Shown here: piece after piece, positions 1 through 64,000 of the stretch
How positions within the stretch are numbered: position 1 is the stretch's first letter
How the letters are laid out: every line of letters begins with the position of its first letter
DNA from: an uncultured cyanobacterium
GTDB lineage: Bacteria > Cyanobacteriota > Cyanobacteriia > Cyanobacteriales > Nostocaceae
Assembly: GCA_903848645.1 (NCBI GenBank)
Contig: CAINGU010000059.1
Coordinates: 55,038-119,037, forward strand
Direction: 5' to 3'
Length of the DNA stretch: 64,000 bases
Translations under genes and position numbers: made by a program
The notes under the pieces: model-generated
What the model was told of the DNA's origin: nothing
The model's input: the letters and a program-made list of their open reading frames with translations, nothing else
Databases searched by the model: none

Positions 1-369
1 AATTCCTTGATTTAGCCAAGTTCGATCTTCAGGTAATAACTCCGATGGAAACCATAAACTCAGAGAATCTCCGGCTAGTATGGTTAATCGCTGGGGATTT
101 TTCTGGGCAGTTATTTTAGCTTCTTGCTTGAGGATATCCAACCATTGGGGATAACTAAGTTTATGACGGGGGCCTAACTCTGGTTGTACATATTGATTTT
201 TCCAGTTGAGTTTAACTGGTTCTGGGCGATCTGCGATAGCTGTGGTTGCTAACACAGGGGTTAGTTTATGCTGTCGCCAAATCAACAAGATGACCGCTAA
301 CATGAGGATAACGTTAGTTAACAGTGCGAAGAATCCCCAAGCAGGAAAGGTTTTTACACGATTAGACAC
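1..369 (-). CDS. GDSL/SGNH-family lipase/acylhydrolase, N-terminal part (runs off the window start)
   Basis: Not in the ORF track. Manual translation from GTG at 369: VSNRVKTFPAWGFFALLTNVILMLAVILLIWRQ...RLTILAGDSLSLWFPSELLPEDRTWLNQGI. It has a TM anchor, the GDSL block I (GDSL) and the start of block II (NQGI). Confidence 0.85.
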   Translation of the reverse strand, partial: MSNRVKTFPAWGFFALLTNVILMLAVILLIWRQHKLTPVLATTAIADRPEPVKLNWKNQYVQPELGPRHKLSYPQWLDILKQEAKITAQKNPQRLTILAGDSLSLWFPSELLPEDRTWLNQGI

Positions 370-410
370 GACTAATAAAAATGACCGATATTAAATTTAA
401 TTGTAAATCT

Positions 411-531
411 GGTAATGGGTAATTGGTAATGGGTAATGGGTAATTGGTAATGGGTAATGGGTAATTGGAGAAGGCATGAAAATATTGCCCCTACACCCCC
501 ACACCCCTAAACCCCTAAACCCCTAAACCCC
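411..531. repeat. STRR-type short tandem repeats (GGTAAT[G/T]G arrays and CCCCTAAA arrays)
   Basis: Tandem ggtaatg/ggtaatt units at 411-468 and acccctaa units at about 488-531, between amt1 and the GDSL gene. Typical of Nostocales. Confidence 0.85.
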
Positions 532-537
532 TGCCTT

Positions 538-1956
538 TTACTTATTAGAAATACGATCAGCAAACTCGGAGTTATAACCTTCTTCCCCGTGTTCATTGAT
601 ATCCAAGCCTTGATCTTCTGTTTGATCTGGGACTCGTAAACCGACTGTAGCCGCAATAATTTTGAGAATTATCCAAGTTCCCACACCAGCAATGATATAG
701 GCTATGGCGATCGCTCCTAGTTCCACAAATAATTCACCGAAGTTACCACGCAATACCCCATCTTTACCGCCGCTATTAACTTCAACTGTGGCAAAGATAG
801 CTGTTAAAATCGCGCCTATCGTCCCACCAACGCCATGGACGGGATAGGTATCCAAGGCATCATCAACCCGCAACTTGTGCTTAAAACTGACAGCAAAGAA
901 GCAGACAACAGAGGTAATAAAACCGATTAAAATTGCGGCTACAGGTGTGACAAATCCGGCGGCTGGGGTGATACCAACTAAACCAGCTACTGCACCTGTG
1001 GCTGCGCCTACTGCGGTGGGTTTTCCTCGCAATGTGGCTTCTAAAATCAACCACATTAATGCGCCGGCGGCTGCTGCTGTATTGGTGGCAACAAAGGCTA
1101 CTGTGGCTACTGTGCCTGCGGATAAAGCACTACCAGCGTTAAAGCCAAACCAACCAAACCAAAGTAAACCAGCACCTAACAAAATAAAGGGGACATTGTG
1201 GGGAGGGCTAAGACGATCTGGATAGTTTTTTCTCGGACCGAGGACAATTGCTGCTACTAACGCCGAAACACCAGAACTAATATGCACTACTGTTCCACCA
1301 GCAAAGTCTAGAGCGCCTATCCCACCAGCTAACCCTAAAAATCCTCCTTTTGCCCAAACCATGTGTGCCAGTGGTGTGTAGATGAAAGTTGACCACAGCA
1401 CTACAAATAGACAATAGGCACGGAAACTCATCCGTTCGGCGATCGCTCCTGAAATTAAGGCTGGGGTGATAATTGCAAACATGGCTTGATAGATCATGAA
1501 TGCTTGATGGGGAATTGTCCCCGCATAGGAATTCATATCAGCATAAGCTGGATCTGCGGCTTTGAGGGCATCTTCATAGCCCATGTGGGGTAAATAGCCT
1601 TGGGTTTCTAAACCTATATTCCCAAACATCCAATTCCAACCACCGATGATCGGGTTACCTGGTGCAAAGGAGAAACTATAACCCCAGAGAATCCAGGTTA
1701 CTCCCACAATTGCCATCAACACAAAACTCATCATTAATGTGTTGAGGATATTATGCGATCGCACAAACCCACCATAAAAGAAAGCTAATCCCGGTGTCAT
1801 TAACAATACTAGGGCTGAGGAAATCAGCATAAATGCTGTATCTCCTGTATTAGCAGCAGGTGCAGCCGCTGGAGCTTCTGCAAAGGCATTTCCTGTTAAC
1901 AACCCTACTAGCAGAAATAGGGTTAAACACCCAATGATAACCACTTTTTTGAACAC
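538..1956 (-). CDS. amt1: Ammonium transporter (Amt family)
   Basis: Motifs DFAGGTVVH, LLWFGWFGFNAGS, DDALDTYPVHG. Probable start is GTG at 1956 with GAGG upstream; the ORF track extends to TTG at 2004. Confidence 0.96.
   Translation of the reverse strand: MFKKVVIIGCLTLFLLVGLLTGNAFAEAPAAAPAANTGDTAFMLISSALVLLMTPGLAFFYGGFVRSHNILNTLMMSFVLMAIVGVTWILWGYSFSFAPGNPIIGGWNWMFGNIGLETQGYLPHMGYEDALKAADPAYADMNSYAGTIPHQAFMIYQAMFAIITPALISGAIAERMSFRAYCLFVVLWSTFIYTPLAHMVWAKGGFLGLAGGIGALDFAGGTVVHISSGVSALVAAIVLGPRKNYPDRLSPPHNVPFILLGAGLLWFGWFGFNAGSALSAGTVATVAFVATNTAAAAGALMWLILEATLRGKPTAVGAATGAVAGLVGITPAAGFVTPVAAILIGFITSVVCFFAVSFKHKLRVDDALDTYPVHGVGGTIGAILTAIFATVEVNSGGKDGVLRGNFGELFVELGAIAIAYIIAGVGTWIILKIIAATVGLRVPDQTEDQGLDINEHGEEGYNSEFADRISNK
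707..714. repeat. HIP1 octamer GCGATCGC (one example of about 20 copies across the window)
   Basis: Seen repeatedly, mostly inside coding sequences. A cyanobacterial genome signature. Confidence 0.9.
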
Positions 1957-2007
1957 TTGTTTTCTTTCCTCTAGCTCTACGATGTTGGTCTTAATTAAAT
2001 ACAATTC

Positions 2008-2021
2008 GTAGTATTTGTTAC
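2008..2021. promoter_or_regulatory. Candidate NtcA box upstream of amt1
   Basis: GTA-gtatttgt-TAC (GTA-N8-TAC), 52 nt upstream of the probable amt1 start. amt genes are established NtcA targets. I see no TAN3T -10 element 22 nt downstream. Confidence 0.5.
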
Positions 2022-2309
2022 TTTTTTCTGTCTTAAAAGCTACTCAACTTTTAATTTTGCAGTAAGCTTAACAAAAATATTATCTTTTATGTAACTTAAT
2101 ATTTGCATAGGTATTGATTTTATGATGAAATATTTACATATTGTACTGATGTAAAAAATAGCCTCTTCCATAACTCAGGGAGAGATTAAAATAAAAGTAC
2201 AACTATGAAAAATTGCTTGCTGTCCATACAATATAGACAATTATTCTTAATAATACAGTCCTCTTTAACTGTGTAAAATCTTATCTACCCAATCAAAATT
2301 CTCTTAGTT

Positions 2310-3131
2310 ATGCAATTAGGGATGAAAAAACATAATACTCTAAATAATGCTGCTAAATTAACTGCTTTGCTATGTTTACTCACCATCTTGCTCACGCCTT
2401 GTGTGATAGTTAATGCTGGTGAGCGTGGCGTATTAATGAAGTTTGGTCAAGTCCAAGAACAGATATTAGGAGAAGGTATTCACTTAATTATCCCTGTGAT
2501 CAATACAGTCAAAAAAATTAGTATCAGAATTCAAAAGCAGGAAATATCAACTGAAGCAGCTTCTAAAGATTTGCAAAATATTTTTATAAATGTAGCTCTT
2601 AATTGGCATTTTTTCCCAGATAAAGTTAATAGAATATTTCAACAAATTGGTGATGAGAATCAAGTTATTGAATCTATTATAAATCCAGGAATTGAAGAAG
2701 TATTAAAAGCAGTTATTTCCCAATATACTGCTGAAGAAGTAATTACAAAACGCGGGGATGTTAAGAGAGAGTTAGATCAAGCCCTAACTGTAAGATTAGG
2801 GACTTATAATCTAGAAGTTAATGATATTTCCTTAGTTCATATTCGCTTTTCTGACAAATTCAGAGCAGCAGTAGAATCAAAACAAATTGCCGCACAGGAA
2901 GCAAAGCGGGCTGAATTTATTGCCTTAAAAGCAGTGAAAGAAGCAGAAGTGAAAGTGAATTTAGCAAAAGGAGAAGCAGAGGCTCAAAGCTTGCTCAGAG
3001 AGGTTTTGACACCGGAATTATTACAAAGACAAGCGATAGAAAAATGGAATGGAAAGCTACCGCTAATTATGGGTAAAGATAATTTGAAGCTTTGGAATAT
3101 TCAGGATTTAATTACAGGTAGTGAAAATTAA
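2310..3131 (+). CDS. SPFH/prohibitin (band 7) family membrane protein
   Basis: N-terminal TM segment, then VNAGERGVLMKFG, SKDLQ and a C-terminal coiled coil (AVESKQIAAQEAKRA). Confidence 0.92.
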   Translation: MQLGMKKHNTLNNAAKLTALLCLLTILLTPCVIVNAGERGVLMKFGQVQEQILGEGIHLIIPVINTVKKISIRIQKQEISTEAASKDLQNIFINVALNWHFFPDKVNRIFQQIGDENQVIESIINPGIEEVLKAVISQYTAEEVITKRGDVKRELDQALTVRLGTYNLEVNDISLVHIRFSDKFRAAVESKQIAAQEAKRAEFIALKAVKEAEVKVNLAKGEAEAQSLLREVLTPELLQRQAIEKWNGKLPLIMGKDNLKLWNIQDLITGSEN

Positions 3132-3164
3132 CTTCTGGGGAATATTGGGAAGTAATTCTATCTA

Positions 3165-3611
3165 TCACCCATTGGTAAATAAAATGGGAGTATCAATAAT
3201 CTTCAACTGAATTAAAAGTACAATTAGTAATGTATATATAGTTGAAGAAATGAGACTGTTAAATAACTCTTTTTTGAGATTACGCTCTTGATTTTCTTTT
3301 TGCAACATATCTACTGATCCAAACTGCATCAACAGTATACCTAGAATATTTGATAGCCAGTAGCCAAGAATAGTACAAGGAAAAAGCAATTTAGGCGATA
3401 ATAAACTACATAAATACCCAAAAAAGTAAGCAATGGGTAGGTTAAATAATAAGTCATTCCACCAACATAGAGGAGAAAGCAAGTATCCCAACACTAACAA
3501 GAATCCACCTCTGAGTTTCTTCCAAATGTTCATGCTTGGCTGTGCTAAAGAGATTTGTGTGTTTTCGCTATTGATACTGACTTTTGGACTTTCTGCTTGG
3601 ATGTTGGTCAT
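3165..3611 (-). CDS. Hypothetical membrane protein
   Basis: 148-aa ORF with several hydrophobic segments and an LSPLCWWNDL motif. Co-directional with the upstream tauE-DUF1634 genes. Confidence 0.75.
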   Translation of the reverse strand: MTNIQAESPKVSINSENTQISLAQPSMNIWKKLRGGFLLVLGYLLSPLCWWNDLLFNLPIAYFFGYLCSLLSPKLLFPCTILGYWLSNILGILLMQFGSVDMLQKENQERNLKKELFNSLISSTIYTLLIVLLIQLKIIDTPILFTNG

Positions 3612-3704
3612 AAAACTACACTAATTCTATCGTCTTAGTGTAGTTTAACTTAAGAAGTGAGAAAATGTCCAACATTGAGCAATAGTCATGAGTTGTGGAA
3701 AATA

Positions 3705-4262
3705 TTAGTAATATGCGCCAAGTAGACTATAGGTTAGACTAGCAAGCACTAATGATGTAATGACGACATAGATAAAATTTCGCTGTAAAAGAAAAGTGCA
3801 GAAAGAAATGATCACCCGCAAAATGGGGATAGCAATTAGTATTAACAGCCCTAACTGAATAATTCCCCTTCTGCTACCTGCAAAAACAGCATTCACTACA
3901 CCTATGGGGGAGTGAAACTCAGATGGTGTGCCTATAAAGACTTGATATTCCGCTGGCTCAGAGCCATGATGAATTAAATATAGTATACCCCCGAATAATA
4001 CTATAGAACTAGCGATTAAAACTCCATACTTTAGGAGGTTACTGAGTAAATATTCTAATTGTTTTTCATTTGCTGATTTTGTGAGTTTTTGATGACTAAA
4101 ATTTTCATCATCATGATTTACATTTGCTGCATGATGAAGATGATGTTTTTCTAACTCTTGAATATCACAATCTCGCTCCTCTAATTCAAAAGTGAAAGCT
4201 CCAATTTCTCTTTCTATCTGTGTTGTGCAAGTCCAGCGAAAACCAGAATTTAATTTATACAT
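3705..4262 (-). CDS. DUF1634-family membrane protein with His-rich N-terminal extension
   Basis: C-terminal LLKYGVLIAS...IIQLGLLILIAIPILRV is typical of DUF1634. It starts 2 nt after the tauE stop, the usual TauE-DUF1634 pairing. Confidence 0.85.
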   Translation of the reverse strand: MYKLNSGFRWTCTTQIEREIGAFTFELEERDCDIQELEKHHLHHAANVNHDDENFSHQKLTKSANEKQLEYLLSNLLKYGVLIASSIVLFGGILYLIHHGSEPAEYQVFIGTPSEFHSPIGVVNAVFAGSRRGIIQLGLLILIAIPILRVIISFCTFLLQRNFIYVVITSLVLASLTYSLLGAYY

Positions 4263-4264
4263 AA

Positions 4265-5101
4265 TTACAGCCCTCCTATTAGACTGTTATAGACCATTTT
4301 TAATGCCATTACTACCAATACAAAGCTGAAGATAATTCTTAAAATTTGGGTTTTAGCACCAATTAAAATTCTCGCTCCTAAAAAAGCACCTGGTAACACT
4401 CCCAACATCACCGGCATAGATAAACCTGGATCTATGTATCCCTGGGTTAAATAAACACCTGCTGAGGCTGCGGCTGTGACACCAATCATAAAATTGCTGG
4501 TGGTAGTAGAAACTTTAAAAGGGAGACGCATGGCTTGGTCCATAGCCAATACCTTGAATGCTCCCGAACCAATTCCTAATAAACCAGAAAGCACTCCTGC
4601 TACCAGCATAATACTAAAACCAGCAGGTAAGGCATGAACTTGGTAAGGGATTACACCGTCACCAGTAGGGTAAGTACCATTAAGCTGGAGATATTCTGCT
4701 AAGGGGTCTGGTGGAGAAATTTCTGTTTGTTCTGGTCTGGGGCGTTGAGACAGGTATGCTGAATAAATTAGCACAATAGCCAAAATTAAGGAAAGTATTT
4801 TTACGGTTACATGAGTGGCAATGAGAGCGCCAATCAAAGCTCCAATGGTGGTGGCTACCTCCAGAAACATCCCCAAGCGCAGATTAGCGTAGCCTTTTTT
4901 AATATACGTAGAGGCTGAACCTAATGATGTAGCAATCACTGATACTAATGATGCTCCAACGGCATAGCGAATATCAACACCAAAGACGGAAGTTAATAAC
5001 GGAACTATGACGACTCCACCACCTAACCCAGTTAATGCTCCGACTAACCCGGCACTAAATGATCCCAACCAAACCAGTAAAGAAAATGCTAGTATGCTCA
5101 A
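4265..5101 (-). CDS. TauE/SafE (TSUP) family permease
   Basis: Repeated GALTGLGGG and SGLLGIGSG motifs, KVSTTTSNFMIG, about 8 TM segments. Confidence 0.92.
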   Translation of the reverse strand: MSILAFSLLVWLGSFSAGLVGALTGLGGGVVIVPLLTSVFGVDIRYAVGASLVSVIATSLGSASTYIKKGYANLRLGMFLEVATTIGALIGALIATHVTVKILSLILAIVLIYSAYLSQRPRPEQTEISPPDPLAEYLQLNGTYPTGDGVIPYQVHALPAGFSIMLVAGVLSGLLGIGSGAFKVLAMDQAMRLPFKVSTTTSNFMIGVTAAASAGVYLTQGYIDPGLSMPVMLGVLPGAFLGARILIGAKTQILRIIFSFVLVVMALKMVYNSLIGGL

Positions 5102-5180
5102 TTTGAATTCCTCTTTTTTTAGTCTATATTTATGATGCCTAGATAATTTTTGTCAGCAGGATGTAAATAGAAAACTTCAT

Positions 5181-5819
5181 TTATCTATGCAGAAGATTGA
5201 AGACACTAAAACTATGACTATCGAGGAAGATAAAAGTACCTAATCCGATTAAGATAAAGGGCATAAAACGATTTCCATATTTAGTAAAGATATCAGCGAT
5301 CGCTTGATTGTGAGTTAACTTATGTGCTACATAACACAACACCCCCACCAATGAAAAGAAAACACCCAAAATTACTAATAGACTTTGCCAATTACTGCTG
5401 GCAAATATCGGCACATAAATACTAATGTTATCCGTTCCATTGGCAAATGTGACAGCCGCAACACTATAAGTTTGCAAATTGAAAAATCTCGCTATTAGCG
5501 ATTCCTGAGAAACTTTTGTTTCTGTCTTTGCGTCCTCTAATTCATCTGTTTCTCGATTCATTAAACTCTTGATGCCAATGATAATTGGGACTAAGCCAAA
5601 TAAACCAATCCAGGGACGGGGTAAAATTAATCCGCCGAAAAAACCAGGCAAACTAGCCAAAATCAAAGCCGTAAAACCTAAATATTGACCAATAATAATA
5701 TGCCAGCGGCGAAACTTAGCATCCACCTGAGAGAAAAACAAAGTCAGGATGACTAAATCATCAATATTTGTGGCACTAAAAGCCATTGCTCCGGTACTAA
5801 TTGCAGTTACTACACTCAT
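5181..5819 (-). CDS. cadD: CadD-family (cadmium resistance transporter-like) membrane protein, paralog 1
   Basis: FSATNIDDL, GQYLGF and ANGTDNISIYVP motifs. Probable start is ATG at 5819. Confidence 0.88.
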   Translation of the reverse strand: MSVVTAISTGAMAFSATNIDDLVILTLFFSQVDAKFRRWHIIIGQYLGFTALILASLPGFFGGLILPRPWIGLFGLVPIIIGIKSLMNRETDELEDAKTETKVSQESLIARFFNLQTYSVAAVTFANGTDNISIYVPIFASSNWQSLLVILGVFFSLVGVLCYVAHKLTHNQAIADIFTKYGNRFMPFILIGLGTFIFLDSHSFSVFNLLHR

Positions 5820-5913
5820 AACGATTTTAGATTTTGAATTTTCGACTATCAAAAGATATTGAGTAAGGATTAATGTTGATCCTTCCCAATTACCAATTAC
5901 CTATTTCCAACCC

Positions 5914-7368
5914 TTAATAATTATTTCTTTCTGCGAATCGGGCATGAATATCATCAACTCTTTGGCGAATTCCTGCTACTAAATGGGGAGAACGCTGTTT
6001 TTTGATAAAGAACCAACCGCAAGTAACAGAAAGATACAACAAGAACAAGTAAGGAAAGGTATTATAAGGAGCTTCCGGAATGGGAAATAGGCTACTACCA
6101 GGAATCCCCACACTACCTAAAACTGGGATCATCATAAAGGCTACAGCTAAGACGGCAAATACAATATCTATGGCACGAAGTTTGCTGATTTTGTATAAAT
6201 AGACTGGAGCAGCAACGGAAATCAGAATATAAACAGTTAAAAATCCATAACTACAAATAGCCCCCAAATAGCCCATACAATCGAATAGTTTGATGTGAAA
6301 GAAGGACATCATTGCGGGGATTAAAAATGTCAATAGCGAACACATCGTGACGGCAATATGAGGTGTTCTATTGGCTGCGTGGGCGTTACCTAAAGAGGCA
6401 TGAAACAAACCATGACGAGCCATTAAAAAAGCTACTCTAGCCGCAGGATTGATACTACCAAGAATGCAAGCAAAGAAACTAAACAACGCTCCTAACGCTA
6501 CCAATTCTCCCAAAAAACCCACTCCTGCTTGTCGGGAAAGGAAACCCAAAGGTTCTTCGGTGTCTTTAATTGAGATTCCTGTACCTTGAAAACCCAGAAT
6601 TTCTATATAGGTGGTGGAAATAAAAAATAGCCCTGCAAGGATAACACTACCCATAACGGCTCTAGGTATGGTGCGTAATGGCTTTTTAGCTTCATCACCC
6701 AAGCTAGTCGCACTTTCAAAGCCAGAAAAACCAAACATTACTAATACAAGTCCTGTGGCTACACTACCAGGAGTAACACCAGAAAGGGTGATTTGAGACA
6801 TATCGACAGCAAAGCCTTTGTGCGCCCAAATGATGATACATAAGATACTTATCAACACGAGGGAAGCACCTTCTAACCAAAGCATAGCTACAGCCGAAAG
6901 TTGGATATCTTTGTAAGCTGCATACCAGGAAATCCCTGCACCAATGGCTAACAGTGTGATGCTAGAAGGATGAATACCCAAATGACCAATTAGCATTCCA
7001 CTAAAATTAGCAAATCCGCACAGAACGGACATTCCTGTAAATAAATAAGCCAGCACTAAACTCCAACCGCAAACTACTCCTGCTGTTGGTCCTAAGCCTT
7101 GGGTAATGTAGGAATAGAGAGAACCAGGAGACGCGGAACGACTAGCAAATTGGTTAATGTTAATGCTGACTAACATTAGTCCAATCAACCCAATCACAAA
7201 ACTTAGCCAAGTTCCATTTCCTGAAAGTGCCACAATTAAACCGATATTAGATGCTGGTATGGTTGTGGGGGCAATTACAGCAAATGATTGGGCTAATACT
7301 TCCGAAAAAGATAGGCAATTTGACCTTAATCCATGAATACTTTGATGGGAAGATATTTCTTTGTTCAT
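5914..7368 (-). CDS. APC-superfamily amino acid/amine permease
   Basis: About 12 TM segments. Motifs SPGSLYSY and FSGFESATSLGDEAKKPLRTIPRA. Confidence 0.92.
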   Translation of the reverse strand: MNKEISSHQSIHGLRSNCLSFSEVLAQSFAVIAPTTIPASNIGLIVALSGNGTWLSFVIGLIGLMLVSININQFASRSASPGSLYSYITQGLGPTAGVVCGWSLVLAYLFTGMSVLCGFANFSGMLIGHLGIHPSSITLLAIGAGISWYAAYKDIQLSAVAMLWLEGASLVLISILCIIIWAHKGFAVDMSQITLSGVTPGSVATGLVLVMFGFSGFESATSLGDEAKKPLRTIPRAVMGSVILAGLFFISTTYIEILGFQGTGISIKDTEEPLGFLSRQAGVGFLGELVALGALFSFFACILGSINPAARVAFLMARHGLFHASLGNAHAANRTPHIAVTMCSLLTFLIPAMMSFFHIKLFDCMGYLGAICSYGFLTVYILISVAAPVYLYKISKLRAIDIVFAVLAVAFMMIPVLGSVGIPGSSLFPIPEAPYNTFPYLFLLYLSVTCGWFFIKKQRSPHLVAGIRQRVDDIHARFAERNNY

Positions 7369-8197
7369 TTTAGGGTTTTATGGTTATGGTAAATGACACA
7401 TAATTTGATAGGCTATGGAGAATTATTGATATTTGTCTGATGAATATCTATAAGGCACATTTGTTCATGTTGATTGTGGACAAATGTAATGTAAAGTTTT
7501 CCGTGGGTGTGATGATTTTAGTTTTTGACTCTGCGGTCATAAAATCCGCATATTCATTACACTCTAGCTACTTTAAGTTAGATATTTTAGGCTGGTTATA
7601 TCAATTGTTTGTAAGTCGTAATGGGAAATTTTCCGGGTTATAGATCCTTAAGTGCCAAGTTTTGATAACTTTTGCATCTATGGATACATTTGAATTCAGG
7701 AACTGTGTTTATCTTGACAAATTAAATACTACCTTATCTGTTCGTCGTAAGCAAGTGTTAGATGAAAAATATTTTTAAGCTTGTATCTATAATTTATGAA
7801 TCCCACAAAGTATATCGGAGTTAGTGCTATTTAATTTTAATTAATTATTTGTTTTTATTTCAATAAAATAAGTATTATAAAATACTACATAATCATGCTT
7901 TTATTGGTGGTGTTTTGTGCTTAAATCATTTGTAAGTCTTACTTTAAAAGACAAAACAGGCTAAATATTTATTTACTCTCACGTAAATACTGAGTGTAAT
8001 ACAAATACAGCTAATCTTGTTGCCAACATAAACTGATGATGGTAACTTGATAAAGTAAATTAATTCACGATCAAAACAAAACGGTAATTTTACAGATTTA
8101 TTTTGAAAAGAAAATTAATCTTTCTACCTGATTGTCATCTGAACTACTTTTTTTCATAGTCATTCAGTTAAACATTGCCACAAGGGAAATTACTACC

Positions 8198-8851
8198 ATG
8201 AAAAGCTTGAAGTGTATATTGGTTGTTGCATTGTTGTGTCTCAGTCTAGTATTTACTGAATCTGCACTAGCTGATCCACCAAGATACAATAAAAATCCTG
8301 ATTACATCACATTAACTGAACAACTGAACCAATTAGAAACTGCGAAAGCTACACAAACTCCATTAGCAGGTTATACATCAGAGCAAATTGACCAAAAAAT
8401 TAATGATTTACAGTTTCAAAAATTTGCTTTTGAGTCAGGAATTGACTGGGGACAATGTAGTAATCAAACAGGGAAAACTCTAGCTATATATGGTACAGAA
8501 CCAAATTTACAAAAAAATAATCACTCCAATGGAGCAGCATTATATTTTTTAGGTGATAATCAAACTACAAAAGATAGATGGAATTGTAAAGGAATATATC
8601 TACCCACAGATGTTCAAGCTGTAGCTTTAGGGTTAAATGGACTAACAGAAGAAGTAACTGGTGGTGTTGTTATTAAAGTTCCTAATGGTACTAAATTAGT
8701 CTTGAGAAAAAATCCAGATACTAGCGCAATTGAATTTAATCAAGTGGGGACAGAAATTCTTAAAGCTGGTGAGATTAACTGGTTTGTTCCTAATGTTACC
8801 CAAGCAGTTGTAGATACAAAAGTTACTAACGCACCTGCTAAAAAAGCTTAA
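8198..8851 (+). CDS. Secreted hypothetical protein
   Basis: ATG at 8198 opens a Sec signal peptide (MKSLKCILVVALLCLSLVFTESALA, ending A-L-A). The 192-aa mature region has two Cys. Confidence 0.85.
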   Translation: MKSLKCILVVALLCLSLVFTESALADPPRYNKNPDYITLTEQLNQLETAKATQTPLAGYTSEQIDQKINDLQFQKFAFESGIDWGQCSNQTGKTLAIYGTEPNLQKNNHSNGAALYFLGDNQTTKDRWNCKGIYLPTDVQAVALGLNGLTEEVTGGVVIKVPNGTKLVLRKNPDTSAIEFNQVGTEILKAGEINWFVPNVTQAVVDTKVTNAPAKKA

Positions 8852-8861
8852 TGGTCAGTTA

Positions 8862-8897
8862 GTAGGTTGGGTTGCGTTGTTGCTTAACCCAACCTAC
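8862..8897. repeat. GTAG-type REP-like hairpin (possible terminator)
   Basis: Perfect 12-bp inverted repeat GTAGGTTGGGTT...AACCCAACCTAC just after the stop codon. Same family as 40098-40173. Confidence 0.8.
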
Positions 8898-9132
8898 TCA
8901 ACTCATTTTTCATTAACCTAGACTTTTACAAGATGACGTAAAACCTAGATGTGTAGGGGTCAAGTAAAAGCTAAACCCATACCTATGGAATCAAATGATT
9001 AAGCCATGTTGAGTATATCGTCGTCCAGACAGGAGAAATAATTGGCTGCGGAGTCGTAAAAATCAGGAAATCCTCACTAAAACAACTTTATAGATACTGG
9101 TACTAGACATTTTATTATTTATAAGTTTATAA

Positions 9133-9148
9133 TACAGTAAGTTGATAG
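9133..9148 (+). promoter_or_regulatory. Candidate Rrf2 operator, site B
   Basis: TACAGTAAGTTGATAG, 13/16 identical to the site at the Rrf2 start (12249-12264). Confidence 0.55.
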
Positions 9149-9181
9149 AGATGCCGTAGTTTTTATCAAGAATGGCAGAAA

Positions 9182-9292
9182 CTAGTACACTGCGGCGTAA
9201 GTTAATGGACTATTCTCAATCGTTCAAAAGCTGATTTCATATTACTTTTGACTTTTGATTTTTGACTTTTGACTTCCGCCCTGCGGTACTAG
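9182..9292. mobile_element. MITE-like element with CTAGTAC...GTACTAG termini
   Basis: Terminal inverted repeats and an internal TTTTGAC array. A homologous inverted copy lies at 50141-50237. Confidence 0.7.
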
Positions 9293-9468
9293 GGTTGTGA
9301 TTACAACTTGGTATCAAAAATTACACTTTAAAAGTAATAAAAGTTTACTTACAAGATTTATAAATAGTCATCTTGAACAAACTTAGACGGCGATTTTTTG
9401 TATTCATAAAATTAAGTCTATCCAAACCTATCTTCTTCATTTTTCAACTAACTTACATTAATACGAGT

Positions 9469-10266
9469 ATGGACTACTTATTACTACCAGGTTTCAGCTT
9501 TTTTATTGGCATCATTGTGGGTTTAACAGGTATAGGTGGTGCATCTTTGATCACTCCCATGTTGATTTTTGTTTTTCAAGTCCCACCTTCTATTGCTATC
9601 AGTTCTGATGTGGTTGCAGCCACATTAATGAAAGTAGTAGGGGGAGTGAAACACTGGCAACAGAAAACTCTTGATTTAGAAATAGTTAAATGGCTATCAA
9701 TGGGTAGTGTTTCTGGTTCTTTATTGGGTGTAGGAGTTTTATCCCAACTCAGACAAAGTGGAGAACATAACCTCGATAACCTCTTGCTGCGGTTACTGGG
9801 AGTCATGATTCTGATAGTGACATTGACAGCATTAATACAAATGTTGTTGATGACATTTTTCCCGAAAGTTAATTTACCCGAACTGCCAAAATTAAATTTA
9901 AAAACCAATCAAGGACGTTTTCTGACTTTACTTATTGGCGCAATTTTAGGCTTTTGTGTGGGGATGACAAGCGTTTCATCAGGCTCTATGTTTGCCTTAG
10001 CTTTGATCGCATTTTTCCAGTTAGATGCCCGAAAATTGGTGGGTACAGATATTACTCAAGCCGCCATTTTACTAATATTTACGTCTCTGGGACATCTAAC
10101 TTTAGGAACTGTTGATTGGAGTCTAGTCATACCTATTTGGATAGGTTCTGTTCCTGGAGTTCTTATTGGTGCTAAACTTTGCGACATTACTCCTCAACGT
10201 CCACTAAGATTTATTATCTATAGTATCTTAATGATGGTAAGTTGGAAATTAGTCGCACAAGCGTAA
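9469..10266 (+). CDS. TauE/SafE (TSUP) family permease, second subfamily
   Basis: VGLTGIGGASLITP, GMTSVSSGS and LVGTDI motifs. Probable start is ATG at 9469. Confidence 0.92.
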   Translation: MDYLLLPGFSFFIGIIVGLTGIGGASLITPMLIFVFQVPPSIAISSDVVAATLMKVVGGVKHWQQKTLDLEIVKWLSMGSVSGSLLGVGVLSQLRQSGEHNLDNLLLRLLGVMILIVTLTALIQMLLMTFFPKVNLPELPKLNLKTNQGRFLTLLIGAILGFCVGMTSVSSGSMFALALIAFFQLDARKLVGTDITQAAILLIFTSLGHLTLGTVDWSLVIPIWIGSVPGVLIGAKLCDITPQRPLRFIIYSILMMVSWKLVAQA

Positions 10267-10289
10267 TTACCTTCGTACATCTTTGAATT

Positions 10290-10937
10290 TTAATTTCCCT
10301 GCCCAAATAATAGATTAAATGTCCCTCGTTCATACATAATAAATAGCCCCAAACCAATTAACACAAAAGGGACAATAGCCTGACCATAGCGACTTAAAAT
10401 ATAACCAATGTTAGCTTGACGATTTAATAAATCAGCGATACCGCACCAAATCCCTACCATGCCAAAAAATACTACCAAAATTATTCCTAAACCAACAATA
10501 TCTTGACCTGCAAATAGGGGGATGTAAATACTAATATTATCACCCCCATTGGCAACTGTTACAGCCGCAACTTTATAAGTGTTTGGATGTAAAATGCTTG
10601 ATAAAAAAGAAGATTGAGGGCTATTCTGTTCGGTATTCACTGTCTGAACTTCTCCACTTTCTTCTGCACGATTTACTAATTGCTTGATGCCAATAGCAAT
10701 TGGTAATAATCCTAGTAATCCAATCCATTTTTCTTCTATGACTAAGCCACCAAAGAACCCTGGTAAGCTGAGGATAATAATGGCTGTAAAGCCAATATAT
10801 TGACCGATAAAAATATGTCTACGGCGAAAATTTCTATCTATTTGCGAGAAAAATATTAACAGAATCATGATGTCGTCAATATTAGTAGCGGCAAAGGCAA
10901 TTATGCCTTCTGTAAAAGCAGTAGCAAGCCTATTCAT
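10290..10937 (-). CDS. cadD: CadD-family membrane protein, paralog 2
   Basis: FAATNIDDI, GQYIGF and ANGGDNISIYIP motifs. Confidence 0.88.
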   Translation of the reverse strand: MNRLATAFTEGIIAFAATNIDDIMILLIFFSQIDRNFRRRHIFIGQYIGFTAIIILSLPGFFGGLVIEEKWIGLLGLLPIAIGIKQLVNRAEESGEVQTVNTEQNSPQSSFLSSILHPNTYKVAAVTVANGGDNISIYIPLFAGQDIVGLGIILVVFFGMVGIWCGIADLLNRQANIGYILSRYGQAIVPFVLIGLGLFIMYERGTFNLLFGQGN

Positions 10938-11043
10938 GGTAAACTTGGATAATATACTCTTTAGTAAGAAGTCAGGAGAGGAATTTAAAAAGAAGTCATA
11001 ATAATTGTAACTCTAAATTTAAATTTTATTAAACTTATCTAAA

Positions 11044-11721
11044 ATGAACAATTTATTGACAGCAATTATCACAGGAGTAGTTGCTTTCATTGCCACTAAT
11101 ATTGATGATATTGTGATTTTGTTGGTGTTTTTTTCGCAAGTAAATGAGAATTTTCGCCCTTGGCAAATTGTTGTTGGTCAATATTTAGGTTTTACTATTC
11201 TCGTCATCTTGAGTTTACCTGGTTTATTTGGTGGGCTGATTTTGCCTCAATCATGGATTGGTTTACTAGGCTTAATTCCTATCGCTATTGGTATGAGTAG
11301 CTTAGTGAATAGAGAAACAGAACAATTAGCTGATGTTCCAGAAGATATAATACCATCTGCTACATCAACAAACAATTATTTTTTAACACCACAAATTTAC
11401 ACTGTGGCAGCAATAACTGTGGCGAATGGTAGTGATAATATTAGTATTTATATACCGTTATTTTCTAGCACTCAATTAGAGAGTTTTTTAATAATTATTG
11501 GGTTATTTTTTCTCCTTTTAGCAGTTTGGTGCTATATAGCATATCAGTTAACCCATCAGCAAAAAATAGCTGATTTTTTTACCAATTATGGTAATTATCT
11601 TGTGCCGTTTGTGCTGATGGGTTTAGGGGTTGTAATTGTATGGAAAAGTAAAGCTTTAAATCCGTTAAAACTCCTTGGTAGTTGTATTTGTTTGTTGGTT
11701 TTAGTAAAAAAGGACAATTGA
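11044..11721 (+). CDS. cadD: CadD-family membrane protein, paralog 3
   Basis: FIATNIDDI, GQYLGF and ANGSDNISIYIP motifs. Divergent from paralog 2. Confidence 0.88.
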   Translation: MNNLLTAIITGVVAFIATNIDDIVILLVFFSQVNENFRPWQIVVGQYLGFTILVILSLPGLFGGLILPQSWIGLLGLIPIAIGMSSLVNRETEQLADVPEDIIPSATSTNNYFLTPQIYTVAAITVANGSDNISIYIPLFSSTQLESFLIIIGLFFLLLAVWCYIAYQLTHQQKIADFFTNYGNYLVPFVLMGLGVVIVWKSKALNPLKLLGSCICLLVLVKKDN

Positions 11722-11775
11722 CAAATGAGCAATGATATTTTTTGCTATTTCCATCACCATACTTATTGATAACCA

Positions 11776-12258
11776 CTAAATGTAATACATGGGATTATAT
11801 TGGGCGCGAATCTCTCTTTCTTGACATAAATCTTGGAGTGTATAGCCGCGCAAAACCTCAATCGAAGCCGCGTTAGCTTGCTGCCAGATTTCCAGAACTA
11901 AAATTTTTTCTATGGTTGGAGTCTCGGAGCTTTCTTTCTCTTTCCGTTCACCTTCCACCAAGGTAACAATTTCTAGCAAAGTAATTTGCCAAGGCTCACG
12001 CATTAATACGAAACCTCCTTTTGAGCCACGTTGACTCTGTACTAAACCGGCACGTCGCAGTTGAGTGAGAATTTGTTCAAGATACCGTTCCGGGACGGGT
12101 TGCTTGGCGGCAATCTCGTTCATGGTTAGGGGAACTTTTTTATCGTGATGTCTGGCTAGTTCTAACAGTGCTAGGAGCGCATATTCCACTTTCGCCGAAA
12201 GATCCAGAAGAGCATAGTTTTGACTATTCAAATCTGTATTCAGAATACTACTGTACAT
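11776..12258 (-). CDS. Rrf2-family transcriptional regulator (CymR-like)
   Basis: KVEYALLALLEL, YLEQIL and SQRGSKGGFVL wHTH motifs. Only one Cys; C-terminus PMYYI. The true start may be TTG at 12231. Confidence 0.93.
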   Translation of the reverse strand: MYSSILNTDLNSQNYALLDLSAKVEYALLALLELARHHDKKVPLTMNEIAAKQPVPERYLEQILTQLRRAGLVQSQRGSKGGFVLMREPWQITLLEIVTLVEGERKEKESSETPTIEKILVLEIWQQANAASIEVLRGYTLQDLCQEREIRAQYNPMYYI

Positions 12259-12264
12259 TGATAG
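12249..12264 (+). promoter_or_regulatory. Candidate Rrf2 autoregulatory operator, site A
   Basis: TACTGTACATTGATAG overlaps or immediately precedes the Rrf2 start codon. Confidence 0.6.
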
Positions 12265-12525
12265 ATTTATCGGCTTTTAACCGCAATTAGTTTTATTTTA
12301 AGTGTTAAATGTGATATTATCACACTTGCACTAAATAAAGTATCATAACTCTATCGGATTTAAGGTGATTATCTGCAAAATTCTCAAAATTGCTTAACAC
12401 TCACTTGTCGCACTTCATTTTACAAGAGAAATACAAGTATTAAAATTTACTATATTTTATCTTGTATATACTTGAATGTCATTGGTAATTAATCTGCACA
12501 ACATCCCTGGCTTTTGCTTGTGAAA

Positions 12526-12570
12526 ACCAATTACCAATTACCAATTACCTATTACCTATTACCTATTACC
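12526..12570. repeat. STRR heptamer array (ACCAATT/ACCTATT)
   Basis: About six tandem heptamers; they also encode the last codons (GNR-stop) of the CHASE2 kinase. Confidence 0.85.
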
Positions 12571-14762
12571 AAAGATTTCAAATCATGAAGCACTGCTGTA
12601 GCTGATTGATAGCGATCGCTAAAATGGTAACAAACCATCTTATCTAAAATTGCAGCTAATTTTGTATTAACACTGATCTGATTTTGCCAAACAAAGTTAC
12701 CTGTATGGGGATTAATTTTGAGTTCTTGGGGAGGGATTCCTGTAATTGCTTGAATACCCATCATTCCCAAAGCATAAATATCACTACACAAGCGGGGATG
12801 ACCAGCAAATTGTTCCGGTGGTGCATAACCTTTTGTGCCAATAGCAATTGTTACTGCTGCTATAGATTCATTGATTGATGGCTGGATAAATTTAACTGCA
12901 CCAAAGTCTATTAATACCAATTTATTATTATGAATACATCTCATGATATTTGTCGGTTTAATATCTCGATGAATAACATGATGTTGATGTACAAATACCA
13001 AAATTTCTAATATCTCCTGGAGCATGGAAATAACAAACTCTTCACTTTTGCCATTTTGTTCAGGAGATAATTCTTCACTTAACGTATGTCCTTGAATATA
13101 TTCTTGAACTAAATAAAATTCTTGATTGTCTTCAAAATAAGCCAGGAGTTCGGGAATACAGGGATGTTTGCCTAATGTAGCTAAGATTTCAGCTTCAGTA
13201 TAAAATAATCTGCGGGCTATTTGTAAAAATTTATCATCCTGACGAGCCGGCATTAACTGTTTGACGACACAAATAGGCTCACCTGGACGATGATGATCTT
13301 GAGCTAAATAAGTGCGGCCAAAGCCACCAGCACCAAGGGTTTGTACGATTTGATAACGGCCACCTAATAATAATCCCCCGGTTTTTAATCTAGATATAGA
13401 TGTTTCATATTTAGTAGTAGGGTGATCAGAAATAGATTGTAGTAATGTAGTTTGATTTAATAGTAAATTTAACTGAGAAATTGCTTCTTTTTGTTGTTCA
13501 ACTTGTAAAATAATCCCTTGATTTTTCTGAGTTGTGTAACCCACGATGACAAAACTACCCATGATCAAACTAATCATAGGAGGAATCAAAGGTATCCAAA
13601 TGCCTTGGAGATATAAACCAGCAGCAATTCCCAGCAAACCCATGAGCAGAAAACTAGTCATCACTAGCAACATGAAAATATGTCGCCACTGCCATGCTAA
13701 AATTGCCCCAATTAGAGACCAAACCCAAATCCAACATAATTCCAATTGATCTGGCCAGTAATAAATTAGCGATCGCCCATCTAAGACTGTACTAATAATT
13801 TGACTAGCTATTTGGGCATGAATAAACATCCCAGCTATTCTTGCTGGTTGATCTGGGAGAGAACTGTAGGGAGTATAATAACCAGGATGGACACTATAAG
13901 CAGTAGTTCCAATAATAACTAACTTATCTTTTACCCAATTGGGGTTAACTTGATCTTGGAGAACTTGTGTTAAGGTAACTTGTTGAGCCAGGTGATCAAA
14001 ATGGCGATAATTTAACAGAATTTGGTAGCCGTTAGCATCTGTATTCTGATAACCACCAGCATTTTTATCTAAGCGAGGAAATACTGTTTTGCCAATTTCT
14101 AATTCTTGATTTTCATTAAAATTATATTTAATGCCTTGTTTTTCTAAATAATTAATGGCTAATAAACTAGCAAAGGAAAACTGGGTTACACATTTATTAT
14201 CTGTATGTGTAACTTCAGAAAATAATAAACTCCGGCGCAAAACTTGATCAGTTTCATTATCAGCAAGGACATCATTAAAACCCACATTCTCCATCGGGAA
14301 GTTAGGAGGTGGGGGAACTTCTGATCTACCAATATTGCTTAATAAACAAGTGGTGAAAATATTTTCTTTTTTTGGTAAATTAATTCCTAAATTCTTTTGT
14401 TCTGGACGATAAATATTTAAACCAATTACACGGGGTTGATGAGATTTTAATTTAGCTAATAATGTATTAATAGTTTTGTCAGATAAAGGCCATTTCTCTT
14501 GTTTGAGATCCTCTTCTGTAATTGTGACTAATAAAATCCGCCCATCTGCGGGTTCTAAAGGACGCGATCGCAACATTAAATCATAAGCACCTAACTCCAA
14601 TTTTTGCAACCATTTCAGTTCTCGTACTCCCCAAACTAACCCTGTTACCCCTATACTCGTTAGAAAAATGACAATTAACCAATTATAGGCAGCAACACTA
14701 CCAAAAGAATCCTGAGTTTTGAACAACCCAGTCCTAAATTTTGCAAGAATTCCCTTAATCAC
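12552..14762 (-). CDS. CHASE2-domain Ser/Thr protein kinase
   Basis: Extracytoplasmic CHASE2 region (DGRILLVTITEEDL, GMFIHAQIASQII), 3 TM segments, and a kinase domain with GAGGFG, HRDIKPTN, DFG and GYAPPEQ. Confidence 0.95.
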   Translation of the reverse strand: MIKGILAKFRTGLFKTQDSFGSVAAYNWLIVIFLTSIGVTGLVWGVRELKWLQKLELGAYDLMLRSRPLEPADGRILLVTITEEDLKQEKWPLSDKTINTLLAKLKSHQPRVIGLNIYRPEQKNLGINLPKKENIFTTCLLSNIGRSEVPPPPNFPMENVGFNDVLADNETDQVLRRSLLFSEVTHTDNKCVTQFSFASLLAINYLEKQGIKYNFNENQELEIGKTVFPRLDKNAGGYQNTDANGYQILLNYRHFDHLAQQVTLTQVLQDQVNPNWVKDKLVIIGTTAYSVHPGYYTPYSSLPDQPARIAGMFIHAQIASQIISTVLDGRSLIYYWPDQLELCWIWVWSLIGAILAWQWRHIFMLLVMTSFLLMGLLGIAAGLYLQGIWIPLIPPMISLIMGSFVIVGYTTQKNQGIILQVEQQKEAISQLNLLLNQTTLLQSISDHPTTKYETSISRLKTGGLLLGGRYQIVQTLGAGGFGRTYLAQDHHRPGEPICVVKQLMPARQDDKFLQIARRLFYTEAEILATLGKHPCIPELLAYFEDNQEFYLVQEYIQGHTLSEELSPEQNGKSEEFVISMLQEILEILVFVHQHHVIHRDIKPTNIMRCIHNNKLVLIDFGAVKFIQPSINESIAAVTIAIGTKGYAPPEQFAGHPRLCSDIYALGMMGIQAITGIPPQELKINPHTGNFVWQNQISVNTKLAAILDKMVCYHFSDRYQSATAVLHDLKSLVIGNR

Positions 14763-14858
14763 AATATTGAGGTATAAACCTGGATATGTAGCAGGTGACA
14801 GAATTGAAAGTCCTTGATTCTGTACTTAATTTACCTGCAATATGGTACATATAGCAAT

Positions 14859-15203
14859 TTATTCTCTTGAATCTTGAATATCCGATACCGGGGTAGATAT
14901 TGATAAAGAAATCGGAGTTGAGTTTACTGCTGATTCCAACTTCGGTACTTCCCCAGGGGTGATGACAGGGGTATTCCTGAAGTAAGAAGGCAAAATCTTA
15001 TCATAGTTAGAGGCAACTGCTAACAATGCCCCTCCTAAAATATAGATGGGTAATGGGACGGAAAAACCTCGTAACCACTTAAAAAACTCCGCTAAAGCAA
15101 ACAGGACAAAAAAGCATACAAGCCAAACTTTCATAAGTTTATTTGTTCGATACGATGTTATCTTCTCACTAATTTTAGTTTTTTTGGATTGAGAATAAAT
15201 CAA
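14859..15203 (-). CDS. Hypothetical membrane protein
   Basis: 114-aa ORF with two hydrophobic segments (MKVWLVCFFVLFALAEF; LPIYILGGALLAVASNY). The start may be the internal Met. Confidence 0.75.
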   Translation of the reverse strand: MIYSQSKKTKISEKITSYRTNKLMKVWLVCFFVLFALAEFFKWLRGFSVPLPIYILGGALLAVASNYDKILPSYFRNTPVITPGEVPKLESAVNSTPISLSISTPVSDIQDSRE

Positions 15204-15228
15204 TTAAAAGTTAAAAATTACAAAAAAC

Positions 15229-17859
15229 TTATATTTCATTCCTTAAAACTTCTGTAGCTTGCTCAACAGATAGTGGACGATATAAAAGAAATCCTTGGAC
15301 ATCATCACAGTTAATTGAGCGTAAAAACTCTAACTCTGCTGGCTGTTCTACACCTTCAGCAATTAACCTCAATCCTAAAGATCGTCCCAAGGTAACTATA
15401 GCTTGGATGATATGAGCGACTCTTTCATCTTTGGTGAGTTCTTTAATAAAAGAACGATCAATTTTGAGGTTATGGAATGGTAACACCTGTAGGCGAGAAA
15501 GGGAAGAATAACCTGTGCCAAAGTCATCAATGGCCAAAAGTAACCCCATTTGTGTCAAACTCTGTAATGCAGTTGTGGTGAAATCAAGATCCGCGATAGC
15601 TGTAGTTTCTGTAATCTCTAATTCTAAAAATTCTGGTTGTAGTTGAGTTACTGTTAAAATATTGGTTAATATTTCTACTAACTTAGGTTGGCGAAACTGG
15701 TTAGGAGAGAGATTGACGGCAATGGTAATTGGTGGATATCCTGCATCTTGCCAAGCTTTATTTTGCATACAAGCCTGACGTAATGCCCATTCACCAATAG
15801 AAATAATTAAGCCACTTTCTTCCGCTAGAGGAATAAAAACATTAGGAGAAACTATCCCCATTTCTGGGTGATACCAACGCAGTAAAGCCTCCATGCCTGT
15901 AATTTTACCTGTGGCAATATTAACGCGAGGCTGATAATACAACATCAGTTCTTCCCGTTCTAAAGCATGACGTAAACTTTTTTCTAAACTTAATAGTTCG
16001 GGATTTTTTTTACTGAGAGACTCTTTATAAAATTGGTAGTTATTTCTGCCTTCGTCTTTGGCGTAATATAAAGCTGCATCTGCGTGTTGAATGAGAGTTT
16101 CGGCATCAGGACTTTGTTTATTTAAGAGAGCTATGCCAATACTGGAACTAATATAAAGTTCATGTCCGTGGACATAAAAAGCATTTTCTAAACTTTGGAG
16201 AATATTTTGAGCGATTTGGATAATGGGTTGAGTTTCCGTTATTTGTGGTAAGAAAATAGTGAATTCATCACCACCCCAACGAGCCACAATATCTCCAGGT
16301 CTAATTGCATATCTGAGTCTTTGAGCGACAATTTTTAATAAGTCATCTCCGACGGTATGCCCCAAAGTATCATTAATGATTTTAAAGCGATCCAGATCCA
16401 GGAACATAACCGCAAGACTTTCCTCTATCTGAATTGCTTTTTGTATATTGCGTTGAAGTATATCGTTGAATTGTAAACGATTAGGTAATCCAGTCAGTAA
16501 GTCGTGCATGGCCTGATAGCGAATCTTTTCCTCTACTTGCTGACGTTGACGAGCGCCACTAATGCTTGCAGACATCGTTAAAAGGCTAGATTCTTCATGT
16601 TTTGACCAATCACGTTCTGCGGTACATTCAATTAAACCCAAACAACCCCAAAACTCTGTTTCTAATCTCAGAGGTACAAGCAGTAGCGATTTGATATTAT
16701 CTCCCATGAGCAGTTCTTTCTCGACTATGGGAAATACTTTGGTACGGCCACTAATAGTTTCACCCTGGGAGAGTGTGTTATACCAGCGTTCTAGTCCAGA
16801 GGTTTGATAAGACTGATTTTGCCAATGATAGTGGCTGGTTTCCGCACCAGATTTAATCCATTCAAACCGCATACTTAAGGATATTTCTCCAGTAATAGGA
16901 TGGGGATGGTTTTGAAATAGATAAACTCGTTCTACATTGGTAGCTTCTCCTAATGCTGCTAGTGCTTTTTCAATAGCTATCTCATAGTTCATTTCTGCTA
17001 ATAAATAGTTAGCTGCTTCAGCTACCCCTTGCAATAGGCGATCACGTTGTTTTAATTCTATTTCAGCTTTTTTCTGTTCTGTAATTTCTCTAATAATAAA
17101 AGTTCTAATTAAGTCACTTTCAGGTAAATAATGCACAGATTGTTCAAAAATTTCATCACCAACTGTTACTTCCCTCACAAAGGAATTTTGGTCTTGATTC
17201 TCAACTGCTTTGAGCAATTGTGTCAAAATTGGGTGTTCCTGACCTATCAGCCTTAAGTTGGGAAATTTAGCTGCTGCTGCTGGATTCAGATATGTTATTT
17301 TTCCCTCTAAATCCATTTCAATAATAGGATTAGGAATTAGTTCTGGAAAAGATGCTAACCTGGCTAAGGCTGCATCACTAGCGATTTCAAAGTTATGATC
17401 ATGTATAATTGCTGTATCAAAAGGAGAGGCAATATTGACTCTGCCAGAAAGGAAATCTGACAAATTACCCGTTTCACAAAATTCAGCAAATATTTGCTCT
17501 GAGAGGTTAGTAATTACGTAGTATTTAGCTTGAATATTATTTTTGCCAAAGGCAATCATGTCTCCATTTTGGAGATTATGAGACAGACATTTTTGTCCAT
17601 TAACAAATAAACCGTTGGTGCTTCTTTTCCCCTGAAAGTTGCCATCAATAATCCGAAAACCGTATTGGTCAGTATTAGGAATTGTTACTCTTAATAAAAT
17701 CGCGTGTTGCCTGGATACAGACCGCGAATGCAGAATAATAGCGTTCCTTAAGTCCCTTCCTAGAGAGTAAGTTGTCTCTAGTAAGGGAAGAGTTCGCTGC
17801 CCTTGTGGATCTTGGACAACTAATAGATGGCGGATTTTTTCCCTTTCATTTCCTACCAT
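15229..17859 (-). CDS. FHA-PAS-GAF-GGDEF-EAL diguanylate cyclase/phosphodiesterase
   Basis: FHA motifs LGRD, SRQHA and STNG; PAS segment NPIIEMD..YLNPAA; a GAF domain; RPGD I-site plus GGDEF; MEALLR; DDFGTG. Confidence 0.95.
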   Translation of the reverse strand: MVGNEREKIRHLLVVQDPQGQRTLPLLETTYSLGRDLRNAIILHSRSVSRQHAILLRVTIPNTDQYGFRIIDGNFQGKRSTNGLFVNGQKCLSHNLQNGDMIAFGKNNIQAKYYVITNLSEQIFAEFCETGNLSDFLSGRVNIASPFDTAIIHDHNFEIASDAALARLASFPELIPNPIIEMDLEGKITYLNPAAAAKFPNLRLIGQEHPILTQLLKAVENQDQNSFVREVTVGDEIFEQSVHYLPESDLIRTFIIREITEQKKAEIELKQRDRLLQGVAEAANYLLAEMNYEIAIEKALAALGEATNVERVYLFQNHPHPITGEISLSMRFEWIKSGAETSHYHWQNQSYQTSGLERWYNTLSQGETISGRTKVFPIVEKELLMGDNIKSLLLVPLRLETEFWGCLGLIECTAERDWSKHEESSLLTMSASISGARQRQQVEEKIRYQAMHDLLTGLPNRLQFNDILQRNIQKAIQIEESLAVMFLDLDRFKIINDTLGHTVGDDLLKIVAQRLRYAIRPGDIVARWGGDEFTIFLPQITETQPIIQIAQNILQSLENAFYVHGHELYISSSIGIALLNKQSPDAETLIQHADAALYYAKDEGRNNYQFYKESLSKKNPELLSLEKSLRHALEREELMLYYQPRVNIATGKITGMEALLRWYHPEMGIVSPNVFIPLAEESGLIISIGEWALRQACMQNKAWQDAGYPPITIAVNLSPNQFRQPKLVEILTNILTVTQLQPEFLELEITETTAIADLDFTTTALQSLTQMGLLLAIDDFGTGYSSLSRLQVLPFHNLKIDRSFIKELTKDERVAHIIQAIVTLGRSLGLRLIAEGVEQPAELEFLRSINCDDVQGFLLYRPLSVEQATEVLRNEI

Positions 17860-18254
17860 GCCTCTCCCTTAAAATCTCATGTATTTGAATAGCTTATACA
17901 AAACTTTTACTATATTGTGAATTATTACTATTTTCAATTATTTGCTGATTATCAGGTGGATTAACTATTTTACAGTCTATACAGCTAGTATGAACTGAAA
18001 AATTCCCAGGTATTCTCTTAACTGAGCAAAATATTAGCTAAGTCCAATTACATTTCAATTTTTGGTATTTTTTCTTACACATAAAATATCATACTATACT
18101 TACACTATATGATATAATATCTCATCCTACTTTGCACGGTTAATCACCCAATTTGCTAGTGAAGAAAAGACAGAACAATGACAAGTAAGATCGGAATCTT
18201 ACCAATTAGCGATTCTTTAGCTAAGATTGTTTGGGTATTCTCATTGTTGGACAA

Positions 18255-19250
18255 ATGATTGAAGTTGAGCATCTTAGTAAAACTTATGGTTCGACAACAG
18301 CAATTACTGATGTTACCTTTAGCGTTGAACCTGGGGAAATTTTGGGGTTTTTGGGTCCAAATGGGGCTGGTAAAACCACAACCATGCGAATTTTAGCCGG
18401 TTATTTACCTGCGAGTAGTGGTACAGCGAAGATTGACGGTTATGATGTCCATGATAATTCTCTACTTGTGCGGCAGCGGATTGGCTATTTACCGGAAACA
18501 CCGCCATTATATCCAGAGATGACAGTGGAAGGGTTCTTGCACTTTGTCGCTAGGATTAAAGGAGTTTCTTCAGGCGATCGCTCGACAAAAGTAACAGCAG
18601 CTATCAACCGTTGCAACTTAGAAGATAAGCGCCAAGTTATTATTCGTAAATTATCTAAAGGCTATCGGCAAAGAGTTGGGATTGCCCAAGCGATCGTTCA
18701 TGATCCCCCAGCAATTATTCTTGATGAACCTACAGTTGGTCTTGATCCCCGGCAAATTACGGAAGTGCGGAACTTAATTAAAAGTTTGGCAGGAACACAC
18801 ACCATTATTCTCTCTACTCATATTCTCCCAGAAGTGAGCATGACCTGTAGTCGAGTTGCCATTATTAATCGGGGGCAAATAGTTGCGACTAACACCCCAG
18901 AAAATTTGATGACACAATTAACAGGTGGGGCAGGATATGAATTAGAAATTACCGGAGAAGCACCTTTAGCTAAACAAATGTTGCAAAATATCTCCGGTGT
19001 GAGTTTAGTAGAATCTATACATAACCATCAACATTTGCCGGAAAATCGTACTTACCTACGGGTAATATTACAGCCAGGAAAAGAACCAGGAAAAGAAATT
19101 GCGGCAGCTTTGATTCGGGCTGGCTTTGGTTTGTATGAAATGCGTCGTGTTAGTGCCACATTAGAAGATGTTTTCTTAAAACTAACTACAGCAGAAAAGA
19201 ATTTACCCACAGATATCAACTCAGAAATCGAAGAAGGAGAAGCTGCATAA
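18255..19250 (+). CDS. ABC transporter ATP-binding protein (GldA-like)
   Basis: Walker A GPNGAGKTT, signature LSKGYRQR, Walker B IILDEP. ATG at 18255. Confidence 0.95.
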   Translation: MIEVEHLSKTYGSTTAITDVTFSVEPGEILGFLGPNGAGKTTTMRILAGYLPASSGTAKIDGYDVHDNSLLVRQRIGYLPETPPLYPEMTVEGFLHFVARIKGVSSGDRSTKVTAAINRCNLEDKRQVIIRKLSKGYRQRVGIAQAIVHDPPAIILDEPTVGLDPRQITEVRNLIKSLAGTHTIILSTHILPEVSMTCSRVAIINRGQIVATNTPENLMTQLTGGAGYELEITGEAPLAKQMLQNISGVSLVESIHNHQHLPENRTYLRVILQPGKEPGKEIAAALIRAGFGLYEMRRVSATLEDVFLKLTTAEKNLPTDINSEIEEGEAA

Positions 19251-20063
19251 ATGGGTATAGTCATCGCTAATATTATTGCCATTTATCGTCGAGAACTACA
19301 GAGTTATTTTGTTTCGCCATTAGCTTATGGTATAGCTAGTGCATTTTGGTTTTTATCAGGTTTATTTTTCGTGATGATTTTATTGGGGCCAGAAGGAATT
19401 TTAGTCACAGTTTCTGGTTATGATTTACAAGGGCAACAAATGGGAGTCCCAGCCCCAAAAATAGATGTTCCTTACGAATTTGTGCGGGCGTTTTTAGATA
19501 GAATGGGCTGGTTAATGTTATTTATTTTGCCTATTTTGTCAATGGGACTTTATGCCGAAGAACGCAAGCGAGGAACTTTAGAACTATTAGCCACATCACC
19601 AGTTACTAACTGGGCTGTAGCCGTAGGCAAATTATTAGGGGTACTAACATTTTTTTTGACAATGGTATTACCTTTAATGGGATTTGAAGCCATCGCTTTA
19701 TCTAGTTCTAATCCTCCCATATCACCGACAATTCCGTTACTTGGTCATTTAGGATTACTTTTACTAGCAGCAGCAATTTTATCTTTAGGAATGTTTATTT
19801 CTTCATTAACAGACAGTACAATTTTAGCTGCTATCCTTACTTTTGCCGTCGTTATTTTGCTATTATTCATTGATTTAATTGCCAAAACTATTCCTGGACC
19901 AATTGGTGAAGCTGTGAGTCATTTATCCCTTCTCAAACATTACAACACCCTGATTCAAGGAATTTTTGACACTAGCGGCTTGATTTTATTCACCAGTTAC
20001 ATTATCTTAGGTATTTTTCTCACAGCCCAATCAATTGATGCACTGCGCTTTCAACGTCAGTAG
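19251..20063 (+). CDS. ABC-2 permease (GldF-like)
   Basis: AEERKRGTLELLATSP motif, 6 TM segments, abuts the ATPase gene. Confidence 0.93.
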   Translation: MGIVIANIIAIYRRELQSYFVSPLAYGIASAFWFLSGLFFVMILLGPEGILVTVSGYDLQGQQMGVPAPKIDVPYEFVRAFLDRMGWLMLFILPILSMGLYAEERKRGTLELLATSPVTNWAVAVGKLLGVLTFFLTMVLPLMGFEAIALSSSNPPISPTIPLLGHLGLLLLAAAILSLGMFISSLTDSTILAAILTFAVVILLLFIDLIAKTIPGPIGEAVSHLSLLKHYNTLIQGIFDTSGLILFTSYIILGIFLTAQSIDALRFQRQ

Positions 20064-20134
20064 TTAATTGTCAGTTGTCAGTTGTTAGTTGTCAAAGGAC
20101 TTTCAAACCTGTTCCCTGTTCCCTGCTATAAATA

Positions 20135-21892
20135 ATGAATAAAAACAAACTTTGGAAACTTGTATTTTGGCTAGGACCATTCTTTTTAGCTGCTGGCTTA
20201 ACAGTTGGTTTAATTTCAGAAAAATGGGGAATAATCCCTTTATTATTAACAATAATAGGTTTCGTGATTTGTAGCTTATGGGTAATAGTACAGAGTCAAC
20301 AAAGTAAGTGGTGGCAAAAGCGTTCTACTCAAAGTGGTACTAATGCCTTAGTCGCAACTTTATCAGTATTAGTTATCTTGGGATTAATTAACTTTTTAGG
20401 TATTCGCTATCATTTCCGCCTAGACTTAACAGATACTCAATTATTTACTCTAGCTCCGCAATCAAGGGAATTAGTTAGTAATTTACCGCAAACAATGAAA
20501 GTTTGGTTATTTAGTAAAGAACAAAATTCCCAAGATCAGGAATTATTAGATAACTATCATCGTCAAAGTAACCAGTTTAAATTTGAGTATGTTGATCCTC
20601 AATTAAGACCAGGACTAGCAGAAAGATTTGGTGTTAAAGATTATGGCGAAGTTTATCTAGAATTTCAAACCAAACGGCAATTAGTACAGGTAATTAGTGA
20701 AAATGAACGTCTTTCAGAAGTAAAATTAACTAATCGGTTACAACAAATCACCAGTTCCAAAACTGCTAAAGTTTACTTTCTTCAAGGTCATGGGGAACAT
20801 CCACTTTCAGCTACTAAAGGGGCAATTTCTCAAGCCATTCAGGGATTAACTGATAAAAACTTTACCACATCAGCTTTGAATTTAGCACAACAGCCGCAAG
20901 TTCCTGATGATGCTGATGTTTTAGTTGTAGCTGGACCGCAAAGAGAATTATTGACAGGGGAAGTTACAGCTTTACAAAATTATCTTAATCGTGGTGGTAA
21001 TTTGTTGTTAATGATTGATCCTAACACTAACCCGAAAATAGATACCATTTTAAAAGATTGGGGTGTGCGTTTAGATAATCGTTTGGCCATTGATATTTCT
21101 GGGCAAAGTTTGCAACTGGGACCTGCGGCTATTCTAGTCACAGAATATGGACAGCATCCTATTACTAAAGATTTTGCTAACAATATTTCTGTATATCCCT
21201 TGGCTCGTTCTCTAGAAATTGATCCTGTTCCTGGTATCGAGTCTATGGCTTTATTAAAAACCAAACCCTATCCTAGCAGTTGGGCAGAAAGTGATCAAAA
21301 AAGTGAAAAATTAGAATTTAATGAAGGTAAAGACTTAAAAGGACCTTTAACTTTAGGAGTAGCATTGACGAAGAAGTTATTAAATCCAAATTCACCAATT
21401 CCAAATCCTACAAATTCACCAATTCCAAATCCTACAAATTCACCAATTCCAAATCCTACAAATTCACCAATTCCAAATCCTACAACTTCTCCAACTCCAA
21501 ATCCTACAAATTCACCAATTCCAAATCCTACAACTTCTTCAACTCCAATACCAACAACTTCACCAACTCCAATACCAATAACTTCCCCAATTCCAACTCC
21601 TACAACTTCACAAAATATTGCTAAAGAATCACGGTTAGTAGTATTTGGAAATTCAAGTTTTGCCGTTGATGGTTTATTTGAACAACAGTTAAATGGAGAT
21701 GTGTTTCTTAACTCAGTTAGTTGGCTAAGTCAACAGGATCAACAACTTCTTTCAATTCGTCCTAAAGAACCAAAAAATCGTCGAATTGTTATATCAACTC
21801 TGCAAGCTAATTTATTAACAATATCTGCTGTATTGTTATTGCCTTTAATTGGTTTAGTCACAGGCTTTATTATTTGGTGTAAACGCCGATGA
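20135..21892 (+). CDS. GldG-family ABC-associated protein
   Basis: RLDLT..LFTL, KVYFLQGHGEH, LVVFGNSSFA and LNSVSWL motifs, with a Pro/Thr/Asn linker. Confidence 0.92.
   Translation: MNKNKLWKLVFWLGPFFLAAGLTVGLISEKWGIIPLLLTIIGFVICSLWVIVQSQQSKWWQKRSTQSGTNALVATLSVLVILGLINFLGIRYHFRLDLTDTQLFTLAPQSRELVSNLPQTMKVWLFSKEQNSQDQELLDNYHRQSNQFKFEYVDPQLRPGLAERFGVKDYGEVYLEFQTKRQLVQVISENERLSEVKLTNRLQQITSSKTAKVYFLQGHGEHPLSATKGAISQAIQGLTDKNFTTSALNLAQQPQVPDDADVLVVAGPQRELLTGEVTALQNYLNRGGNLLLMIDPNTNPKIDTILKDWGVRLDNRLAIDISGQSLQLGPAAILVTEYGQHPITKDFANNISVYPLARSLEIDPVPGIESMALLKTKPYPSSWAESDQKSEKLEFNEGKDLKGPLTLGVALTKKLLNPNSPIPNPTNSPIPNPTNSPIPNPTNSPIPNPTTSPTPNPTNSPIPNPTTSSTPIPTTSPTPIPITSPIPTPTTSQNIAKESRLVVFGNSSFAVDGLFEQQLNGDVFLNSVSWLSQQDQQLLSIRPKEPKNRRIVISTLQANLLTISAVLLLPLIGLVTGFIIWCKRR
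21389..21604 (+). repeat. In-frame 24-bp tandem repeat (NSPIPNPT units)
   Basis: Nine 24-nt units. AATTCACCAATTCCAAATCCTACA is perfect in units 1-4 and 6; the others are degenerate. Confidence 0.92.
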
Positions 21893-22650
21893 ACAATAAA
21901 TTAGTAATTCATGATGGTAAACTAAAGCTCGGAGGAGTAACTGTTTGGTATTCTGCGAGTAGTGACGAATATCAAGAATGTCAAGTAAAAGCCCAAGTTC
22001 TCACTTTAAATCAACCAGATTTTTCACTTTTAGAAACAATATTATGGCAACCTGATGATGGTTATTTTGTTTTAGATTATCATTTACAGCGGTTGCAAGC
22101 TTCAGCAATTTACTTTGATTTTGATTTTGATATAAATAACTTGAAAACTCAACTTGATAAATTAACAAAATCATTTTCAAACCAAGCTTACAAAGTGCGG
22201 TTATTGTTAGATTATGGTGGTGAAATTAGATATGAAATAATACCTTTATCTCCTGTCAATAATCAGGAATTTGTGAAACTAGGTATGTGTTGCACGCCTG
22301 TTGACTCTACTAATATATTTTTGTATCATAAAACAACTAATCGCCAAATTTATGAAATAGCAAAAGCCGCTTTTCCTGATTGTGATGATGTTATATTGTG
22401 GAATGAAAGAGGTGAAATTACAGAAACCTGTATTGGTAATATTGTGGTGGATTTGAATGGAGAATTGTTGACACCTCCAGTAAAGTGCGGGTTATTAGCA
22501 GGAACTTTTCGTGCTGATTTACTTGAGAAAAGTAAAATCAAGGAAGAAATTATTACAGTGGACAAGTTTAAATATAGTGATCACATCTATATAATTAACT
22601 CAGTGCAAAAATGGCGAGAAGCGGTTTTAAATACCGCTATAATTAGATAA
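21889..22650 (+). CDS. Class IV aminotransferase / aminodeoxychorismate lyase (PabC-like) with a residual PabB-like tail at its N-terminus
   Basis: LLETILW..YHLQRL, PLP lysine in FLYHKTTNR, NERGEITET.IGN, GLLAGTFR. The N-terminal GGVTVWYSASSDEYQECQVKAQVL resembles the end of PabB. Confidence 0.85.
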   Translation: MNNKLVIHDGKLKLGGVTVWYSASSDEYQECQVKAQVLTLNQPDFSLLETILWQPDDGYFVLDYHLQRLQASAIYFDFDFDINNLKTQLDKLTKSFSNQAYKVRLLLDYGGEIRYEIIPLSPVNNQEFVKLGMCCTPVDSTNIFLYHKTTNRQIYEIAKAAFPDCDDVILWNERGEITETCIGNIVVDLNGELLTPPVKCGLLAGTFRADLLEKSKIKEEIITVDKFKYSDHIYIINSVQKWREAVLNTAIIR

Positions 22651-22669
22651 TTTATAATTAATATTCAAT

Positions 22670-23281
22670 ATGAAATTGCCAAAAACGACTTTAATTTTAA
22701 TACTTTTAGCTCTGGGTTTAGGTAGTTTTGTCTACTTTCATGAAATCAAAGGAAAAAATCAGCAAACAGAAATAAAAAACCAAAAACAGAAAATTTTCTC
22801 TTTTACCGCTCATGATGTCCAATCTCTAACAATTAAATTCAAAGATACAACATTACAACTAGAAAAAAGGAATACATCTGAAAAACCTCAATGGGAAATA
22901 AAGTCTCCCATATCAGCACTAGCTAATGATGCAATAGTTTCTTATTTAATGGATTTGTTAGTTGATGGTAAAAGTGAAAGAACAGTATCGGTTTTACCCA
23001 CTGAATTATCAGAATTTGGTTTAGATAAACCTGTAGCAACTATTGATATTAAACTAAAAAATCAACAAAGTCATCAATTAATATTAGGGAAAGGTGATTT
23101 TAATAATCAATTTTTATATGCTCAAGCTGATGGTAATCAGAATATGAACTTGTTATTAGTTTCTAAAGATTTTGTTAATGCCGTCAATCGAGATCTATCA
23201 GAATGGCAACAAACAGCCAAAAAACCTGATGTACAACCATTACCTAGTCTTCCTAAACCAAGTCCTACAAATAGTAAGTAA
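22670..23281 (+). CDS. DUF4340-family protein (Gld-like operon partner)
   Basis: N-terminal TM anchor and EFGLDKP motif, at the usual position after a GldG-like gene. Confidence 0.85.
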   Translation: MKLPKTTLILILLALGLGSFVYFHEIKGKNQQTEIKNQKQKIFSFTAHDVQSLTIKFKDTTLQLEKRNTSEKPQWEIKSPISALANDAIVSYLMDLLVDGKSERTVSVLPTELSEFGLDKPVATIDIKLKNQQSHQLILGKGDFNNQFLYAQADGNQNMNLLLVSKDFVNAVNRDLSEWQQTAKKPDVQPLPSLPKPSPTNSK

Positions 23282-23316
23282 ATACAGCAGAATTAATCTC
23301 TTTTTATCTCGTTTAT

Positions 23317-23454
23317 CTCGTTCCCAGTCTCTGACTGGGAATGCTATTACAGAGACTCTGACTCTGCTATAGGACTAATATTTGATTTTTGAAATATACG
23401 TAGGGTGGGCAATGCCCACCAAAAACCCCCTACGGTGGGCATTGCCCACCCTAC
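23317..23454. repeat. Composite dispersed repeat (TTCCCAGTC hairpin, TATAGGACT leader and paired GTAG REP hairpins)
   Basis: Hairpin at 23321-23341; GTAGGGTGGGCAATGCCCACC at 23400-23420 with its inverted copy at 23434-23454. Partial inverted copy at 62956-63011. Confidence 0.8.
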
Positions 23455-23489
23455 AGTTGATTGAGAAAACTTAAAACAGCAAAAATTCC

Positions 23490-24344
23490 ATGACAAAACA
23501 AACAGCAACCCTATTAATTTCTTGCCCAGATCAAAGAGGATTAGTAGCAAAATTCGCCAATTTCATCTATGCTAATGGTGGTAATATTACCCATGCAGAT
23601 CAACATACAGATTTTGAAGCCGGATTATTTCTAAATCGCATAGAATGGCAATTAAAAGGATTTAATTTACCACAAGATTTAATTGCTCCTGCTTTTAATG
23701 CAATTGCTCAACCTTTAAATGCAAAATGGGAATTACACTTTTCTGATACTCTTCCTCGCATTGCTATTTGGGTAAGTCGTCAAGATCATTGTTTATTTGA
23801 TTTAATCTGGAGACATCGCGCTAAAGAATTTCCGGGAGAGATTCCTTTAATTATGAGTAATCATCCCGATTTACAACCAGTAGTTGAACAATTTGGTATT
23901 GATTACCATTACCTACCTATAACAAAAGAAAACAAACAAGCACAGGAGAATAAACAACTAGAATTACTACATCAATACAAAATTGATTTAGTAGTTTTAG
24001 CAAAATATATGCAAATAGTTAGTGCGGATTTTATTGAAAAATTTCCGCAAATTATTAATATTCATCATTCATTTTTACCAGCATTTATTGGGGCTAATCC
24101 CTATCATCGTGCCTTTGAAAGAGGTGTGAAAATTATTGGTGCAACAGCCCACTATGCTACGGCTGACTTAGATGCAGGACCAATTATAGAACAGGATGTG
24201 GTGCGGGTAAGTCATCGAGATGAAGTGAATGATTTAATTAGAAAAGGTAAAGATTTAGAAAGAATTGTGTTAGCAAGGGCGGTAAGATTGCATTTACAAA
24301 ATCGCGTTTTAGTTTATGGAAATAGAACCGTAGTTTTTGAGTAA
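23490..24344 (+). CDS. purU: Formyltetrahydrofolate deformylase
   Basis: N-terminal ACT domain (CPDQRGLVA), INIHHSFLPAFIGANPYH, GATAHYAT.DLDAGPII. Confidence 0.97.
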   Translation: MTKQTATLLISCPDQRGLVAKFANFIYANGGNITHADQHTDFEAGLFLNRIEWQLKGFNLPQDLIAPAFNAIAQPLNAKWELHFSDTLPRIAIWVSRQDHCLFDLIWRHRAKEFPGEIPLIMSNHPDLQPVVEQFGIDYHYLPITKENKQAQENKQLELLHQYKIDLVVLAKYMQIVSADFIEKFPQIINIHHSFLPAFIGANPYHRAFERGVKIIGATAHYATADLDAGPIIEQDVVRVSHRDEVNDLIRKGKDLERIVLARAVRLHLQNRVLVYGNRTVVFE

Positions 24345-24439
24345 ATTTATTGAAGGGGAAGGGGAAAAAGGAAAGAAAAAATATTTAATCCTTATCCTTT
24401 CTTCTTTTCCCAGTTCAAGTTAAAATTCTAACGCCATAT

Positions 24440-25525
24440 TTAGCGTCGTCCACGTTGAATTTTGTCAAATATAGCACCATCAGCAAATAATTTTTTCTGG
24501 ACACCACTCCAACCGCCAAGATCACCTACAGTATAAAGTCTGGCAATATAGGGGAATTTATTTTTTACTTCTTTGGAGACAGTTGGGTCAACTGGACGGA
24601 AACCAACTTTAGCAAATTCACGCTGTGCTTCTGGAGTGAAAAGGAACTTGACGAAAGCTTCAGAAACCTCACGATTTCCATGCTTATCAACATTTTTATC
24701 CACAACTGCCACAGGTGCATCTATAGAAATATTGACTGGAGGAACTATGTAAGAAGTATCTGTTTTGCCTTGCTGTGCAGCTAAAATCACTTCGTTTTCA
24801 TAGTTTAGTAATACATCACCTTGACCTTTTTTGTAAAAAGCATCACTTGATTCCCTGGCATCTTTAGGTAGGGCTACTACATTTTTAAACACATCTGTTA
24901 CAAACTTCAACGCCTGGGTTTCATTTCCGCCATTTTTAACGACTGAACCCCATAAAGCGAGAAAATTCCATTTAGCCCCACCAGATGTCTTGGGATTTGC
25001 AGTCACAATCTTAACATCAGGCTTTGTTAAATCAGCCCAATTCTTGATCTTTTTCGGATTACCAGCGCGAGTTTCCAGTGCAACTACTGAACGGGTAACA
25101 ATTGCGTTATTTGGAGATTCCTTTTCCCAACCTGGTTGAATCAAGCCAGCTTGTTCAATTTTTTTAATGTCTCCAGCCAATGCTAAAGCTACCACATCTG
25201 CGCCCAAACCATCAATAACAGCGCGGGTTTGCGAGCCAGAACCACCGTAACTCTCTTTAATCACCACTTCTTGACCTTTTTCTCTTTTCCATTTTGCCAC
25301 AAAATCGGGAATGATTTTAGCGTAAGCGGCCTTGGTGACTGCGTAAGAAACTAAAGTAATTTCAACTTTTTTGCCACTTTGACTCATTAGTTGTGTTTTT
25401 TGGGCTGTACCTGCAAATACAGGCATAATAGTGCTTATACTTAAACCTGTGGCTAAGAATAAAGCAGGAAATAACGGCTTTGTTGTTTGTAGGAATTTTG
25501 CAGGGTTTGAAGAATTATCTGTCAT
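24440..25525 (-). CDS. sbp: Sulfate/thiosulfate-binding periplasmic protein, paralog without a lipobox
   Basis: SYGGSGSQTRAV, NPKTSGGAKWNFL and NYENE motifs. Signal peptide ends V-F-A with no Cys. Confidence 0.93.
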   Translation of the reverse strand: MTDNSSNPAKFLQTTKPLFPALFLATGLSISTIMPVFAGTAQKTQLMSQSGKKVEITLVSYAVTKAAYAKIIPDFVAKWKREKGQEVVIKESYGGSGSQTRAVIDGLGADVVALALAGDIKKIEQAGLIQPGWEKESPNNAIVTRSVVALETRAGNPKKIKNWADLTKPDVKIVTANPKTSGGAKWNFLALWGSVVKNGGNETQALKFVTDVFKNVVALPKDARESSDAFYKKGQGDVLLNYENEVILAAQQGKTDTSYIVPPVNISIDAPVAVVDKNVDKHGNREVSEAFVKFLFTPEAQREFAKVGFRPVDPTVSKEVKNKFPYIARLYTVGDLGGWSGVQKKLFADGAIFDKIQRGRR

Positions 25526-25566
25526 GGGATGTCCTTAAATTGGTTTGAATATAATCTACGAAAACT

Positions 25567-25582
25567 CTGTCGAGATACAGTA
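25567..25582 (-). promoter_or_regulatory. Candidate Rrf2 operator, site C
   Basis: Minus strand reads TACTGTATCTCGACAG, 12/16 identical to site A, 42 nt upstream of the sbp start. Confidence 0.5.
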
Positions 25583-26012
25583 TTTACTGTCTAGAAAAAG
25601 AGCGTACCAGATGTAATAAATAAAATCAATAGTTTTTGCACTTAAAAACAACTATTTTCCTATCGAGTATTGTATGTATTAAATATTTTATTTATTTTTG
25701 TAATTATTTAATTGCCTATAAAGTTTATATAGTAGATATTTTGACAAATTAAATTCTATATTTATTTTCTAGTGTTTATTCAAATAAAGTATTAAAAATA
25801 GCAAGTTAAATAAGTAATTTTTCTTTTTTCACCTCCATAAAGATCATCGAAAATTGATACTTATCATTTAAAGGCATTGTAATTTCTCTTGAAACTGGTA
25901 AAATCACCATATTCCCTATCGTCAATATGCAGTTTTTACTGGTGTTGATAACCAGATACCTGCAATAATGGTATTTTTATTAATTAACCGTAGTTTCACG
26001 GGAGGATAAAAA

Positions 26013-27125
26013 ATGAATTTGTGGCAGCAATTACGTAAAGGACTACAACTTCGGTTCAGTCCAAATTCGCTCAAAGGCTTTGTCTCACTTGTTTTAGTCG
26101 GAACGGTATTGAGTGTATCTCTTGCTGCTTGCTCCGGGACAAACAACAGTAATTCCCCTAGTGCAACTACTGATACGGGTAAAAAACAGAATGTAGAATT
26201 AACCCTTGTATCCTTTGCTGTTACTAAAGCTGCTCACGCAGCTATTATTCCTAAATTTGTGGAAAAATGGCAAAAGGAACATAACCAAACTGTGGTTTTC
26301 AAACAAAGCTATGGTGGTTCTGGTTCGCAAACTCGTGCGGTAGTTGATGGTTTAGAAGCAGATGTTGTTCATTTGGCTCTCGCTCTGGATACGCAAAAAA
26401 TTGAAAAAGCGGGATTAATTCAACCTGGGTGGGAGAAAAAATTTCCTAATAATGGTATTGTTTCTAAGTCTGTTGCAGCTTTAGTAACTCGTGAAGGCAA
26501 TCCCAAAGGGATTAAGAATTGGGCTGATTTAGCGAAAGATGATGTTAAACTAATTACCGCAGATCCGAAAACTTCCGGGGTAGCTCGTTGGAATTTTCTC
26601 GCACTTTGGAATTCAGTAATTAAAACTGGTGGAGACGAGGCCAAAGCCACTGAGTTTGTGACTAAGGTTTATAAAAATGTCCCTGTGTTAACAAAAGATG
26701 CTCGTGAAGCTACAGACGCATTTTTTAAACAAGGTCAAGGTGATGCTTTAATAAACTATGAAAATGAAATTGTTTTGGCAAAAGATAAGGGCGAAAAAAC
26801 AAATTACATTCTCCCTGATGTAAATATTTCCATTGATAATCCTATTGCTGTTGTAGATAAAAATGTTGATAAACATGGTAATAGGGAGGTTGCAGAAGCT
26901 TTTGTGAAATATCTATTTACTCCCGAAGCACAACAGGAATTTGCTAAAGTAGGATTTCGCCCTGTAGATGAAACAGTAGCTAAGAGTAAAGAATTTGTTG
27001 ATAAATATCCCCAAATAAAAATTTTAGGTACAGTTCAAGAATTAGGTGGTTGGGGTGCTGTTCAGAAAAAATTCTTTGCTGAAGGGGCAATTTTTGACCA
27101 AATTCAAGCTAAAAATAAACGGTAA
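26013..27125 (+). CDS. sbpA: Sulfate-binding lipoprotein of the sulfate ABC transporter
   Basis: GGAGG RBS, lipobox LAAC, SYGGSGSQTRAV, DPKTSGVARWNFL, NYENE. Followed by cysT and cysW. Confidence 0.95.
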   Translation: MNLWQQLRKGLQLRFSPNSLKGFVSLVLVGTVLSVSLAACSGTNNSNSPSATTDTGKKQNVELTLVSFAVTKAAHAAIIPKFVEKWQKEHNQTVVFKQSYGGSGSQTRAVVDGLEADVVHLALALDTQKIEKAGLIQPGWEKKFPNNGIVSKSVAALVTREGNPKGIKNWADLAKDDVKLITADPKTSGVARWNFLALWNSVIKTGGDEAKATEFVTKVYKNVPVLTKDAREATDAFFKQGQGDALINYENEIVLAKDKGEKTNYILPDVNISIDNPIAVVDKNVDKHGNREVAEAFVKYLFTPEAQQEFAKVGFRPVDETVAKSKEFVDKYPQIKILGTVQELGGWGAVQKKFFAEGAIFDQIQAKNKR

Positions 27126-27138
27126 TTAACAAGCCCTG

Positions 27139-27244
27139 GTGATTATAAATCACGGCTATACAAACAAAGTCCGCCTGCGCGGACTAGGGAAATTTAGAAC
27201 CCACGCAGGTGGGTTTTGCTTGTATAGCCGTGACTTATAGTCGC
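27139..27244. repeat. Multi-stem structured dispersed repeat, copy 1
   Basis: Outer stem CACGGCTATAC/GTATAGCCGTG encloses hairpins GTCCGCCTGCGCGGAC and AACCCACGCAGGTGGGTT. Homologous copies at 40838-40954 and 57143-57257. Confidence 0.85.
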
Positions 27245-27281
27245 CTGAATTTCTAAATAACAACTAAAAACCAACTAAATT

Positions 27282-28151
27282 ATGACTGGATCTGCGGCTG
27301 TACAAACTAATATTAAACCTCCCATTTGGAAGGTATTTTTAGATAATTTGATTCATCTTCCTTGGACTTGGCGGATTACTTTGGGATATTTAACTGTGAT
27401 GTTATTTATCCCTATTATCGCCATGTTTCTCAAGGCTAGTACGGAATCTCCAGAGAAGTTTTGGGAAATTGCCACCAGCGAGTTAGCATTGGCAACTTAT
27501 AATGTTACCTTTGTGACTTCATTATTTGCAGCTTTGCTCAATGGCGTATTTGGAACTTTGATTGCTTGGGTATTGGTGCGTTATGATTTTCCGTTTAAAC
27601 GGATTATTGATGCCACTGTAGATTTACCCTTTGCTTTGCCAACATCTGTCGCAGGTTTAACACTGGCAACGGTGTACAGTGATAATGGTTGGTTGGGTTC
27701 ATTGTTAGCACCAATGGGAATTAAGGTATCCTTTACTCGCTTGGGAGTTGGGGTAGCAATGATATTTATATCTTTACCTTTTGTGGTGAGAACTGTGCAA
27801 CCGGTACTGCAAGAAATGGAATCAGAAATTGAAGAAGCAGCTTGGAGTTTAGGTGCTTCAGAATGGCAAACTTTTTGGAAAGTGATTTTACCCCCTTTAT
27901 TTCCGACAATTTTAACTGGTGTAGCTTTGGGTTTTTCCCGCGCTGTGGGAGAGTATGGTTCAACAGTAATTATTTCTTCCAATACACCATATAAAGATTT
28001 GATTGCACCTGTGTTAATTTTCCAGCGGTTGGAACAATATGATTATGCTGGTGCAACTGTAATTGGTGTGGTTTTATTAGGAATTTCCTTGGTGATGTTA
28101 TTAGCAATTAATTTCTTACAAGCTTGGGCAAGAAGATATGACAATAGATAA
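27282..28151 (+). CDS. cysT: Sulfate ABC transporter permease CysT
   Basis: [23 protein letters not shown] and [10 protein letters not shown] motifs. Confidence 0.96.
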
Positions 28152-28977
28152 AATCAGAAAACCAAAAAAACAAAGTTGGGTGCCGGCAGTTTTAATTGGG
28201 ATTGCGATCGCTTACTTATTTCTGGTTCAATATATTCCAGCTATTAATGTTTTTTTTGAAGCTTTCAAAAAGGGAACTGGACCATTTTTATCTAACCTGG
28301 CAAAACCGGAATTTCTCCACGCAGCTTGGTTAACCCTGTTACTGGCTGCGATTTCTATCCCTGTGAATGCCGTATTTGGATTATGTGCGGCTTGGGCGAT
28401 CGCTCGGCATAAATTCCCAGGACGCGCTATAGTTCTCAGTATCATTGATTTGCCCTTTTCCATCTCTCCAGTTGTCGCCGGGTTAATGATAGTCCTACTA
28501 TACGGAAGAAATGGCTGGTTTGGGCCTTGGCTACAAGCCCATGATATTCAAATCGTCTTTGCTTTTCCAGGCATGGTACTCGCTACTGCTTTTGTGAGTA
28601 TGCCTTTTGTAGCCAGAGAAGTAATTCCTATTTTAGAAGAATTTGGTAAAGACCAAGAAGAAGCTGCGAGGACATTAGGCGCAAACGATTGGCAAACTTT
28701 TTGGCGAGTAACTTTACCCAGTATTCGCTGGGGTTTACTCTACGGTTTAATCTTAACCAATGCTAGAGCTATGGGTGAATTTGGGGCAGTTTCTGTGGTA
28801 TCTGGTAACATTGCCAATACAACTCAAAGTTTACCATTATTTGTGGAAGATGCTTACAAACAATATGAAACTGAAGCTGCTTTTTCTGCGGCTGTATTGT
28901 TAGCATTTTTAGCAGTAATTACCTTGATACTCAAGGAAATTTTAGAACGAAAAACCCACATTAAAGAAGTTGAATAA
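28138..28977 (+). CDS. cysW: Sulfate ABC transporter permease CysW
   Basis: [22 protein letters not shown] and [10 protein letters not shown] motifs. Overlaps the cysT stop. Confidence 0.96.
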
Positions 28978-28981
28978 TTGG

Positions 28982-29088
28982 TATAGCGGTATGCATTTGA
29001 ATGAGATACAGTCAGCAAATCGCAAATCCTGTAGGGGCGCGGGGTCTGCGCCCTCGATTGTATTGCATCAAGCGCGAGAACCGCTATA
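28982..29088. mobile_element. MITE-like element with TATAGCGGT/ACCGCTATA termini and an internal REP hairpin, copy 1
   Basis: 9-bp terminal inverted repeat. A close copy lies at 44476-44581. Confidence 0.78.
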
Positions 29089-29124
29089 TGGCTACGCTAT
29101 CAGACAATAATTTATTTTCCCCGA

Positions 29125-31608
29125 CTACATAATATTGATAGGATCAACATCAATTGTTAAACTCACAGAAGCGGGAGAAAGCGATCGTACTTCTGGCCAA
29201 TCTGGTAAATTTGGTAAAGCATCAGGAGCAAATTTAAGTAGTATTTGCCAGCGATAACGGTTAGCTACTCGTAATATACTAGCTGGTGCGGGGCCTAATA
29301 TCTCAAATCCTTCTTTATCGTTCAAAAATGTGGCAATGATTTGTGCCGTGTTTTGCACTTGAATGGGATCTAAACTACTTAACCGCAATAAAATTAATCT
29401 ACCATAGGGGGGATAATTTAGTGCCTGTCTTTGTGCTAATTCCGCATCACAAAAAGATTGATAATCATGTTTTTGCACAGCTTCAATAATCGGATGTTCT
29501 GGGGTGTAGGTTTGGACAATTACTCTCCCTGGATCATCCCCTCTTCCCGCCCTTCCTGCAACTTGGGTAAGGGTTTGAAATGTGCGTTCATTGGCGCGAT
29601 AATCGGATAAGTGCAATAATCCGTCCGCAGCAACTACACCCACCAAGGTAACTTGGGGTAAATCTAATCCTTTAGTTAACATTTGTGTTCCCACTAATAA
29701 ATGGGCTTCACCGTTAGCAAATTGGGTGAGAAGTTTCCGGTGTGAACCTTTGGTACTGGTGGTATCACTATCAAAGCGAATTATTTTCAAATTGGGAAAT
29801 TGTTTGGTTAATTCTTGCGCTACCCGTTGAGTACCGCTACCGAAAAATTTCAAATAAGGGGAACTGCATTCGGGACAATGGGGCGGATGTAAGCGCCCAT
29901 AATTACAATAATGACAGCGTAATAATTCCGGCGCTCCCTCTTCGACATGATGATAAGCTAGGGAAACGTCACAGTGGGGACATTCCAACACATAACCACA
30001 ACTGCGACAAGATACAAATGTACTATGTCCGCGCCGGTGGATAAATAAAATTCCCTGTTGTTGTCTTGCTTCTAGTTGTTGTAAAGCATTTTGCAGCTTC
30101 CTGCTAAAAATAGACCGATTTCCCTCTTTTAACTCTTGACGCATATCCACTATTTCTACCGGCGGTAATGGGCGCGAGTTAATGCGTTCTGGTAATGATA
30201 AATATTGATGATTTCTACTTACCCAACTTTCTAAAGAGGGAGTCGCAGAACCTAAAATTAGGGGACAATGTTCTAATTCGCCTCGCCATTGGGCGACGGT
30301 GCGGGCGTGATAGGTGGGAATGGGGGAATCTTGTTTAAAGCTGCTATCGTGTTCTTCGTCCAGGATAATTAAGCCTAGATTGGGTAAAGGGGCGAAAATT
30401 GCGCTGCGAGTCCCGATGATGATTTGCGGTTCTCCTGTGAGCATTTGTCGCCAAGTATCGTAACGTTCACCGTCGGAAAGGGCGCTGTGATAAACATGAA
30501 CTTTATGACCAAATCTAGCGCGAAATCTGTCTGTGAGTTGGGGTGTGAGGCCGATTTCGGGAACTAAAACTAAGGCGGATTTTCCTTGTTCGAGTAATGG
30601 TGCGATCGCTTGTAAGTATACTTCAGTTTTCCCTGAACCTGTTACCCCATGCAACAATACTTGAGCAAATCCAGTTAAGGAGTTAATCGTTTCTAAGGCG
30701 TTGTTTTGGGCTGGTGTTAAGGATTTCGCCTCATCTCCAGCTACTGTGGGGCCTTGTTCTCGACGTAATATTTCTCTGTCTTCAATGACTATATAGCCTT
30801 TATCTACTAAGGCTTTGAGTGTAGAAGTGCTGGTAGCGCAAACTTGCAATAATTCACTTTGCCACATTTCTCCGCCTTGTCGTCGTAAAACTTCGACAAT
30901 TTCTTTTTGACGGGTTGTTAAATCGTTATCATGAGGGCGCAGGCCCTGCGCCCCTACAAGGGTGACAGCTTTTTGTATTTTGGGTTTTGTGAGTTGTGGC
31001 GGTTCTAAGTAATTTTTTGCTAATCCTAACCGGATTAATTCCCGCATTCCCCGATATGCGGCTTTAACTTTTTGTTGAATGTAGTGATAACTATAATCGG
31101 CTGTTGGCGTTTTTTCTAAAAGTGTGATTATTTGCTGGGCTGTAGGGCTAATATAAATAGAAAGATTTCCTCTACCCAAAGCAGTCAATCGTAAACGACG
31201 TTGTGATCTTCCTAATAATCCCGGTGGTAAAGCGACGCGAATTACTTGAATGAGAGGTGTATAGTAATAAGCCGCAACACGATTGAGTAATGTCCAATAA
31301 CCGGTAGGAAAAAACCCTTCACTAACGACATCTTCTACTTCTCGAATTTTCTCTAAGGGAATATCTAAATTAGGTTGAGTTAATAAGCGAATAGCTATCG
31401 CACCTACCTGTGTCGCACCGAAGGGAACACTTAAAATATCCCCTGGTTTGATTGATAACTGTTCTGGTATTTTATAGGTAAATAAATCTGAACATCCGGG
31501 ACAGTCTACAAGCACTTCCACCCATTGAGATAATTTTGTTTGAGATTGATATGATCCCCCCGGTTCAGCTACAGCGATAACAGATGATTTTGCACTAATA
31601 CTATACAT
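29125..31608 (-). CDS. priA: Primosomal protein N' (replication restart helicase)
   Basis: GVTGSGKTEVY, DEEHD, Cys pairs CRSC/CPHC/CHYC/CPEC, QVAGRAGR. Probable start is ATG at 31608. Confidence 0.97.
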   Translation of the reverse strand: MYSISAKSSVIAVAEPGGSYQSQTKLSQWVEVLVDCPGCSDLFTYKIPEQLSIKPGDILSVPFGATQVGAIAIRLLTQPNLDIPLEKIREVEDVVSEGFFPTGYWTLLNRVAAYYYTPLIQVIRVALPPGLLGRSQRRLRLTALGRGNLSIYISPTAQQIITLLEKTPTADYSYHYIQQKVKAAYRGMRELIRLGLAKNYLEPPQLTKPKIQKAVTLVGAQGLRPHDNDLTTRQKEIVEVLRRQGGEMWQSELLQVCATSTSTLKALVDKGYIVIEDREILRREQGPTVAGDEAKSLTPAQNNALETINSLTGFAQVLLHGVTGSGKTEVYLQAIAPLLEQGKSALVLVPEIGLTPQLTDRFRARFGHKVHVYHSALSDGERYDTWRQMLTGEPQIIIGTRSAIFAPLPNLGLIILDEEHDSSFKQDSPIPTYHARTVAQWRGELEHCPLILGSATPSLESWVSRNHQYLSLPERINSRPLPPVEIVDMRQELKEGNRSIFSRKLQNALQQLEARQQQGILFIHRRGHSTFVSCRSCGYVLECPHCDVSLAYHHVEEGAPELLRCHYCNYGRLHPPHCPECSSPYLKFFGSGTQRVAQELTKQFPNLKIIRFDSDTTSTKGSHRKLLTQFANGEAHLLVGTQMLTKGLDLPQVTLVGVVAADGLLHLSDYRANERTFQTLTQVAGRAGRGDDPGRVIVQTYTPEHPIIEAVQKHDYQSFCDAELAQRQALNYPPYGRLILLRLSSLDPIQVQNTAQIIATFLNDKEGFEILGPAPASILRVANRYRWQILLKFAPDALPNLPDWPEVRSLSPASVSLTIDVDPINIM
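30933..30957 (-). repeat. REP-like element in frame inside priA
   Basis: Minus strand GTAGGGGCGCAGGGCCTGCGCCCTC is 24/25 identical to the REP core of the MITE at 44476-44581. It encodes VGAQGLRP. Confidence 0.8.
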
Positions 31609-32846
31609 AACTTCTCGATTTATAAACAAATATTTTGTTCACAGACTTGGTTAATTTTGTTCAAGCTCACTTAACTATATCCTTTGGTTTTACTATATGT
31701 AAATAGTATTTTACAATACTTCAATTACCCATAATACTTGATAATCTGGAATTTATGTAATCTACCAGACAAATTAACTCCTACTATCCGAGTCATCAAT
31801 CATTGAAAATTGATTTACCTACTTGTATCCGCAAGCCGCAAAACCTATCTTTAAAAATACGTTGAGGTAATGAGTAATCATGAGTAATAGGTAATCATAT
31901 CAAGATTTAGAATCCCGGATCAACTTCTGATCAAGCTATTGTGAAAATTATGATCTCACAAGCATTGTGACTCAGTGAATCCTAAATTCTTCCGTAATCA
32001 TGTTATTAATCAATCCTGAGATTGAACTACGAAATAAGGCATAGAGGTTTTCAACCCATTGATAGATATTAAATACTTTGGGAATATGAGATGCTTTTAA
32101 ACGATAAATATTATCCGGATTGGAAGTTAGCATTTTTGTAATTTGGATCATTTAGTAAATTTTCGTAGAGATAAATAACTCTAGTACCAAAATGGCGATT
32201 TATTCAATTACTTTCATCACCTAAACCGGACAAACCTGAAAACTTTGCAAAAAATACACGAAAAATTAATATATATCATTTTTCATTTATTTGTAACCTT
32301 GACATGGAGGCTATGCACAGGCTACAGGCAACAAGCAACTGATTTTTTCACAAATCATTTAGAATGCATATATAGGGTTATCTCTCTGCATTTTTGAATG
32401 TTGTTAAAGTTAGTGTATGGGGGTGTGACATATTTGGTAATTAAGAAAAAAATGCAGAATATGTCCATTGGTTTTCTAAAAAAGATAGTTTTTTATTGGT
32501 GCTAAAGCCAATAATGATTATAGGTTGTATCTAGCCACAACTAAAAATAATGGACAAATACTGATTTACCTTCCAAATGAGGAATGATCAAAAGAGAGGA
32601 TTTTGTTAGAGAAGAAGGGTGTATTTGTCCTGAAGGGAAAACGTAAGTATTCAGCTATCAGCTATTCCTCTGTCAGCTAAGAGCAGGAATAACAAAGAAG
32701 AGGAAGTATTCATTTCTTTGAAGTTACACCCAGGCAATTAGTTTTAATTACCTGTATTTCTACCTTGAAAGCTGATAGCTGACGACTGACAGATGAATAT
32801 TTACGGTAAAACTACCAAGCCTGAAAGAGGCTGTTGTCATTAAATT

Positions 32847-34016
32847 ATGTACCAAACAAAGCAACCATCCCTAAAGGAAACTATGAATCTTGCTGAATTG
32901 GGAACAATGGAAATACTAGAGAATATTACTGATCATGAAGAACCATCAATTGAGAGTTTAGAGCAAGTAGTATATGAAGATCCGGGAATTGTCGAAAACC
33001 TGGAATCAGAAGAACGCAATGGCGATGACATGGCCGCAGCCCGCCCTTCGGGATATAATAAAACCGAAAATGATGATGCTGTCGGCGCATTTTTTAAGGA
33101 AATGGCGCGTTATCCACTACTCAAACCTGATGAAGAAGTGGAATTAGCGCGACGAGTCAGATTTTTAGAAGAAGTCAAAGAATTGCAAGCAGCTTTGGAA
33201 TTAGAACTAGGAACAAACCCTAGTAAAATCCAGGTAGCTTCTCAGTTAGAAATGACAGAAAAACAACTGGAAAGCCGCTTGTATCAGGGTAGAGTCGCCA
33301 AGCGGAAAATGATTCGCTCCAATCTCCGGTTAGTCGTATCTATTGCTAAACGATATTTAAATCGTGGTGTCCCTTTTCTGGATTTAATTCAAGAAGGAGC
33401 AATGGGTTTAAACCGCGCTTCGGAAAAATTCGATCCTGATAAAGGATATAAGTTTTCTACTTATGCTTATTGGTGGATTAGACAAGCAATTACCAGAGCG
33501 ATCGCTAATGATGCCCGAACTATTCGCTTACCAATCCATATTGTTGAAAAACTTAATAAACTAAAAAAAGCTCAACGGGAACTTAAGCAAAAACTTTCTC
33601 GTAACCCAACAGAAGCCGAAATGGCCGAAGCTTTGGAAATTACGGTTCACCAACTGCGTCAACTTCAACAACTACGACGACAAGCGCTGTCCCTTAACCA
33701 CCGTGTCGGTAAAGAAGAAGACACAGAGTTAATGGATTTGCTAGAAGATGAAGACAACCAGTCTCCCGAAGCAAAAATGAACGAAAACATGATGCGTCAG
33801 GAGATTTGGGAAGTTTTAGGAGACGTACTCACCCCACGGGAAAAAGATGTCATTTCCCTGCGCTATGGACTCACCAGCAGCGAACCCTGCACCCTGGAAG
33901 AAGTGGGGAATATGTTTAACCTTTCCCGCGAACGAGTTCGCCAAATCCAAAGTAAAGCCATGCGAAAGTTACGCCGTCCCCACATAGCCAAGCGTTTAAA
34001 AGGATGGTTGGTATAA
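32847..34016 (+). CDS. sigE: Group 2 RNA polymerase sigma factor, SigE type
   Basis: Regions 2-4 (NLRLVVSIAKRY, DLIQEG, FSTYAYWWIRQAI, LSRERVRQI). The MYQTKQ N-terminus and priA/sigE/GNAT/petJ order match my recollection of Anabaena sigE. Confidence 0.85.
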   Translation: MYQTKQPSLKETMNLAELGTMEILENITDHEEPSIESLEQVVYEDPGIVENLESEERNGDDMAAARPSGYNKTENDDAVGAFFKEMARYPLLKPDEEVELARRVRFLEEVKELQAALELELGTNPSKIQVASQLEMTEKQLESRLYQGRVAKRKMIRSNLRLVVSIAKRYLNRGVPFLDLIQEGAMGLNRASEKFDPDKGYKFSTYAYWWIRQAITRAIANDARTIRLPIHIVEKLNKLKKAQRELKQKLSRNPTEAEMAEALEITVHQLRQLQQLRRQALSLNHRVGKEEDTELMDLLEDEDNQSPEAKMNENMMRQEIWEVLGDVLTPREKDVISLRYGLTSSEPCTLEEVGNMFNLSRERVRQIQSKAMRKLRRPHIAKRLKGWLV

Positions 34017-34128
34017 ATCATTAGTCATTAGTCAGTTGTCATTAGTTAGTTGTCAGTTGTCTGTGGTTAAAAAATTAGACATCTTGAGTATAAAATGTGA
34101 ACTAATGACCAATGACCAATGACCAATG
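34017..34128. repeat. STRR arrays (TCATTAG, CAGTTGT, TGACCAA)
   Basis: Heptamer tandem repeats after the sigE stop and running into the GNAT start codon. Confidence 0.8.
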
Positions 34129-34611
34129 ACTAATTTAATTGTCCGTTTTGCCCAACCTAGTGATGCTCATACCTTGTTTGCCTTAATTCAAGGACTTGCA
34201 GAATATGAAAAACTATCTCATGCTGTTATTGGTAATGCGGAAGCCCTCAAAAATCATTTATTCGGTTCACCAAAATACGTAGATGCAATCCTAGCGGAAT
34301 CAGAAGGTAAAGCTGTAGGTTTTGCCCTATTTTTTCATAATTATTCCACATTTCTCACCAAGCCAGGAATTTACTTAGAAGATATCTTTGTTTTGCCTGA
34401 ATATCGCCGTCAAGGTATTGGTAAAGCACTTTTGGCACGCGTAGCCCAAATAGCTATAGAAAGGGATTGTGGACGCTTAGAGTGGAGTGTTTTAGATTGG
34501 AATGTCTCAGCCCAAGCATTTTATCGGAATATGGGCGCAGACATTTTAGAAGATTGGCGGATTTGTCGCGTGACTGAAAAGGATCTGAGCCAATTAGCCA
34601 ATCAAAAATGA
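34126..34611 (+). CDS. GNAT-family N-acetyltransferase (spermidine/diamine acetyltransferase-like)
   Basis: IYLEDIFVLPEYRRQGIG and RLEWSVLDWN motifs. Confidence 0.92.
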   Translation: MTNLIVRFAQPSDAHTLFALIQGLAEYEKLSHAVIGNAEALKNHLFGSPKYVDAILAESEGKAVGFALFFHNYSTFLTKPGIYLEDIFVLPEYRRQGIGKALLARVAQIAIERDCGRLEWSVLDWNVSAQAFYRNMGADILEDWRICRVTEKDLSQLANQK

Positions 34612-34777
34612 AGTTTAAAGGATAGAAGAGGAAATCTGGCAAATTTCCCTTTTATCCTTAATTATTAATTTCTTTTTCCTAATCCTATAACTTAAATTCA
34701 CATAAATTTACCTTTTGCCTAAACCCTGAAGCTACCAATCAATTAATCTCAAATCCTCAATTATTAGAGCCAAGTTT

Positions 34778-34788
34778 GACAGCCTGTC
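34778..34788. promoter_or_regulatory. Palindrome upstream of petJ, candidate PetR copper-switch operator
   Basis: GACAG-C-CTGTC (GAC-N5-GTC), 83 nt upstream of the petJ ATG. Confidence 0.45.
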
Positions 34789-34870
34789 GTTTGACTAATG
34801 CAACGAAATCAAATGAGAATTATAGAGAATATTTGCACCGATTCAGACATTGTTGTCGAGAGAACACCAG

Positions 34871-35215
34871 ATGAAAAAGATTATCTCAGTATTATTATTA
34901 GGCATAGCTATCTTCACCTTTGCCTTCAGTAGTCCCGCTTTGGCCGCAGACGCAGCCAGTGGAGCTAAAGTATTTAGTGCTAATTGTGCTTCTTGTCACG
35001 CAGGTGGCAGAAATTTAGTTAATGCTGCCAAAACCCTGAAAAAAGCAGATTTGGTAAAGTACGATATGTACTCAGCAGAGGCAATTATTACCCAAGTTAC
35101 TAATGGTAAAGGTGCTATGCCTGCTTTTGGTAAGAAGTTAAAAGCAGAGCAAATAGAAAATGTAGCTGCTTATGTACTACAACAAGCTGATAACGGCTGG
35201 AAGAAGAAGAAGTAA
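34871..35215 (+). CDS. petJ: Cytochrome c6
   Basis: Signal peptide ending ALA, heme motif CASCH, axial Met in GAMPAF. ATG at 34871. Confidence 0.96.
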
Positions 35216-35303
35216 GTTTACATCTAATTTGATGGATTAACAATGGGCGGGGCTTTTGTCCCGCCAAATATTTATACTGGTGAAATTGTCAAAGGAGATA
35301 TTG

Positions 35304-36227
35304 ATGACTTATTTCTGGCGATTAATTATCAGTTTCATGATAGTTTTTGTTTGCGCTTTTTTAGCCCCAAGTGCAAATTCATCACTGCTTGCGGAAACTC
35401 AAATTACAGCCAGGGACTTTTTTAAGTTGGGTGTAAACGAAATGCACAAAGATAGTTATCAAAAAGCCATTGAGAATTTTAGTTTGGCTATTCAAATGCA
35501 AAGTGACTTTATTGTAGCTTATAGCAATCGCTGTTTGGCATATTTACAAATTCAAGATTATCATCAAGCGATCGCTGATTGCACTCAAGCACTAAATTTA
35601 GCACCGGATAATGTGGAAGCTTATCTTAACCGGGGACTAGCACAATACAGAAAAGGGAATTATTTAGATGCTCTTGCAGATTATAATCAAGTAATTGCTC
35701 TCAAACCCGATGATTTCCGCGCTTACTATAACAGAGGTATAGCCTTAGCTGGAGACGGTAATTACTCCCAAGCCATAATTGATTACAATCAGGCATTAAC
35801 TAAAATTCCCCCAACTAATACTTTACTATTAGCGGATATATATAATGATAGAGGTTTAGCTTATTTTAAATTGCAAAATATGGAAGCAGCTATGAATGAT
35901 TTTCATTTAGCAATTCATTTTAATCCTGATGATGATAGAGCATATTTTAACCGGGGTTGTATTTGCGGAAGGAGTGGGGATAATTTTGGCGCAATGCGGG
36001 ACTTTTCCCAAGTTATTAAGCTGAACCCCAGTAATGCTCAAGCTTACGTCAATCGAGGAATAGCTAACTATAATTTAGGATACTACCAAAGAGCCATATC
36101 TGACTTACAAAAAGCATCGGAATACTTTGGACAACAAAAACAAATAATTGCTTATAAAAGAACTTTAGATTTACTAAAAACTGTTCAACAAGAAATATCA
36201 TCAGCATGGGAAATTGCTTCTCTTTAA
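35304..36227 (+). CDS. Exported tetratricopeptide repeat protein
   Basis: AAGGAG RBS before ATG at 35304, signal-like N-terminus, and 6-7 TPR units (AYxNRG). Confidence 0.92.
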   Translation: MTYFWRLIISFMIVFVCAFLAPSANSSLLAETQITARDFFKLGVNEMHKDSYQKAIENFSLAIQMQSDFIVAYSNRCLAYLQIQDYHQAIADCTQALNLAPDNVEAYLNRGLAQYRKGNYLDALADYNQVIALKPDDFRAYYNRGIALAGDGNYSQAIIDYNQALTKIPPTNTLLLADIYNDRGLAYFKLQNMEAAMNDFHLAIHFNPDDDRAYFNRGCICGRSGDNFGAMRDFSQVIKLNPSNAQAYVNRGIANYNLGYYQRAISDLQKASEYFGQQKQIIAYKRTLDLLKTVQQEISSAWEIASL

Positions 36228-36308
36228 TATTTTAATATTTTACAAATGCTATTCATTTCATCTTTTACTCTATTCTCATCGAATAATTATCATAACTAAT
36301 AATAAAAT

Positions 36309-37877
36309 ATGAGTTTATCAAGTGTGACTATAGAACAGCGCGAAAAAGAAGCTGAAGCATTGAAGACTTTCCTTTTCTTTAGTCTCATTGGTTCAGTAGC
36401 ATTACATATTGGGGTACTAGCTTTAGCTATTAACAAGTTTTTCTTCAGAGTTCCTGAAGTTAAAGAAGAACCCATAGAAGTGACAATTCTGGAAACCATA
36501 CCCCAGGAAGTAGTTCAACCACAAGTAGAGATAAAATCCCTACCAAAGATAAATTCTGGTGGTGGAAATAACGGGGGGGAAATTTCCATACCCACAGAAA
36601 CAGCCGTCAGTATCATAAAATCTTCTGTCGCACCTGTAGCCAAACAGCCTCAACCAAAAACCACTAACAACTTTATTACCAAAGAATCCCCAACACTGAC
36701 AACTCCTGAACCTGTAACAATACCAACTCCGGTAGAAAATAACCCAATACAGAAGTTTGATGAAAATGCAGACACCCTAGCGTCTAACCAAACCCAAGCA
36801 GATATAAAACCTACAGATATCCCACCATTAAAGTCAGAAACTCCGACCAATATTAGTTCTAACACTATCCCTTCTCACCCCACAGTTTCCACACAGTCAC
36901 CACAGAATAGAAATATTTTAGGTAATTTAGGCGATCGCTTGAGAAATAGTTTAGGTAAAAGTAATGGTAATGGTAATGGTACTGGTAATGGTACTGGTAA
37001 TGGTGTTGGTAATAGAATTGGAAACAGTAAAGGTAATGGAATTGGAAACGGTAATGGTAATGGTGTTGGGAATGAAACTGGGAATAAACCAAAACCAGAA
37101 AATACACCAATAGCTACAGCACCCAAACCTCCCATAGAAAATAGTTCTAAATTGAATCGTGCGGATTGTCTTCAATGTCAAATTAAGTACCCAGATAGAG
37201 CCAGACGGCGTGGCACTGAAGGAAATCCAGAAGTCGCTATTGATACTGATAATAAAGGTAATGTTACGCGAGTCCGGTTAATCCGTTCCAGTGGTGATAG
37301 TGAACTAGATGAAGCTGCTCAAAAAGCTGCTCAAGAGTGGAAATTAACACCCACAGAGGCAGGAAGAGAAGGGGTAAGAGCCTCTGTTAACTTTGCCATT
37401 AAAGGATCACAGCGTCACCGCCAACTTCAAGAACGGCAAATAGAAAAACAGCGAGAAGCCCTACAAAACAAACCTAAAAAAGCAGCTTCTACTTCCACTC
37501 CCATAGAATCACCTCAACGGAAAAAAACTCCTATTATTACTGATGTTATCCACGAAAATACCACTAGACATAGACAAGAATCTGCACCTTCTGAAAGTAA
37601 ACCAGTTTCACCACGTCGTCAGCGTGTCGAACCTGAGCAACCAAAGCAGACAGAAGAAGCTCCACCCCGTCGCCGTTCACCACAGCCTGTAAAATCTGAT
37701 ACAGACAATCAAACTGATGAAGGAAGAACCGAAAGAATTCAAAAAAGTCGGAGACGCTTAGAAGAAATTCTCCGTCGTCGTCAAAAGTCCTCTGACTTAC
37801 CACCAGCAGAAGCACCTACACCACCAGAACCTGCAACTACATCACCTACTGAGTCTAATAGTGATTCAGATAAATAA
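36309..37877 (+). CDS. tonB: Energy transducer TonB
   Basis: TM anchor with S-x3-H (SVALH), Pro/Thr-rich linker, Gly-Asn repeats, TonB-C domain (YPDRARRRG.EG, LDEAA). Directly upstream of a TonB-dependent receptor. Confidence 0.9.
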   Translation: MSLSSVTIEQREKEAEALKTFLFFSLIGSVALHIGVLALAINKFFFRVPEVKEEPIEVTILETIPQEVVQPQVEIKSLPKINSGGGNNGGEISIPTETAVSIIKSSVAPVAKQPQPKTTNNFITKESPTLTTPEPVTIPTPVENNPIQKFDENADTLASNQTQADIKPTDIPPLKSETPTNISSNTIPSHPTVSTQSPQNRNILGNLGDRLRNSLGKSNGNGNGTGNGTGNGVGNRIGNSKGNGIGNGNGNGVGNETGNKPKPENTPIATAPKPPIENSSKLNRADCLQCQIKYPDRARRRGTEGNPEVAIDTDNKGNVTRVRLIRSSGDSELDEAAQKAAQEWKLTPTEAGREGVRASVNFAIKGSQRHRQLQERQIEKQREALQNKPKKAASTSTPIESPQRKKTPIITDVIHENTTRHRQESAPSESKPVSPRRQRVEPEQPKQTEEAPPRRRSPQPVKSDTDNQTDEGRTERIQKSRRRLEEILRRRQKSSDLPPAEAPTPPEPATTSPTESNSDSDK

Positions 37878-37909
37878 GATACCGGACTTCTTTAATAAGT
37901 CCGGTATCT
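37877..37909. repeat. Dispersed hairpin repeat (AGATACCGGACTT/AAGTCCGGTATCT)
   Basis: Perfect 13-bp inverted repeat at the tonB stop. Related hairpin at 44722-44754. Confidence 0.75.
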
Positions 37910-38014
37910 GAGCCGTGATTAATTTAACTATGACAGTTTGTCTTTTGACACTGTTGCTATTAATAGAGAAAATGCTAATAAGTGATTGTTGTTACAGGGT
38001 GTGGGTTTATAAAT

Positions 38015-40096
38015 ATGAATAAGAGTTTTTTCCTGCCAGTTTCTTTACTAAGTTTACTGGTAGCTTTTCCTGCTGTAGCTGCTGATAATGAAGATAATAA
38101 AAATGCAGTAAATTCAAATATTCCTAGTTTAAGTAAAATTGAATTACCCGCCACAAATGCTAGATTATTAACTCAACAACCAGCAGCAAATGAAGTTAAG
38201 CCAGAACCTAAGTTAGAACCAGATTTAACTCCTAATAAGGATGCAGATATTTCCATAGAAACCATTGGCGAAAAAGACGTTCTCCCCGAATCTACTCCCA
38301 CTTATGTAATTGAAAAAGAAGAAATTAAAAAACAGGGTGCAACCAGCGTTGCTGATATTTTGAAGAAAATGCCCGGTTTTGTGATTAATAATGTGGGACA
38401 TGGTGCAGATTTTCACACAGGGACATACTATCGAGGAGCTTCAATTGATCAGTCTGTATTTCTGATTAATGGCAGACCAATTAATACGAATATCAATACA
38501 TATCATGGGACAACTGATTTAAATAGTATTCCTGTAGAGGCTATTGAAAGAGTAGAGTTATATAGCGGTACGGCTTCTTCTTTATATGGTTCTTCAGCCT
38601 TTGGAGGAGTTGTTAATATTATTACTAAAGAAGGTTATGGTAAACCAAAATTAAATGCTAGTGCAGAATTTGGCTCATTAAATTTAAATAATCAACAGGT
38701 AACTTATGGTGGTTCAACGAATAAAGTTAAATACAACTTTAGCTTTGAAAGGTTCTTTATAGATAATCGTTATCGTGTTCCCGTTGGTGCTGCAAATCGT
38801 GATGCTCAAGGATATTTATCTAATGCAGATACAGCTACAAGCACTTATTTTGGTAGTGTCGGCATAGATTTAGATCCCAAAAACTCTGTGAATTTGGATG
38901 TGACTGCACTCAGTAGCCGTCGGGGTTTAATTTATTTTGGTTTCCCTTTACAAAAAGATAGATTAGATCATGATGGTTTGAATATTGGTTTATCTTGGAA
39001 AACTCGACTTGGTAAGGGAGATAATTCCAATTTAACAACTACATTGGGTTACAACCGAGATTATTTTAGCACCTATGGACCAACTGGGGCGACATTTTAC
39101 CGAACCGGAGCTTTAGATACACAGCAATTCAGCACTAGGATAGAACATGAATGGAAAATTACTCCTAATAATCAATTGCGCTGGGGTTTAGATTTAAAAA
39201 ATACCAATTTAATTGGCGATGTTTTGAGTACAGATCCTGCTAGAATTGCTAATAATGAAAAAGAAGATAGAAGTATTTTTAATACGGCTTTATTTGCTGT
39301 CAATACTTGGAAAATTAGCGATGCCTTGCAAGCAGATTTAGGGGTAAGACAAAACTTTGATAGCCAATTTGGGAGTTATTTTAATCCCAGCGTCGGCTTA
39401 CGTTATGCAGTTAATCCAGCTATTGCAGTGCGGGGAAGTTGGGCGGGGGCGCAGCGCAATCCTGGGTTAGATCAATTATATGTTTTTGACACGGTTCATG
39501 GTTGGAATCCCAACCCTAATTTAAAACCAGAAACTGGTTCTGCTTGGACTGCGGGAATAGATGTAATATTGTCGAAGAATCTATTAGGACAATTTACTTA
39601 TTTTGGTAATAGTTTAGATAATCGTTTGGGAGTAATTAGTGGGCAATGGCAAAATATTGGTTTAGTAGATACCAATGGTTTAGAGGCAGCTTTGCAATTA
39701 AAAATTGCCCGTGATTGGTCAACTTTTCTCAACTATACTTATACAGATGCTCAAATCAAAACTGGCACTGAAAAAGGACTACAGTTAGGATTAATTCCCT
39801 ACTCTTTGCTACAAACTGGAATTGGTTATCAAAAGAATGGGTGGCAAGCTAATTTATATGCTACTTATAATAGTGGTTCTCGTCGTTCTGTTTTTAATAA
39901 TGCTGGAGCGGGACAAATAAGTACAGATTTTGCGCCTTCTTTCTTTAATTTAGATTTTAGTGGGCGGATTCCTGTCAGTAAAAATTTGGGATTAACTTTT
40001 TACCTAGAAAATCTATTAGGTGAACAATATGAAAGAGTTAATCGGATATATAGCCCCGGTTTTACTTTCCGTGTGGGTTTAACTTCCAGTTTATAA
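38015..40096 (+). CDS. TonB-dependent outer-membrane receptor (BtuB-like, no AMIN domain)
   Basis: Plug motifs (VFLINGRP, IERVELYSG.ASSLYGSSAFGGVVNIITK) and C-terminal NLLGEQY...FRVGL. Probable start is ATG at 38015. Substrate cannot be determined from sequence. Confidence 0.92.
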   Translation: MNKSFFLPVSLLSLLVAFPAVAADNEDNKNAVNSNIPSLSKIELPATNARLLTQQPAANEVKPEPKLEPDLTPNKDADISIETIGEKDVLPESTPTYVIEKEEIKKQGATSVADILKKMPGFVINNVGHGADFHTGTYYRGASIDQSVFLINGRPINTNINTYHGTTDLNSIPVEAIERVELYSGTASSLYGSSAFGGVVNIITKEGYGKPKLNASAEFGSLNLNNQQVTYGGSTNKVKYNFSFERFFIDNRYRVPVGAANRDAQGYLSNADTATSTYFGSVGIDLDPKNSVNLDVTALSSRRGLIYFGFPLQKDRLDHDGLNIGLSWKTRLGKGDNSNLTTTLGYNRDYFSTYGPTGATFYRTGALDTQQFSTRIEHEWKITPNNQLRWGLDLKNTNLIGDVLSTDPARIANNEKEDRSIFNTALFAVNTWKISDALQADLGVRQNFDSQFGSYFNPSVGLRYAVNPAIAVRGSWAGAQRNPGLDQLYVFDTVHGWNPNPNLKPETGSAWTAGIDVILSKNLLGQFTYFGNSLDNRLGVISGQWQNIGLVDTNGLEAALQLKIARDWSTFLNYTYTDAQIKTGTEKGLQLGLIPYSLLQTGIGYQKNGWQANLYATYNSGSRRSVFNNAGAGQISTDFAPSFFNLDFSGRIPVSKNLGLTFYLENLLGEQYERVNRIYSPGFTFRVGLTSSL

Positions 40097-40097
40097 T

Positions 40098-40173
40098 GTA
40101 GGTTGGGTTGAGGCAAGGAAACCCAACATTTTGGGGATTTTGTTGGGTTGCGCTGTTGCTTAACTCAACCTAC
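40098..40173. repeat. Compound GTAG REP-like hairpin between convergent genes
   Basis: GTAGGTTGGGTTG...CAACCTAC with nested inverted repeats. Same family as 8862-8897. Confidence 0.8.
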
Positions 40174-40179
40174 ATTTTT

Positions 40180-40446
40180 TCACCAATCACTAATGCTATT
40201 TTCATCCCAGACTTGCAATTTCAATTCTTGTAAATAGGTTAACCCATTTTGAATTTGTCCATCTGTTCCTTGTAAATCTAAGTCAAACCAACCATCACCT
40301 ACAGCATTCTGTCCGAGAATTGCGGCTTTGATATTCACAGTTAAGCCATATTCGGAAACTAGGCGAGAAATTACAGGTTCTTGATGATGATCTTGAGGAA
40401 TTCTGACGCGAATTCGCTTATTGGTCAGGATATTTTCATTACTCAT
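40180..40446 (-). CDS. NIL-domain protein
   Basis: 88 aa; EPVISRLVSEYGLTVNIKAAIL..GWFDLDLQG is the NIL pattern. Confidence 0.88.
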   Translation of the reverse strand: MSNENILTNKRIRVRIPQDHHQEPVISRLVSEYGLTVNIKAAILGQNAVGDGWFDLDLQGTDGQIQNGLTYLQELKLQVWDENSISDW

Positions 40447-40505
40447 AACAACTCCTAAGATGTAATTTAATAGTTGTCTAAAAATTGGTAATTACCAGTA
40501 TTTAA

Positions 40506-40805
40506 TTACCAATTATATAGCAAAAGATTATATGTTTCTAGATAAACAGCAAAGGAAAGTAAGATTGTTAAGTTTTCTGCATTGATTCTTTGTATTTGGA
40601 TTTTTGAACGCTGATGATATTGATCATCTACATCACCCAAATTTTCCCGAAACTTCAACACCGTCGGAGTCCGTTTTTCCGGTTCTATTTCCATTCCTGC
40701 TAAAATAGCATCATTCACCCTCTGACTAATGCCAGAATTATAATGTTTTGGTGCGGGTAAAGGTTCATTATCATATTTCCGGTTTTGTGCGGGTACTGGA
40801 CTAAA
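40506..40805 (-). pseudogene. 3' remnant of a Ser/Thr kinase gene
   Basis: PVPAQNRKY..PLPAPKHYNSGISQRVNDAILAGMEIEPEKRTPTV resembles kinase subdomains X-XI. No upstream kinase sequence; the 5' side is occupied by repeats. Confidence 0.6.
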
Positions 40806-40837
40806 CCGAGATCCCCTCGGATGTTTTAAAAGTATTG

Positions 40838-40954
40838 GGCGATTAGAAATCGCTACTACACAAGCAAAGTCCACCTGCGTGGACTAAGAAAAAAGTAAGA
40901 GTTTGCAACCCATGAAGATGGGTTTTGTCTGTGTAGGCGCGATTTTTAATCGCC
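40838..40954. repeat. Multi-stem structured dispersed repeat, copy 2
   Basis: Contains GTCCACCTGCGTGGAC and AACCCATGAAGATGGGTT hairpins inside an outer stem. Confidence 0.85.
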
Positions 40955-40969
40955 AAGGTAAGTAATAAA

Positions 40970-42397
40970 TTAGACTTCCACTGGTTTGGCTTCTGGTAAC
41001 AACCGCTTCACACCTTGCTTGACAAAAGCTTCCAAAACAGCCATTTTTTGATTTTGCTGGAATACGGTTTGCAAAACTTGACGCAGTTTGTCGAGATTTA
41101 ACGCACTTCCCGATTCTAAAGCAATTTCTTGCTGTTCAAAATATGCAACTAAACTTAATCCGGCTACTCTGGTTAGGTAAGCAGCACTAACTCCCTCTAC
41201 CATTCCCCCAGCGACAAAGGTAGCAACATTAGTTTTCAGAATACCCGTTACAGCCCTAGTGGAAAGTTCCACTAAACCTAATTTCAACATTAAACTTCCC
41301 ATAGTTCCCGCTACTTGTTGCGCTTGTTCCAAGGAAATTTTTTGCTGATAAATATTACCCAAATCTATCACCATTTGAGCAGTAATCGCCGCAGTTGCCA
41401 GAATATCTAAAGCAGGTACAGGGTTAGCAAATGCCGCCGCCGCTGCAATCCACTGATACTGCTCTATAAAGGGTGTAGCTTGATCTCTTCTCACACCATT
41501 TAAACAATTTTTGGCTTCAGCTTTCAGTAATAATACTTTGCGATTTGTGGTATTACAAACTAGCTGTTCTCTCTGCTGTCCGACAACTTCCCCTAAATGT
41601 TGTGTCAACTGCTGGATATCCGGCGTTGGTTGTTCCATCCATTCTTGGAAAGAACCATCTTCTTCATGTTTTCGCACTTTCACAGCTACAGGAGAAGCCG
41701 CAGTCGCAACTACATTTGCACCTATGCGCTGTTTTAATGATTGGACAACTGTAGCGCGTTCATCAGGTTGATATTGATCCTGTTTGTTGAAAACTAGCAA
41801 ACTTGGTTGTTTTGCGGCTTTTAGCTGTTGTAAAACCTGAAATTCTGAATCTGTTAAATCACCGTTAGTCAGAAACAAGACAAAATCAGATTTCTGCATT
41901 TCCGATAAAGTGACAACATCGGAATTTTCACCAGCTACGGAAAATAAAGGCGCTGTTTCCGCAAAATTCAAAGACATTCCCGGCGAAGTTGGGGCAGTTT
42001 TTAGAACTTCAATAACTGTACTTTTGCCTACGGATTTACCACCAGTAACGGCCAGGGTAATTTCCTTTCTATCCAGTTGTAATGGCAATTTAGCGAGGTT
42101 TTCGCGGAGAATTGCTAGGTGAGGATGATTGGCTGCTTCTTGTGCCAGTTGATTAATTATTACTTCGGTTTGAGCGATCGCCTTTTCCACATCTGCCCGA
42201 TTTACAACTATATCATTTAGCTGTTCACCTAATCGGGGCTGATTTTTATTGAATAACCACAAACCCCCACCCACAGCCAAAGCACTCAGGAGTCCAAATT
42301 CTCCCACTTGCACTATTGAATCATGCCAACTATCTAACATCCACAGGAAGAACGATAGTCCTAGTCCTCCCACTAAAATCGGTCGCTGTAACTTCAC
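40970..42397 (-). CDS. YcjF/DUF697-family protein with a degenerate P-loop GTPase domain
   Basis: GGKSVGKS, VFNKQD and C-terminal QWIAAAAAFANPVPALD motifs. Confidence 0.85.
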   Translation of the reverse strand: MKLQRPILVGGLGLSFFLWMLDSWHDSIVQVGEFGLLSALAVGGGLWLFNKNQPRLGEQLNDIVVNRADVEKAIAQTEVIINQLAQEAANHPHLAILRENLAKLPLQLDRKEITLAVTGGKSVGKSTVIEVLKTAPTSPGMSLNFAETAPLFSVAGENSDVVTLSEMQKSDFVLFLTNGDLTDSEFQVLQQLKAAKQPSLLVFNKQDQYQPDERATVVQSLKQRIGANVVATAASPVAVKVRKHEEDGSFQEWMEQPTPDIQQLTQHLGEVVGQQREQLVCNTTNRKVLLLKAEAKNCLNGVRRDQATPFIEQYQWIAAAAAFANPVPALDILATAAITAQMVIDLGNIYQQKISLEQAQQVAGTMGSLMLKLGLVELSTRAVTGILKTNVATFVAGGMVEGVSAAYLTRVAGLSLVAYFEQQEIALESGSALNLDKLRQVLQTVFQQNQKMAVLEAFVKQGVKRLLPEAKPVEV

Positions 42398-42535
42398 AAT
42401 TGTGATTCTCCACGCGAGGAAAAAGCTTTTACCTCACTTTAGTCCAAAACCTGCTCCTCGGATTGCGGTTGGTGAACAAACATCTTGATGATGTTGGAGA
42501 AGAGTAAGCAGCTAAAAGCATTGTATAAACAACAT

Positions 42536-42551
42536 ATCAATTTTTCTTGAT
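42536..42551. promoter_or_regulatory. ArsR-type operator
   Basis: ATCAA-tttttc-TTGAT (ATCAA-N6-TTGAT, the cyanobacterial ArsR box as I recall it), 99 nt upstream of the ars operon. Confidence 0.65.
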
Positions 42552-42649
42552 TAATTTTGATATCTGATGGTAGAGTGTTGGGAAATACATTTTTTTCTCA
42601 CCCTCCAGGCGCGGAAAGAAATCATAATTATCTATTCTTTGTTAATTTG

Positions 42650-43345
42650 ATGAGGTCATTTTTTAAGGAAATTTATCAATTTAGGGCAGAAGTTTTAGTA
42701 GAAGCAATTGGGACTTTTATCTTAGTATTTGCTGGGACTGGTGCTGTGATGGTTAATCATATAAGTCAAGGTGCTATTACACATCTGGGAATTAGTTTTG
42801 TTTTTGGGGCTGTAGTTGCGGCATTAATTTACAGTTTAGGACATCTCAGCGGCGCACATTTTAACCCAGCGGTAACATTGGCATTTTACACAAGTGGATT
42901 TTTTCCTAAACGGCAAGTTTTACCTTATATTTTTGCCCAATTATTAGGATCTATATTAGCTTCTAGTTTACTACTCATGAGTTTAGGAAATGTTACTAAT
43001 TTAGGGGCAACTTTACCTTTAAATGGCAATTGGGGGCAATCTTTTATATTAGAAATAGTTCTCACTTTCATTTTAATGTTTGTGATTTTGGGATCTGGTT
43101 TAGATCGTCGCGCTCATATTGGTTTTGCTGGTTTAGCTATTGGTTTAACAGTGGCGTTAGAAGCAGCTTTTATGGGTCCGATTACTGGTGCAAGTATGAA
43201 TCCTGCCCGTTCTTTTGGGCCAGCTTTGGTAGGAGGAATTTGGCAACATCATTGGGTTTATTGGGTAGCACCAATTTTAGGTTCACAGTTTGCAGTTAAA
43301 GTTTATGGGATAATTTCTCATGATTTCCAAGATTTTCAAGAATAA
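42650..43345 (+). CDS. MIP-family aquaglyceroporin (AqpS-like candidate arsenite channel)
   Basis: Two NPA boxes (HFNPAVT, SMNPARS). First gene of the ars cluster. ATG at 42650. Confidence 0.92.
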
Positions 43346-43355
43346 AGAAATAACA

Positions 43356-43985
43356 ATGACAAAATTTGATCATCCACCCAGAATATTATTTTTATATGGT
43401 TCTTTGCGCGAACGTTCTTACAGTCGTTTATTAGCAGAAGAAGCTGCCAGAATTATGCAAGAATTTGGTGCCGAAGTCCGGTTTTTTGATCCGCGTGAAT
43501 TACCAATTTATGGTAGTGTTAGTGATACTCATCCTAAAGTTCAAGAACTGCGAGAATTGAGTACCTGGTCAGAGGGTCAAGTTTGGTCTTCTCCAGAAAT
43601 GCACGGTAATATAACCGGAATTTTGAAAAACCAAATTGATTGGATTCCTTTGAGTATTGGTGCAGTTAGACCAACTCAAGGCAGGACTTTAGCAGTCATG
43701 CAAGTAAGTGGCGGTTCTCAATCTTTCAACGCAGTTAATACCATGCGAATTTTAGGGCGTTGGATGCGAATGTTTACCATTCCTAATCAATCTTCTGTGG
43801 CAAAAGCTTATCAAGAATTTCATGAAGATGGAACAATGAAAGATTCTGCTTATCGTGACCGAGTAATTGATGTCATGGAAGAATTATATAAGTTTACTTT
43901 GCTCTTACGTGATCAAGTTGATTATCTGACAGACCGCCACAGTGAACGTAAGGAAAAAGCTGCTAAGGATTTACAAGTTTCATAG
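43356..43985 (+). CDS. arsH: Arsenical resistance flavoprotein ArsH
   Basis: [30 protein letters not shown] and IPNQSSV motifs. Confidence 0.96.
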
Positions 43986-44024
43986 AAGTTTTCTTTTCTT
44001 AACCCATTTATAACTACAAAAATC

Positions 44025-44423
44025 ATGAAAAAAGTCATGTTTGTTTGCAAAAAAAATTCTCGTCGTTCCCAAATGGCTGAAGGTTTTGCGAAAACTTTAG
44101 GAGAGGGTAAAATTGCCGTTGCTAGTTCTGGTTTAGCATCAAGTCATGTTGATCCAATTACTGTGGAAGTTATGGCAGAAATCGGCATTGATATTAGCAA
44201 TCAAAGTTCTAAATGTTTAAGTGATTTTAATCCTGAAGATTTTGATGCTGTCATATCTCTGTGTGGTTGTGGAGTCAATTTACCAGAACCATGGGTATTA
44301 AGAGAAGTCTTTGCAGATTGGCAACTTGATGATCCTGAAGGTCATGGTATTGATACTTTTCTTCGTGTTCGTGATGAAGTTAAGGAAAAAGTGATTCAAT
44401 TGATAAAAGATTTAACCATTTAA
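44025..44423 (+). CDS. arsC: Arsenate reductase (LMW-PTP fold, cyanobacterial type)
   Basis: P-loop CKKNSRRS, SLCGCG and WQLDDP motifs. Confidence 0.93.
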   Translation: MKKVMFVCKKNSRRSQMAEGFAKTLGEGKIAVASSGLASSHVDPITVEVMAEIGIDISNQSSKCLSDFNPEDFDAVISLCGCGVNLPEPWVLREVFADWQLDDPEGHGIDTFLRVRDEVKEKVIQLIKDLTI

Positions 44424-44475
44424 TAGCTATAGCTTAGAAAAGTGGAGATTAATATTCCTCTGTCTAAGGATATGC

Positions 44476-44581
44476 TATAGCGGTATGTACTTGAGTGAGA
44501 TACAGTCAGCAAATCGTAAAGCCTGTAGGGGCGCAGGGTCTGCGCCCTCGATTGTATTGCATTCTAGCGATAACCGCTATA
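44476..44581. mobile_element. MITE-like element with TATAGCGGT termini, copy 2
   Basis: Close copy of 28982-29088, located between arsC and acr3. Confidence 0.78.
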
Positions 44582-44721
44582 TGCAAACAGATATATCCTA
44601 CCCTAGTGGGATGACTCCAAAATCTATTTGAGTTTAAATTTGGTAGGAGGCAATTAGTGAAAGTTTTTGTCTCTTGCCTAAATACTAATTTGTAATAAAT
44701 ACACATTTTATAATGACAACA

Positions 44722-44754
44722 AGATCCCCAACTTCTCTAAGAAGTCGAGGATCT
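44722..44754. repeat. Dispersed hairpin repeat (AGATCCCCAACTTC...GAAGTCGAGGATCT)
   Basis: Imperfect inverted repeat related to 37877-37909. Confidence 0.7.
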
Positions 44755-44781
44755 GAAACTAAATTTATAGAGGTTAATTAA

Positions 44782-45858
44782 GTGGAATATGTAACGAAAA
44801 AAACCACTATCAACCGCCTTTCTTTTCTTGATCGCTTTTTGACATTGTGGATATTTCTGGCAATGGCAACTGGAGTGGGTTTAGGATATTTTTTCCCCAC
44901 TATAGAAGTTTTTATTAATCATTTCCAAGTAGGAACTACTAACATCCCAATTGCCATTGGTTTGATTTTGATGATGTACCCAGCTTTAGCAAAGGTAAAA
45001 TATGAAGAGTTAGGAGATGTATTTCGGAATGGAAAAATTCTCGGACTATCATTATCGCTGACTTGGATAATTGCCCCCATAGTGATGTTTACACTGGCTA
45101 TGCTTCTTTTACGTGATAAACCTGAATATATGACTGGTTTAATCATGGTGGGAATAGCCCCTTGTATTGCTATGGTAATTGTCTGGAGTGACTTAGCTAA
45201 AGGAGACACTGAATATACAGCCGGACTGGTTGCCTTTAATAGTATTTTTCAAATTCTCTTTTATAGCGTTTATGCTTGGTTCTTTTTGACGATTTTACCG
45301 CCTTTATTTGGCTTACAGGGAACTATTGTAAATATCAGTATTGGGGAAATTGCCAACAGCGTTTTTATTTATTTAGGCATTCCTTTTCTGGCTGGATTTA
45401 TAACTCGCGTTATTTTAGTAAAAGCTAAAGGTAAGCAGTGGTATCATCAGGAGTTTATTCCCAAAATAAGTCCAATTACTTTAATTGCTCTCTTATTTAC
45501 CATCATGGTAATGTTTAGTTTAAAGGGCAATTTGATTGTGCAGATTCCTCTCGATGTTGTCCGCATTGCTATTCCCCTAATTATCTATTTCCTCTTCATG
45601 TTTTTAAGTAGTTTTTACCTGGCATGGAAAATTAAAGCTGACTATGCAAAAGCTGCTAGTGTGGCATTTACCGCTGCTGGTAATAATTTTGAATTAGCAA
45701 TAGCTGTAGCTATTTCTGTATTTGGAATTAAATCTGGTGTGGCTTTTGCTGCTGTCATTGGACCATTGGTAGAAGTGCCAGTCTTAATTAGTTTAGTTAG
45801 TGTATCTTTCTGGATTAAGAAACATTTTTTTCGCTCATCTCTACCAATAGGATTATAA
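44782..45858 (+). CDS. acr3: Acr3-family arsenite efflux transporter
   Basis: [29 protein letters not shown] and GPLVEVP motifs. GTG start after GAGG. Confidence 0.96.
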
Positions 45859-45894
45859 TTAAATACGTTTAATCTATTGATTTATTTAAATTTA

Positions 45895-46683
45895 ATGAAA
45901 ATTGCTGATTTAATTACCTGGTTTGAAGAATGGGCAAATCCTGCTTGGTGCGAAAGTTGGGATAATTGCGGTTGGCAAGTTGAACCCGGTGTTTTATACA
46001 CAGAGGCACGGGTTTTAGTGTGTTTGACTCCAACTTTAGCAGTAATGGAGGAAGCGATCGCTCTTCATGCTAACCTAATATTTGCCCATCACCCCCTCAT
46101 TTTTCACCCCCCCAAATCTTTCCGCACTGGAGAAGCTTTAACGGAAATGGTGCGGTTGGCTTTTACCCATAATATCGGAATTTATACCGCCCATACTAAT
46201 TTTGACCAAGTAGCAGATGGAACTGCTGACGTTTTAGCGGAACTTCTGAAACTGCAAGAAGTGTCACCCATTGTTCCTACCCAAGCAGGTTTAGGTTATG
46301 GGCGTGTAGGAATGTTAAAACCTAATTTGACATTACAAGAGTTACTTAATAATATTCAAACTCAATTAAATCCGCCCCAGTTAATTTTTTCCCCCATAGC
46401 TGATTTACAACAGCAAATTTCACGGGTAGCTGTTTTAGGTGGTTCTGGTGCAGGTTATATTTCAGCGGTAGTCAAAACTAATGCCCAAGTTTATCTAACT
46501 GCTGACTGTAAATTTCATCAATTCCAAGAAAGCCGTGATCGTGGTCTTGTCTTAATTGATGCTGGACATTATGCCACAGAACGCCCAGCGTGCGATCGCT
46601 TGGTACAGAAATTTCAAGCCCTTAACTTAGATTGGGTGCAATTGAGTCAGCAAGATGAAGATTTCCGGCAGTTTTTATTCTAA
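45895..46683 (+). CDS. Nif3-like dinuclear metal centre protein (YbgI family)
   Basis: ESWDNCG, HHPLIF, AHTNFD and DAGHYATE motifs. Confidence 0.93.
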   Translation: MKIADLITWFEEWANPAWCESWDNCGWQVEPGVLYTEARVLVCLTPTLAVMEEAIALHANLIFAHHPLIFHPPKSFRTGEALTEMVRLAFTHNIGIYTAHTNFDQVADGTADVLAELLKLQEVSPIVPTQAGLGYGRVGMLKPNLTLQELLNNIQTQLNPPQLIFSPIADLQQQISRVAVLGGSGAGYISAVVKTNAQVYLTADCKFHQFQESRDRGLVLIDAGHYATERPACDRLVQKFQALNLDWVQLSQQDEDFRQFLF

Positions 46684-46965
46684 CTGAGATACTGTAAAGT
46701 CCACCTACTAAGTAATACTGAATTTTTACTAAAATTATGAAGTGTTGATAAATTTTTCGATAATATTTTTAATGGTATAACATTTAAATTCTCGTAAATT
46801 ACCAGTAAAATCCCGTATATAACCTAGTATTTAGTTTATTTTTCGTGATGTTGATCACTATATTTATGTAATGAGAATCACTAGGAAAGACTGGTTTGCA
46901 TCAACATATATCAGAAGCAATTGTTCGAGAATAAAAATAATCAATTGCTTTCTTAGTTCCAGCTT

Positions 46966-47184
46966 ATGATGATTCGCTCACTCGTTAAATCGGCTTTCCA
47001 AACTGGATGTCTTAGTGTTGAATCTGAGGGTCTGATCCATCAAGTGCTAACAACCAGGTGTTATCAATCAAATGATTTGGTAGCTCTTGCAGCCCTTGAC
47101 GATGGTATTCGCAGTGGTAACATTAAACGTGAAGCATCTGCTCATCGCCCATTGGAATTTGCCGCCCTCAGTAATTCTCACTAA
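46966..47184 (+). CDS. Small hypothetical protein
   Basis: 72-aa ATG-started ORF alone in an intergenic gap. MIRSLVKSAFQTGCLSVESE looks like a small cyanobacterial family. Confidence 0.7.
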   Translation: MMIRSLVKSAFQTGCLSVESEGLIHQVLTTRCYQSNDLVALAALDDGIRSGNIKREASAHRPLEFAALSNSH

Positions 47185-47858
47185 ATCTCTTTGATAAAAC
47201 TCATGCAACCCGTCAATCTTAAACCCCTTGTATTATATGGTGCTGCTGATTTCACGTGTAGAAATAACACTGCATTCTATCGTAACGTAAGTAGTGATGA
47301 TCTATCAGAACATCTCTACATATAAATTTACATTCTGCTTTGCCGAAATCACACTTTTTAGCTTCAAATATTTAAAATGTTTATACTTAAAAAAAGTATT
47401 CCCTGCTAAGAAATTAGAAATAATGTTATAATCTGTATACATAGTTTAGATTTTAGCCCTGCTCAAAATCGCCTAGAGACAATCCAATGGTTGACCTCTA
47501 CTGAAGTAGATAGTCTGATCAATCAGCAAGCAGGATGCACTGTCATCAATAGAGATGATGTTTCTGTTACCGCAGCGTACTCTCAAGGATAGCTAATTTT
47601 CTCTAGTAAAAACGCCAAGTAAAAGAAAAATCACTGTAGAAGTTAACAGTTTGCATAGCCGTTAAACTAATGCGGTAAACTAAAGCTTAAGACCCAAAAT
47701 TTCATCTAACACTAATGACTAAAAATAAGTGGTAAAATTGAGTCACTAAACTTACTGGGTTCTCACCCCGAAATTCACCTCTTAGAGGCTGGTATTTCTG
47801 GCATCAAACCCGAATTTGACAGGTTTAACTACGTTGTATAAAAAGGCAGAAGCACTAC

Positions 47859-48170
47859 ATGCTACACCGCAAAATTTATCAACTGTGTTGCGACGGGCGG
47901 GAGGTATGTGTTTTTTTGCGGGATCAGCAACGCTGGATAGAGCGGGCCCGCATCATTGATATCGAGGGCGATTTAGTGACTTTACGCTATGAAACAGACG
48001 AAGAAGATGAAGTTTGTTCTTGGGAGGAGATGGTTCGTCTCGAAAGCATCGGATCTGTTACTCAAAAATTAGCTTCAGTCCAACGCGGTAACATAGATCC
48101 GCTGACAACTGAGGAATGTCCAGAAGCAGAGCGTATTCCTAACCCTTATACTGACCTAAATCCAGATTAG
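47859..48170 (+). CDS. Conserved cyanobacterial protein (DUF6679-like)
   Basis: MLHRKIYQLCCDGREVCVFLRDQQRWIE...SWEEMVRLESIG. Confidence 0.82.
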   Translation: MLHRKIYQLCCDGREVCVFLRDQQRWIERARIIDIEGDLVTLRYETDEEDEVCSWEEMVRLESIGSVTQKLASVQRGNIDPLTTEECPEAERIPNPYTDLNPD

Positions 48171-48187
48171 ACGCTCCTAAATTAAAT

Positions 48188-49849
48188 TCACGTCAATCGT
48201 TCAAAAGCAGGACAGTATCCGTCAAGGGTAACTTTGAAATTATATAAGGGGGCAGCGGCGTTCCAACACCGTTGTCCCCTTTGATGTCGGCAGCTACCGC
48301 AGCAGTCAACATCATTAGCATGAGAACGAAGGTTATTTGGGTTTAATAGTTCTCGTGGGGATAACCCCCGTAATACCAAGTCTTCACCCTGCCAACGCGC
48401 TTCGATTAAACCTGTATCAGCAAATTGTCGCCACCGGGGATCTGCTCTTACCGTATCGGGGAGAGTAATAGTAATCACAGTTCCCAACTCCGTCAACTCC
48501 CCTTCATAATTAGTTTCTGGGGCAGCAGGTTGTAAAAATGTTTCCCCAATCGGTAATTCTACTAAAGTTCCTGCGGCTGGTGAATGGACATGATAGCGGT
48601 TTTGTAACTCTTCTAAACAAGTTAAGTCCGCCAGATAACTCGGAGAGCCATGTATAAAAATCACGTGTTGGGGGCGTAAATTATGAATTAGCTGGGTTGT
48701 TCCTGGCCCATCACTATGTTGCGCTAACAGATAACTTTCAAATTTAGTCGGTGCTAAATATTCTTGATTACCTGGAATATCAATTTTTTCAGGTAAAAGA
48801 ATTAACCAATTGCCTGTATTGAGTTGGCAGTATTTACGTAAATCTGCCGTGGAGTCCGTGAGAACAATACAAGGAGATGTGCCTAAAGTTGCCAGATTTT
48901 CCGGCTTTAATCTGCGGACACGAGGTTTTACCCGTTCATCCCAAAATAAAGGTTGATGACGAGCAAAATTCTGAACTGAAGCCGGAAGATGGGGTAAAAG
49001 TTCTAAATAGGCATCGCAACCAGCGGCCACAGCACCATCTACCCAAATATCTAAATCTCTACCTGTAAAGTGGTGATGGGAACGTAACAACATGAGTAAT
49101 TCTTGACCTAAACCTAAAGCCGGAGTTGGTAGAATTACTGAATAGCTCTCATCTGTCCCACTGGCACTAATCGCGCGATGAATCCTTTCTGCTAGTTGAT
49201 TTTCTTGATTGCGACGATGGGTATGGCGGGATGTCCCATAACTACCTTCAATTAATAGCACGTCTAAATTTAAACCTCGCAGTTCATCCAGTCGTAACCC
49301 TTCTACTAAACGGGAGTTGGATAGGAAAAAATCACCAGTATAAAGTAATTTATAATCGCGGTTGGGGGTGTGGTAAGTGAGGAGAATCGCCACCGCGCCG
49401 GGTAAATGACCTGCGGGAAATAATTCTACTATTAAATCTTCTTTAATTTCTATAGGCGATCGCAATGGTAAAGCCTGACAAAATGAGAGAATTCCTGGTA
49501 ATTCGTCATCTGGCCAATTTAGCGGTAATAACTTCGTCGTTACCTCACTAGCATATATAGGCAACAAGGGAAAAGCTTGATGCAGTGTTAATAAGCCTCT
49601 AGCATGATCTGGATGAGCATGACTAACCAAAACTAAATCCGCTGGCATAGGTAATGTCCCAGGTTGTCCCGATTTAGTCAAGTTCTGCGTTACAGGCAAA
49701 ATATTTGTCAAGCCGAAATCTAACAGAATCCGGTGTGGACCCATCCTGACCAGTAGACAGACACCTTCATCTTGATGCTGAACACTATAGGGAAAGCATT
49801 CTAACTCATTAGTTGTTTCGACCGCATCAATTGATATATTATTCATCAT
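48188..49849 (-). CDS. MBL-fold metallohydrolase (beta-CASP-like)
   Basis: SHAHPDH, AGHLPG, YTGDF and QHSDG motifs. Confidence 0.9.
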   Translation of the reverse strand: MMNNISIDAVETTNELECFPYSVQHQDEGVCLLVRMGPHRILLDFGLTNILPVTQNLTKSGQPGTLPMPADLVLVSHAHPDHARGLLTLHQAFPLLPIYASEVTTKLLPLNWPDDELPGILSFCQALPLRSPIEIKEDLIVELFPAGHLPGAVAILLTYHTPNRDYKLLYTGDFFLSNSRLVEGLRLDELRGLNLDVLLIEGSYGTSRHTHRRNQENQLAERIHRAISASGTDESYSVILPTPALGLGQELLMLLRSHHHFTGRDLDIWVDGAVAAGCDAYLELLPHLPASVQNFARHQPLFWDERVKPRVRRLKPENLATLGTSPCIVLTDSTADLRKYCQLNTGNWLILLPEKIDIPGNQEYLAPTKFESYLLAQHSDGPGTTQLIHNLRPQHVIFIHGSPSYLADLTCLEELQNRYHVHSPAAGTLVELPIGETFLQPAAPETNYEGELTELGTVITITLPDTVRADPRWRQFADTGLIEARWQGEDLVLRGLSPRELLNPNNLRSHANDVDCCGSCRHQRGQRCWNAAAPLYNFKVTLDGYCPAFERLT

Positions 49850-49950
49850 TTATTCCTCCCCTTAATCAAACTATTGGCTGAGAAAGTTGGCTTTTAGCAA
49901 TATTCCTCAGCAAAGTTCAAAAAAGTGGGAAACCGAAGTTGTCACTCTTG

Positions 49951-50073
49951 TTAATGTGCAGAACCATTACCATGATAATTATCGGAATCATAAAAGCCGT
50001 TTTTCGTACCAAAGAATAAGCACGAAACCGTAAATATAACAGTTAAACCCACTAAAATTAGTTTGATATCCAT
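49951..50073 (-). CDS. ndhP: NDH-1 complex subunit NdhP
   Basis: Not in the ORF track (40 aa). Manual translation MDIKLILVGLTVIFTVSCLFFGTKNGFYDSDNYHGNGSAH carries the NdhP tail (FFGTxNGFYD..YHGNGSAH). Confidence 0.93.
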   Translation of the reverse strand: MDIKLILVGLTVIFTVSCLFFGTKNGFYDSDNYHGNGSAH

Positions 50074-50140
50074 TGATTTTATCCCCTTAACTTCGGACTT
50101 TTTTATCTTAATATCGGGTTTTTGCATTTGGGCAAAATCA

Positions 50141-50237
50141 CTAGTACCGCAGCGCGGAATTAAAAATTAAAAAAGCAGCTTGTATCAGCTTTTCAGGGAT
50201 TTTTAATGGTTGCTTGATTTACGCCATTGTGTACTAG
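50141..50237. mobile_element. MITE-like element with CTAGTAC...GTACTAG termini, copy 2
   Basis: Inverted homolog of 9182-9292, sharing GGCGTAA, AAAAGCTGAT and TTCCGC.CTGCGGTACTAG. Confidence 0.7.
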
Positions 50238-50290
50238 GAATCTTGACCATGCTTGGGTTATTTATAATAATAGCACGTTTAACCCCAGCA

Positions 50291-50854
50291 TTACAGGGCA
50301 ATATCCTCTCCACGTTCAGTAAAGCGGACATCTTTAATTTTCCACTGAGAATTACTAATTAATGTTTTGCGGACACTACTAAACAACGCAAACTGTTCAC
50401 AACTAGAAAGAGAAGATACTTGTCTTTTTGAATCTGGTGAGATGCGAAGATCAACAATAGCAACACCATTTTTCACATTGACACGATAGCCAGATACACT
50501 AAAATCTGCTGTGTTTTGTTCTTTGAATATTTTACCTATGGCCTCATTCATGGGTTCTTTAGTGGAAACATCAGCTTTTTTGGCGATTAGCTCTTGACAT
50601 TGGGCATCACTTGTGTATAGCGTGACGTTGGTAGTTTTCCCAGAGATAGCTTTAGTATTAGAATTATCGGTATATGGTTCAACTACGGGGGGTGAAGACT
50701 TTTGTAATTTTCTTTGGAGACTGGGGTTAATCTTGCTATTTGGTGTTGTTTCTGGAGTTGGGTTATCAGCGATATTGTTACTATTACAACTGCTAATAAC
50801 AGTGGAAAATGCTACTAAGAGTAAGAATAAAATATATCGTTTGTAATTATACAT
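50291..50854 (-). CDS. Lipoprotein with a GerMN-like domain
   Basis: Lipobox ISSC; VAIVDL, LSSCEQ and VRFT motifs. Confidence 0.8.
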   Translation of the reverse strand: MYNYKRYILFLLLVAFSTVISSCNSNNIADNPTPETTPNSKINPSLQRKLQKSSPPVVEPYTDNSNTKAISGKTTNVTLYTSDAQCQELIAKKADVSTKEPMNEAIGKIFKEQNTADFSVSGYRVNVKNGVAIVDLRISPDSKRQVSSLSSCEQFALFSSVRKTLISNSQWKIKDVRFTERGEDIAL

Positions 50855-51137
50855 ATAGCAATCCTAGTTATGCGTCAATTCTTCTCCATAATTCTAACTT
50901 TGATTTTGGGGAAAGAGTTATTCAGACACCCATGACAAACCAAAAGGATTGAGAACAGATAATTAAAAGTTAAAAATTAAGAATAATTTTCAATTAATTA
51001 ATTTGGGGTACAAGCCTCCACTGATGGCAATTTTTAATTATTAATTAATAATTTTTAATTGGAGCGAAGCGACTTAACACTCTGTGTAGCTCGCTTCACT
51101 TATTTTCCTTTACTACCCCTACTTATTGAGCCGATAC

Positions 51138-51578
51138 CTAATTTTCTAACTTACATTCCCCAGCTTTTTTTTGCATTGTTTTAAAAATATTGTAAAATCC
51201 ATTAGCGCGGGAAGGTGTCAAGCTCACATTTAAGCCGGTTTCTTGAATAAAATCAGGTGTAAGTTGGACTATTTCTGTAGGTGTTGATCCGTTTAATCCT
51301 TCTATCAATAATGCTAATAATCCCTTAGTTAATTGGGAATCAGAATCACCATGAAACATCACTTTACCGTCTTCTAATGATGCTGTAACATATACCTGAG
51401 AAACACAACCTGGAACTTTATTTTCTGGAAGTTTACCAGATTCAGGAAACTCTTTCAGCTTTTGAGCATACCATATTAACTGCTCATAGCGTCTTTTCGG
51501 TTCTGTAGCCCGTTGAAACCGTTGAACAATTTTATTCAGTGCAGGTGGTAAGGAATCAAGAGTTGAGGACATGATCAA
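51138..51578 (-). CDS. sufE: Fe-S cluster assembly sulfur acceptor SufE
   Basis: NKVPGCVSQV, DSDSQLTKGL and LTPSRANG motifs. Confidence 0.95.
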   Translation of the reverse strand: MIMSSTLDSLPPALNKIVQRFQRATEPKRRYEQLIWYAQKLKEFPESGKLPENKVPGCVSQVYVTASLEDGKVMFHGDSDSQLTKGLLALLIEGLNGSTPTEIVQLTPDFIQETGLNVSLTPSRANGFYNIFKTMQKKAGECKLEN

Positions 51579-51799
51579 TTCAGAAAATAATTACTTCTAT
51601 CTTAGCAATTACTAGCCCTTCCAGAAACCATGAGTATAATAGCAAACATCACAAATGGCTATTCGATACAGTATTTGTTTCTATTGTGAATTGAAAACAA
51701 CTGTTAAAATTTGCGACAAAGTAAGCAATGATAGAGATTTTTCTTAGTGAATATTTAGATTATATTGTCAAGCATTGCAAAATATCAGGAGTAAATTAG

Positions 51800-52060
51800 A
51801 TGTTGACTTCAACCTTATTGGCTACAGCTACCGCATCTCTAGAATGGAGTCCTAATATTGGCATAATTATGATTGTTGCTAATATCTTTGCTATTGCTGT
51901 TGGTAAATTTACTATTCAGCATCCTCACGCTCAACCAGAATTGCCAGCGCCTCAATTTTTCGGTGGTTTTGGTTTACCTGCGGTACTAGGAACTGCTTCT
52001 TTTGGGCATATTTTAGGAGCAGGGATTATTTTAGGACTGCATAGCATCGGTAAAATCTAG
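51800..52060 (+). CDS. psaK: Photosystem I subunit PsaK
   Basis: Two TM segments; FGLPAVLGTASFGHILGAGIILGL. Confidence 0.93.
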   Translation: MLTSTLLATATASLEWSPNIGIIMIVANIFAIAVGKFTIQHPHAQPELPAPQFFGGFGLPAVLGTASFGHILGAGIILGLHSIGKI

Positions 52061-52431
52061 ATTTTGCTCACGCTTTTGCATTGGGAGAGGAATATATTTT
52101 TCTTCTCCCTGTTGTTGCGCTTACTTGTTGGATGCTAGATTATAAAAGAGCTTAACATCGTAATTACACAATAGCATAAAAAAGAAATATGTCAATAATC
52201 AGTGAACGAAAAAACTAAAACTCAGTAAATTCTTGAGAATATGCTGAATTATCTTGAGAATAGCCTGTTTTTACTGACAAAAGCCTGATTTTGATCAAAT
52301 CCATATTTGAAAAACTTATTTACCACCAGGATAAAGATTGATTACTTATCTAAGCAGCCAGGAATCTGTTATGCTACAGAAATATACTTTGCGTAAGCAC
52401 TAGTTCCAGGTTGAATCATTAATTATTAAAA

Positions 52432-53775
52432 ATGCCATCTAAAATTACACTCACCATCACACAGGGTAAACTGTCTGGAAAACAATATATTTTTGAATCT
52501 CGCAGCACTTGTATTGTTGGCAGAAACGATGATTGCAATTTGCAAATAGCGGATAATGTTGATATGACTATTTCCCGCTATCACTGCTTACTTGATATTA
52601 ATCCTCCAGATATTCGTGTGCGAGATTTAGGAAGTTTAAATGGTACTTTTGTTAACGGCAAAAAAATCGGACAAAGACAAAGGCAACAACCAGCAAAAGA
52701 AGCTGTAAAATTAAGTTTTCCCGAATATAATTTACAAGATGGTGATGAAATTCATCTGGGTGAAATTCATTTTAAAATTGGTGTAGAAGTAGAAGCCCAA
52801 TTAAATAAAACCCCAGATGTAGTTCTACAAGAAGAAAAGATTAAACCCGATTTTGTAACCATTGCCAAGAAACTCCTAGATTTAGCTCAAAGTGGTAATA
52901 CCATTCTTCAAGGTATATCCGACTATAATTTAATTAAATCATTAGGTAAAGGTGGTTTTGGAGAAGTATTTTTAGCCCGGCATATTCAAACCAAAAAAGG
53001 TGTTGCTCTTAAGATTATGATCCCTGCGGTTACTAATCAACAACAGGGAATAGAAAAGTTTCTCAGAGAAACAGAAAATATCAAGGTTTTACAACATCCG
53101 AATATTGTCCAATTATTAGATTATGGCTTTGCGGAAAATACTTTCTTTTTTACCATGGAATATTTTTCAGGAGGTAATGTTTGGGATTTAATGCAAAAAT
53201 CTGGATGGCGTTTACCTGTTGATATTGCTGTAGATATAACTTTGCAAGTTCTTGAAGGTTTGATATATGCCCATGAAATCGAAATTCCTGATAGGAAATT
53301 AGCTGACGGAACACTGACTAAAGGTAAGGGTTTAGTTCATAGAGATTTAAAACCAAATAACATTTTTATCAGTAAAATTAACGATAAAATAGCGGTAAAA
53401 ATAGGAGATTATGGTTTATCTAAAGCATTTGACTTAGCGGGTTTAAGTGGACAAACTTTAACAGGGACAAAGATGGGAACACCTGCATTTATGCCCCGTC
53501 AGCAGGTACTAGATTTTAAACATGAATTACCAGAAATTGATGTATGGGCAACAGCAGCTTGTTTATATAATATGTTAACGGGGTATTTCCCCCGTGATTT
53601 TGCAGGTGATCCTTGGTTATCAGTTTTGCAAAATAATCCTGTTCCTATTCTTCAACGTTATGATAGTATTCCTCCAAAGTTAGCAAAAGTGATAGATTTA
53701 GCGTTGAAGGAAAAACCACAGATTCATTTTCAAACAGCAGCAGAATTTAAACAAGCGTTGTTAGAATGTAAGTAA
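52432..53775 (+). CDS. FHA-domain Ser/Thr protein kinase
   Basis: FHA motifs VGR, SRYHC and SLNGT; kinase motifs GKGGFG, ALK, HRDLKPNN, DYG and GTPAFM. Confidence 0.94.
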   Translation: MPSKITLTITQGKLSGKQYIFESRSTCIVGRNDDCNLQIADNVDMTISRYHCLLDINPPDIRVRDLGSLNGTFVNGKKIGQRQRQQPAKEAVKLSFPEYNLQDGDEIHLGEIHFKIGVEVEAQLNKTPDVVLQEEKIKPDFVTIAKKLLDLAQSGNTILQGISDYNLIKSLGKGGFGEVFLARHIQTKKGVALKIMIPAVTNQQQGIEKFLRETENIKVLQHPNIVQLLDYGFAENTFFFTMEYFSGGNVWDLMQKSGWRLPVDIAVDITLQVLEGLIYAHEIEIPDRKLADGTLTKGKGLVHRDLKPNNIFISKINDKIAVKIGDYGLSKAFDLAGLSGQTLTGTKMGTPAFMPRQQVLDFKHELPEIDVWATAACLYNMLTGYFPRDFAGDPWLSVLQNNPVPILQRYDSIPPKLAKVIDLALKEKPQIHFQTAAEFKQALLECK

Positions 53776-53846
53776 GGTAAGCAATGCTAATCTCGTTATC
53801 AGTCAAAAAGAAATAATGATTTAGTGCAATATCAAATAAAAAAGTT

Positions 53847-54341
53847 ATGAGTGGATTACCAACAATAGAAAAATTGCCACCTCAATTGATTACACCAGAA
53901 AATTTTCAACCCTATGGACAGGTGATATACGCTAGTAGAGATGGAAAGAATTTTGATCAAGAAGATGCAAAGTTAAATTTACAAAATGGTATTCCCCGTT
54001 TTTATATTATGCGGTTGCCGGAAAAAGGACGGAAATTTCACCAAATTACTCGTCATGTTAAATGTACTCAATGTTTAGGTTCTTTGGATGGTAAAGACTG
54101 GTTAATGGCAGTTTGTCCACCTAATAATGATATTAATGCACCTGTATTATCAGAAATTGCAGCTTTTCGGATTCCGGGAAATTGTTTTATTAAATTAGAT
54201 GTAGGAACTTGGCACGCAGGACCATATTTTGATCATGATTTTGTAGATTTTTATAATCTAGAATTGAGTGATACCAATGTGGTAGATCATTTCACCCATA
54301 ATTATCTCAAAAGTCATAATTTAACCTTTGAGATAATTTAA
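53847..54341 (+). CDS. Ureidoglycolate lyase (AllA)-like cupin protein
   Basis: FQPYGQVI, ITRH..CTQCL and GTWHAGP motifs. Confidence 0.8.
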   Translation: MSGLPTIEKLPPQLITPENFQPYGQVIYASRDGKNFDQEDAKLNLQNGIPRFYIMRLPEKGRKFHQITRHVKCTQCLGSLDGKDWLMAVCPPNNDINAPVLSEIAAFRIPGNCFIKLDVGTWHAGPYFDHDFVDFYNLELSDTNVVDHFTHNYLKSHNLTFEII

Positions 54342-54347
54342 ATAGCC

Positions 54348-54788
54348 CTAATTGACAAGGATAGACATTTCCCCAGCCATCATGATCCATGAAGTCTGAA
54401 TAATTTTTTTTAGGGAAGTTTCCCTGACTAATTCAGCCGCTTGGTGAACCTCCAACCATTTTCTCTCTCTTGCGGTAGCTTCTGGCCAATCTTCTAATAT
54501 TGTTTCTACAGGTAATAAAAATAAATTTACTTGATAGATATTCCCCCGTTTTCGATATTTATAATTACCCAATTCTTCAGTGATGACTCTACCTAAAACT
54601 CCTGCTTCTTCCCATGCTTCCTTCGCTGCTGAATCATGGGGACTCATGCCTTTACAAAGTCCCCCTTTAGGAATTACCCAACCTTGACGTTTACGAGTAG
54701 TAATTAATAAAACTTCAACTTTTCCTTCGTTTATCCGATAGGGGATCACTCCAGATTGTTGGCAAACTTTGTTGGTTTTTCGAGTCAT
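54348..54788 (-). CDS. NUDIX hydrolase (Dipp-like)
   Basis: Nudix box GGL..GMSPHDSAAKEAWEEAG; WVIPKG; WPE motifs. Confidence 0.93.
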   Translation of the reverse strand: MTRKTNKVCQQSGVIPYRINEGKVEVLLITTRKRQGWVIPKGGLCKGMSPHDSAAKEAWEEAGVLGRVITEELGNYKYRKRGNIYQVNLFLLPVETILEDWPEATARERKWLEVHQAAELVRETSLKKIIQTSWIMMAGEMSILVN

Positions 54789-55027
54789 GATGGTAGATTC
54801 CTTTGCAATGAATATTTTTGATCTTCAATGTGTATTTGATGGTGAGGTGATACTAAAACAACCTTCAGGATAATTAACCTGATTTTTGGCAATCTTTACC
54901 ATAAATTCATGAACTTTTCCCAAAAATCCGGAGTATGGTTTGCATCATGCTACTTACTTCTGTCACCTCATCAGCCAAAATACGTTAAAATTCAAGCAGA
55001 GTAAGCATTTTTCACGTAAACATACCC

Positions 55028-55768
55028 ATGCTAGAAATGCTAGAAACCCAAATTTACGAACTTGAACAACTTGCTAACACCCTTGTTGAGAACCAACTCA
55101 CCCACCTGAGTTTCCTCAGTATTGCCATTATTTTTGCGGCTGGCTTGCTGACCAGCCTCACGCCCTGTATGCTGTCTATGCTGCCCATTACCATTGGCTA
55201 TATTGGCGGTTATGAAGCTAAAACTCGCTTACAAGCCGCAGCCCAATCAACTTGGTTTGCGTTGGGATTAGCAACTACATTGGCAGGGATGGGAATCGTA
55301 GCAGGTTTGGTTGGTAAAGTCTATGGACAGATAGGAATTGGTTTACCAATTATTGTGAGTATTATCGCTATTATTATGGGACTGAATTTATTAGAAGCAT
55401 TACCCATACAATTTCCTTCTTTAAATGAAACAAATTGGATTTCTCAAGATTTACCTCCCGGACTGCGTTCCTACTCTATTGGGTTAACATTTGGTTTAGT
55501 TGCTTCCCCTTGTAGCACACCAGTTTTAGCTAGTTTATTAGGTTGGGTTGCTAATACTCAAGATTTAGTTTTAGGTGCTGTTTTACTACTTGCTTACACA
55601 GCCGGATATGTAACTCCATTAATCTTAGCAGGTACATTTACTGCGGCCATTAAAAAACTATTAGAATTGCGCCGTTGGTCTGGTTGGATAAATCCTATTA
55701 GCGGTACATTATTAGTAGGCTTTGGCGTTTTTTCCTTACTTTCTCGCATTCATATTGGCAGTTTATAA
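55028..55768 (+). CDS. ccdA: Cytochrome c biogenesis thiol-disulfide transporter CcdA
   Basis: TSLTPCMLSMLP and ASPCSTP Cys motifs, 6 TM segments. Confidence 0.94.
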   Translation: MLEMLETQIYELEQLANTLVENQLTHLSFLSIAIIFAAGLLTSLTPCMLSMLPITIGYIGGYEAKTRLQAAAQSTWFALGLATTLAGMGIVAGLVGKVYGQIGIGLPIIVSIIAIIMGLNLLEALPIQFPSLNETNWISQDLPPGLRSYSIGLTFGLVASPCSTPVLASLLGWVANTQDLVLGAVLLLAYTAGYVTPLILAGTFTAAIKKLLELRRWSGWINPISGTLLVGFGVFSLLSRIHIGSL

Positions 55769-55771
55769 ACA

Positions 55772-57151
55772 ATGACTTTAGACAATACAACATCCACGGA
55801 ATTAAGTTGGTGGTTAATACCTGGGCGATTTATTCGCCGGGAAATTTTGCCTATATTAACTGATTTACGTTTGGCAATTATCCTCTTATTAGTAATTGCT
55901 CTATTTAGTGTAAGTGGTACGGTAATTGAACAGGGACAGTTACCTGCATTTTACCAATCTAACTATCCAGAACATCCCGCTTTATTTGGTTTCCTGAGTT
56001 GGAAAGTCATTCAAGTAGTTGGCTTAGATCATGTATATCGAACTTGGTGGTTTTTGAGTTTATTAGTTCTCTTTGGAACGAGTTTAACAGCTTGCACCTT
56101 TACCCGTCAATTACCAGCCCTGAAAACTGCTCAAAAGTGGAAATATTACGAAGAAACCCGCAACTTTAATAAATTAGCTTTGAGTGCTGAATTAGAGGGC
56201 GTTTCTTTGCTATCAGTTACGCCAATATTACAACAAAAAAGCTATAGAATTTTCCAAGAAAAAGATGATATTCTTTATGCGCGTAAAGGTATAATTGGTA
56301 AATTGGGACCCATCATTGTTCACATTGGTATAGTCGCCATTTTATTAGGCGGAATTTGGGGAGCAATGACGGGATTTATGGCTCAAGAAATGATTTCTAG
56401 TGGCGATACATTCCAAGTCAAAAATATTGTTGATGCTGGGGCTTGGTCTTCTCAGAATGTATTGAAAGATTGGTCAGTGCGTGTCAATCGCTTTTGGATT
56501 GATTACACCCCAACTGGAGGAATTGACCAGTTTTATTCAGATATGTCTGTGTTGAATAATGAGGGCAAAGAAGTTAATCATGAGAAGATTTATGTTAACA
56601 AACCGCTGCGTTATCATGGTGTAGTTTTCTATCAAACAGATTGGGGAATTTCTAGTGTTCGGGTGAGATTAAATAAAAGTCCAATTTTCCAATTACCAAT
56701 GGCACAATTAGACACCAAAGGTAAAGGCAGACTTTGGGGAACTTGGATACCCACAAAACCAGATTTAAGTGAAGGTGTTTCCCTATTAGCAAAAGATTTG
56801 CAAGGCATGGTATTAATTTACGATGGTAAAGGTAAATTAATTAATACTGTGCGTGCAGGAATGTCTATCCCTGTGAATGGGGTAAATTTGCAAATTCTTG
56901 ATGTTATTGGTAGCACTGGTTTACAAATCAAATTTGATCCGGGTATTCCCATTGTTTATATTGGCTTTGCTTTATTGATGTTGGGTGTGGTAATGAGTTA
57001 TTTTTCCCATTCCCAAATTTGGGCTTTACAAAAAGGTGAAACTTTGTATATCGGGGGGAAAACTAACCGCGCTCAAGTTGCATTTGAACAAGAAGTTTTG
57101 GCAATTTTAGATCAACTTAGTTCTGTGAATAAAACAGAAAAAGGCGAATAG
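55772..57151 (+). CDS. ccsB: Cytochrome c biogenesis protein CcsB/Ccs1 (ResB family)
   Basis: [29 protein letters not shown] and DPGIP motifs. Confidence 0.95.
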
Positions 57152-57257
57152 AATTCGCTGCTACACAAACAAAGTCCACCTGCGTGGACTAATAAAAAAT
57201 CAAGGTTTTTAACCCACGAAGGTGGGTTTCGTCTGTATAGCCGCGATTTCTAATCGC
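57143..57257. repeat. Multi-stem structured dispersed repeat, copy 3 (overlaps the ccsB stop)
   Basis: Contains GTCCACCTGCGTGGAC and AACCCACGAAGGTGGGTT hairpins. The 5' end GGCGAATAG is the last two codons plus stop of ccsB. Confidence 0.85.
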
Positions 57258-57272
57258 TGGGAGAGAATTGTT

Positions 57273-57917
57273 CTAAGCTGCGGTGAGCATTTCTGACCGC
57301 ATTTGTGCAATTAATTGATGTAAATTACCTGTATTTAACCGATAACTTAAAGGGTGAACAATTAACCGGGCTGTACTTTCATACAAAGTGGCAATCTCAA
57401 CTAAACCATTTTCCTTTAAAGTCTTTCCCGTCGAAACTATATCAACAATTGCCTCGGACATTCCGGTAATTGGACCTAATTCCACAGAACCATATAAAGG
57501 GACAATTTCTATAGGTAAATCCAAACCTTGGAAATATTCTCGCGCACAATTTACATATTTAGAAGCAACCCGACCATGAGCCGGTAAATCCAAAGGAGAT
57601 TTGTAGGAACTGGTAGCTTTTACAGCCACAGACATCCGACAATATCCAAATTTTAAATCCACTAATTGGGCAACTTGAGGCTGTTTTTCTCTGAGAACAT
57701 CGTAACCCACAATTCCCAATTGTGCCTGACCATATTCTACATAAACAGGCACATCTTGCGCTCGAACTAATAGTGCTTTCGCTTGTCCACTAGCATCAGG
57801 AATTTGCAATTGGCGGTTTCCCGATTCCAAAAAAGCACTAAAATCTAATCCTACAGATTGTAAGACGCGGAGACTAGGTTTAAGTAGTTCACCTTTTGGT
57901 ATTGCAACAGTCAACAT
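57273..57917 (-). CDS. hisG: ATP phosphoribosyltransferase, short form
   Basis: AIPKG, VRAQDVP.YV, GSVELGP and DIVSTGKTL motifs. 214 aa, so HisZ-dependent. Confidence 0.97.
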
Positions 57918-57992
57918 TCTTTTTTTGGTATCCTTGATATGTTTGCGATTTACTATATTGAGAATATATCTATATTGGTCACTACCAACAGA

Positions 57993-58685
57993 ATGAAAAT
58001 TTTATTAGTTGATGATGAAGTTGAATTAACTGACCCTTTGAGTCGGCTGTTAACCCGTGAAGGTTACACGGTAGATGCTAGTTATGATGGAACAAGTGGC
58101 AGCAATTTGGTACAAATAGGCAGTTATGATTTACTGATTTTAGATTGGATGTTACCGGGAAAAACGGGTTTGGAGATATGTCAGGAATTACGCCGTCAAG
58201 GTAAAACAACTCCTGTGCTATTTCTGACGGCAAAAGATACCCTAGATGACCGAGTACAAGGTTTAGACGCTGGTGCTGATGATTATTTAGTCAAACCTTT
58301 TGAATTGCGGGAATTACTGGCAAGAGTCCGGGCTTTGTTGCGTCGTGCTGGTACAGAATCTTATCCTAGTACCACAGGAAAGTTAGTTGTAGCAGATTTA
58401 GAACTTGATCTAGAAAATCAAATAGCTTATCGTCACGGGAGAATGATTGAACTCTCACAAAAAGAAAGTCAGTTGTTACAATACTTCATGGAAAATACCG
58501 GACAATTACTGACTCATGCTCAAATTTTGCAGCATTTATGGCAAAATGAGGAACAACCTAGCAGTAATGTGATTGCGGCTTTAATTCGTCTGTTGCGTCG
58601 TAAGGTGGAAGTAGGGGGGGAAACGCCAATGATTCACACTGTTTATGGTAAAGGTTATCGTTTCGGATCTGCTTTATTTGAATAA
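57993..58685 (+). CDS. OmpR-family response regulator (RppA-like)
   Basis: [25 protein letters not shown] and a wHTH domain (TVYGKGY). ATG at 57993. Confidence 0.94.
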
Positions 58686-58776
58686 ATTAACTCTACTATT
58701 TTTCATCGTTTTAGTCCATTTATCAAGTCAATACAAATCTTAAATAAAATTCTTTGTTCAAGAGGAATAAAATAAT

Positions 58777-61700
58777 ATGCGGTTTTTTACTAATTTATTA
58801 CAGTTACCAAGAGTAGCTCTCAAACCAAAACAAATTTTACTACTTGTATTGTTAATAATTGCTGGCTATCTTGGTAACTACTTTAAGGTAACACTGTTTT
58901 TTGGAGTTGATTTTTTATTTGGTAGTATAGCCGTTTTGATGATAGTAGCTATTTATGGTGCTGTTTGGGGAACAATAGCTTCTCTAATCGTTAGTAGTCA
59001 TACATACATACTATGGGAACATCCTTATGCAATGATTATCTTCACTTGTGAAGCAATGTTTATAGGATTACTATTACGTAAAAAGAGCCAAAATTTACTT
59101 TTATTAGATGGTATTTACTGGCTGATATTAGGTATGCCTTTAGTTGCCATATTTTATGGTGGATTATTACAAGTAAGTCTAATAGCAACATCGTTGATTA
59201 TACTTAAACAATCTGTAAATGGCTTATTCAATGCCATGATTTGCAGTTTAATAATTAATTATTTACCTATAGAAAAATGGTTAAAAGGTAATAGAAATAA
59301 ACATACAATTTCTTGGCAACAATCTCTATTTAATATATTGATTGCTTTTGTGTTTATTCCGGTCATGATAATTAATACAAATAATGCTATCCGTTCTACT
59401 GAAAGTATTGAAACAGCTATTATTAAAGATATAAACTTTTTATCTTTAGCATTTAAAAATGATATTGAAGCTTGGTACGATAACAATATAAATATCTTAA
59501 ATAAAATTGCTAACTCTTTAGGTTTAATAGATAAAAATTCAGCTATTAAAGCCCAAAAAAATTTAGAAAATATCCAAAAATTATTTCCACAATTTAATAA
59601 AATTTACATAGTTAATAACTTAGGACAAATTATAGCGGCATCTTCAAATAAAGTAAAATCATCTATAAATTTTAGTCAAAGACCCGATTTTCAGAAACTT
59701 AAAAGACATGAATCTTCTGTGACTAATGATATATCTAAAGCCACCGAATATGGAAGTAATAAAATCATCAATTCAGGTGTAGCAATTGTTAAAAATAATC
59801 AATTTTTAGGGGCTGTTTTTGGGGAAATAAAGCTAGAAGAATTAAATAATTTAGTTAAAAAACCAGAAATAAATCAAGATTTTGATATGACTATTATAGA
59901 TGAAGAAAATCGTATTATTGCAACTAGCTTAGAAAATGAAAAACCACTAGAAATCTTTACACTTTATGAAAATAAAATAATCCGCAATTTAAATAATGAT
60001 GTTGTTCATTTATTACCAAATTCACCCAAGGTAGCAGCTATAGTAAAATGGGAAAAATCTTTTTATGCACAAACTAGTTATTTAAATAATATTGTTAGCA
60101 TCAAACTAGTTATCCAAATACCAACAAAACCTCAAATAGATTATATTCGGGCAATCTATATCAAAAATCTAGCAATTATGTTATTGACTGCCATCATGGC
60201 TTTAATAGCTGCTATGTTTCTTAGTAATAAATTAGTACAACCTCTGTTGAGACTGAATCAAGTTACTACCGATTTACCCCAAAAGATTCTTGCAGAAGAA
60301 GAGATTATTTTTGATAATAGTATAATTACCGAAATAGACTATCTAACTCGCAATTTTAAATCAATGATATTGGCACTGAATCAAATGTTTCAAGAAATTA
60401 AAAGTGCCACAAATACTCTAGAAGAACGGGTAGAAAAACGTACTCAAGAATTATCAATTACCAATCAAGAACTAGAATCAGAAATTATCAGAAGACGAGA
60501 AGTAGAAACAAGATTAAGAGACAGGGAAGAACGCTATGAATTAGCAATTTCTGGAACTAATGATGGGATTTGGGACTGGAATATAACAACTAATAAAATT
60601 TATTATTCACCCACTTGGATGAGAATTATTGGTTATGAGCATAAACCATTACCTCAGATCTTTTCAACATGGTCAGATAATGTGCATCCAGATGAACTAG
60701 AAATAGCATTCTTGGAAATTAATAATCATTTAGAAGGAAAAACAGATATTTACCAAAATAATCATCGCATCAAACATTCTAATGGCAATTATATTTGGAT
60801 AGCAGCCAAAGGAAAATGTATTCGTAATGAACAGGGTAAACCATATCGTCTGGTAGGCATAATTACAGATATTACAGACAAGAAAATAGCCGAAGAACAA
60901 CTTAAGTCTACTAAAGAACAAGCGGAAGTTGCCAACCAAACTAAAAGCCAATTTCTAGCAACTATGAGTCATGAAATCCGTACTCCCATGAATGCAGTAA
61001 TCGGAATGACAGGACTATTACTTGATACTCAATTGACATCACAACAACGAGAATTTGTAGAAATAATTCGTAATAGTGGTGATGCCATGTTAACATTGAT
61101 TAATGATATTTTAGACTTCTCTAAAATTGAGTCTGGTAAGTTAGAGATAGAAGAACAAACTTTTAATTTAAGAAGTTGTATTGAAGAATCTTTGGATTTG
61201 GTTGCTCCTAAAGCTAGTGAAAAAAACTTAGAACTTGTTTATATAATGGATGCAGAAACCTATGAATTAATTAGTGGTGATATTGCTAGACTTCGGCAAA
61301 TTTTAGTTAATTTATTGAGTAATGCGATTAAATTTACTAAATCCGGTGAAGTGACACTTTCAGTAACTAGCTCATTAAAAACTCAATCAGAGTCGACACT
61401 GCACGAAATTATATTTACTGTTAAAGATACCGGCATAGGCATTCCCGAAGATAGAATGGATAGACTATTTAAGCCATTTAGTCAAGTTGACGCTTCCACT
61501 ACTCGTCAATATGGTGGCACAGGCTTAGGTTTGGTGATTAGTCAAAGACTAGTGGAAATGATGGGTGGCAAAATTAACGTTGAAAGTAAAATTGGTGAAG
61601 GATCTAGTTTTTCCTTTAGTATCTTTACACCATTTGTGAGTAAATATGCACTGAGCCATGATAAAAATCAGCAACAATTATTAGCTAATAAACGCTTATT

Positions 61701-62883
61701 AATAGTTGATGATAATGTCACAAATCGTCAATCTTTAATGTTACAAACTCAATCCTTTGGCATGATACCTATTGTTGCTCCATCAGGAAGAGAAGCCCTG
61801 GCATATTTGCAGTACCAAAAATTTGATTTGGCTATTTTAGATATGGAAATGCCAGAAATGGATGGTTTAACTCTGGCTCAGGAAATTCGTAAACTGCCGA
61901 ATTGTCATCTGTTACCTTTAATTATGCTAACCTCAATTGGGACTGGGCTGATAGATAATCATCCCGAAATAGGAAATATTAACTTTGCTGCTTATCTCAA
62001 TAAACCTATTAAAAAATCCTATCTTGTTAACATCTTAATTAGAATTTTGAGTAATGATATTATGCCTACGAACAATAATTTATCTCTGACATCATCACAA
62101 TTTAATTCTCACCTAGCAGAGCAGTTACCATTAAAAATTCTTTTGGCAGAAGATAATGTAGTTAATCAGAAAGTAGCTGTGAATATTTTACAACGTCTGG
62201 GCTATCGTCCTGATGTAGCAGCTAATGGTTTAGAAGTATTAATAGCTTTGCGAAGACAACATTATGATGTTGTTCTCATGGATATCCAAATGCCAGAAAT
62301 GGATGGATTAACTGCGACGCAAAAAATCTGTGAAGAATGGCCATTATCTACCCGTCCTTGGATTATTGCCATGACTGCTAATGCAATGCAAGGAGATCGA
62401 GAAAAATGTTTAGCAATCGGAATGAATGACTACACAACAAAACCGATTCGATTGGAAGATTTAACACGGGCTTTAAGTAGTTGTCAGAGATATGATTCAA
62501 TTACTAATCAAATGCCTGAATCTTTAACTAAAAATGTGCATAATCTTTTAGATACAGAAACTTTAAAAGAATTAAAAGAAACTATTTGCGATAATGTAAT
62601 TACAGAATTTGTCATATTAATTGATTCTTATTTGGAAGATTCACCCCAACGATTGCAAGCTTTGAGTCAGGCAATTGCTGAAAATAATGCCAAAAACCTC
62701 CGACTAGAAGCGCATACACTTAAATCTAGTAGTGCTATTTTTGGAGCAAAAGAGTTCTCTAAACTTTGCAAAAAATTAGAAGATTTAGGACGTGATGGTA
62801 ATACAGCAGATGCAGCTTTATTATTACCGCAATTAATCAAAGAATACCAGGAAGTAGAGGCAGCTTTACAATTAGAACGTTAG
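58777..62883 (+). CDS. Hybrid sensor histidine kinase (multi-TM, Cache, HAMP, PAS, HisKA, HATPase, 2xREC, Hpt)
   Basis: H-box MSHEIRTPMN, G-boxes DTGIG and GGTGLGL, REC Asp in LDMEMP and MDIQMP, Hpt AHTLKSSS. Confidence 0.95.
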   Translation: MRFFTNLLQLPRVALKPKQILLLVLLIIAGYLGNYFKVTLFFGVDFLFGSIAVLMIVAIYGAVWGTIASLIVSSHTYILWEHPYAMIIFTCEAMFIGLLLRKKSQNLLLLDGIYWLILGMPLVAIFYGGLLQVSLIATSLIILKQSVNGLFNAMICSLIINYLPIEKWLKGNRNKHTISWQQSLFNILIAFVFIPVMIINTNNAIRSTESIETAIIKDINFLSLAFKNDIEAWYDNNINILNKIANSLGLIDKNSAIKAQKNLENIQKLFPQFNKIYIVNNLGQIIAASSNKVKSSINFSQRPDFQKLKRHESSVTNDISKATEYGSNKIINSGVAIVKNNQFLGAVFGEIKLEELNNLVKKPEINQDFDMTIIDEENRIIATSLENEKPLEIFTLYENKIIRNLNNDVVHLLPNSPKVAAIVKWEKSFYAQTSYLNNIVSIKLVIQIPTKPQIDYIRAIYIKNLAIMLLTAIMALIAAMFLSNKLVQPLLRLNQVTTDLPQKILAEEEIIFDNSIITEIDYLTRNFKSMILALNQMFQEIKSATNTLEERVEKRTQELSITNQELESEIIRRREVETRLRDREERYELAISGTNDGIWDWNITTNKIYYSPTWMRIIGYEHKPLPQIFSTWSDNVHPDELEIAFLEINNHLEGKTDIYQNNHRIKHSNGNYIWIAAKGKCIRNEQGKPYRLVGIITDITDKKIAEEQLKSTKEQAEVANQTKSQFLATMSHEIRTPMNAVIGMTGLLLDTQLTSQQREFVEIIRNSGDAMLTLINDILDFSKIESGKLEIEEQTFNLRSCIEESLDLVAPKASEKNLELVYIMDAETYELISGDIARLRQILVNLLSNAIKFTKSGEVTLSVTSSLKTQSESTLHEIIFTVKDTGIGIPEDRMDRLFKPFSQVDASTTRQYGGTGLGLVISQRLVEMMGGKINVESKIGEGSSFSFSIFTPFVSKYALSHDKNQQQLLANKRLLIVDDNVTNRQSLMLQTQSFGMIPIVAPSGREALAYLQYQKFDLAILDMEMPEMDGLTLAQEIRKLPNCHLLPLIMLTSIGTGLIDNHPEIGNINFAAYLNKPIKKSYLVNILIRILSNDIMPTNNNLSLTSSQFNSHLAEQLPLKILLAEDNVVNQKVAVNILQRLGYRPDVAANGLEVLIALRRQHYDVVLMDIQMPEMDGLTATQKICEEWPLSTRPWIIAMTANAMQGDREKCLAIGMNDYTTKPIRLEDLTRALSSCQRYDSITNQMPESLTKNVHNLLDTETLKELKETICDNVITEFVILIDSYLEDSPQRLQALSQAIAENNAKNLRLEAHTLKSSSAIFGAKEFSKLCKKLEDLGRDGNTADAALLLPQLIKEYQEVEAALQLER

Positions 62884-62955
62884 GCAAATACTTTATAGAA
62901 GGAGTTAGGAGAAAGAAAGAAAGAAAGAAGAAAAAAGAAGATAACTACCAATTAA

Positions 62956-63011
62956 GTAGGTGGGCATTGCCCACCCTAGGTGTATTTCAAAAATCAAATA
63001 TTAGTCCTATA
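62956..63011. repeat. Partial inverted copy of the TATAGGACT/REP composite repeat
   Basis: Reverse complement matches 23368-23420. Confidence 0.78.
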
Positions 63012-63258
63012 TGTATAAATGTAATTACAAAAAATCCCGTATCCCGTAGATGCAAGTCTGAAATTTGATGGTAAATCTACGTAAAAGTTACATAAATAAT
63101 TAAGTTTGAAAAGAAACTTACTTTCAGTAAGGCACATAAATTTCAGCGATGAGAACTAGATTTTGTCAACAAATCTTAATATATTTTCCCGATCAAAGTA
63201 GGATTGGTATATTTAGTGTAAAAATATTCCTACTGAAATAAGCTGCAAAACAAAAATT

Positions 63259-64000
63259 ATGACTATGTATCCTAACCTCAACCGGGCATTTGCTCATCCT
63301 GTGCTAAAGGTAATTAGCGGTTTGAATAACTTCAATGCTGCTAGTGTAGCTGCAACTGTAAAAGCTGCTGATTTGGGTGGTGCTACCTTTGTGGATATTG
63401 CTGCTGATCAGAATTTGGTGAAATTGGCGAAAAGCTTGACCAAATTACCTATTTGTGTATCTGCGGTTGAACCTGAGAAGTTTGTAACTGCTGTGGCTGC
63501 TGGTGCTGATTTAATTGAAATTGGTAATTTCGATTCTTTTTACGCCCAAGGACGCAGATTTGAAGCTGCGGAAGTTTTGGAACTAACTCGCCAAACCCGT
63601 GCCTTGTTGCCAGAAATTACCCTATCTGTGACTGTTCCCCATATCCTCACCTTAGACCAACAGGTACAACTGGCTGAGGATTTGGTGAAAGCTGGTGCAG
63701 ATATTATTCAAACCGAAGGTGGTACTAGCAGCAATCCTATTCACCCCGGTACTTTGGGATTAATTGAAAAGGCTGCTCCCACTTTAGCCGCAGCTTATGA
63801 AATTGCCCGTGCAGTTTCCGTGCCTGTACTGTGTGCTTCCGGTATTTCTAATGTTACTGCACCAATGGCGATCGCTGCTGGTGCGGCTGGTGTTGGTGTC
63901 GGTTCAGCTATCAACCAACTCAATAGCGAAATCGCCATGATTGCCGCTGTGCGGAGTTTAGTAGAAGCTTTGGCTACTGCAAATACTCGGACATTTGCGT
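63259..64000 (+). CDS. DUF561/Ycf23-family protein (TIM barrel); runs to the window end
   Basis: Not in the ORF track (no stop within the window). VLKVISGLNNF, GADLIEIGNFDSFY, IIQTEGG and VLCASG motifs. Confidence 0.9.
   Translation, partial: MTMYPNLNRAFAHPVLKVISGLNNFNAASVAATVKAADLGGATFVDIAADQNLVKLAKSLTKLPICVSAVEPEKFVTAVAAGADLIEIGNFDSFYAQGRRFEAAEVLELTRQTRALLPEITLSVTVPHILTLDQQVQLAEDLVKAGADIIQTEGGTSSNPIHPGTLGLIEKAAPTLAAAYEIARAVSVPVLCASGISNVTAPMAIAAGAAGVGVGSAINQLNSEIAMIAAVRSLVEALATANTRTFA

Follow-up and report, generated by a model that had tools for sequence, protein, structure and literature searches.

We found that a cyanobacterial region with nine clustered genes is probably a cut-down version, of the Dolichospermum/Anabaena type, of a 'sulfur island' that is ancient, rearranges, is spread across cyanobacteria, and has two layers. 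The first layer would be a CymR-type repressor circuit, and the second (APC-CadD1-TauE1-DUF1634, sec239, CadD2, and CadD3) would be tied to the first by conserved neighborhood only. In silico, a CymR-type repressor appears to switch sulfur-scavenging genes on, including those of two membrane proteins here. We observed directly the synteny, the distribution and geometry of the operator, and the conservation of the regulator's C-terminal tail.

All nine ORFs reported in an earlier note on this DNA were recovered in the window (the whole 64-kb stretch analyzed), and Pfam agrees with the family assigned to eight of them (the ninth has no Pfam match). The claim of seven membrane proteins in this set is correct, and the 'five or more transcription units' become 6–7 when read from strand and spacing. 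The extent of the cluster was drawn too narrowly, since hyp148 and band7, beyond its limits, belong to the conserved neighborhood as well. The genes are as follows.

2310–3131, + strand: band7, a band-7/SPFH (prohibitin-like) protein, conserved neighbor
3165–3611, − strand: hyp148, a small membrane protein (precomputed Pfam PF25937, uncharacterized; no match in the local Pfam copy)
3705–4262, − strand: DUF1634 membrane protein (Pfam DUF1634, 100 bits)
4265–5101, − strand: TauE1, the second TSUP/TauE permease (Pfam TauE, 166 bits)
5181–5852, − strand: CadD1, CadD/LysE-superfamily transporter (Pfam Cad, 124 bits; TIGR00779, 144 bits vs cutoff 182)
5914–7368, − strand: APC-superfamily permease (Pfam AA_permease, 81 bits; NCBIfam matches weak only)
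8198–8851 (longest ORF 8132–8851), + strand: sec239, a secreted protein (signal peptide; no Pfam match)
9469–10266 (longest ORF 9373–10266), + strand: TauE2, TSUP/TauE-family permease (Pfam TauE, 142 bits)
10290–10937, − strand: CadD2 (Pfam Cad, 114 bits)
11044–11721, + strand: CadD3 (Pfam Cad, 104 bits)
11776–12258, − strand: Rrf2-family regulator, CymR-like (Pfam Rrf2, 119.6 bits)

Sequence and Pfam domain offsets place the starts of sec239 and TauE2 likely at 8198 and 9469, downstream of the longest-ORF starts. APC, CadD1, TauE1, and DUF1634 are separated by 61, 79, and 2 nt and are probably one operon with APC first; by strand and spacing, the remaining units are sec239, TauE2, CadD2, CadD3, and Rrf2. 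Hyp148 has 955 homologues, mostly annotated hypothetical; a relationship to DUF1634 was considered and rejected (hhalign probability 1.7%).

Gene-neighborhood comparison had been proposed as a test, with a lack of co-occurrence counting against the cluster, and we found that the genes co-occur widely across cyanobacteria. In a comparison of 80 loci anchored on APC and drawn from many orders of cyanobacteria, CadD lies directly downstream on the same strand in 69, and the further members are sec239 (67/80), a TauE (58/80), hyp148 (49/80), and band7 (42/80). CadD follows APC in all 73 loci that have both, DUF1634 adjoins TauE1 in 55 of 55 loci (always paired), and Rrf2 and cysK form an operon in all 84 loci that have both. 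These genes clearly do not lie together by chance. In relatives, the Rrf2-cysK operon adjoins cysE (CysK, TIGR01139, 461 bits vs cutoff 351; CysE, TIGR01172, 252 vs 211), and a Crp-family gene sits beside Rrf2 in most of them. CadD2 and CadD3, a divergent pair, are kept next to Rrf2-cysK in Nostocales; outside Nostocales, the APC-CadD-sec239 string stands beside a divergent LysR gene. The association outlasts extensive rearrangement in Nostocales, Oscillatoriales, Leptolyngbya-like cyanobacteria, Chroococcales, and Pseudanabaenales.

A Pseudanabaena plasmid carries the complete set again, accompanied by cysA, a sulfurtransferase gene, and cysK-cysE-Rrf2. On this plasmid, hyp148 precedes a TauE2 copy that is 61% identical to the TauE2 of the window, the band7 homologue (annotated 'prohibitin family') and cysA point away from each other on either side of an operator, and the gene of an SsuA/PhnD-type binding protein comes straight after CadD-sec239-DUF202. 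In 8 non-Nostocales loci, too, hyp148 and TauE2 are direct neighbors on the same strand. The window is a reduced version without the cysK, cysE, Crp, LysR, PAP2, and DUF202 genes carried by relatives: cysK, cysE, and a Crp gene are absent from all 64 kb, and cysK, cysE, PAP2, LysR, and DUF202 have been lost from it.

The first layer is defined by a 26-bp palindrome, TACGGTAAnTCGATCGAnTTACCGTA, found at the promoters of Rrf2, TauE2, hyp148, cysE, and a NIL gene, where it begins at about the final base of the −10 box. At TauE2, hyp148, and NIL, a single T both closes the −10 hexamer and opens the palindrome, and the Rrf2 promoter of the window is offset by one base. The predicted operator runs from the −10 hexamer through the transcription start (−10 to +1). 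The sites and the sulfate genes of the window are as follows.

3617–3642, − strand: operator upstream of hyp148, TACACTAAGACGATAGAATTAGTGTA (22.3 bits)
9133–9158, + strand: operator upstream of TauE2, TACAGTAAGTTGATAGAGATGCCGTA (25.7 bits)
12249–12274, no strand assigned: O2, operator-like palindrome over the Rrf2 start codon (17.5 bits)
12310–12324, no strand assigned: another conserved palindrome, TGTGATAATATCACA, lying between O1 and O2 and occurring only once in the window
12341–12366, − strand: O1, degenerate palindrome in the Rrf2 promoter (11.8 bits, weak), beginning a base downstream of a GATAAT −10-like hexamer
25557–25582, no strand assigned: operator directly upstream of the sulfate-binding-protein gene at 24440–25525 (− strand) (22.8 bits)
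24440–28977, both strands: sulfate ABC uptake genes sbpA (−), sbpA2 (+), cysT (+), and CysW-like (+)

The first T of the TauE2 operator is the last T of TATAAT in the best sigma70-like promoter (9104–9133), and the hyp148 operator comes after TGGACA-18-TAAACT, its end lying 5 nt short of the ATG. Scanning the window gave four matches of at least 17 bits vs 0.023 expected and three of at least 22 bits vs 0 in 300 random windows; the TauE2 and hyp148 sites are not independent of the PWM because the training loci include their orthologues' promoters; no such dependence affects the sbpA site or the genome-wide scan.

With the threshold set at the 99th percentile of shuffled upstream regions, we found the operator upstream of 96% of cysE, 94% of NIL, and 85% of Rrf2 genes (second paralogue included), as well as in 78% of 50 hyp148 promoters, 62% of 72 TauE2 orthologue promoters, and 39% of band7 upstream regions in relatives, vs 0.3% of coding windows. 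In other cyanobacteria it also lies upstream of cysA. In 596 Gb of genomes there were 29 exact matches vs an estimated ~1 expected, and at least 26 of the 29 are in records titled cyanobacteria. These exact sites flank genes for SsuD (645 bits vs cutoff 510), SsuA (231 vs 163.5), SsuB-like (5 loci) and TauD-like (3 loci) proteins, an FMN reductase, a MetQ-like lipoprotein, Crp-family regulators, and the NIL protein. Within the window, the sulfate-binding-protein gene behind the operator (TIGR00971, 281 bits vs cutoff 155.5) lies in the same gene group as CysT (TIGR02139, 417 vs 246) and a CysW-like gene assigned by eye. Hence, the sulfur link drawn in the earlier note is borne out, and since the operator is common to TauE2, hyp148, Rrf2, and sulfur-scavenging genes, these three are predicted to belong to a sulfur regulon. 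TSUP proteins have been linked to sulfur compounds, and members include a sulfate importer.

The idea that the cluster is one regulated module did not hold. The operator was found at 0% of the CadD1, CadD2, CadD3, and DUF1634 promoters, 7% of sec239, 8% of TauE1, and 14% of APC (shared with LysR); the APC gene of the window has none upstream, and six of the nine genes of the cluster go without it. In an unbiased k-mer screen, the promoters of CadD1–3, DUF1634, TauE1, sec239, and APC had no other motif in common. The 'cadmium' transporters lie beside sulfur genes with no sign of sulfur control. The proposal that CadD handles sulfur substrates found no support either: TNxDD, N-G-x-x-N, and a Cys are invariant in an 8-sequence alignment of the three window paralogues and CadD-family proteins from Firmicute plasmids; in one of these plasmid proteins, the gene is flanked by cadC and the gene of a heavy-metal P-type ATPase. 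The other option in the earlier note, coupling of sulfur flux to metal handling, would fit better than CadD moving sulfur compounds. The APC permease belongs to an uncharacterized subfamily that is highly conserved in cyanobacteria (66–95% identity across orders, with two outliers at 54–55%). Calling sec239 a secreted protein was reasonable, given its signal peptide (final residues ALA|D) and its pair of invariant Cys; its 91 homologues are all cyanobacterial, hypothetical, and without Pfam, and a Foldseek search of PDB with its AF2 model (pLDDT 84.9) detected no fold match (best E-value 0.13).

These results raise the possibility that CadD, APC, and sec239 form a conventional island for metal resistance or amino-acid transport that merely travels with sulfur genes (e.g. 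both being accessory and plasmid-borne) while functionally uncoupled from them. The promoter results and the invariant CadD residues agree with this, as do CadD homologues on more than 1,300 Firmicute plasmids, the plasmid-borne block in Pseudanabaena, and the loss of several members in the window's lineage, by which the set is dispensable piecemeal. We consider this explanation possible but unlikely, since the association survives rearrangement across the groups named above, the SsuA/PhnD-type gene directly follows CadD-sec239-DUF202 on the Pseudanabaena plasmid, and the operator occurs in the LysR/APC divergent region (26% of LysR upstream regions); in addition, a CadD gene was upregulated along with sulfate transporters in a Chlorogloeopsis coculture, which is weak evidence. 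Under the two-layer reading, the second layer would most likely keep cations (metals) or amino acids in balance, in a thiol- or sulfur-linked way, as cysteine supply changes, and would not transport sulfur oxyanions directly.

The palindrome might instead be the site of the neighboring Crp-family (CysR-like) regulator, with Rrf2 acting elsewhere, for example on its own promoter at a GGAATT-type box or at the palindrome TGTGATAATATCACA; that promoter has further conserved elements, including a TGGGAATT box. In 63 loci, Rrf2 and cysE have a Crp-family gene with them, 2 of the 29 exact genome-wide sites lie upstream of Crp-family genes, and the Crp protein, too, has a conserved C-terminal Ile tail. 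CysR is also the sole sulfur regulator known by experiment in cyanobacteria, and its regulon is undefined. However, CysR acts positively, whereas a site that covers −10 to +1 indicates a repressor rather than an activator. Crp/Fnr/NtcA motifs are 14–16 bp with two half-sites and Rrf2 operators are 23–27 bp, so a 26-bp palindrome with a strongly conserved center (TCGATCGA) speaks against Crp. Moreover, the operator precedes 85% of Rrf2 genes vs 32% of Crp genes, and the window keeps Rrf2 and four strong sites without a Crp gene. Therefore, we regard a Crp-family binder as unlikely.

An overflow valve, in which the TSUP proteins would export sulfite or sulfoacetate and CadD and APC would export thiols or amino acids (cysteine, O-acetylserine) against cysteine toxicity, is very unlikely: the Pfam family is named 'sulfite exporter TauE/SafE', the LysE superfamily includes cysteine/O-acetylserine exporters, and cysE and cysK are close by, but TauE2 has its operator in common with uptake and scavenging genes needed under sulfur scarcity (sbpA, ssuABD, tauD-like, cysA), where an exporter should show the opposite regulation, and the acidic CadD motifs point to cationic substrates.

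In the CymR-type circuit that we favor, an Rrf2 protein without an Fe-S cluster and with a CysK-docking tail most likely binds the 26-bp palindrome. By analogy with Firmicute CymR, CysK would stabilize Rrf2 on the operator when sulfur is sufficient, and O-acetylserine accumulating under sulfur limitation would release it; since the window has no cysK, this co-repressor would be encoded elsewhere in the genome. The predicted targets are Rrf2 itself, TauE2, hyp148, and the sulfate-binding-protein gene 13 kb away, along with cysE, the NIL-domain gene, cysA, ssuA/B/D, and tauD-like genes in other cyanobacteria. Because its operator is that of sulfur-scavenging genes, TauE2, with hyp148 as ancestral operon partner, is predicted to provide sulfur-starvation-induced uptake of a sulfur oxyanion or organosulfonate.

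The likeness to CymR put forward earlier is upheld by the lack of Fe-S cysteine ligands (Rrf2 has one Cys only), the docking-type tail, and the operon with cysK. The closest PDB relatives of Rrf2 are 4cic and B. subtilis CymR 2y75, although it scores below the NCBIfam CymR equivalog cutoff (94.8 bits vs 195), and the 26-bp palindrome is not known to resemble the B. subtilis CymR box. In the sulfur-regulated plasmid region of S. elongatus, there is also an Rrf2 gene whose product has an MFYI tail; the best PWM match of that locus lies ~35 nt upstream of this gene. CymR-type repressors have so far been reported from Gram-positive bacteria only, where cysteine genes are repressed by CymR in complex with CysK. 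All 55 of 55 distinct Rrf2 homologue tails keep M[YF][YHF]I, and the PMYYI of the window matches YMFYI of S. aureus CymR, the pentapeptide that docks into CysK and occupies its active site, as established by crystallography and SPR.

We recovered all nine open reading frames of the cluster at 3705-12258 in the window, and the family assignments of the earlier note held in Pfam: one DUF1634, two TauE (TauE1 and TauE2), three Cad (CadD1, CadD2 and CadD3), one AA_permease (the APC permease) and one Rrf2. The ninth, sec239, had no Pfam match and encodes a protein with a signal peptide ending in ALA|D and two invariant cysteines; its predicted structure was confident (pLDDT 84.9), and comparison of this model with the PDB returned no fold match. 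The window proteins are 92-95% identical to those of Dolichospermum sp. LEGE 00240 and Anabaena sp. WFMT, which assigns the window to a planktonic member of Nostocales. Partial alignments of the three CadD genes show about 73-76% DNA identity. The APC permease represents a highly conserved subfamily without a characterised member, and it is followed by CadD1, TauE1 and DUF1634 with gaps of 61, 79 and 2 nt.

We compared the neighbourhood across cyanobacteria from two anchors, the Rrf2 protein (80 loci) and the APC permease (80 loci), with window genes mapped by tblastn onto 10-kb flanks, and found that the genes co-occur across orders and on a Pseudanabaena plasmid. The conserved neighbourhood is larger than the earlier note had drawn it, adding two genes beyond its boundaries:

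2310-3131, band7, conserved neighbour
3165-3611, hyp148, conserved neighbour

A CadD gene lies immediately downstream of APC on the same strand in 69/80 APC-anchored loci, and these loci also contain sec239 (67), TauE (58), hyp148 (49), DUF1634 (45), band7 (42) and Rrf2 (31). They span Nostocales, Oscillatoriales (Microcoleus, Planktothrix, Kamptonema), Leptolyngbya-like taxa, Chroococcus, Snowella and Coleofasciculaceae. Without exception, three pairs stay together: APC-CadD1 (73/73 loci), TauE1-DUF1634 (55/55) and Rrf2-cysK (84/84). An idea that hyp148 and DUF1634 are distant homologues was ruled out (hhalign probability 1.7%).

The remaining ORFs of the loci were clustered and their representatives scanned against Pfam and NCBIfam. 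Directly 3' of Rrf2 we found a cysteine synthase A equivalog (461 bits vs 351; 62 loci), and divergent from Rrf2 a serine O-acetyltransferase equivalog (252 bits vs 211; 46 loci). Recurrent partners were a Crp-family regulator (63 loci), a PAP2 phosphatase (46 loci) and a NIL-domain protein (33 loci); outside Nostocales, a LysR regulator is divergent from APC in 31 loci and DUF202 is present in 27. The typical order there is band7> LysR< APC> CadD> CadD> sec239> DUF202> (TauE1> DUF1634>) PAP2 TauE2< hyp148<, with Rrf2, Crp, cysE and cysK close by. In the deep-branching Pseudanabaena sp. ABRG5-3, plasmid ABRG53c carries the same set as one block of some 21 kb, accompanied by cysA, a sulfurtransferase gene and a gene for a binding protein of the SsuA/PhnD type.

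The 64-kb window has none of cysK, cysE, Crp, LysR, PAP2 and DUF202; hence, it holds a reduced copy of this neighbourhood. Relative to its closest relatives, PAP2 is cleanly excised between sec239 and TauE2 (gap 8852-9470), and cysK is gone from the Rrf2-CadD3 gap (11722-11775), of which 54 nt are left. Synteny ends immediately 5' of the Rrf2 promoter; there, cysE/Crp give way to a gene for a CHASE2-like Ser/Thr kinase (12552-14762). A search of the window gaps for LysR or PAP2 pseudogene remnants found none. Within the intergenic DNA of the cluster there are heptamer tandem repeats of the TTTTGAC and CCAATTA/CCTATTA types (9240-9280, 12531-12570 and 5883-5908); such short heptamer repeats are typical of cyanobacterial STRR elements.

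Although the gene upstream of Rrf2 differs in the window, the 190 nt upstream of Rrf2 are conserved throughout Nostocales, with the window among them. They contain the block TACGGTAAGTCGATAGA, which is half of a 26-bp palindrome with the consensus TACggTAAnTCGATCGAnTTAccGTA, derived from 96 sites. With a threshold of 9.9 bits (99th percentile of shuffled upstream regions), this putative operator was found upstream of cysE in 96% of cases, NIL in 94%, Rrf2 in 85%, hyp148 in 78% and TauE2 in 62%. A middle group comprised TetR (44%), band7 (39%), Crp (32%), LysR (26%), PAP2 (26%) and APC (14%); the operator was rare or absent upstream of TauE1 (8%), sec239 (7%), CadD1, CadD2 and CadD3 (0%) and DUF1634 (0%), and occurred in 0.3% of coding windows. 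An unbiased 9-mer screen gave the half-site ATACGGTAA as the only word common to at least three gene families, and it gave no motif common to the CadD, APC, sec239 and TauE1 promoters. In the window we found these sites:

9133-9158, operator of TauE2, 25.7 bits, abutting the best sigma70-like promoter
25557-25582, operator directly upstream of sbpA, 22.8 bits
3617-3642, operator ending 5 nt before the hyp148 ATG, 22.3 bits
12249-12274, operator-like site over the Rrf2 start, 17.5 bits
12341-12366, weakest operator, in the Rrf2 promoter, 11.8 bits

Four matches reach at least 17 bits where 0.023 are expected, and three reach at least 22 bits where 300 random windows gave 0. Two other matches, at 45864 (11.6 bits, between Acr3-like and Nif3-like genes) and a half-site at 8080 (9.0 bits, upstream of sec239), we regarded as marginal or due to chance.

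The first T of the palindrome is also the last T of the -10 hexamer at TauE2, hyp148, NIL and the Rrf2 genes of relatives; at the window's own Rrf2 promoter the site is offset from the -10 by one base. The junctions are:

TauE2, TAGAC-N17/18-T[AT]AAA, then the palindrome's T
hyp148, TTAAAC, then T
Rrf2 of relatives, ATAAAC, then T
NIL, TTAAA, then T

Since this junction is constant, the site spans about -7 to +19, the position of a repressor site. Counts of generic promoters and terminators were at chance level, and we used only the single best promoter match, once the operator had pointed to it. Rfam gave no riboswitch or known RNA at E<=1 in 1-16000 of the window, including the long intergenic gaps.

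Other elements lie in the same intergenic DNA. Between the two Rrf2 operators is a near-perfect 15-bp palindrome, TGTGATAATATCACA (12310-12324; Nostocales form GTGGGATGCTATCACAT), which was rejected as a regulon motif for its single occurrence in the window and may be the site of a second regulator. At 12376-12390, and in the Rrf2 promoters of comparison loci L020-L080, a TGGGAATT / GAGAATT box precedes the -10 region, and in Nostoc an inverted AATTCCCA arm lies about 22 nt farther upstream; we take this box to resemble the B. subtilis CymR box at its ...GGAATT end. The cluster held no convincing further sites for it, and a similar TGGGAAT occurs in NIL promoters. Phylogenetic footprinting of the divergent CadD2/CadD3 region gave a promoter-like block near the start codon only and no palindrome. 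In the 830-nt divergent APC/sec239 spacer, a block of about 150 nt (7703-7853) is 68-71% conserved in four Nostocales loci (L017, L087, L083, L004) and matched neither Rfam nor a protein.

The sbpA site at 25557 lay outside the training set of the matrix, and the gene directly 3' of it encodes a sulfate ABC substrate-binding protein (TIGR00971, 281 bits vs 155.5). This sulfate ABC locus (24440-28977) reads:

sbpA, minus strand
sbpA2, plus strand
cysT, plus strand, 417 bits vs 246
CysW-like gene, plus strand

A sub-threshold site (25967-25992, 8.8 bits) lies 20 nt upstream of sbpA2. After the CysW-like gene there is no cysA; the next gene (29125-31629, minus strand) is PriA-type helicase-like by eye. 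Elsewhere in the window, 40180-40446 encodes an 88-aa protein with one NIL domain. It is related to the double-NIL protein (214-243 aa) that carries the operator in 94% of relatives. We detected no operator at this window gene, which adjoins an apparent TonB-dependent receptor gene (37982-40096, judged by eye).

Exact search of the perfect palindrome TACNGTAANTCGATNGANTTACNGTA in 596 Gb of species-representative genomes returned 29 matches versus about 1 expected by our own estimate, at least 26 of them in records titled cyanobacteria. The flanking genes include an alkanesulfonate monooxygenase SsuD equivalog (645 bits vs 510), SsuA-family binding proteins (231 bits vs 163.5), SsuB-like ATPases (5 loci), TauD-like dioxygenases (3 loci), an SsuE-like FMN reductase and a MetQ/NlpA-like lipoprotein, as well as porins, two Crp-family genes and one NIL gene. 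On ABRG53c, the top matches fall in the band7/cysA interval, upstream of cysK-cysE-Rrf2, 5 nt before the hyp148 homologue (the first gene of a hyp148-TauE2-PAP2 string) and upstream of a porin. S. elongatus UTEX 3055 has a pANL-like region under sulfur regulation, whose cysK (srpG), cysE (srpH) and srpI are induced by sulfur starvation (PMC8049743); here the best match is about 35 nt upstream of the Rrf2 gene and the second-best is upstream of an ABC-transporter operon. Judged by the genes it precedes, the operator probably marks a sulfur regulon. In Nostoc, a GroES gene has a perfect palindrome upstream of it in two of the 29 cases (L180:2229-2540, L184:2181-2492); GroES is either an unexpected candidate for the regulon or an effect of chance or of a divergent promoter.

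The regulator encoded in the cluster has a winged helix-turn-helix (Pfam PF02082, 119.6 bits, residues 20-146), and its nearest solved structures are 4cic and B. subtilis CymR, 2y75 (E 3.6e-17 for 2y75). It contains only one cysteine (QDLCQ, residue 145) and none in the 90-110 region that holds the Fe-S ligands of the IscR/NsrR type. The homologues end in M[YF][YHF]I in 55/55 distinct tails, also in paralogues that are less than 55% identical; PMYYI is the end of the window protein, and MFYI that of the S. elongatus and Pseudanabaena copies. The C-terminal decapeptide of S. aureus CymR is EDLDGYMFYI, and its last five residues fill the active site of CysK with nanomolar affinity, as determined by crystal structures and SPR (bioRxiv 10.1101/2024.09.19.614015). 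The CymR-CysK complex represses cysteine-pathway genes (PMC2869319), and CymR has so far been seen in Gram-positive bacteria only (bioRxiv 10.1101/2024.09.19.614015). The CysE proteins encoded nearby served as a positive control, with DGAGI ending 29/30 tails. Against the NCBIfam CymR equivalog NF047409, Rrf2 scored 94.8 bits and did not reach the cutoff of 195; hence, we file it as CymR-like, expected to work like CymR, and not as a CymR orthologue. From these sequence features, the window Rrf2 is a probable CymR-type regulator with a predicted CysK-binding tail, and its likeness to CymR is stronger than the earlier note could tell from sequence alone. The coupling of Rrf2 to cysK is known here as gene adjacency (the 84/84 loci).

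A second Rrf2 paralogue, 43-49% identical to that of the window and with an MYYI-type tail, is divergent from band7 in eight comparison loci of Oscillatoriales and others (L104, L111, L116, L119, L121, L123, L125, L135). Hence, many genomes have two CymR-like regulators in the island. In some of the loci, the promoter shared by the second Rrf2 and band7 carries the operator.

The Crp-family regulator beside cysE/Rrf2 ends in W[YH]Y[EQ]I-COOH in 53/53 distinct tails (L013-L080 and others; L191:20346-21023). As this aromatic-x-Ile end is like the CysK-docking tails of CysE and CymR, the second regulator may, by its sequence, also dock on CysK. Two candidates to bind the palindrome are encoded side by side in relatives. 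The operator precedes cysE, Rrf2-cysK, sbpA, cysA, ssu and tauD-like genes, and we infer that Rrf2 binds it. We favour Rrf2 over Crp because the site is in a repressor position while CysR, a positive regulator (PMC12016511), activates; because the palindrome measures 26 bp and its centre is conserved; because the operator precedes 85% of Rrf2 genes vs only 32% of Crp genes; and because the window has Rrf2 and four strong sites yet no Crp gene. For CysR there is no published operator or regulon structure, and its regulon is undefined (PMC11420160); Synechocystis Rrf2 is entered as 'IscR, not studied' (PMC7058544).

The remaining genes of the window cluster, APC-CadD1-TauE1-DUF1634, sec239, CadD2 and CadD3, are operator-less. 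The earlier note had proposed a single sulfur-responsive module under a CymR-like regulator; the sulfur link stands through the operator regulon, and the CymR likeness through the tail and the missing Fe-S cysteines, but the single module was not borne out, with 0% operator and no other shared motif for the CadD genes and DUF1634. The three CadD proteins are well above the Pfam Cad cutoff (123.6, 114.4 and 103.6 bits vs 26.2) and under the cutoff of TIGR00779 (144.3, 142.5 and 135.4 bits vs 181.65). We aligned them with three Pseudanabaena proteins and two Firmicute plasmid proteins (Enterococcus, Alkalihalophilus) named CadD family by PGAP, one of whose genes adjoins cadC and a heavy-metal P-type ATPase, and found T28, D31, D32, N138, G139, N142, Y146, P148, F150 and C173 invariant. 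With these residues shared with the Firmicute proteins, there was no sign that CadD handles sulfur substrates, as had been suggested, and its sequences hold no hint of a switch to sulfur oxyanions. A Calothrix plasmid 'membrane protein' beside a Cd-ATPase was rejected as a CadD.

Both TauE proteins have a full-length TauE domain (PF01925; TauE1 166.2 and TauE2 142 bits vs cutoff 32.6). TauE2 has its operator in common with sulfate and sulfonate uptake genes, and from this context a sulfur-containing anion is its predicted substrate. The TSUP proteins, to which the domain belongs, are poorly characterised and linked to sulfur compounds, one being a sulfate importer (PMC5840216).

On three cyanobacterial plasmids (L189, L190, L191), metal and oxyanion genes lie by cysK, with Rrf2 also present in 2/3: a chromate transporter, a four-helix copper-binding protein, MgtC/SapB, a Cd-translocating P-type ATPase, czc efflux and a SulP sulfate transporter. 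This co-occurrence agrees with a general link between cysteine supply and metal stress. In a Chlorogloeopsis coculture study, a CadD gene rose along with sulfate transporters (PMC11423583). Because metal genes recur near cysK/Rrf2, because a CadD gene rose with sulfate transporters in that study and because the CadD sequences hold no sulfur-oxyanion switch, we infer that the operator-less layer serves thiol- or sulfur-linked cation or amino-acid homeostasis and is kept in the sulfur island by neighbourhood.

A tentative reading, which we consider possible but rather improbable as a whole, would join these pieces into an undescribed cyanobacterial CymR-type switch. Two transcription factors whose genes adjoin would share CysK as their metabolic sensor: an Rrf2 repressor, Cys-less and ending in M(Y/F)YI, and an activator of the Crp family ending in W(Y/H)YEI. 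For the active site of CysK, both tails would be rivals of O-acetylserine and of the CysE tail (DGAGI). The 26-bp palindrome would delimit a pan-cyanobacterial regulon of Rrf2 and Crp, which would gain a new sulfur-uptake system, hyp148-TauE2. The physically coupled CadD/APC/sec239 module would buffer thiophilic metals as thiol pools shift.

We found no literature on this cluster or neighbourhood, the palindrome, DUF1634 with TauE, or a cyanobacterial CymR; subscription journals were incompletely covered, so earlier work there may exist. Cyanobacterial sulfur regulation is poorly resolved, and the only known regulator is CysR (PMC11420160). Of most interest to us are the operator, the presence of a CymR-type tail on an Rrf2 from cyanobacteria and the possible docking of Crp on CysK, all as predicted from sequence. 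If true, a concrete operator and a candidate repressor would make the regulon directly testable, and the CymR-CysK enzyme-regulator switch would reach beyond Gram-positive bacteria. There would also be a first lead to the function of several families that are now 'hypothetical' or misleadingly named (hyp148/PF25937, TauE2, the NIL-domain protein, sec239 and the CadD and APC subfamilies of cyanobacteria), and a sulfur-responsive promoter with operator of potential use in cyanobacterial engineering. Since Dolichospermum-type freshwater bloom-formers may meet limiting sulfate, the trimmed version in the window is of ecological interest.

Among known systems, the TSUP/TauE family (TauE, SafE, TsaS, C. 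glutamicum CysZ) has the full-length TauE domain of the window copies and is tied to sulfite, sulfonate and sulfate transport. Unlike its members, the window copies have no characterised close relative; each has a small membrane partner (TauE1 with DUF1634, TauE2 ancestrally with hyp148), and only TauE2 carries the operator. Firmicute plasmid CadD (TC 2.A.77, LysE superfamily) has in common with the window proteins the Cad domain, a length of about 210 aa and the invariant TNxDD, N-G-x-x-N and Cys. The window proteins differ in their 35-41% identity, in occurring as three paralogues per locus, and in having no cadC/cadX-type regulator nearby and a sulfur/cysteine neighbourhood instead of a cad operon.

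The CysR/S. elongatus pANL srp system is likewise a sulfur-starvation response with sbpA/cysTWA and plasmid-borne cysK (srpG) and cysE (srpH), and the pANL-like region encodes an Rrf2 with an MFYI tail, for which the accessible literature assigns no role. Unlike the window, the S. elongatus region is without CadD, APC and sec239, and no TauE is annotated in the stretch examined.

Closest is CymR-CysK of B. subtilis and S. aureus, an Rrf2-family winged helix likewise without the three Fe-S Cys ligands. The M(F/Y)YI-COOH tail of the window Rrf2 is equivalent to the CysK-binding YMFYI, and the two systems also agree in genetic coupling to cysK and cysE, in the repressor geometry of the sites and in predicted targets among sulfur-source uptake and cysteine-synthesis genes. 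The window Rrf2 differs in being cyanobacterial and about 30-40% identical (alignments read by eye). The Firmicute CymR box is unlike the 26-bp perfect-type palindrome of the cyanobacterial operator. The cyanobacterial regulon would, unlike that of CymR, include the cyanobacteria-specific genes hyp148, NIL and TauE2, and a Crp-family regulator with an Ile tail is encoded alongside the cyanobacterial Rrf2.

Follow-up and report, generated by a model that had tools for sequence, protein, structure and literature searches.

The control of the cyanobacterial response to sulfur limitation is poorly defined. CysR-dependent induction has been known genetically since the 1990s. CysR is still the sole genetically established cyanobacterial sulfur regulator, and the structure of its regulon and its binding site are undefined (PMC11420160; PMC12016511). 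In the Rrf2 family, Staphylococcus aureus CymR ends in the tail YMFYI, and this pentapeptide docks in the active site of CysK with nanomolar affinity (bioRxiv 10.1101/2024.09.19.614015). In the solved complexes of NsrR, IscR, and RsrR with their operators, the recognition helices touch the DNA at about ±5 to 8, and the wings occupy the minor groove at either end (PMC9338935). Our literature search found no paper on an operator for cyanobacterial sulfur-limitation control, nor on a function for Rrf2 proteins with a C-terminal MYYI tail. Databases label the latter merely "Rrf2 family."

A preliminary description of the 64-kb stretch of cyanobacterial DNA analyzed here (the window) had proposed that a 16-bp motif, TACWGTAnnTYGAYAG, was shared by the tauE2 upstream region and the start of an rrf2 gene. 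When the sequence was re-read, the positions of both 16-mers (Table 1) and the 13/16 identity between TACAGTAAGTTGATAG and TACTGTACATTGATAG were as described. A third exact match to the IUPAC pattern was found at 25567-25582 (minus strand), 25 nt upstream of a sulfate-binding-protein gene. The 13/16 match alone is not significant: across the cluster's nine intergenic segments (2175 nt), 90 16-mer pairs agreed at 13 or more positions, and shuffled sequences gave 64 such pairs on average and 101 at most. With three mismatches allowed, the IUPAC pattern had 17 matches versus 16 expected, which is background; the expectation of 0 for the exact pattern is post hoc, since the pattern itself came from those two sites. 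What places the motif above chance is comparison between genomes: its conservation in orthologous promoters, and a matrix made from sites outside the window.

The comparison showed that the 16-bp motif is a real and conserved cis-element of the cluster, but that it comprises just the left 16 bp of a symmetric site whose second TACnGTA heptamer had been missed. The full element, TACGGTAAnTYGATMGnnTTACCGTA, is a quasi-palindrome of 26 bp whose flanks are A/T-rich (wider consensus AATACGGTAAnTYGATnGAtTTACCGTATT). Column counts gave the architecture TACnGTA-N12-TACnGTA, in which the palindromic heptamers start 19 bp apart, the center TYGATMG is conserved, and the flanks are TAAA and TTTA. Both heptamers were also recovered from the sbp site set alone, which is independent of the matrix. 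The left heptamer is always adjoined by a TAnAnT hexamer, whose last base is T1 of the motif; because the flanks are symmetric, these −10-like A/T flanks may simply belong to the motif. The element has the form of an Rrf2-type operator, with two-fold symmetry, a length in the range of about 23–27 bp, conserved outer halves, and A/T-rich ends. Symmetry that includes the flanks is typical of sites for dimeric DNA-binding proteins.

The window was scanned with a 38-column matrix built without the window sites and without the sbp loci. There were eight matches of at least 12 bits, in six places (some on both strands), versus 0.11 expected, and four in intergenic DNA alone versus 0.03 expected. The matrix from other genomes identified five credible sites in the window, two of which precede divergent sulfate-binding-protein genes (Table 1).

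Table 1 Putative operators and associated genes in the window
Feature	Sequence	Position	Strand	Remarks
16-mer	TACAGTAAGTTGATAG	9133-9148	+	Upstream of tauE2
16-mer	TACTGTACATTGATAG	12249-12264	+	Overlaps the rrf2 ATG (12258-12256, minus strand)
Putative operator, tauE2 promoter	TACAGTAAGTTGATAGAGATGCCGTA	9133-9158	+	Score 28.7; with flanks, 9127-9164
tauE2		9470-10266	+	TauE/SafE-family permease; Pfam TauE 3e-41
Putative operator, rrf2 start codon	TACTGTACATTGATAGATTTATCGGC	12249-12274	+	Score 32.8; points away from rrf2
Decayed site upstream of rrf2	ACCTTAAATCCGATAGAGTTATGATA	12341-12366	−	Score −0.2; left heptamer lost, right part left
rrf2		11776-12258	−	160 aa; Rrf2 family, CymR-like; one Cys; C-terminal PMYYI
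Putative variant operator upstream of orf148	TACACTAAGACGATAGAATTAGTGTA	3617-3642	−	Score 16.8
orf148		3165-3611	−	Directly downstream of the 3617-3642 site
Putative operator	TACTGTATCTCGACAGAGTTTTCGTA	25557-25582	−	Score 14.0; 25 nt upstream of sbp-1
sbp-1		24440-25525	−	Sulfate ABC transporter substrate-binding protein
Putative operator	TACGGTTAATTAATAAAAATACCATT	25967-25992	−	Score 14.0; 20 nt upstream of sbp-2
sbp-2		26013-27125	+	Followed by cysT and cysW

The heptamers of the 9133 site are TACAGTA on the left and TGCCGTA on the right, the latter with five of the six specified bases. The site adjoins a predicted tauE2 promoter, TAGACA (9104-9109)-18-TATAAT (9128-9133), with an 11/12 match, and its T1 doubles as the final base of the −10 hexamer; tauE2 is probably the regulated gene. 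The same order of elements (−35 TAGAC, 17–18 nt, TAAAAT, ACGGTAAG..TCG..TTACCG) is kept upstream of tauE2 in about 40 genomes.

Around rrf2, 80 Nostocales loci were compared, and the gene order rrf2-cadD3-cadD2-tauE2 was conserved. The 12249 site, whose right heptamer is weak (3/6), had a counterpart in 78 of the 80. On its 5' side, on the plus strand, lies a promoter-like unit, TTGACT (12220-12225)-18-AATACT (12244-12249), which in relatives is aimed at a divergent cysE or crp-like gene. The "CGATAG variant" previously noted at 12351-12366 (minus strand) does mark the position of a site that is strong in relatives, but it is decayed here: at that position 70 of the 80 have a strong site, ACTACGGTAAGTCGATAGAGTTATGAT, with scores of 34–43, about 107 nt upstream of rrf2. 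The decayed copy retains the block CGATAGAGTTATGATA, which is similar to CGGTAGAGTTGTGGGA upstream of the rrf2 gene of the Synechococcus elongatus plasmid pANL.

The orf148 site sits within perfect 12-bp inverted arms, AAACTACACTAA and TTAGTGTAGTTT, followed by TTTTAT, and this element could additionally serve as a terminator of the upstream DUF1634 gene. In Leptolyngbya sp. BL-A-14, the orf148 homologue (55% identity) has a perfect site 5 nt upstream. The letters of three weaker TTGATA sites at 8038, 7396, and 5846 were present as written, but these are not sites: in their vicinity the matrix scored at best −12.6, −15.6, and −20.1, and their TTGATA part was not conserved in orthologues; chance is the best explanation for all three, as the preliminary description had itself cautioned.

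Conservation of the element in orthologous promoters, a check set beforehand, was thus seen in about 40 genomes at tauE2 and at 78 and 70 of the 80 loci around rrf2, and the window matches confirmed its enrichment over background. The expected association with sulfur genes was also found, the element lying before sbp, cys, ssu, and tau genes. Upstream of sbp, 62 of 80 orthologues had a match, versus 0.48 in shuffles. In most of the sbp-2 orthologues with a match, including those of Microseira, Calothrix, Tolypothrix, and Heteroscytonema, it was at position −52; in Dolichospermum, Cuspidothrix, and Anabaena there were sites at about −460 from sbp-2 that are orthologous to the 25557 site, with scores up to 35. 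A GTDB-wide scan for perfect heptamers was strongly enriched for cyanobacteria, which accounted for 52 among the 120 matches listed. The cyanobacterial perfect sites were nearly all intergenic and had an informative spacer, whereas the spacer of the non-cyanobacterial matches carried no information and about one-third of these were within ORFs. The genes beside perfect sites were sbp, ssuA, ssuB, ssuE, tauD, cysE, and genes for a rhodanese, a crp-like regulator, and an SfnG/SsuD-like monooxygenase. From Nostocales to Leptolyngbyales, the genes traveling with the motif were the CadD-like, TauE, DUF1634, APC-permease, secreted-protein, and orf148 genes. Judged by these gene associations, the element appears to mark a sulfur-acquisition and cysteine regulon of filamentous cyanobacteria, in which it precedes sbp, cysTW, ssuA/B/E, tauD, cysE, and rrf2-cysK and the sign of regulation is suggested by site position.

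The rrf2 product was assigned to its family by Pfam PF02082 (1.3e-34, residues 20–146) and TIGR00738 (112.6 bits, cutoff 73.3). Its best named NCBIfam model was CymR (NF047409); because the score of 94.8 bits is below the cutoff of 195, the protein is CymR-like in features and not a CymR equivalog. The nearest solved structures were 4CIC and then B. subtilis CymR (2Y75), and IscR is also related. The sole Cys is in QDLCQER, and homologues have zero to three Cys, mostly one; with one Cys, the protein lacks Fe-S ligands, for which IscR, NsrR, and RirA have three Cys. By sequence the PMYYI terminus is a CymR-type tail, and MYYI was C-terminal in 117 of 120 homologues. In 73 of 80 relatives cysK is directly downstream of rrf2; cysK is absent from the 64-kb window, so it is not adjacent to rrf2 there. 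The tail and the rrf2-cysK order strengthen the analogy to CymR and CysK. The sulfur-regulated region of pANL encodes an Rrf2 protein of 40% identity that ends in MFYI, and two of the three best matrix matches in this 46-kb plasmid, all weak, flank its gene.

Our favored interpretation, held with moderate confidence, is that the 26-bp site would serve as operator for the product of the neighboring gene, the CymR-like Rrf2 repressor. A dimer of this protein, without an Fe-S cluster, would bind the site when complexed through its C-terminal MYYI tail with CysK (O-acetylserine sulfhydrylase). Occupancy of operators at −10/+1 or near start codons would block transcription of tauE2, sbp-1, sbp-2-cysTW, orf148, and rrf2, and in relatives also of rrf2-cysK, cysE, and the crp-family gene. 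During sulfur limitation, O-acetylserine would build up and displace the MYYI tail from CysK, and the regulon would be derepressed. This explanation as a whole, from the operator to repression of the sulfur regulon by Rrf2-CysK, we consider probable though far from certain. The 26-bp span with conserved ends fits the solved Rrf2-family complexes, an analogy that we count for Rrf2. Repression is suggested because, in many cases, the site overlaps a −10 box or is 5–25 nt from a start codon; those that end 5–25 nt before the start codon (as at sbp-2, orf148, and the crp-like gene) leave no room for a downstream promoter. Autorepression of rrf2, as proposed earlier, is plausible. It is not the sole reading, because the 12249 site is oriented away from rrf2 and, in relatives, toward the divergent cysE; control of cysK and cysE is an equally good reading of the rrf2-adjacent sites.

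Assignment of the site to Rrf2 is unproven, because a Crp-family, CysR-like gene in the same cluster also carries it; since both genes have sites, a site at its own gene cannot separate the two candidates, and phyletic patterns did not separate them either. The absence of cysK next to the window rrf2, the decay of its own upstream site, and the sub-cutoff CymR score also weigh against Rrf2. If the CysR-like protein bound the motif, Rrf2 would be a mere member of the regulon or would act elsewhere, for example at the TGTGAT-N3-ATCACA palindrome beside rrf2. In 61 of the 80 loci the crp-like gene neighbors cysE and rrf2. The closest relative has it too, and a site is always directly upstream of it, even where it is relocated in the genome and also in Phormidium. 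CysR has the genetic standing described above, the recognition helix TRVTITR of the cluster protein is NtcA-like, and the motif holds GTA...TAC. However, the distance between GTA (5-7) and TAC (20-22) is 12 bp and not 8. Sites for Crp, Fnr, and NtcA have a core of 14–16 bp with conserved bases 4–8 bp from the center, whereas those of the motif are 6–12 bp from the center (out to ±12.5) and the center is conserved too. The element is thus not of the Crp/Fnr/NtcA type, with pentamers or triplets 4–8 bp apart. CysR is described as needed for induction, yet many of the sites adjoin a start codon or overlap a −10 box, which is the geometry of a repressor. Relative to predicted start sites, the sites do not occupy the −41.5 or −61.5 position of a Crp/NtcA-type activator, with a −10 about 22 nt downstream, and the tauE2 promoter showed no GTA-N8-TAC at −41.5. 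We consider binding by the CysR-like protein unlikely.

An operator for a third regulator encoded outside the cluster, such as a LysR-, GntR-, or ArsR-type protein, is less likely still. With its palindromic heptamers 19 bp apart, the site could also accommodate a tetramer or a pair of dimers, but no other regulator gene was conserved near the sites (a TetR-family gene occurs in some Nostoc loci only), and Rrf2 and the CysR-like protein are both co-conserved with the motif from Nostocales to Leptolyngbyales.

It is very improbable that the element instead belongs to the promoter or leader itself, whether as a −10/discriminator peculiar to an alternative sigma factor or, in the RNA, as a hairpin, attenuator, or terminator. 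The adjoining TAnAnT hexamer, the arms and TTTTAT of the orf148 copy, and the Nostoc tauE2 copy, in which a T run comes after a 7-bp inverted repeat, would agree with such a role. However, the element occurs in both orientations relative to the gene (inverted at sbp-2 and rrf2), and in several genomes it has lost its right arm and retained the left arm and center. The predicted start site falls inside the left arm, so if it is correct the RNA could not form the hairpin. Rfam covariance models gave no match at E ≤ 1 on either strand of 7300-12700, and the symmetry, flanks included, is typical of sites for dimeric proteins. Finally, a chance match in AT-rich intergenic DNA, consistent with the frequency of 13/16 pairs (90 versus about 64) and the background level of the pattern with three mismatches, is contradicted by all of the comparative and enrichment results, which refute it for the 9133 and 12249 sites and leave it practically no credence.

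Under the favored assignment to Rrf2, a CymR-like, CysK-coupled sensor is nominated outside the Firmicutes. The conserved, easily scanned 26-bp site should allow regulon prediction throughout the filamentous cyanobacteria, among them the bloom-forming Dolichospermum and Anabaena, and it links unknown transporter families (CadD-like, TauE, DUF1634) to sulfur metabolism. More tentatively, a two-tier circuit is conceivable, in which an O-acetylserine-sensing Rrf2-CysK complex, joined through the MYYI tail, would repress both the sulfur-scavenging regulon and cysR, and CysR-dependent induction would be downstream of derepression. If so, the element would be an undescribed cis-element of the cyanobacterial sulfur-starvation response, and the uncharacterized CadD-like, TauE, DUF1634, APC-permease, secreted-protein, and orf148 genes would have a role in sulfur metabolism. 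How Rrf2 and CysR divide the labor can now be tested directly, using two proteins and a few probes.

Among known systems, the locus resembles CymR-CysK of B. subtilis and S. aureus in the Rrf2 fold without Fe-S ligands, the C-terminal M(F/Y)YI tail, an operator of about 26–27 bp, and a regulon that covers the uptake of sulfur, the use of sulfonates, and the synthesis of cysteine. It differs in that the window Rrf2 has a 19-residue N-terminal extension and scores below the NCBIfam CymR equivalog cutoff, and in that the cyanobacterial gene usually shares an operon with cysK and is accompanied by a Crp-family regulator. CymR and CysK form a DNA-binding complex that O-acetylserine dissociates; by analogy, the window Rrf2 may likewise partner CysK and bind DNA. 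We know of no resemblance of the operator sequence to the published B. subtilis CymR box. The operators of NsrR, IscR, and RsrR are similar in their length of 23–26 bp, two-fold symmetry, conserved outer parts, A/T-rich ends, and less constrained center (about 11 bp there, about 10 bp in the 26-bp motif) (PMC9338935), but they have another sequence, the center TYGATMG of the motif is itself conserved, and the window Rrf2 lacks the three cluster Cys. CysR of S. elongatus PCC 7942 serves the same physiological regulon (sbpA, cysTW, and the pANL srp genes), and the homologous Crp-family gene of the Nostocales cluster carries the site; CysR is reported to be needed for induction and has no known binding site (PMC12016511; PMC11420160), and the motif geometry is unlike that of Crp-family sites. 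NtcA boxes (GTA-N8-TAC) share the GTA and TAC triplets, and the cluster has a Crp-family protein with an NtcA-like recognition helix, but the spacing of the motif is N12, its location is the −10 or start codon and not −41.5, and its genes are for sulfur and not nitrogen. The enterobacterial LysR-type regulators CysB and Cbl have the same target functions (sbp/cysPTWA, ssuEADCB, tauABCD, and cysK), but they belong to another regulator family, with activator logic and a site without similarity to the element described here.

The two 16-mers compared in the preliminary description were present as reported, TACAGTAAGTTGATAG at 9133–9148 and TACTGTACATTGATAG at 12249–12264, both on the plus strand and identical at 13 of 16 bases; the second overlaps the ATG of the rrf2 ORF. 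Likeness of this kind within the window was rejected as sufficient evidence for an operator, because TACWGTAnnTYGAYAG with three mismatches occurred at background frequency (17 matches vs. 16 expected), TTGATAG alone was barely enriched (18 vs. 11.5 expected), and 16-mer pairs sharing 13 or more bases were common (90 in nine intergenic cluster segments, compared with an average of 64, and never above 101, in shuffled sequence). A third exact match to the pattern, at 25567–25582, proved informative.

The motif consists of two TACnGTA heptamers, each palindromic, whose starts are 19 bp apart. Its center is conserved as T10-Y-G-A-T-M-G16 and its flanks as TAAA(C/A) and TTTA; these features agreed across the column statistics, an independent sbp set, and the set of perfect sites. 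In ideal form, TACGGTAAnTCGA joined to TCGAnTTACCGTA, the motif is a complete 26-bp palindrome. Given this two-heptamer structure, the pattern TACWGTAnnTYGAYAG proposed earlier accurately describes motif positions 1–16 and misses the second heptamer.

The window was then scored with a 38-column matrix built from sites in other genomes only. Eight matches of at least 12 bits were observed, compared with 0.11 under a first-order Markov null; intergenic DNA alone gave four matches vs. 0.03 expected. The match at the acr3/nif3-like junction, an AT-rich sequence that lacks heptamers, was attributed to chance. No site was found by the matrix in the divergent cadD2/cadD3 intergenic region (10938–11043) of the window. 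Three weaker sites with a TTGATA core, near 8038, 7396, and 5846, had been listed with the pair; they scored −12.6, −15.6, and −20.1 bits, and the TTGATA portion was not kept in orthologs. Upstream of sec, a secreted protein gene, a GATGGTAAnTT block (8038–8048) is partly conserved in six genomes and looks like a lone half-site (GGTAA) that lacks the second heptamer.

Genes, sites, and matrix matches in the window
Feature	Position	Strand	Matrix score (bits)
orf148 (membrane protein)	3165–3611	−	
Site upstream of orf148	3611–3648		16.8
DUF1634 gene	3705–4262	−	
tauE1	4265–5101	−	
cadD1	5181–5852	−	
APC permease	5914–7368	−	
sec (secreted protein)	8198–8851	+	
Site, tauE2 promoter	9127–9164		28.7
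tauE2	9470–10266	+	
cadD2	10290–10937	−	
cadD3	11044–11721	+	
rrf2	11776–12258	−	
Site, rrf2 start	12243–12280		32.8
sbp-1 (sulfate-binding protein)	24440–25525	−	
Site upstream of sbp-1	25551–25588		14.0
Site upstream of sbp-2	25961–25998		14.0
sbp-2 (sulfate-binding protein)	26013–27125	+	
cysT	27282–28151	+	
cysW	28138–28977	+	
Match, acr3/nif3-like junction	45858–45895		15.1

The architecture upstream of tauE2 was fixed in about 40 genomes: a −35-like TAGAC(n)TTT, 17–18 nt, TAAAAT or TATAAT, and then ACGGTAAGt..aTCG..tTACCGg.tTTTa. In the window, a promoter scan returned TAGACA-18-TATAAT with its last base exactly at 9133. The window comes from a member of the Nostocales, and its best rrf2 orthologs (Dolichospermum, Anabaena) were 92–94% identical; the 80 rrf2 loci fetched showed that relatives keep the gene order rrf2–cadD3–cadD2–tauE2–sec. 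The site at the rrf2 start, on the window's plus strand (Nostoc, ATACTACGGTGAATTGAGGGACTTATCGC; clade of the window, ATACTACTGTACATTGATAGATTTATCGG), was present in 78 of the 80 loci. In 70 of them, a strong site (ACTACGGTAAGTCGATAGAGTTATGAT) lies on the rrf2 strand some 107 nt ahead of that gene, and the same scan revealed a further class of sites directly upstream of a divergent gene for a Crp-family, CysR-like regulator. The CGATAG variant noted earlier at 12351–12366 does belong to the conserved class at about 107 nt; in the window, that site has decayed, its left heptamer being lost (score, −0.2 bits).

An independent test of the motif was provided by 80 orthologs of sbp-2: in 62, the 700 nt upstream contained a matrix match scoring 10 bits or more, compared with 0.48 in shuffles. 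Most of these matches share the fixed position −52, and the genomes include Microseira, Heteroscytonema, Calothrix, and Tolypothrix. A scan for WWTACGGTA-N12-TACCGTAWW in GTDB genomes, with each species represented once, gave at least 120 loci. Among the matches listed, cyanobacteria accounted for 52 of 120 perfect-site loci, distributed over Nostocales, Microcoleus, Phormidium, Leptolyngbya, Egbenema, Elainella, Scytonema, and Stigonema; these 52 sites were nearly all intergenic and had motif-like spacers. The spacers of the other 68 listed carry no information, and about one-third of those sites lie inside ORFs. Adjoining the cyanobacterial perfect sites, again among the matches listed, were sbp, ssuA (SsuA_fam, 253 bits), ssuB, ssuE (232 bits, above cutoff), cysE, the Crp-family gene, a homolog of orf148, and genes for taurine dioxygenase, an SfnG/SsuD-like monooxygenase, and a rhodanese/sulfurtransferase. 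The motif-associated genes are a sulfur-scavenging and cysteine regulon; the sbp, ssu, taurine dioxygenase, and cysE neighbors bear out the enrichment at sulfur genes that had been predicted.

Several other features of the cluster were observed. The set of APC permease, cadD1, secreted protein, and orf148 (window 3165–8851) also adjoins the motif in Leptolyngbya sp. BL-A-14 and Phormidium tenue (L264 and L343); these uncharacterized genes may be sulfur-related, as may the three CadD-like and two TauE paralogs of the window. A long inverted repeat rich in GC, AGTAGGTTGGGTT...AACCCAACCTACT, with a T run after it (8860–8905), lies 3′ of the secreted protein gene and is likely an intrinsic terminator between it and the tauE2 promoter. 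The tauE2 leader is unusually long (about 330 nt, vs. about 130–230 nt in most relatives checked) and contains tandem repeats of TTTTGAC-type units at about 9246–9276. These, and the CCAATTA/CCTATTA heptamer repeats upstream of rrf2 (about 12527–12572), look like cyanobacterial STRR-type insertions.

In the usual Nostocales locus, one strand carries a NIL-domain gene, the Crp-family gene, and cysE, and the other carries rrf2 and cysK, apparently an operon in relatives; of the 80 loci, 73 had cysK beside rrf2, 62 had cysE there, and 61 had the Crp-family gene. None of these four partners of rrf2 was found anywhere in the 64-kb window, where the convergent cadD3 comes 55 nt after rrf2 and a Ser/Thr kinase gene lies upstream. 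The rrf2 locus of the window is rearranged (11722–11775 and 12259–14762, compared with the loci L003 and L039). Its rrf2 has a 19-codon N-terminal extension (12202–12258) whose ATG is found in the window's clade only; in Nostoc, a TTG in the same frame lies five codons farther downstream. Because substitutions in the extension are mostly synonymous, yet the same DNA carries a promoter-like TTGACT-18-AATACT (12220–12249) on the opposite strand, facing cysE in other genomes, this DNA may be doubly used, as coding sequence and as promoter. A perfect palindrome, TGTGAT-ATT-ATCACA (12310–12324), separates the decayed upstream site from the rrf2 start. TGTGAT-N3-ATCACA occupied the same place in about 58 of the 80 loci (TGGGATGCTATCACA in Nostoc), once per locus and nowhere else in those loci. 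A second operator, an extended −10 (TGnTAATAT), and a 5′-UTR hairpin are possible readings; with one copy per locus, beside rrf2 only, the palindrome was rejected as a regulon-wide motif.

Databases name the protein only as "Rrf2 family." It has a single Cys and therefore no Fe-S cluster. Its best named NCBIfam model was CymR, with a score below the model cutoff, and the CymR structure 2Y75 was among the closest solved structures. The C-terminus is PMYYI (codons 11776–11790), and MYYI was terminal in 117 of 120 homologs. This tail matches that of Staphylococcus aureus CymR, YMFYI; on its own, this pentapeptide competes with O-acetylserine for the active site of CysK, to which it binds with nanomolar affinity (bioRxiv 10.1101/2024.09.19.614015).

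Site geometry, site position, the features of the protein, and a wider association with sulfur genes all favor Rrf2, which is probably the protein that binds the motif. The motif, which is symmetric over 26 bp, conserved in its outer parts, and A/T at its ends, agrees with the solved complexes of NsrR, IscR, and RsrR (PMC9338935). A −10-like hexamer ends at T1 of the motif, with a conserved −35 upstream at tauE2, and many sites finish 5–25 nt from start codons. With start sites taken from prediction, this placement is typical of a repressor, not an activator; a search for RNA-seq start sites showed that the runs containing window sequence were DNA metagenomes only, with no RNA runs. The sulfur-regulated region of the Synechococcus elongatus plasmid pANL also encodes an Rrf2, 40% identical and ending in MFYI. 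No strong motif matches were found on pANL; two of its three best matrix matches, both weak, flank the plasmid rrf2 (9880–9917 and 10537–10574; L241), and one of these two sequences, ACCGGTAGACCAATCAAGTTTTAGGG, shares 18 of 26 positions with the tauE2 site of Anabaena azotica. Their position beside rrf2 is suggestive of a link to Rrf2.

Binding by the Crp-family protein is unlikely, although its gene carries a site, as rrf2 does, and both are candidate regulators. In L169, the closest relative without an adjacent Crp-family gene, that gene is on another contig and the site is retained. The two genes co-occur from Nostocales to Phormidium and the filamentous strain CCP2; because both carry sites and co-occur in such distant orders, phyletic patterns do not separate the two proteins. 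Geometry argues against the Crp-family protein: Crp, Fnr, and NtcA sites have cores of 14–16 bp, and the NtcA-like helix of the cluster's protein predicts GTA-N8-TAC, whereas the motif has N12. In addition, no Crp/NtcA-type site at −41.5 was recognized by eye in the tauE2 alignments, and the requirement of CysR for induction, established by genetics (PMC12016511; PMC11420160), differs from the repressor-type placement of the motif. Binding by yet another regulator is improbable, and an element that is not an operator at all is very improbable. An RNA element was rejected, having no Rfam match (E of 1 or below) on either strand of 7300–12700 and a hairpin not conserved in L003-type genomes.

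At the level of sequence, these comparisons show that sulfur-gene promoters carry a conserved symmetric element and that the CymR-like protein has a tail of the CysK-docking type. Under sulfur sufficiency, a complex of Rrf2 and CysK would occupy the operators and block RNA polymerase at tauE2, sbp-1, sbp-2–cysTW, orf148, and rrf2. Under sulfur limitation, O-acetylserine would build up and free the tail, and the regulon would be derepressed, including, in relatives, the gene for the Crp-family activator. Autorepression, as proposed earlier, is plausible; because the upstream site has decayed, autoregulation in the window is uncertain. The remaining site could act as a roadblock or initiation block for rrf2, or could be a mere remnant of the cysE-facing promoter.

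A literature search, with RegPrecise and subscription journals outside its scope, turned up no publication that deals with an Rrf2 or a sulfur operator of cyanobacteria, and the CysR regulon was termed undefined in 2024 (PMC11420160). In cyanobacteria, this site appears to be undescribed, as do its range and its regulon; the kind of system, a sulfur-regulon repressor operator with CymR-like logic, is already known.

What the first reader, a model, noticed from the sequence alone, without database searches (positions are those of the whole stretch)
11776..12258. Rrf2 regulator without Fe-S ligands, ending in a CysK-docking-type tail (-NPMYYI)
Seen: only one Cys (position 145), so the IscR/NsrR Cys triad is absent, and the protein ends MYYI. 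Established: Firmicute CymR ends in YMFYI, and CymR and serine acetyltransferase dock a C-terminal Ile into the active site of cysteine synthase CysK, which lets CymR sense O-acetylserine/cysteine status. Inference: this is a cyanobacterial CymR-like sensor. It is probably a cluster-specific paralog, since I recall the common cyanobacterial Rrf2 also ending in MYYI.
Basis: partly seen in the sequence, partly recalled or inferred. Interest (0 to 1): 0.66.

Follow-up and report, generated by a model that had tools for sequence, protein, structure and literature searches.

The report
Cyanobacterial CymR-like cysteine regulator, orphaned
This gene encodes a small DNA-binding regulator whose conserved tail (…MYYI) matches the peptide that Firmicute CymR inserts into cysteine synthase, and in most related cyanobacteria it sits between the two cysteine-synthesis genes, so it is probably an undescribed cyanobacterial sensor of cysteine/sulfur status, although this genome has deleted the neighbouring cysteine synthase gene.

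Summary
Window 11776-12258 (minus strand) encodes a 160-aa Rrf2 protein with one Cys (C145), no IscR/NsrR Cys triad, and the ending NPMYYI.

The CymR-like reading is well supported by comparative genomics but has not been tested biochemically.
- In 80 Nostocales species the ortholog lies directly upstream of cysK in 65 and divergent from cysE in 71. It usually also has a CadD-like gene pair and a TauE gene downstream.
- Nearly all orthologs end in MYYI (117/120).
- A second, phylum-wide 145-aa paralog also ends in MYYI (120/120). It precedes a cysK in all four lineages checked.
- S. aureus CymR's YMFYI pentapeptide is crystallographically shown to fill the CysK active site.

The window locus is a decayed version. 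The cysK gene was deleted, leaving an 8-codon stub, and cysE is absent. The regulator itself is under strong purifying selection (dN/dS 0.05-0.11).

It does not reach NCBI's CymR model cutoff (95 vs 195 bits), so it is CymR-like in mechanism rather than a member of that equivalog.

I found no paper describing this in cyanobacteria. Verdict: new member of a known kind, moderately high interest.

The parts
11776..12258 (-). rrf2A: Rrf2-family winged-helix regulator. It is 160 aa from the ATG at 12258, or 151 aa from the conserved TTG at 12231.
   Evidence: ORF and translation. Pfam and NCBIfam Rrf2 matches. AF2 model with pLDDT 82 and an Rrf2 fold, with top PDB matches T. potens IscR and B. subtilis CymR. 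dN/dS against orthologs is 0.05-0.11.
11779..11796 (-). Codons for the C-terminal hexapeptide N155-P-M-Y-Y-I160, the proposed CysK-docking tail.
   Evidence: Sequence. MYYI is conserved in 117/120 homologs. The tail is predicted coil, with residues 158-160 at pLDDT <50. The S. aureus CymR YMFYI peptide binds the CysK active site.
11731..11760 (-). Remnant of the rrf2-cysK spacer and the first ~8 codons of a deleted cysK (..M-E-I-A-K-N-I..). Homology to cysK-bearing relatives ends near 11730.
   Evidence: blastn shows about 1.3 kb present in L001, L002 and L007 (the cysK gene) and missing from the window. Alignment and translation of the stub. The junction is confirmed by an independent contig.
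12349..12369 (-). Degenerate copy of conserved block B2 (consensus ATCTACGGTAAGTCGATAGAG, an imperfect ATCTA-N11-TAGAT inverted repeat). It lies just upstream of a -10-like hexamer and is a candidate operator.
   Evidence: Block found in an alignment of 80 upstream regions. The PWM gives 98 hits in the loci against 1 in shuffled sequence, including sites upstream of NIL-domain, TauE and sulfate-binding-protein genes. The window copy scores only 9.5 bits.
12302..12327 (-). Conserved block B3. In the window it contains a perfect palindrome TGTGATAATATCACA (12310-12324), extendable to a 10-1-10 repeat. It is a candidate autoregulatory operator or other regulator site.
   Evidence: The block is found only upstream of rrf2A genes (72 hits against 0 in shuffled sequence).
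12264..12286 (-). Conserved block B4 just upstream of the start codon. It is a short hairpin-capable inverted repeat (consensus TCGCA-N5-TGCGA; window CGGTT-AAA-AGCCG) and a possible 5'-UTR stem-loop.
   Evidence: Both arms differ between lineages while keeping their complementarity.
11044..11721 (+). CadD-family (LysE-superfamily) membrane protein, convergent with rrf2A. It is a conserved member of the gene island.
   Evidence: Pfam Cad, E=1.6e-29. NCBIfam cad score is below cutoff. A Cad pair lies downstream of rrf2A in 55/80 loci.
10290..10937 (-). Second CadD-family membrane protein, divergent from the first.
   Evidence: Pfam Cad, E=8e-33. Synteny.
9373..10266 (+). TauE/SafE (TSUP) family anion transporter, a conserved island member.
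   Evidence: Pfam TauE, E=3.2e-41. Present in 46/80 orthologous loci.
9130..9150 (+). Weak B2-like site, 223 bp upstream of the TauE gene.
   Evidence: Exact match to GTAAGTYGATAGAG. PWM score 9.6 bits. B2 sites upstream of TauE also occur in L002 and L072.
3625..3645 (-). Best B2-like site in the window (AACTACACTAAGACGATAGAA). It lies between a DUF1634/TauE/Cad operon and a 148-aa ORF of unknown function.
   Evidence: PWM score 19.6 bits. Shuffled windows give a mean of 0.22 hits at 12 bits or more.

Best explanation
The gene encodes a cluster-free Rrf2 repressor of sulfur and cysteine genes that most likely works like Firmicute CymR.

Proposed mechanism:
- The dimer binds operators in the promoters of its own operon and of sulfur-related transporter genes.
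- Its flexible C-terminal peptide (…PMYYI-COOH) inserts into the active site of cysteine synthase CysK.
- The CysK-regulator complex is the tight DNA-binding form.
- When sulfide is short, O-acetylserine accumulates and competes for the CysK active site. The tail is released and repression is relieved.

In most Nostocales the regulator is co-transcribed with its own cysK and shares a control region with a divergent cysE. The CysE protein's own …GAGI tail would compete for the same site. In this genome the linked cysK was deleted and cysE is absent, so the regulator would have to use a CysK encoded elsewhere. The likely candidate is the cysK that follows the second, phylum-wide rrf2 paralog.

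Shown: the sequence features, tail conservation, fold, gene linkage, the deletion, and purifying selection.
Inferred: CysK binding, OAS sensitivity, operator identity, and the direction of regulation.
For: - Rrf2 domain with no Cys triad and the ending PMYYI.
- The S. aureus CymR YMFYI pentapeptide binds the CysK active site at 25-34 nM. M, the aromatic residue, Y and I are each required.
- In B. subtilis, CysK stabilises CymR on DNA about 7-fold, both proteins are needed for DNA binding, and OAS is part of the signal.
- CymR is the best specific NCBIfam model (94.8 bits against IscR 72.5) and the alignment runs to the last residue. The same holds for the paralog family.
- In 80 Nostocales species, cysK lies directly downstream in 65 and cysE is divergent upstream in 71. 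Both pass NCBIfam equivalog cutoffs: cysK 468 against 351, cysE 251 against 211.
- All 71 CysE proteins end LDGAGI, a C-terminal Ile of the kind used for CysK docking.
- The tail is conserved in 117/120 sequences of this family and 120/120 of the paralog family.
- The paralog is followed by cysK in Nostoc, Chroococcidiopsis, Sphaerospermopsis and Leptolyngbyaceae.
- Among 60 informative metagenomic loci of more distant Rrf2 relatives, a CymR-type tail goes with an adjacent cysK in 7/12, against 7/48 for other endings (p=0.004).
- The tail is predicted to be unstructured. Solved CymR and IscR chains are 15-21 residues shorter than their constructs.
- dN/dS is 0.05-0.11, including against other cysK-less loci.
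Against: - No binding or expression data exist for any cyanobacterial member.
- The protein fails the CymR equivalog cutoff (94.8 against 195).
- Position -5 is Pro, or Ile/Leu in the paralog, instead of Tyr. In S. aureus, Y6A lowers affinity from 34 nM to 10-20 uM.
- The same tail occurs on many Rrf2 proteins that do carry an Fe-S Cys triad, so it is not specific to CymR proper.
- In the window itself cysK, cysE and the Crp-type regulator are absent from all 64 kb.
- The candidate B2 operator at the gene's own promoter is degenerate in the window.
- Which regulator binds B2 or B3 is unknown.
Confidence: 0.6

Rival explanations
1. It is a sulfur/cysteine-island regulator, but the MYYI tail does not dock into CysK. 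The tail would be an ancestral feature of a large Rrf2 clade with another role, such as a dimer contact, DNA-bound conformation or a different partner. The effector would then be sensed in some other way.
For: M[YFW][YHF]I endings are carried by 91 of the top 150 50%-identity representatives, including proteins with the Fe-S Cys triad. T. potens IscR (PDB 4cic) also ends MYYI. The -5 Tyr needed for nanomolar binding in S. aureus is missing.
Against: Triad-bearing proteins with the tail are also followed by cysK, at gaps of 12-15 bp. Tail presence correlates with cysK adjacency. The tail is predicted to be disordered rather than packed. The four residues that are kept are the ones shown to contact CysK.
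Confidence: 0.2
2. It is an IscR-type or thiol-based redox regulator. It would act as an apo-IscR-like factor or sense oxidation or persulfidation through its single Cys145, independently of CysK.
For: The best PDB sequence and fold match is T. potens IscR. A review lists the Synechocystis Rrf2 Slr0846 as 'IscR, uncharacterized'. The TLQDLC cysteine is present in about 80% of both cyanobacterial families. From my own knowledge, S. aureus CymR senses oxidation through a Cys.
Against: There is no Cys triad. The IscR models score far below cutoff, 72.5 against 207.6. The Cys is replaced by Y, S, A, T or H in 15-20% of members, and 13/120 family members have no Cys at all. No isc or suf genes lie next to it in the window or in any of the 80 loci.
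Confidence: 0.07
3. It is a metal (cadmium) resistance regulator that controls the adjacent CadD-family transporter genes.
For: In the window its nearest conserved neighbours are two 'cadmium resistance transporter' family genes.
Against: The Cad genes score below the NCBIfam cad cutoff. Across species the island also holds cysE, cysK, NIL-domain, TauE and sulfate ABC transporter genes. The protein has no metal-binding Cys or His cluster.
Confidence: 0.05
4. In this genome the gene is a functionless relic left behind after cysK and cysE were lost from the locus.
For: cysK was deleted, leaving a stub. cysE and the Crp regulator are absent. The B2 block at the gene's own promoter has diverged.
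Against: The ORF and the tail are intact. dN/dS is 0.05-0.11, including comparisons with three other lineages that also lack the linked cysK. The same cysK-less layout, rrf2-Cad-Cad-TauE, is stably kept in Sphaerospermopsis and Dolichospermum.
Confidence: 0.05

Closest known systems
CymR of Bacillus subtilis / Staphylococcus aureus (Rrf2 family; NCBIfam NF047409; PDB 2y75, 3t8r)
   Same: Rrf2 fold (TM 0.82-0.84 on the target). No Fe-S Cys triad. C-terminal hydrophobic/aromatic peptide ending in Ile (YMFYI against PMYYI). Functional tie to cysteine synthase and cysteine genes. Best-scoring specific model.
   Different: About 37% identity and only 94.8 bits against a cutoff of 195. Pro instead of Tyr at -5. 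A disordered N-terminal extension of 9-17 residues. The cyanobacterial genes are normally in an operon with cysK and divergent from cysE. From my own knowledge, B. subtilis cymR sits with yrvO-trmU. There are two paralogs per genome. CysK binding is untested.
Thermincola potens IscR (PDB 4cic) and other Gram-positive-type IscR
   Same: Best PDB sequence match (E=1.3e-19), and it also ends GYMYYI. Same fold.
   Different: IscR binds a cluster through three Cys, which the window protein lacks. The IscR models score below cutoff. There is no isc/suf neighbourhood.
Common cyanobacterial 145-aa Rrf2 (family B; e.g. Nostoc sp. PCC 7524 AFY46371.1; probably the Slr0846 type)
   Same: About 48-50% identity. 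The same MYYI ending, with a fixed 15 residues after the TLQDLC motif. Also immediately upstream of a cysK that is 80% identical to the island cysK.
   Different: No N-terminal extension. Three semi-conserved Cys (5, 83, 130). A different conserved context, OprB-rrf2-cysK-dnaJ. Found across cyanobacterial orders rather than mainly in Nostocales. Equating it with Slr0846 rests on memory and was not tested.
Cysteine synthase complex (serine acetyltransferase CysE docking its C-terminal Ile into CysK), and CdiA-CT/CysK
   Same: The proposed interaction uses the same site and the same anchor, a C-terminal Ile carboxylate. The island's own CysE proteins all end LDGAGI.
   Different: The partner here is a transcription factor, not an enzyme or a toxin. 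The residues upstream of the Ile are aromatic, as in CymR.

Membership tests
Rrf2 superfamily (Pfam PF02082 / TIGR00738) | Match to the family model above the curated cutoff | tested here: met
   PF02082 scores 119.6 bits against 30. TIGR00738 scores 112.6 against 73.3.
Rrf2 superfamily (Pfam PF02082 / TIGR00738) | Winged helix-turn-helix followed by a long dimerisation helix | tested here: met
   The AF2 model (pLDDT 82) matches CymR, IscR, RsrR and NsrR structures at E down to 1e-10.
CymR (NCBIfam NF047409 equivalog) | Score at or above the curated equivalog cutoff (195 bits) | tested here: not met
   94.8 bits, the best of the specific Rrf2 models but about half the cutoff.
CymR (functional definition) | No Fe-S cluster-ligating Cys triad | tested here: met
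   There is a single Cys, at 145, and none in the 90-110 region. 13/120 family members have no Cys at all.
CymR (functional definition) | C-terminal pentapeptide of the YMFYI type with a terminal Ile | tested here: inconclusive
   The ending is PMYYI. M, Y and I are identical and F>Y is conservative. The -5 Tyr that gives nanomolar affinity in S. aureus is Pro.
CymR (functional definition) | Physical complex with CysK that is released by O-acetylserine | not testable with these tools
   This needs a pull-down, SPR or ITC.
CymR (functional definition) | Association with, or control of, cysteine and sulfur genes | tested here: met
   By gene linkage only. Orthologs lie between cysE (71/80) and cysK (65/80), with NIL-domain, sulfate ABC transporter, TauE and Cad genes nearby. 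In the window only the Cad and TauE genes and a cysK stub remain.
IscR (TIGR02010 / NF008110) | Three Cys (plus His) cluster ligands after the wing | tested here: not met
   These are absent. Compare the invariant C92, C101 and C107 in triad-bearing relatives.
IscR (TIGR02010 / NF008110) | Score at or above the cutoff; isc or suf neighbourhood | tested here: not met
   72.5 against 207.6 bits, and 52.6 against 275. No isc or suf genes in the window neighbourhood or in the 80 loci.
NsrR / RirA | Score at or above the cutoff | tested here: not met
   NsrR scores 34.7 against 182. RirA scores 53.8 against 193.

The most novel reading that the evidence does not exclude
The M-[YF]-[YH]-I tail may mark a cross-phylum class of CysK-tethered Rrf2 regulators. 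This class would go well beyond Firmicute CymR: both cyanobacterial paralogs, and many Fe-S-cluster-bearing IscR-like proteins that are co-transcribed with cysK. Occupancy of the cysteine synthase active site would then be a general input to sulfur and Fe-S gene control. In the Nostocales sulfur island, three proteins encoded side by side would compete for one CysK active site: CysE (…GAGI), the Rrf2 (…MYYI) and a Crp-family regulator (…WYYEI).
Probability: 0.3. Interest if true: 0.8.

Novelty: new member of a known kind. Interest (0 to 1): 0.62.

Why it matters
How cyanobacteria sense sulfur and cysteine status at the level of transcription is poorly understood. The only known regulator-CysK complex, CymR, is described in Firmicutes.

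This analysis shows three things:
- A conserved rrf2-cysK module, with cysE, exists in cyanobacteria.
- It carries an invariant tail of the kind that plugs into CysK.
- It comes in two paralogous versions.

Together these give a concrete, directly testable candidate for that sensor, in organisms that matter for global primary production and for bloom formation. The work also suggests that enzyme-tethered transcription control through CysK is much more widespread among Rrf2 proteins than is currently annotated. The window itself shows that the regulator is retained under selection after its cis-linked enzyme gene is lost.

Tried and rejected
- Rfam scan of 3-30 kb at permissive E-values: no riboswitch or leader near the gene, only a sub-threshold CRISPR-DR hit inside a transporter gene.
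- Palindrome TGTGATNNTATCACA: a single site in the window, with no enrichment.
- Core GTAAGTYGATAGAG with 3 mismatches or fewer: 11 hits against 8.5 expected, so the window alone gives no statistical support for a regulon. Support comes only from the cross-species PWM.
- Inverted repeat AATTCCCA-N19/20-TGGGAATT: confined to the cysE-rrf2 intergenic region of other species and absent from the window's promoter, so it is not a regulon-wide operator. I recall a resemblance to the B. subtilis CymR box (..GGAATT..) but could not verify it, because Even et al. 2006 is not held. I do not use it.
- Midorikawa et al. 2009 on Slr0846 is not held, so the link between family B and Slr0846 rests on memory.
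- Literature searches for a cyanobacterial CymR or Rrf2-CysK link found nothing relevant.
A 5-sequence one worked.
- Context look-ups for one tail-bearing protein and one tail-less control (P0190, P0225) were uninformative because the contigs ended. P0121 was likewise uninformative.
- No RNA-seq run holds this sequence. It comes from a pond metagenome, so the transcription start and expression could not be checked.
- Cys145 as an essential ligand or sensor: rejected as a requirement because of its variable conservation.

Full report
OBSERVATION

The ORF at window 11776-12258 lies on the minus strand and encodes 160 aa. The translation has exactly one Cys, C145 in the motif TLQDLC, and ends …AQYNPMYYI. 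It is an Rrf2-family protein:
- Pfam PF02082 matches with E=1.3e-34 over residues 20-146.
- TIGR00738 scores 112.6 bits against a cutoff of 73.3.
- The region that carries three invariant Cys in cluster-binding relatives (about 92/101/107) has none here.

An AlphaFold2 model built on 22 homologs has mean pLDDT 82. It shows the winged helix-turn-helix and the long dimerisation helix. The N-terminal 14 residues are disordered. Residues 155-160 form a coil tail, with residues 158-160 at pLDDT <50. Foldseek's best PDB matches are T. potens IscR (4cic) and B. subtilis CymR (2y75), followed by S. aureus CymR and E. coli IscR.

The ATG at 12258 is not conserved in most Nostoc orthologs. A conserved TTG at codon 10 (12231) is an alternative start that would give 151 aa.

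The stretch is real. One contig from an independent assembly of a pond-metagenome run covers 10800-12554 at depth about 37 with no differences.

IS THE TAIL MORE THAN CHANCE?

- Of the 120 closest database homologs, all Nostocales-type, 117 end in MYYI.
- All 83 copies in 80 species loci plus the window end in [SNG]PMYYI or ELMYYI.
- Among the top 150 representatives at 50% identity, 91 end in M[YFW][YHF]I. These include proteins that carry the Fe-S Cys triad.

So the tail is strongly conserved, but it is a feature of a large Rrf2 clade and not only of CymR.

WHAT IS ESTABLISHED FOR CymR

- The S. aureus CymR C-terminal decapeptide EDLDGYMFYI binds CysK with Kd 25 nM.
- The pentapeptide YMFYI alone is sufficient (34 nM).
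- Crystal structures show the terminal Ile carboxylate in the substrate site.
- Ala substitution of F8 or I10 abolishes binding. Substitution of Y6, M7 or Y9 lowers affinity to 10-20 uM.
- In B. subtilis, CysK stabilises the CymR-DNA complex about 7-fold, both proteins are needed for DNA binding, and OAS is part of the signal.

The window protein's PMYYI keeps M, an aromatic residue, Y and I. It has Pro in place of the -5 Tyr.

GENOMIC CONTEXT: THE DECISIVE EVIDENCE

A scan of one genome per species returned 80 Nostocales loci. I clustered all ORFs in these loci. The canonical order is:

NIL-domain gene(s) > Crp-family regulator < cysE < rrf2 > cysK > Cad < Cad > TauE <

Counts across the 80 loci:
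- cysE lies divergent upstream in 71.
- cysK lies directly downstream on the same strand in 65.
- The CadD-like pair is present in 55.
- TauE is present in 46.

The flanking genes pass NCBI's equivalog models: cysK 468 bits against a cutoff of 351, and cysE 251 against 211. All 71 CysE proteins end LDGAGI. That is the C-terminal Ile used for docking into CysK in cysteine synthase complexes.

Sulfate-binding-protein genes and cysT/W genes lie next to the island in some species. In the window, their orthologs (70-86% identity) sit at 24.4-29.0 kb.

THE WINDOW LOCUS IS A DECAYED COPY

No cysK, cysE or island-type Crp gene exists anywhere in the 64 kb. I compared the window with the closest relatives: Dolichospermum LEGE 00240, Anabaena azotica and a Nostocaceae MAG. 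About 1.3 kb holding cysK is missing from the window. The rrf2-cysK spacer and the first ~8 codons of cysK (M-E-I-A-K-N-I) remain at about 11731-11760.

The cysK-less layout rrf2-Cad-Cad-TauE is also found in Sphaerospermopsis torques-reginae, and rrf2A likewise lacks a linked cysK in some Dolichospermum/Anabaena and Cuspidothrix loci. The regulator is nevertheless under strong purifying selection. dN/dS is 0.05-0.11, including comparisons with other cysK-less lineages.

TWO PARALOGS

A profile search with more distant homologs revealed a second family of 145 aa, here called family B. It occurs in Chroococcidiopsis, Leptolyngbyaceae, Coleofasciculus, Phormidium and many Nostocales.
- All 120 listed members end [DN][ILF]MYYI.
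- In all four lineages examined, the gene is followed at 17-260 bp by a gene that passes the cysK equivalog. The conserved order is OprB > rrf2 > cysK > dnaJ.
- That CysK is 80% identical to the island CysK.
- Both paralogs are encoded on the same 5.35-Mb Sphaerospermopsis kisseleviana chromosome: BAZ81561.1 and BAZ80488.1.

Both families score best against the CymR model (91-107 bits) and 15-23 bits lower against IscR. All scores are below cutoff.

The TLQDLC cysteine is present in about 80% of both families and is replaced by Y, S, A, T or H in most of the rest (the motif was not found in a few, mostly truncated, sequences). 13 of 120 members of the window's family have no Cys at all. This argues against an obligatory Cys-based sensor.

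IS THE TAIL TIED TO CysK BEYOND CYANOBACTERIA?

- Two triad-bearing, tail-bearing representatives with informative contigs are each followed by cysK, at gaps of 12 and 15 bp.
- In 60 informative metagenomic loci of triad-type relatives, a CymR-type ending goes with an adjacent cysK in 7/12. Other endings go with it in 7/48. Fisher p=0.004, not corrected for phylogeny.

This weakens the rival reading that the tail is a generic structural element unrelated to CysK.

CONTROL REGION

An alignment of 80 upstream regions shows several conserved blocks.
- B2 (ATCTACGGTAAGTCGATAGAG) is an imperfect ATCTA-N11-TAGAT repeat just upstream of a TATAGT -10-like hexamer. It gives 98 PWM hits in the loci against 1 in shuffled sequence. 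About 20 of these lie outside the rrf2 promoter: upstream of NIL-domain genes (11), TauE (2), a sulfate-binding-protein gene (1), and others.
- B3 (AAGTGGGATGCTATCACATTCCACAC) occurs only at rrf2 promoters. In the window it is a perfect palindrome, TGTGATAATATCACA (12310-12324).
- B4 is a hairpin-capable repeat near the start codon whose two arms change together between lineages.

In the window, B2-like sites lie at 3625-3645 (19.6 bits), 9130-9150 upstream of TauE (9.6 bits), and 12349-12369 at the gene's own promoter (9.5 bits). The window alone gives only marginal statistics, and which regulator binds which block cannot be decided from sequence.

MECHANISM AND RIVALS

Best explanation (confidence about 0.6): this is a CymR-like repressor of sulfur and cysteine genes. 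Its DNA binding is coupled to the occupancy of the CysK active site through the MYYI tail, with OAS and the CysE tail as competitors. In this genome it would act with a CysK encoded in trans.

Rivals:
- A sulfur-island regulator whose tail has another role (0.2).
- An IscR-like or thiol redox sensor (0.07).
- A metal regulator of the CadD-like genes (0.05).
- A decaying relic (0.05).

COMPARISON AND NOVELTY

The protein works like CymR on the available evidence, but it is not a member of NCBI's CymR equivalog because the cutoff is not met. I found no paper describing a cyanobacterial CymR-type regulator or an Rrf2-CysK link in cyanobacteria. A review lists Slr0846 merely as "IscR, uncharacterized".

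I rate the finding a new member of a known kind. Its wider implication is that CysK-tethered Rrf2 regulators may be widespread, including forms that carry an Fe-S cluster.

Noticed in passing
L009:8238-8828 (-) and 54 other orthologous loci; not present in the window: A Crp-family regulator sits next to cysE in 55/80 Nostocales loci. It carries a 9-residue extension beyond its HTH domain that ends IWYYEI (50/55; the others end IWHYEI or IWYYQI). This is another aromatic tail ending in Ile, so it is a possible second CysK-docking regulator in the same island. Its best NCBIfam model is PtrA, far below cutoff.
   Followed up: partly
L097:5001-6380, L100:152-1591, and metagenome loci L104-L183: Rrf2 proteins that do carry the Fe-S Cys triad and end in MYYI, MYHI or IYYI are often directly followed by cysK (7/12, against 7/48 for other endings). 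Another common ending in this set, especially in gut metagenomes, is D/N-Y-[SVC]-I, and it is rarely next to cysK.
   Followed up: partly
window 24440-28977: A sulfate-type ABC transporter cluster: two SBP_bac_11 binding-protein genes, divergently arranged, plus two permease genes. They are 70-86% identical to the sbp and cysT/W genes that lie next to the rrf2-cys island in other Nostoc genomes. In this genome the island's parts are scattered.
   Followed up: partly
window 3165-7368: A second set of island-type genes on the minus strand: amino-acid permease, CadD-like, TauE and DUF1634 genes, then a 148-aa ORF with no family match. The best B2-like site in the window (3625-3645) lies before that ORF.
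   Followed up: partly
window 12525-12570: Heptamer tandem repeats (GGTAATT/GGTAATA type) lie between the rrf2 promoter and the CHASE2 Ser/Thr kinase gene. Word depth there jumps from about 37 to 3600-4900, and the independent contigs break there. The link between rrf2 and the kinase gene therefore crosses a repeat and could be an assembly join.
   Followed up: partly
window 12264-12286 (-): A short inverted repeat just upstream of the start codon. Its two arms differ between lineages but stay complementary (TCGCA..TGCGA against CGGTT..AGCCG), as expected for a 5'-UTR RNA hairpin rather than a protein site.
   Followed up: no
window 40192-40425 (-): A NIL-domain coding stretch, 50-55% identical to the NIL-domain genes that flank the Crp-cysE-rrf2 island in other Nostocales.
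   Followed up: no
window 27163-27186 (+): A sub-threshold Rfam match to CRISPR-DR28 (32.9 bits against a gathering score of 35) between the sbp gene and the first permease gene. It is a single copy, so probably chance.
   Followed up: no
L066:1316-1750 (-), L072:14380-14856 (+): Two Nostocales loci carry a second rrf2 copy within 10 kb of the first. In L072 each copy is followed by a Cad gene, which points to local duplication of the module.
   Followed up: no
window 12552-17859 (-): Upstream neighbours are a CHASE2-Ser/Thr kinase and an FHA-GAF-GGDEF-EAL protein. Neither is conserved next to rrf2 in any of the 80 loci.
   Followed up: yes

Follow-up and report, generated by a model that had tools for sequence, protein, structure and literature searches.

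Candidate operators of a conserved sulfur regulon in the divergent sbp/sbpA promoter region of a bloom-forming cyanobacterium

Sulfur sensing and the control of sulfate uptake are poorly understood in cyanobacteria. In the 64-kb stretch of DNA analysed here (the window), two divergent units, sbp and sbpA-cysT-cysW, are separated by a spacer of 487 bp (25526-26012). About 13 kb from this spacer lie a TauE gene, two CadD genes and the gene of an Rrf2-family regulator (Table 1). Is the sulfate importer controlled together with this distant cluster, and if so, through which sites and by which protein? The original prediction placed the importer in one regulon with the TauE/CadD cluster on the strength of three 16-mers in the spacer, compared with a 16-mer at rrf2 (site A, TACTGTACATTGATAG, 12249-12264). 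The identity of the importer genes is clear: both Sbp proteins passed TIGR00971, and CysT and CysW passed their equivalog models. SbpA is 95% identical to SbpA of Anabaena sp. UHCC 0187, and the source species is a heterocystous, filamentous member of the bloom-forming Anabaena/Dolichospermum group.

Table 1. Genes, predicted promoters and conserved elements in the window, with examples of the Crp-family gene in relatives
Feature	Position	Strand	Remarks
Dyad TACACTA...TAGTGTA at orf148	3617-3642		22.7 bits; symmetric arms; 6 nt upstream of orf148 ATG
orf148	3165-3611	minus	no Pfam family
Site B, upstream of tauE-2	9133-9158		27.0 bits; 11/12; best dyad in window
TauE	9373-10266		~13 kb from sbp/sbpA spacer
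Rrf2-family, CymR-like regulator	11776-12258	minus	PF02082 at 1.3e-34
Site A dyad, over rrf2 start codon	12249-12274		20.2 bits; one good arm plus core
sbp, sulfate-binding protein	24440-25525	minus	TIGR00971, 281 bits (cut-off 155.5)
O-sbp, TACGAAA-ACTCTGTCGAGA-TACAGTA	25557-25582		26-bp dyad; 21.7 bits; third best in window
Predicted sbp promoter	25601-25629	minus	-35 TTGATT (25624-25629), 17-nt spacer, extended -10 TGGTACGCT (25601-25609)
Conserved element upstream of sbp, holds site 2	25650-25681	minus	non-canonical as dyad
Predicted sbpA promoter P1, TTGTAA-16 nt-TG-n-TAAAAT	25877-25904	plus	consensus scan
22-bp dyad CATATTCCCTATCGTCAATATG, holds site 3	25908-25929	plus	at predicted sbpA start
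O-sbpA, AATGGTA-TTTTTATTAATT-AACCGTA	25967-25992		second 26-bp dyad; 13.1 bits; fifth best in window
sbpA-cysT-cysW, second sulfate-binding protein and two permeases	26013-28977	plus	TIGR00971, 276 bits; TIGR02139, 417 bits; TIGR02140, 390 bits
NIL-domain gene	40210-40482	minus	
Crp-family gene, examples in relatives	L052:10684-11274; L081:3188-3775		

All three 16-mers were found in the spacer: TACTGTATCTCGACAG (site 1; 25567-25582, minus strand), 42 nt from the sbp ATG at 25525; CTATCGAGTATTGTAT (site 2; 25660-25675, plus strand); and CTATCGTCAATATGCA (site 3; 25916-25931, plus strand), 82 nt from the sbpA ATG at 26013. The match of 12 in 16 bases between site 1 and site A was also counted correctly, but it is at chance level. 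Shuffled windows held 10.6 ± 2.2 matches of at least 12/16 to site A, compared with 6 observed, and the probability of at least one such match in a 487-nt spacer was 0.11. We therefore dropped this match as evidence.

The element that the promoters share is longer, a 26-bp dyad TACnGTA-N12-TACnGTA with yGATAGr in its centre. A site was taken as a member if it had two TACnGTA arms at a spacing of exactly 12 bp, and it was scored out of 12. The samples were 80 orthologous sbpA loci and 80 metagenome rrf2 loci. A weight matrix trained solely on the rrf2 loci (median of the training sites, 23.8 bits) was then run over the window. Its five top matches were at tauE-2, orf148, sbp, rrf2 and sbpA, in descending order (27.0 to 13.1 bits, Table 1), and the sixth scored 10.5 bits. 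Under a first-order Markov null, 0.37 matches of at least 13 bits are expected per 64 kb, where five were observed; at 20 bits or more, 300 simulated windows held no match and the real one held four. In the sbpA loci, dyads of at least 10/12 were enriched 20-fold upstream of sbpA (57 in 48.7 kb, as against 43 in 745 kb). The centre of the matrix, T-y-G-A-T-A-G-r, is informative, and this is why the 16-mers looked alike.

In the alignments the spacer drifts and the arms are kept, with an unconstrained base at the centre of each arm. The 26-bp dyad arms showed no covariation beyond composition, no excess of complementarity and no G-U bias. The element is therefore a DNA site, and a reading of it as an RNA hairpin was rejected. 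A search of Rfam found no known RNA family in the sbp/sbpA spacer at E ≤ 1. In a clade of Aphanizomenon/Dolichospermum planctonicum (L010-L017), the sbp-proximal site has a symmetric arm variant, TACGATA-N12-TATCGTA. Both arms have changed together there and in the orf148 site of the window, and the set as a whole is without excess complementarity.

Site 1 proved to be a true copy of the motif on these other grounds, as one arm and the core of the dyad O-sbp. One arm of O-sbp matches at 6/6 positions and the other at 4/6, giving 10/12. At a distance of 32 nt from the sbp ATG, the dyad covers about +12 to +37 relative to the start predicted for sbp (about 25594). Among loci with a divergent sbp, 26 of 28 had a site of at least 12 bits no more than 120 nt from the sbp ATG, mostly at 27-34 nt; the background for such a site is 0.008 per 120 nt. 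In the window, the arm nearest the ATG carries two substitutions at near-invariant positions (GT to AA), and the sbp site of the closest relative, L001, is 12/12.

The true site on the sbpA side, O-sbpA, was missing from the original list. It is weak (9/12) and lies 46 nt upstream of the sbpA ATG, in the sbpA leader. Orthologous sites of at least 12 bits no more than 120 nt from the ATG were present in 51 of the 80 sbpA loci, almost all at -43 to -53, and the weak form seen here is common to L007, L008, L014 and L016. An extended box resembling a -10 element, TGCAATAAT (25961-25969), abuts the left arm of O-sbpA; Nostoc loci have TATATAAC at this place. The box points to an additional sbpA promoter nearer the gene, with a predicted start at about 25976, which would be occluded by the dyad. 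At both promoters, GATT or GTTT is conserved after the gene-proximal arm (TACCGTAGATTA at sbp, 25550-25556; AACCGTAGTTTC at sbpA, 25993-25999), so that conservation reaches asymmetrically towards the gene.

The matrix rejected the other two 16-mers as copies of the 26-bp dyad. Site 2, originally read as a variant with a shortened spacer, scored -4.6 bits, with an arm 1 nt out of register and 8/12 at best. Site 3, originally read as a half-site, scored -6.4 bits (3/12) and belongs to a separate dyad of 22 bp. Both are in strongly conserved blocks, and the CTATCG core is all that they share with the 26-bp dyad. Two exact copies of CTATCG/CGATAG in the spacer are nevertheless unusual (P = 0.006), and an 8-bp core, TCGATAGr, is common to the 26-bp dyad, the 22-bp dyad and the site-2 element. 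This shared core could mean composite or competitive recognition by two proteins.

The core of site 2, TCGATAGG (25659-25666), is some 65 to 72 nt upstream of the start predicted for sbp. The block around it is near-invariant in close relatives, but distant Nostocales keep only CTATCG-N9-TGTAT, so the arm with the spacer shorter by one nucleotide is a lineage-specific coincidence. The sbp promoter itself was unreported by the consensus scan. Its predicted position comes solely from the conservation of CATCTGATAnnCTCTTTTT and TTGAT across Nostocales. Public RNA runs from which starts could be mapped were sought for this organism and for L065, and none were found.

The 22-bp dyad was found in 66 of 80 sbpA promoters and at no other place in about 1.5 Mb of loci, and was accordingly dropped as a multi-target regulon motif. 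It starts 4 nt past the predicted sbpA -10 box, covering about -3 to +19, and the extended -10 box directly upstream of it, TGnTA(A/G)AAT, is kept across Nostocales. In its stem, 86.5% of cells were paired, one pair covaried (CG/UA), and G-U pairs occurred on the sense strand only (UG 18, GU 7). Its centre inverts between orthologues (CTATCG or CGATAG), the palindromic flanks being unchanged: most have CCCTATCGTC, and L004 (5884-5905), L023, L029, L030 and others have GACGATAGGG. The flipping centre and the sense-strand G-U pairs suggest two candidate readings of the 22-bp dyad: a hairpin at the 5' end of the RNA, or an operator to which another protein binds. Its length and its conserved T5 T6 and A17 A18 fit the CRP/NtcA pattern (pentamers at 4-8 and 15-19), and the G-U pairs fit an RNA hairpin equally. 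Activation by CRP/NtcA would call for a centre near -41.5 or -61.5, and the centre here falls at about +8 relative to P1, whose start is predicted at about 25911.

Which other genes carry the 26-bp dyad? At rrf2, the 16-mer of site A is part of a dyad over the start codon. Counterparts were found at -16 to -22 of rrf2 in L096, L118 and L139, and the sequence is identical in L081. A site near -110 of the window's rrf2 scored 6/12. The TauE orthologues in L024, L059 and L141 have upstream dyads of 11-12/12, as site B has in the window. Homologues of orf148 beside tauE/rrf2 in other cyanobacteria also have an upstream dyad; they directly precede tauE beside rrf2 in L141, L142, L145, L146, L128, L153 and L066. 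For the CadD genes, the matrix scan found no dyad in the 10938-11043 spacer, and we dropped them as regulon members.

Across cyanobacterial loci, the dyad was found upstream of sbp in 21 of 31 genes, sbpA in 36 of 84, rrf2 in 27 of 83 and cysE in 11 of 34. It also preceded crp (12/49), tauE (5/21) and orf148-like genes (3/7). None of 200 genes internal to the operons (cysT, cysW and cysK) had it upstream. In the 350 nt upstream of rrf2, dyads were enriched about 10-fold (26 in 29 kb, compared with 37 in 446 kb). They lie mostly at -107 to -135, some at -16 to -22 like site A, and in both orientations; in L049, rrf2 is preceded by two 12/12 sites. These counts, together with the top matches at five promoters of the window, argue for a shared sulfur regulon. 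The inclusion of the importer, rrf2, tauE and orf148 in this predicted regulon is well supported. The claim that the importer and the TauE/CadD cluster form one regulon thus holds for the dyad shared with rrf2 and tauE, but not for the CadD genes. From the shared sites, the sbp, sbpA, rrf2 and tauE genes are probably switched together by sulfur status.

The genomic setting is also conserved, with the order sbpA-cysTW-NIL...crp-cysE-rrf2-cysK...tauE, and many Nostoc genomes have one contiguous cluster from sbpA to cysK. In relatives, a cysE-like hexapeptide transferase gene, rrf2 and the gene of a cysK-like PLP enzyme stand in a row. The rrf2 gene of the window lacks the cysE, cysK and crp neighbours. 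When the region upstream of rrf2 (12259-12551) was compared, homology to the relatives ended at 12397, followed by a Ser/Thr kinase gene. A crp gene was absent from the whole 64 kb. Most relatives, among them the closest (L081-L085), have a Crp-family gene adjoining cysE-rrf2-cysK; it is probably a homologue of CysR. After cysW, nearly all of the loci L001-L078 have genes for stand-alone small NIL-domain proteins, often with three further copies ahead of crp, and none has cysA after cysW. An upstream dyad was found in 13 of 130 NIL genes.

The substitutions in O-sbp, the 13 bits of O-sbpA and the lost neighbours of rrf2 suggest that control of sbp and sbpA through the dyads may be weakened in this genome. 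If these sites were relics of a regulon that persists elsewhere in the lineage, with rrf2 orphaned, control of sbp and sbpA would be weak or gone. The poor -110 site and the end of homology at 12397 would fit such decay. However, O-sbp at 21.7 bits is near the training median, the weak form of O-sbpA recurs in the four loci named above, and site A has its identical copy in L081. The rrf2 gene is intact and 92% identical to relatives. We regard this reading of the sites as relics as rather unlikely.

The candidate binder is the product of rrf2. The Rrf2 superfamily model aside, the named family that it matches best is CymR (NF047409, 94.8 bits, below the cut-off of 195). Its closest relatives in the PDB are 4cic and CymR of Bacillus subtilis (2y75), the latter being the best named one, and its C-terminus (...PMYYI) aligns with the end of 4cic (...MYYI). 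The protein has the Rrf2 winged-helix fold, and its translation has a single Cys and no set of Fe-S ligands. The length of the dyad, 26 bp, and the conservation of its outer arms and centre agree with operators of the Rrf2 type, such as those of IscR, NsrR and CymR. The sequence TACnGTA-N12-TACnGTA itself we take to be unrelated to the CymR box.

All five sites in the window are at or downstream of predicted starts, or at an ATG, and such positions are repressor-like. We infer the following mechanism by analogy. A dimer of the cluster-free, CymR-like Rrf2 protein would bind the dyads when cysteine or sulfur is sufficient, possibly complexed with CysK as Firmicute CymR is, and would block initiation or elongation. 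Under sulfur limitation it would leave the DNA, and sulfate uptake would be turned on along with TauE and orf148, and with cysE in other genomes. It is reasonably likely, in our judgement, that two operators in the spacer belong to a sulfur regulon conserved among cyanobacteria, with the CymR-like Rrf2 protein as the likeliest binder and acting as a repressor.

Co-localisation cannot single out Rrf2 as the binder, because crp is beside cysE-rrf2 in most genomes and has its own upstream dyads. The sites could be real operators of the sulfur regulon that are bound by another protein, most plausibly a CysR-like member of the Crp/NtcA family, with rrf2 as a mere member of the regulon. For cyanobacterial sulfate-transport genes, the one regulator described so far is CysR, whose gene belongs to the cys cluster of Synechococcus elongatus; it is described as needed for induction, and no operator has been published for it (PMC12016511). 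In most loci, cysE-rrf2 has the Crp-family gene as its neighbour, across a divergent spacer that contains the dyad. However, the geometry of the dyad does not suit such a protein. CRP/NtcA dimers recognise half-sites with a separation of about 11 bp, for example GTA-N8-TAC or TGTGA-N6-TCACA, but the arm centres of the 26-bp dyad are 19 bp apart (GTA-N12-TAC). Dyads at rrf2 were also found in loci without crp within 4 kb (L114, L116-118, L121, L123-124 and L149), and the window has kept its dyads with no crp gene in 64 kb. For these reasons, we consider a Crp-type binder at the 26-bp dyads improbable. A CysR-like protein may act instead at the 22-bp dyad or the site-2 block. Two regulators might meet on one promoter pair, a cysteine-sensing Rrf2 repressor of the CymR/CysK type at the 26-bp dyads and a second input, provided by a Crp protein of the CysR kind or by a 5' hairpin of the RNA, at both the 22-bp dyad of sbpA and the element upstream of sbp. 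We put this forward as a tentative possibility.

Chance similarity, or a hairpin in the leader RNA in place of a protein-binding DNA site, could be entertained from the chance-level 16-mer match and from the location of O-sbp and O-sbpA in predicted 5' leaders. This reading has already been largely refuted and seems to us extremely improbable. The scores of the extended dyad far exceed the null, and its position is conserved in dozens of genomes. The arms show neither the covariation nor the G-U bias of a stem, their centre base is free to vary, and the Rfam search was negative. The same element is also found upstream of promoters, as at -107 to -135 of rrf2, in both orientations.

The results give exact, conserved positions of candidate operators on the sulfate-importer promoters and tie them to a candidate cysteine-sensing repressor. 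They also tie in the TauE and orf148 membrane proteins and place the neighbouring transporter cluster in the context of sulfur. In the bloom-forming Anabaena/Dolichospermum group, the control of nutrient uptake is of ecological interest.

Three known systems can be compared with this one. The type-1 and type-2 operators of IscR and those of NsrR are likewise imperfect dyads of 23-26 bp, read by a winged-helix dimer and often autoregulatory. The two proteins sense by an Fe-S cluster, in contrast to the single Cys here, and their half-site sequences differ. CysR of S. elongatus PCC 7942 resembles the present case in that a homologous Crp-family gene is in the same neighbourhood of relatives; it differs in its protein family (Crp/NtcA), and the 26-bp geometry misfits a CRP-type dimer.

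The third system is CymR-CysK of Firmicutes (B. subtilis and Staphylococcus aureus), where CymR of B. subtilis, in the presence of cysteine, binds DNA as a complex with CysK (PMC9338935). O-acetylserine is expected to release DNA bound by a regulator of the CymR type. A mechanism of this type has so far been described in Firmicutes only, and we found no report in the literature of a CymR-like regulon in cyanobacteria; a CymR box was sought in PMC13689551, which gives none. The two systems differ in phylum, the window protein scores below the CymR equivalog cut-off, a sulfate ABC importer and TauE are among the predicted cyanobacterial targets, and the partnership with CysK and the signal are putative in the cyanobacterial case. 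They are alike in a regulator that is a cluster-free Rrf2 protein, in the location of the relatives' rrf2 between cysE-like and cysK-like genes, in putative targets in sulfur uptake and cysteine metabolism, and in a long operator (~26-27 bp) at repressor-like positions.
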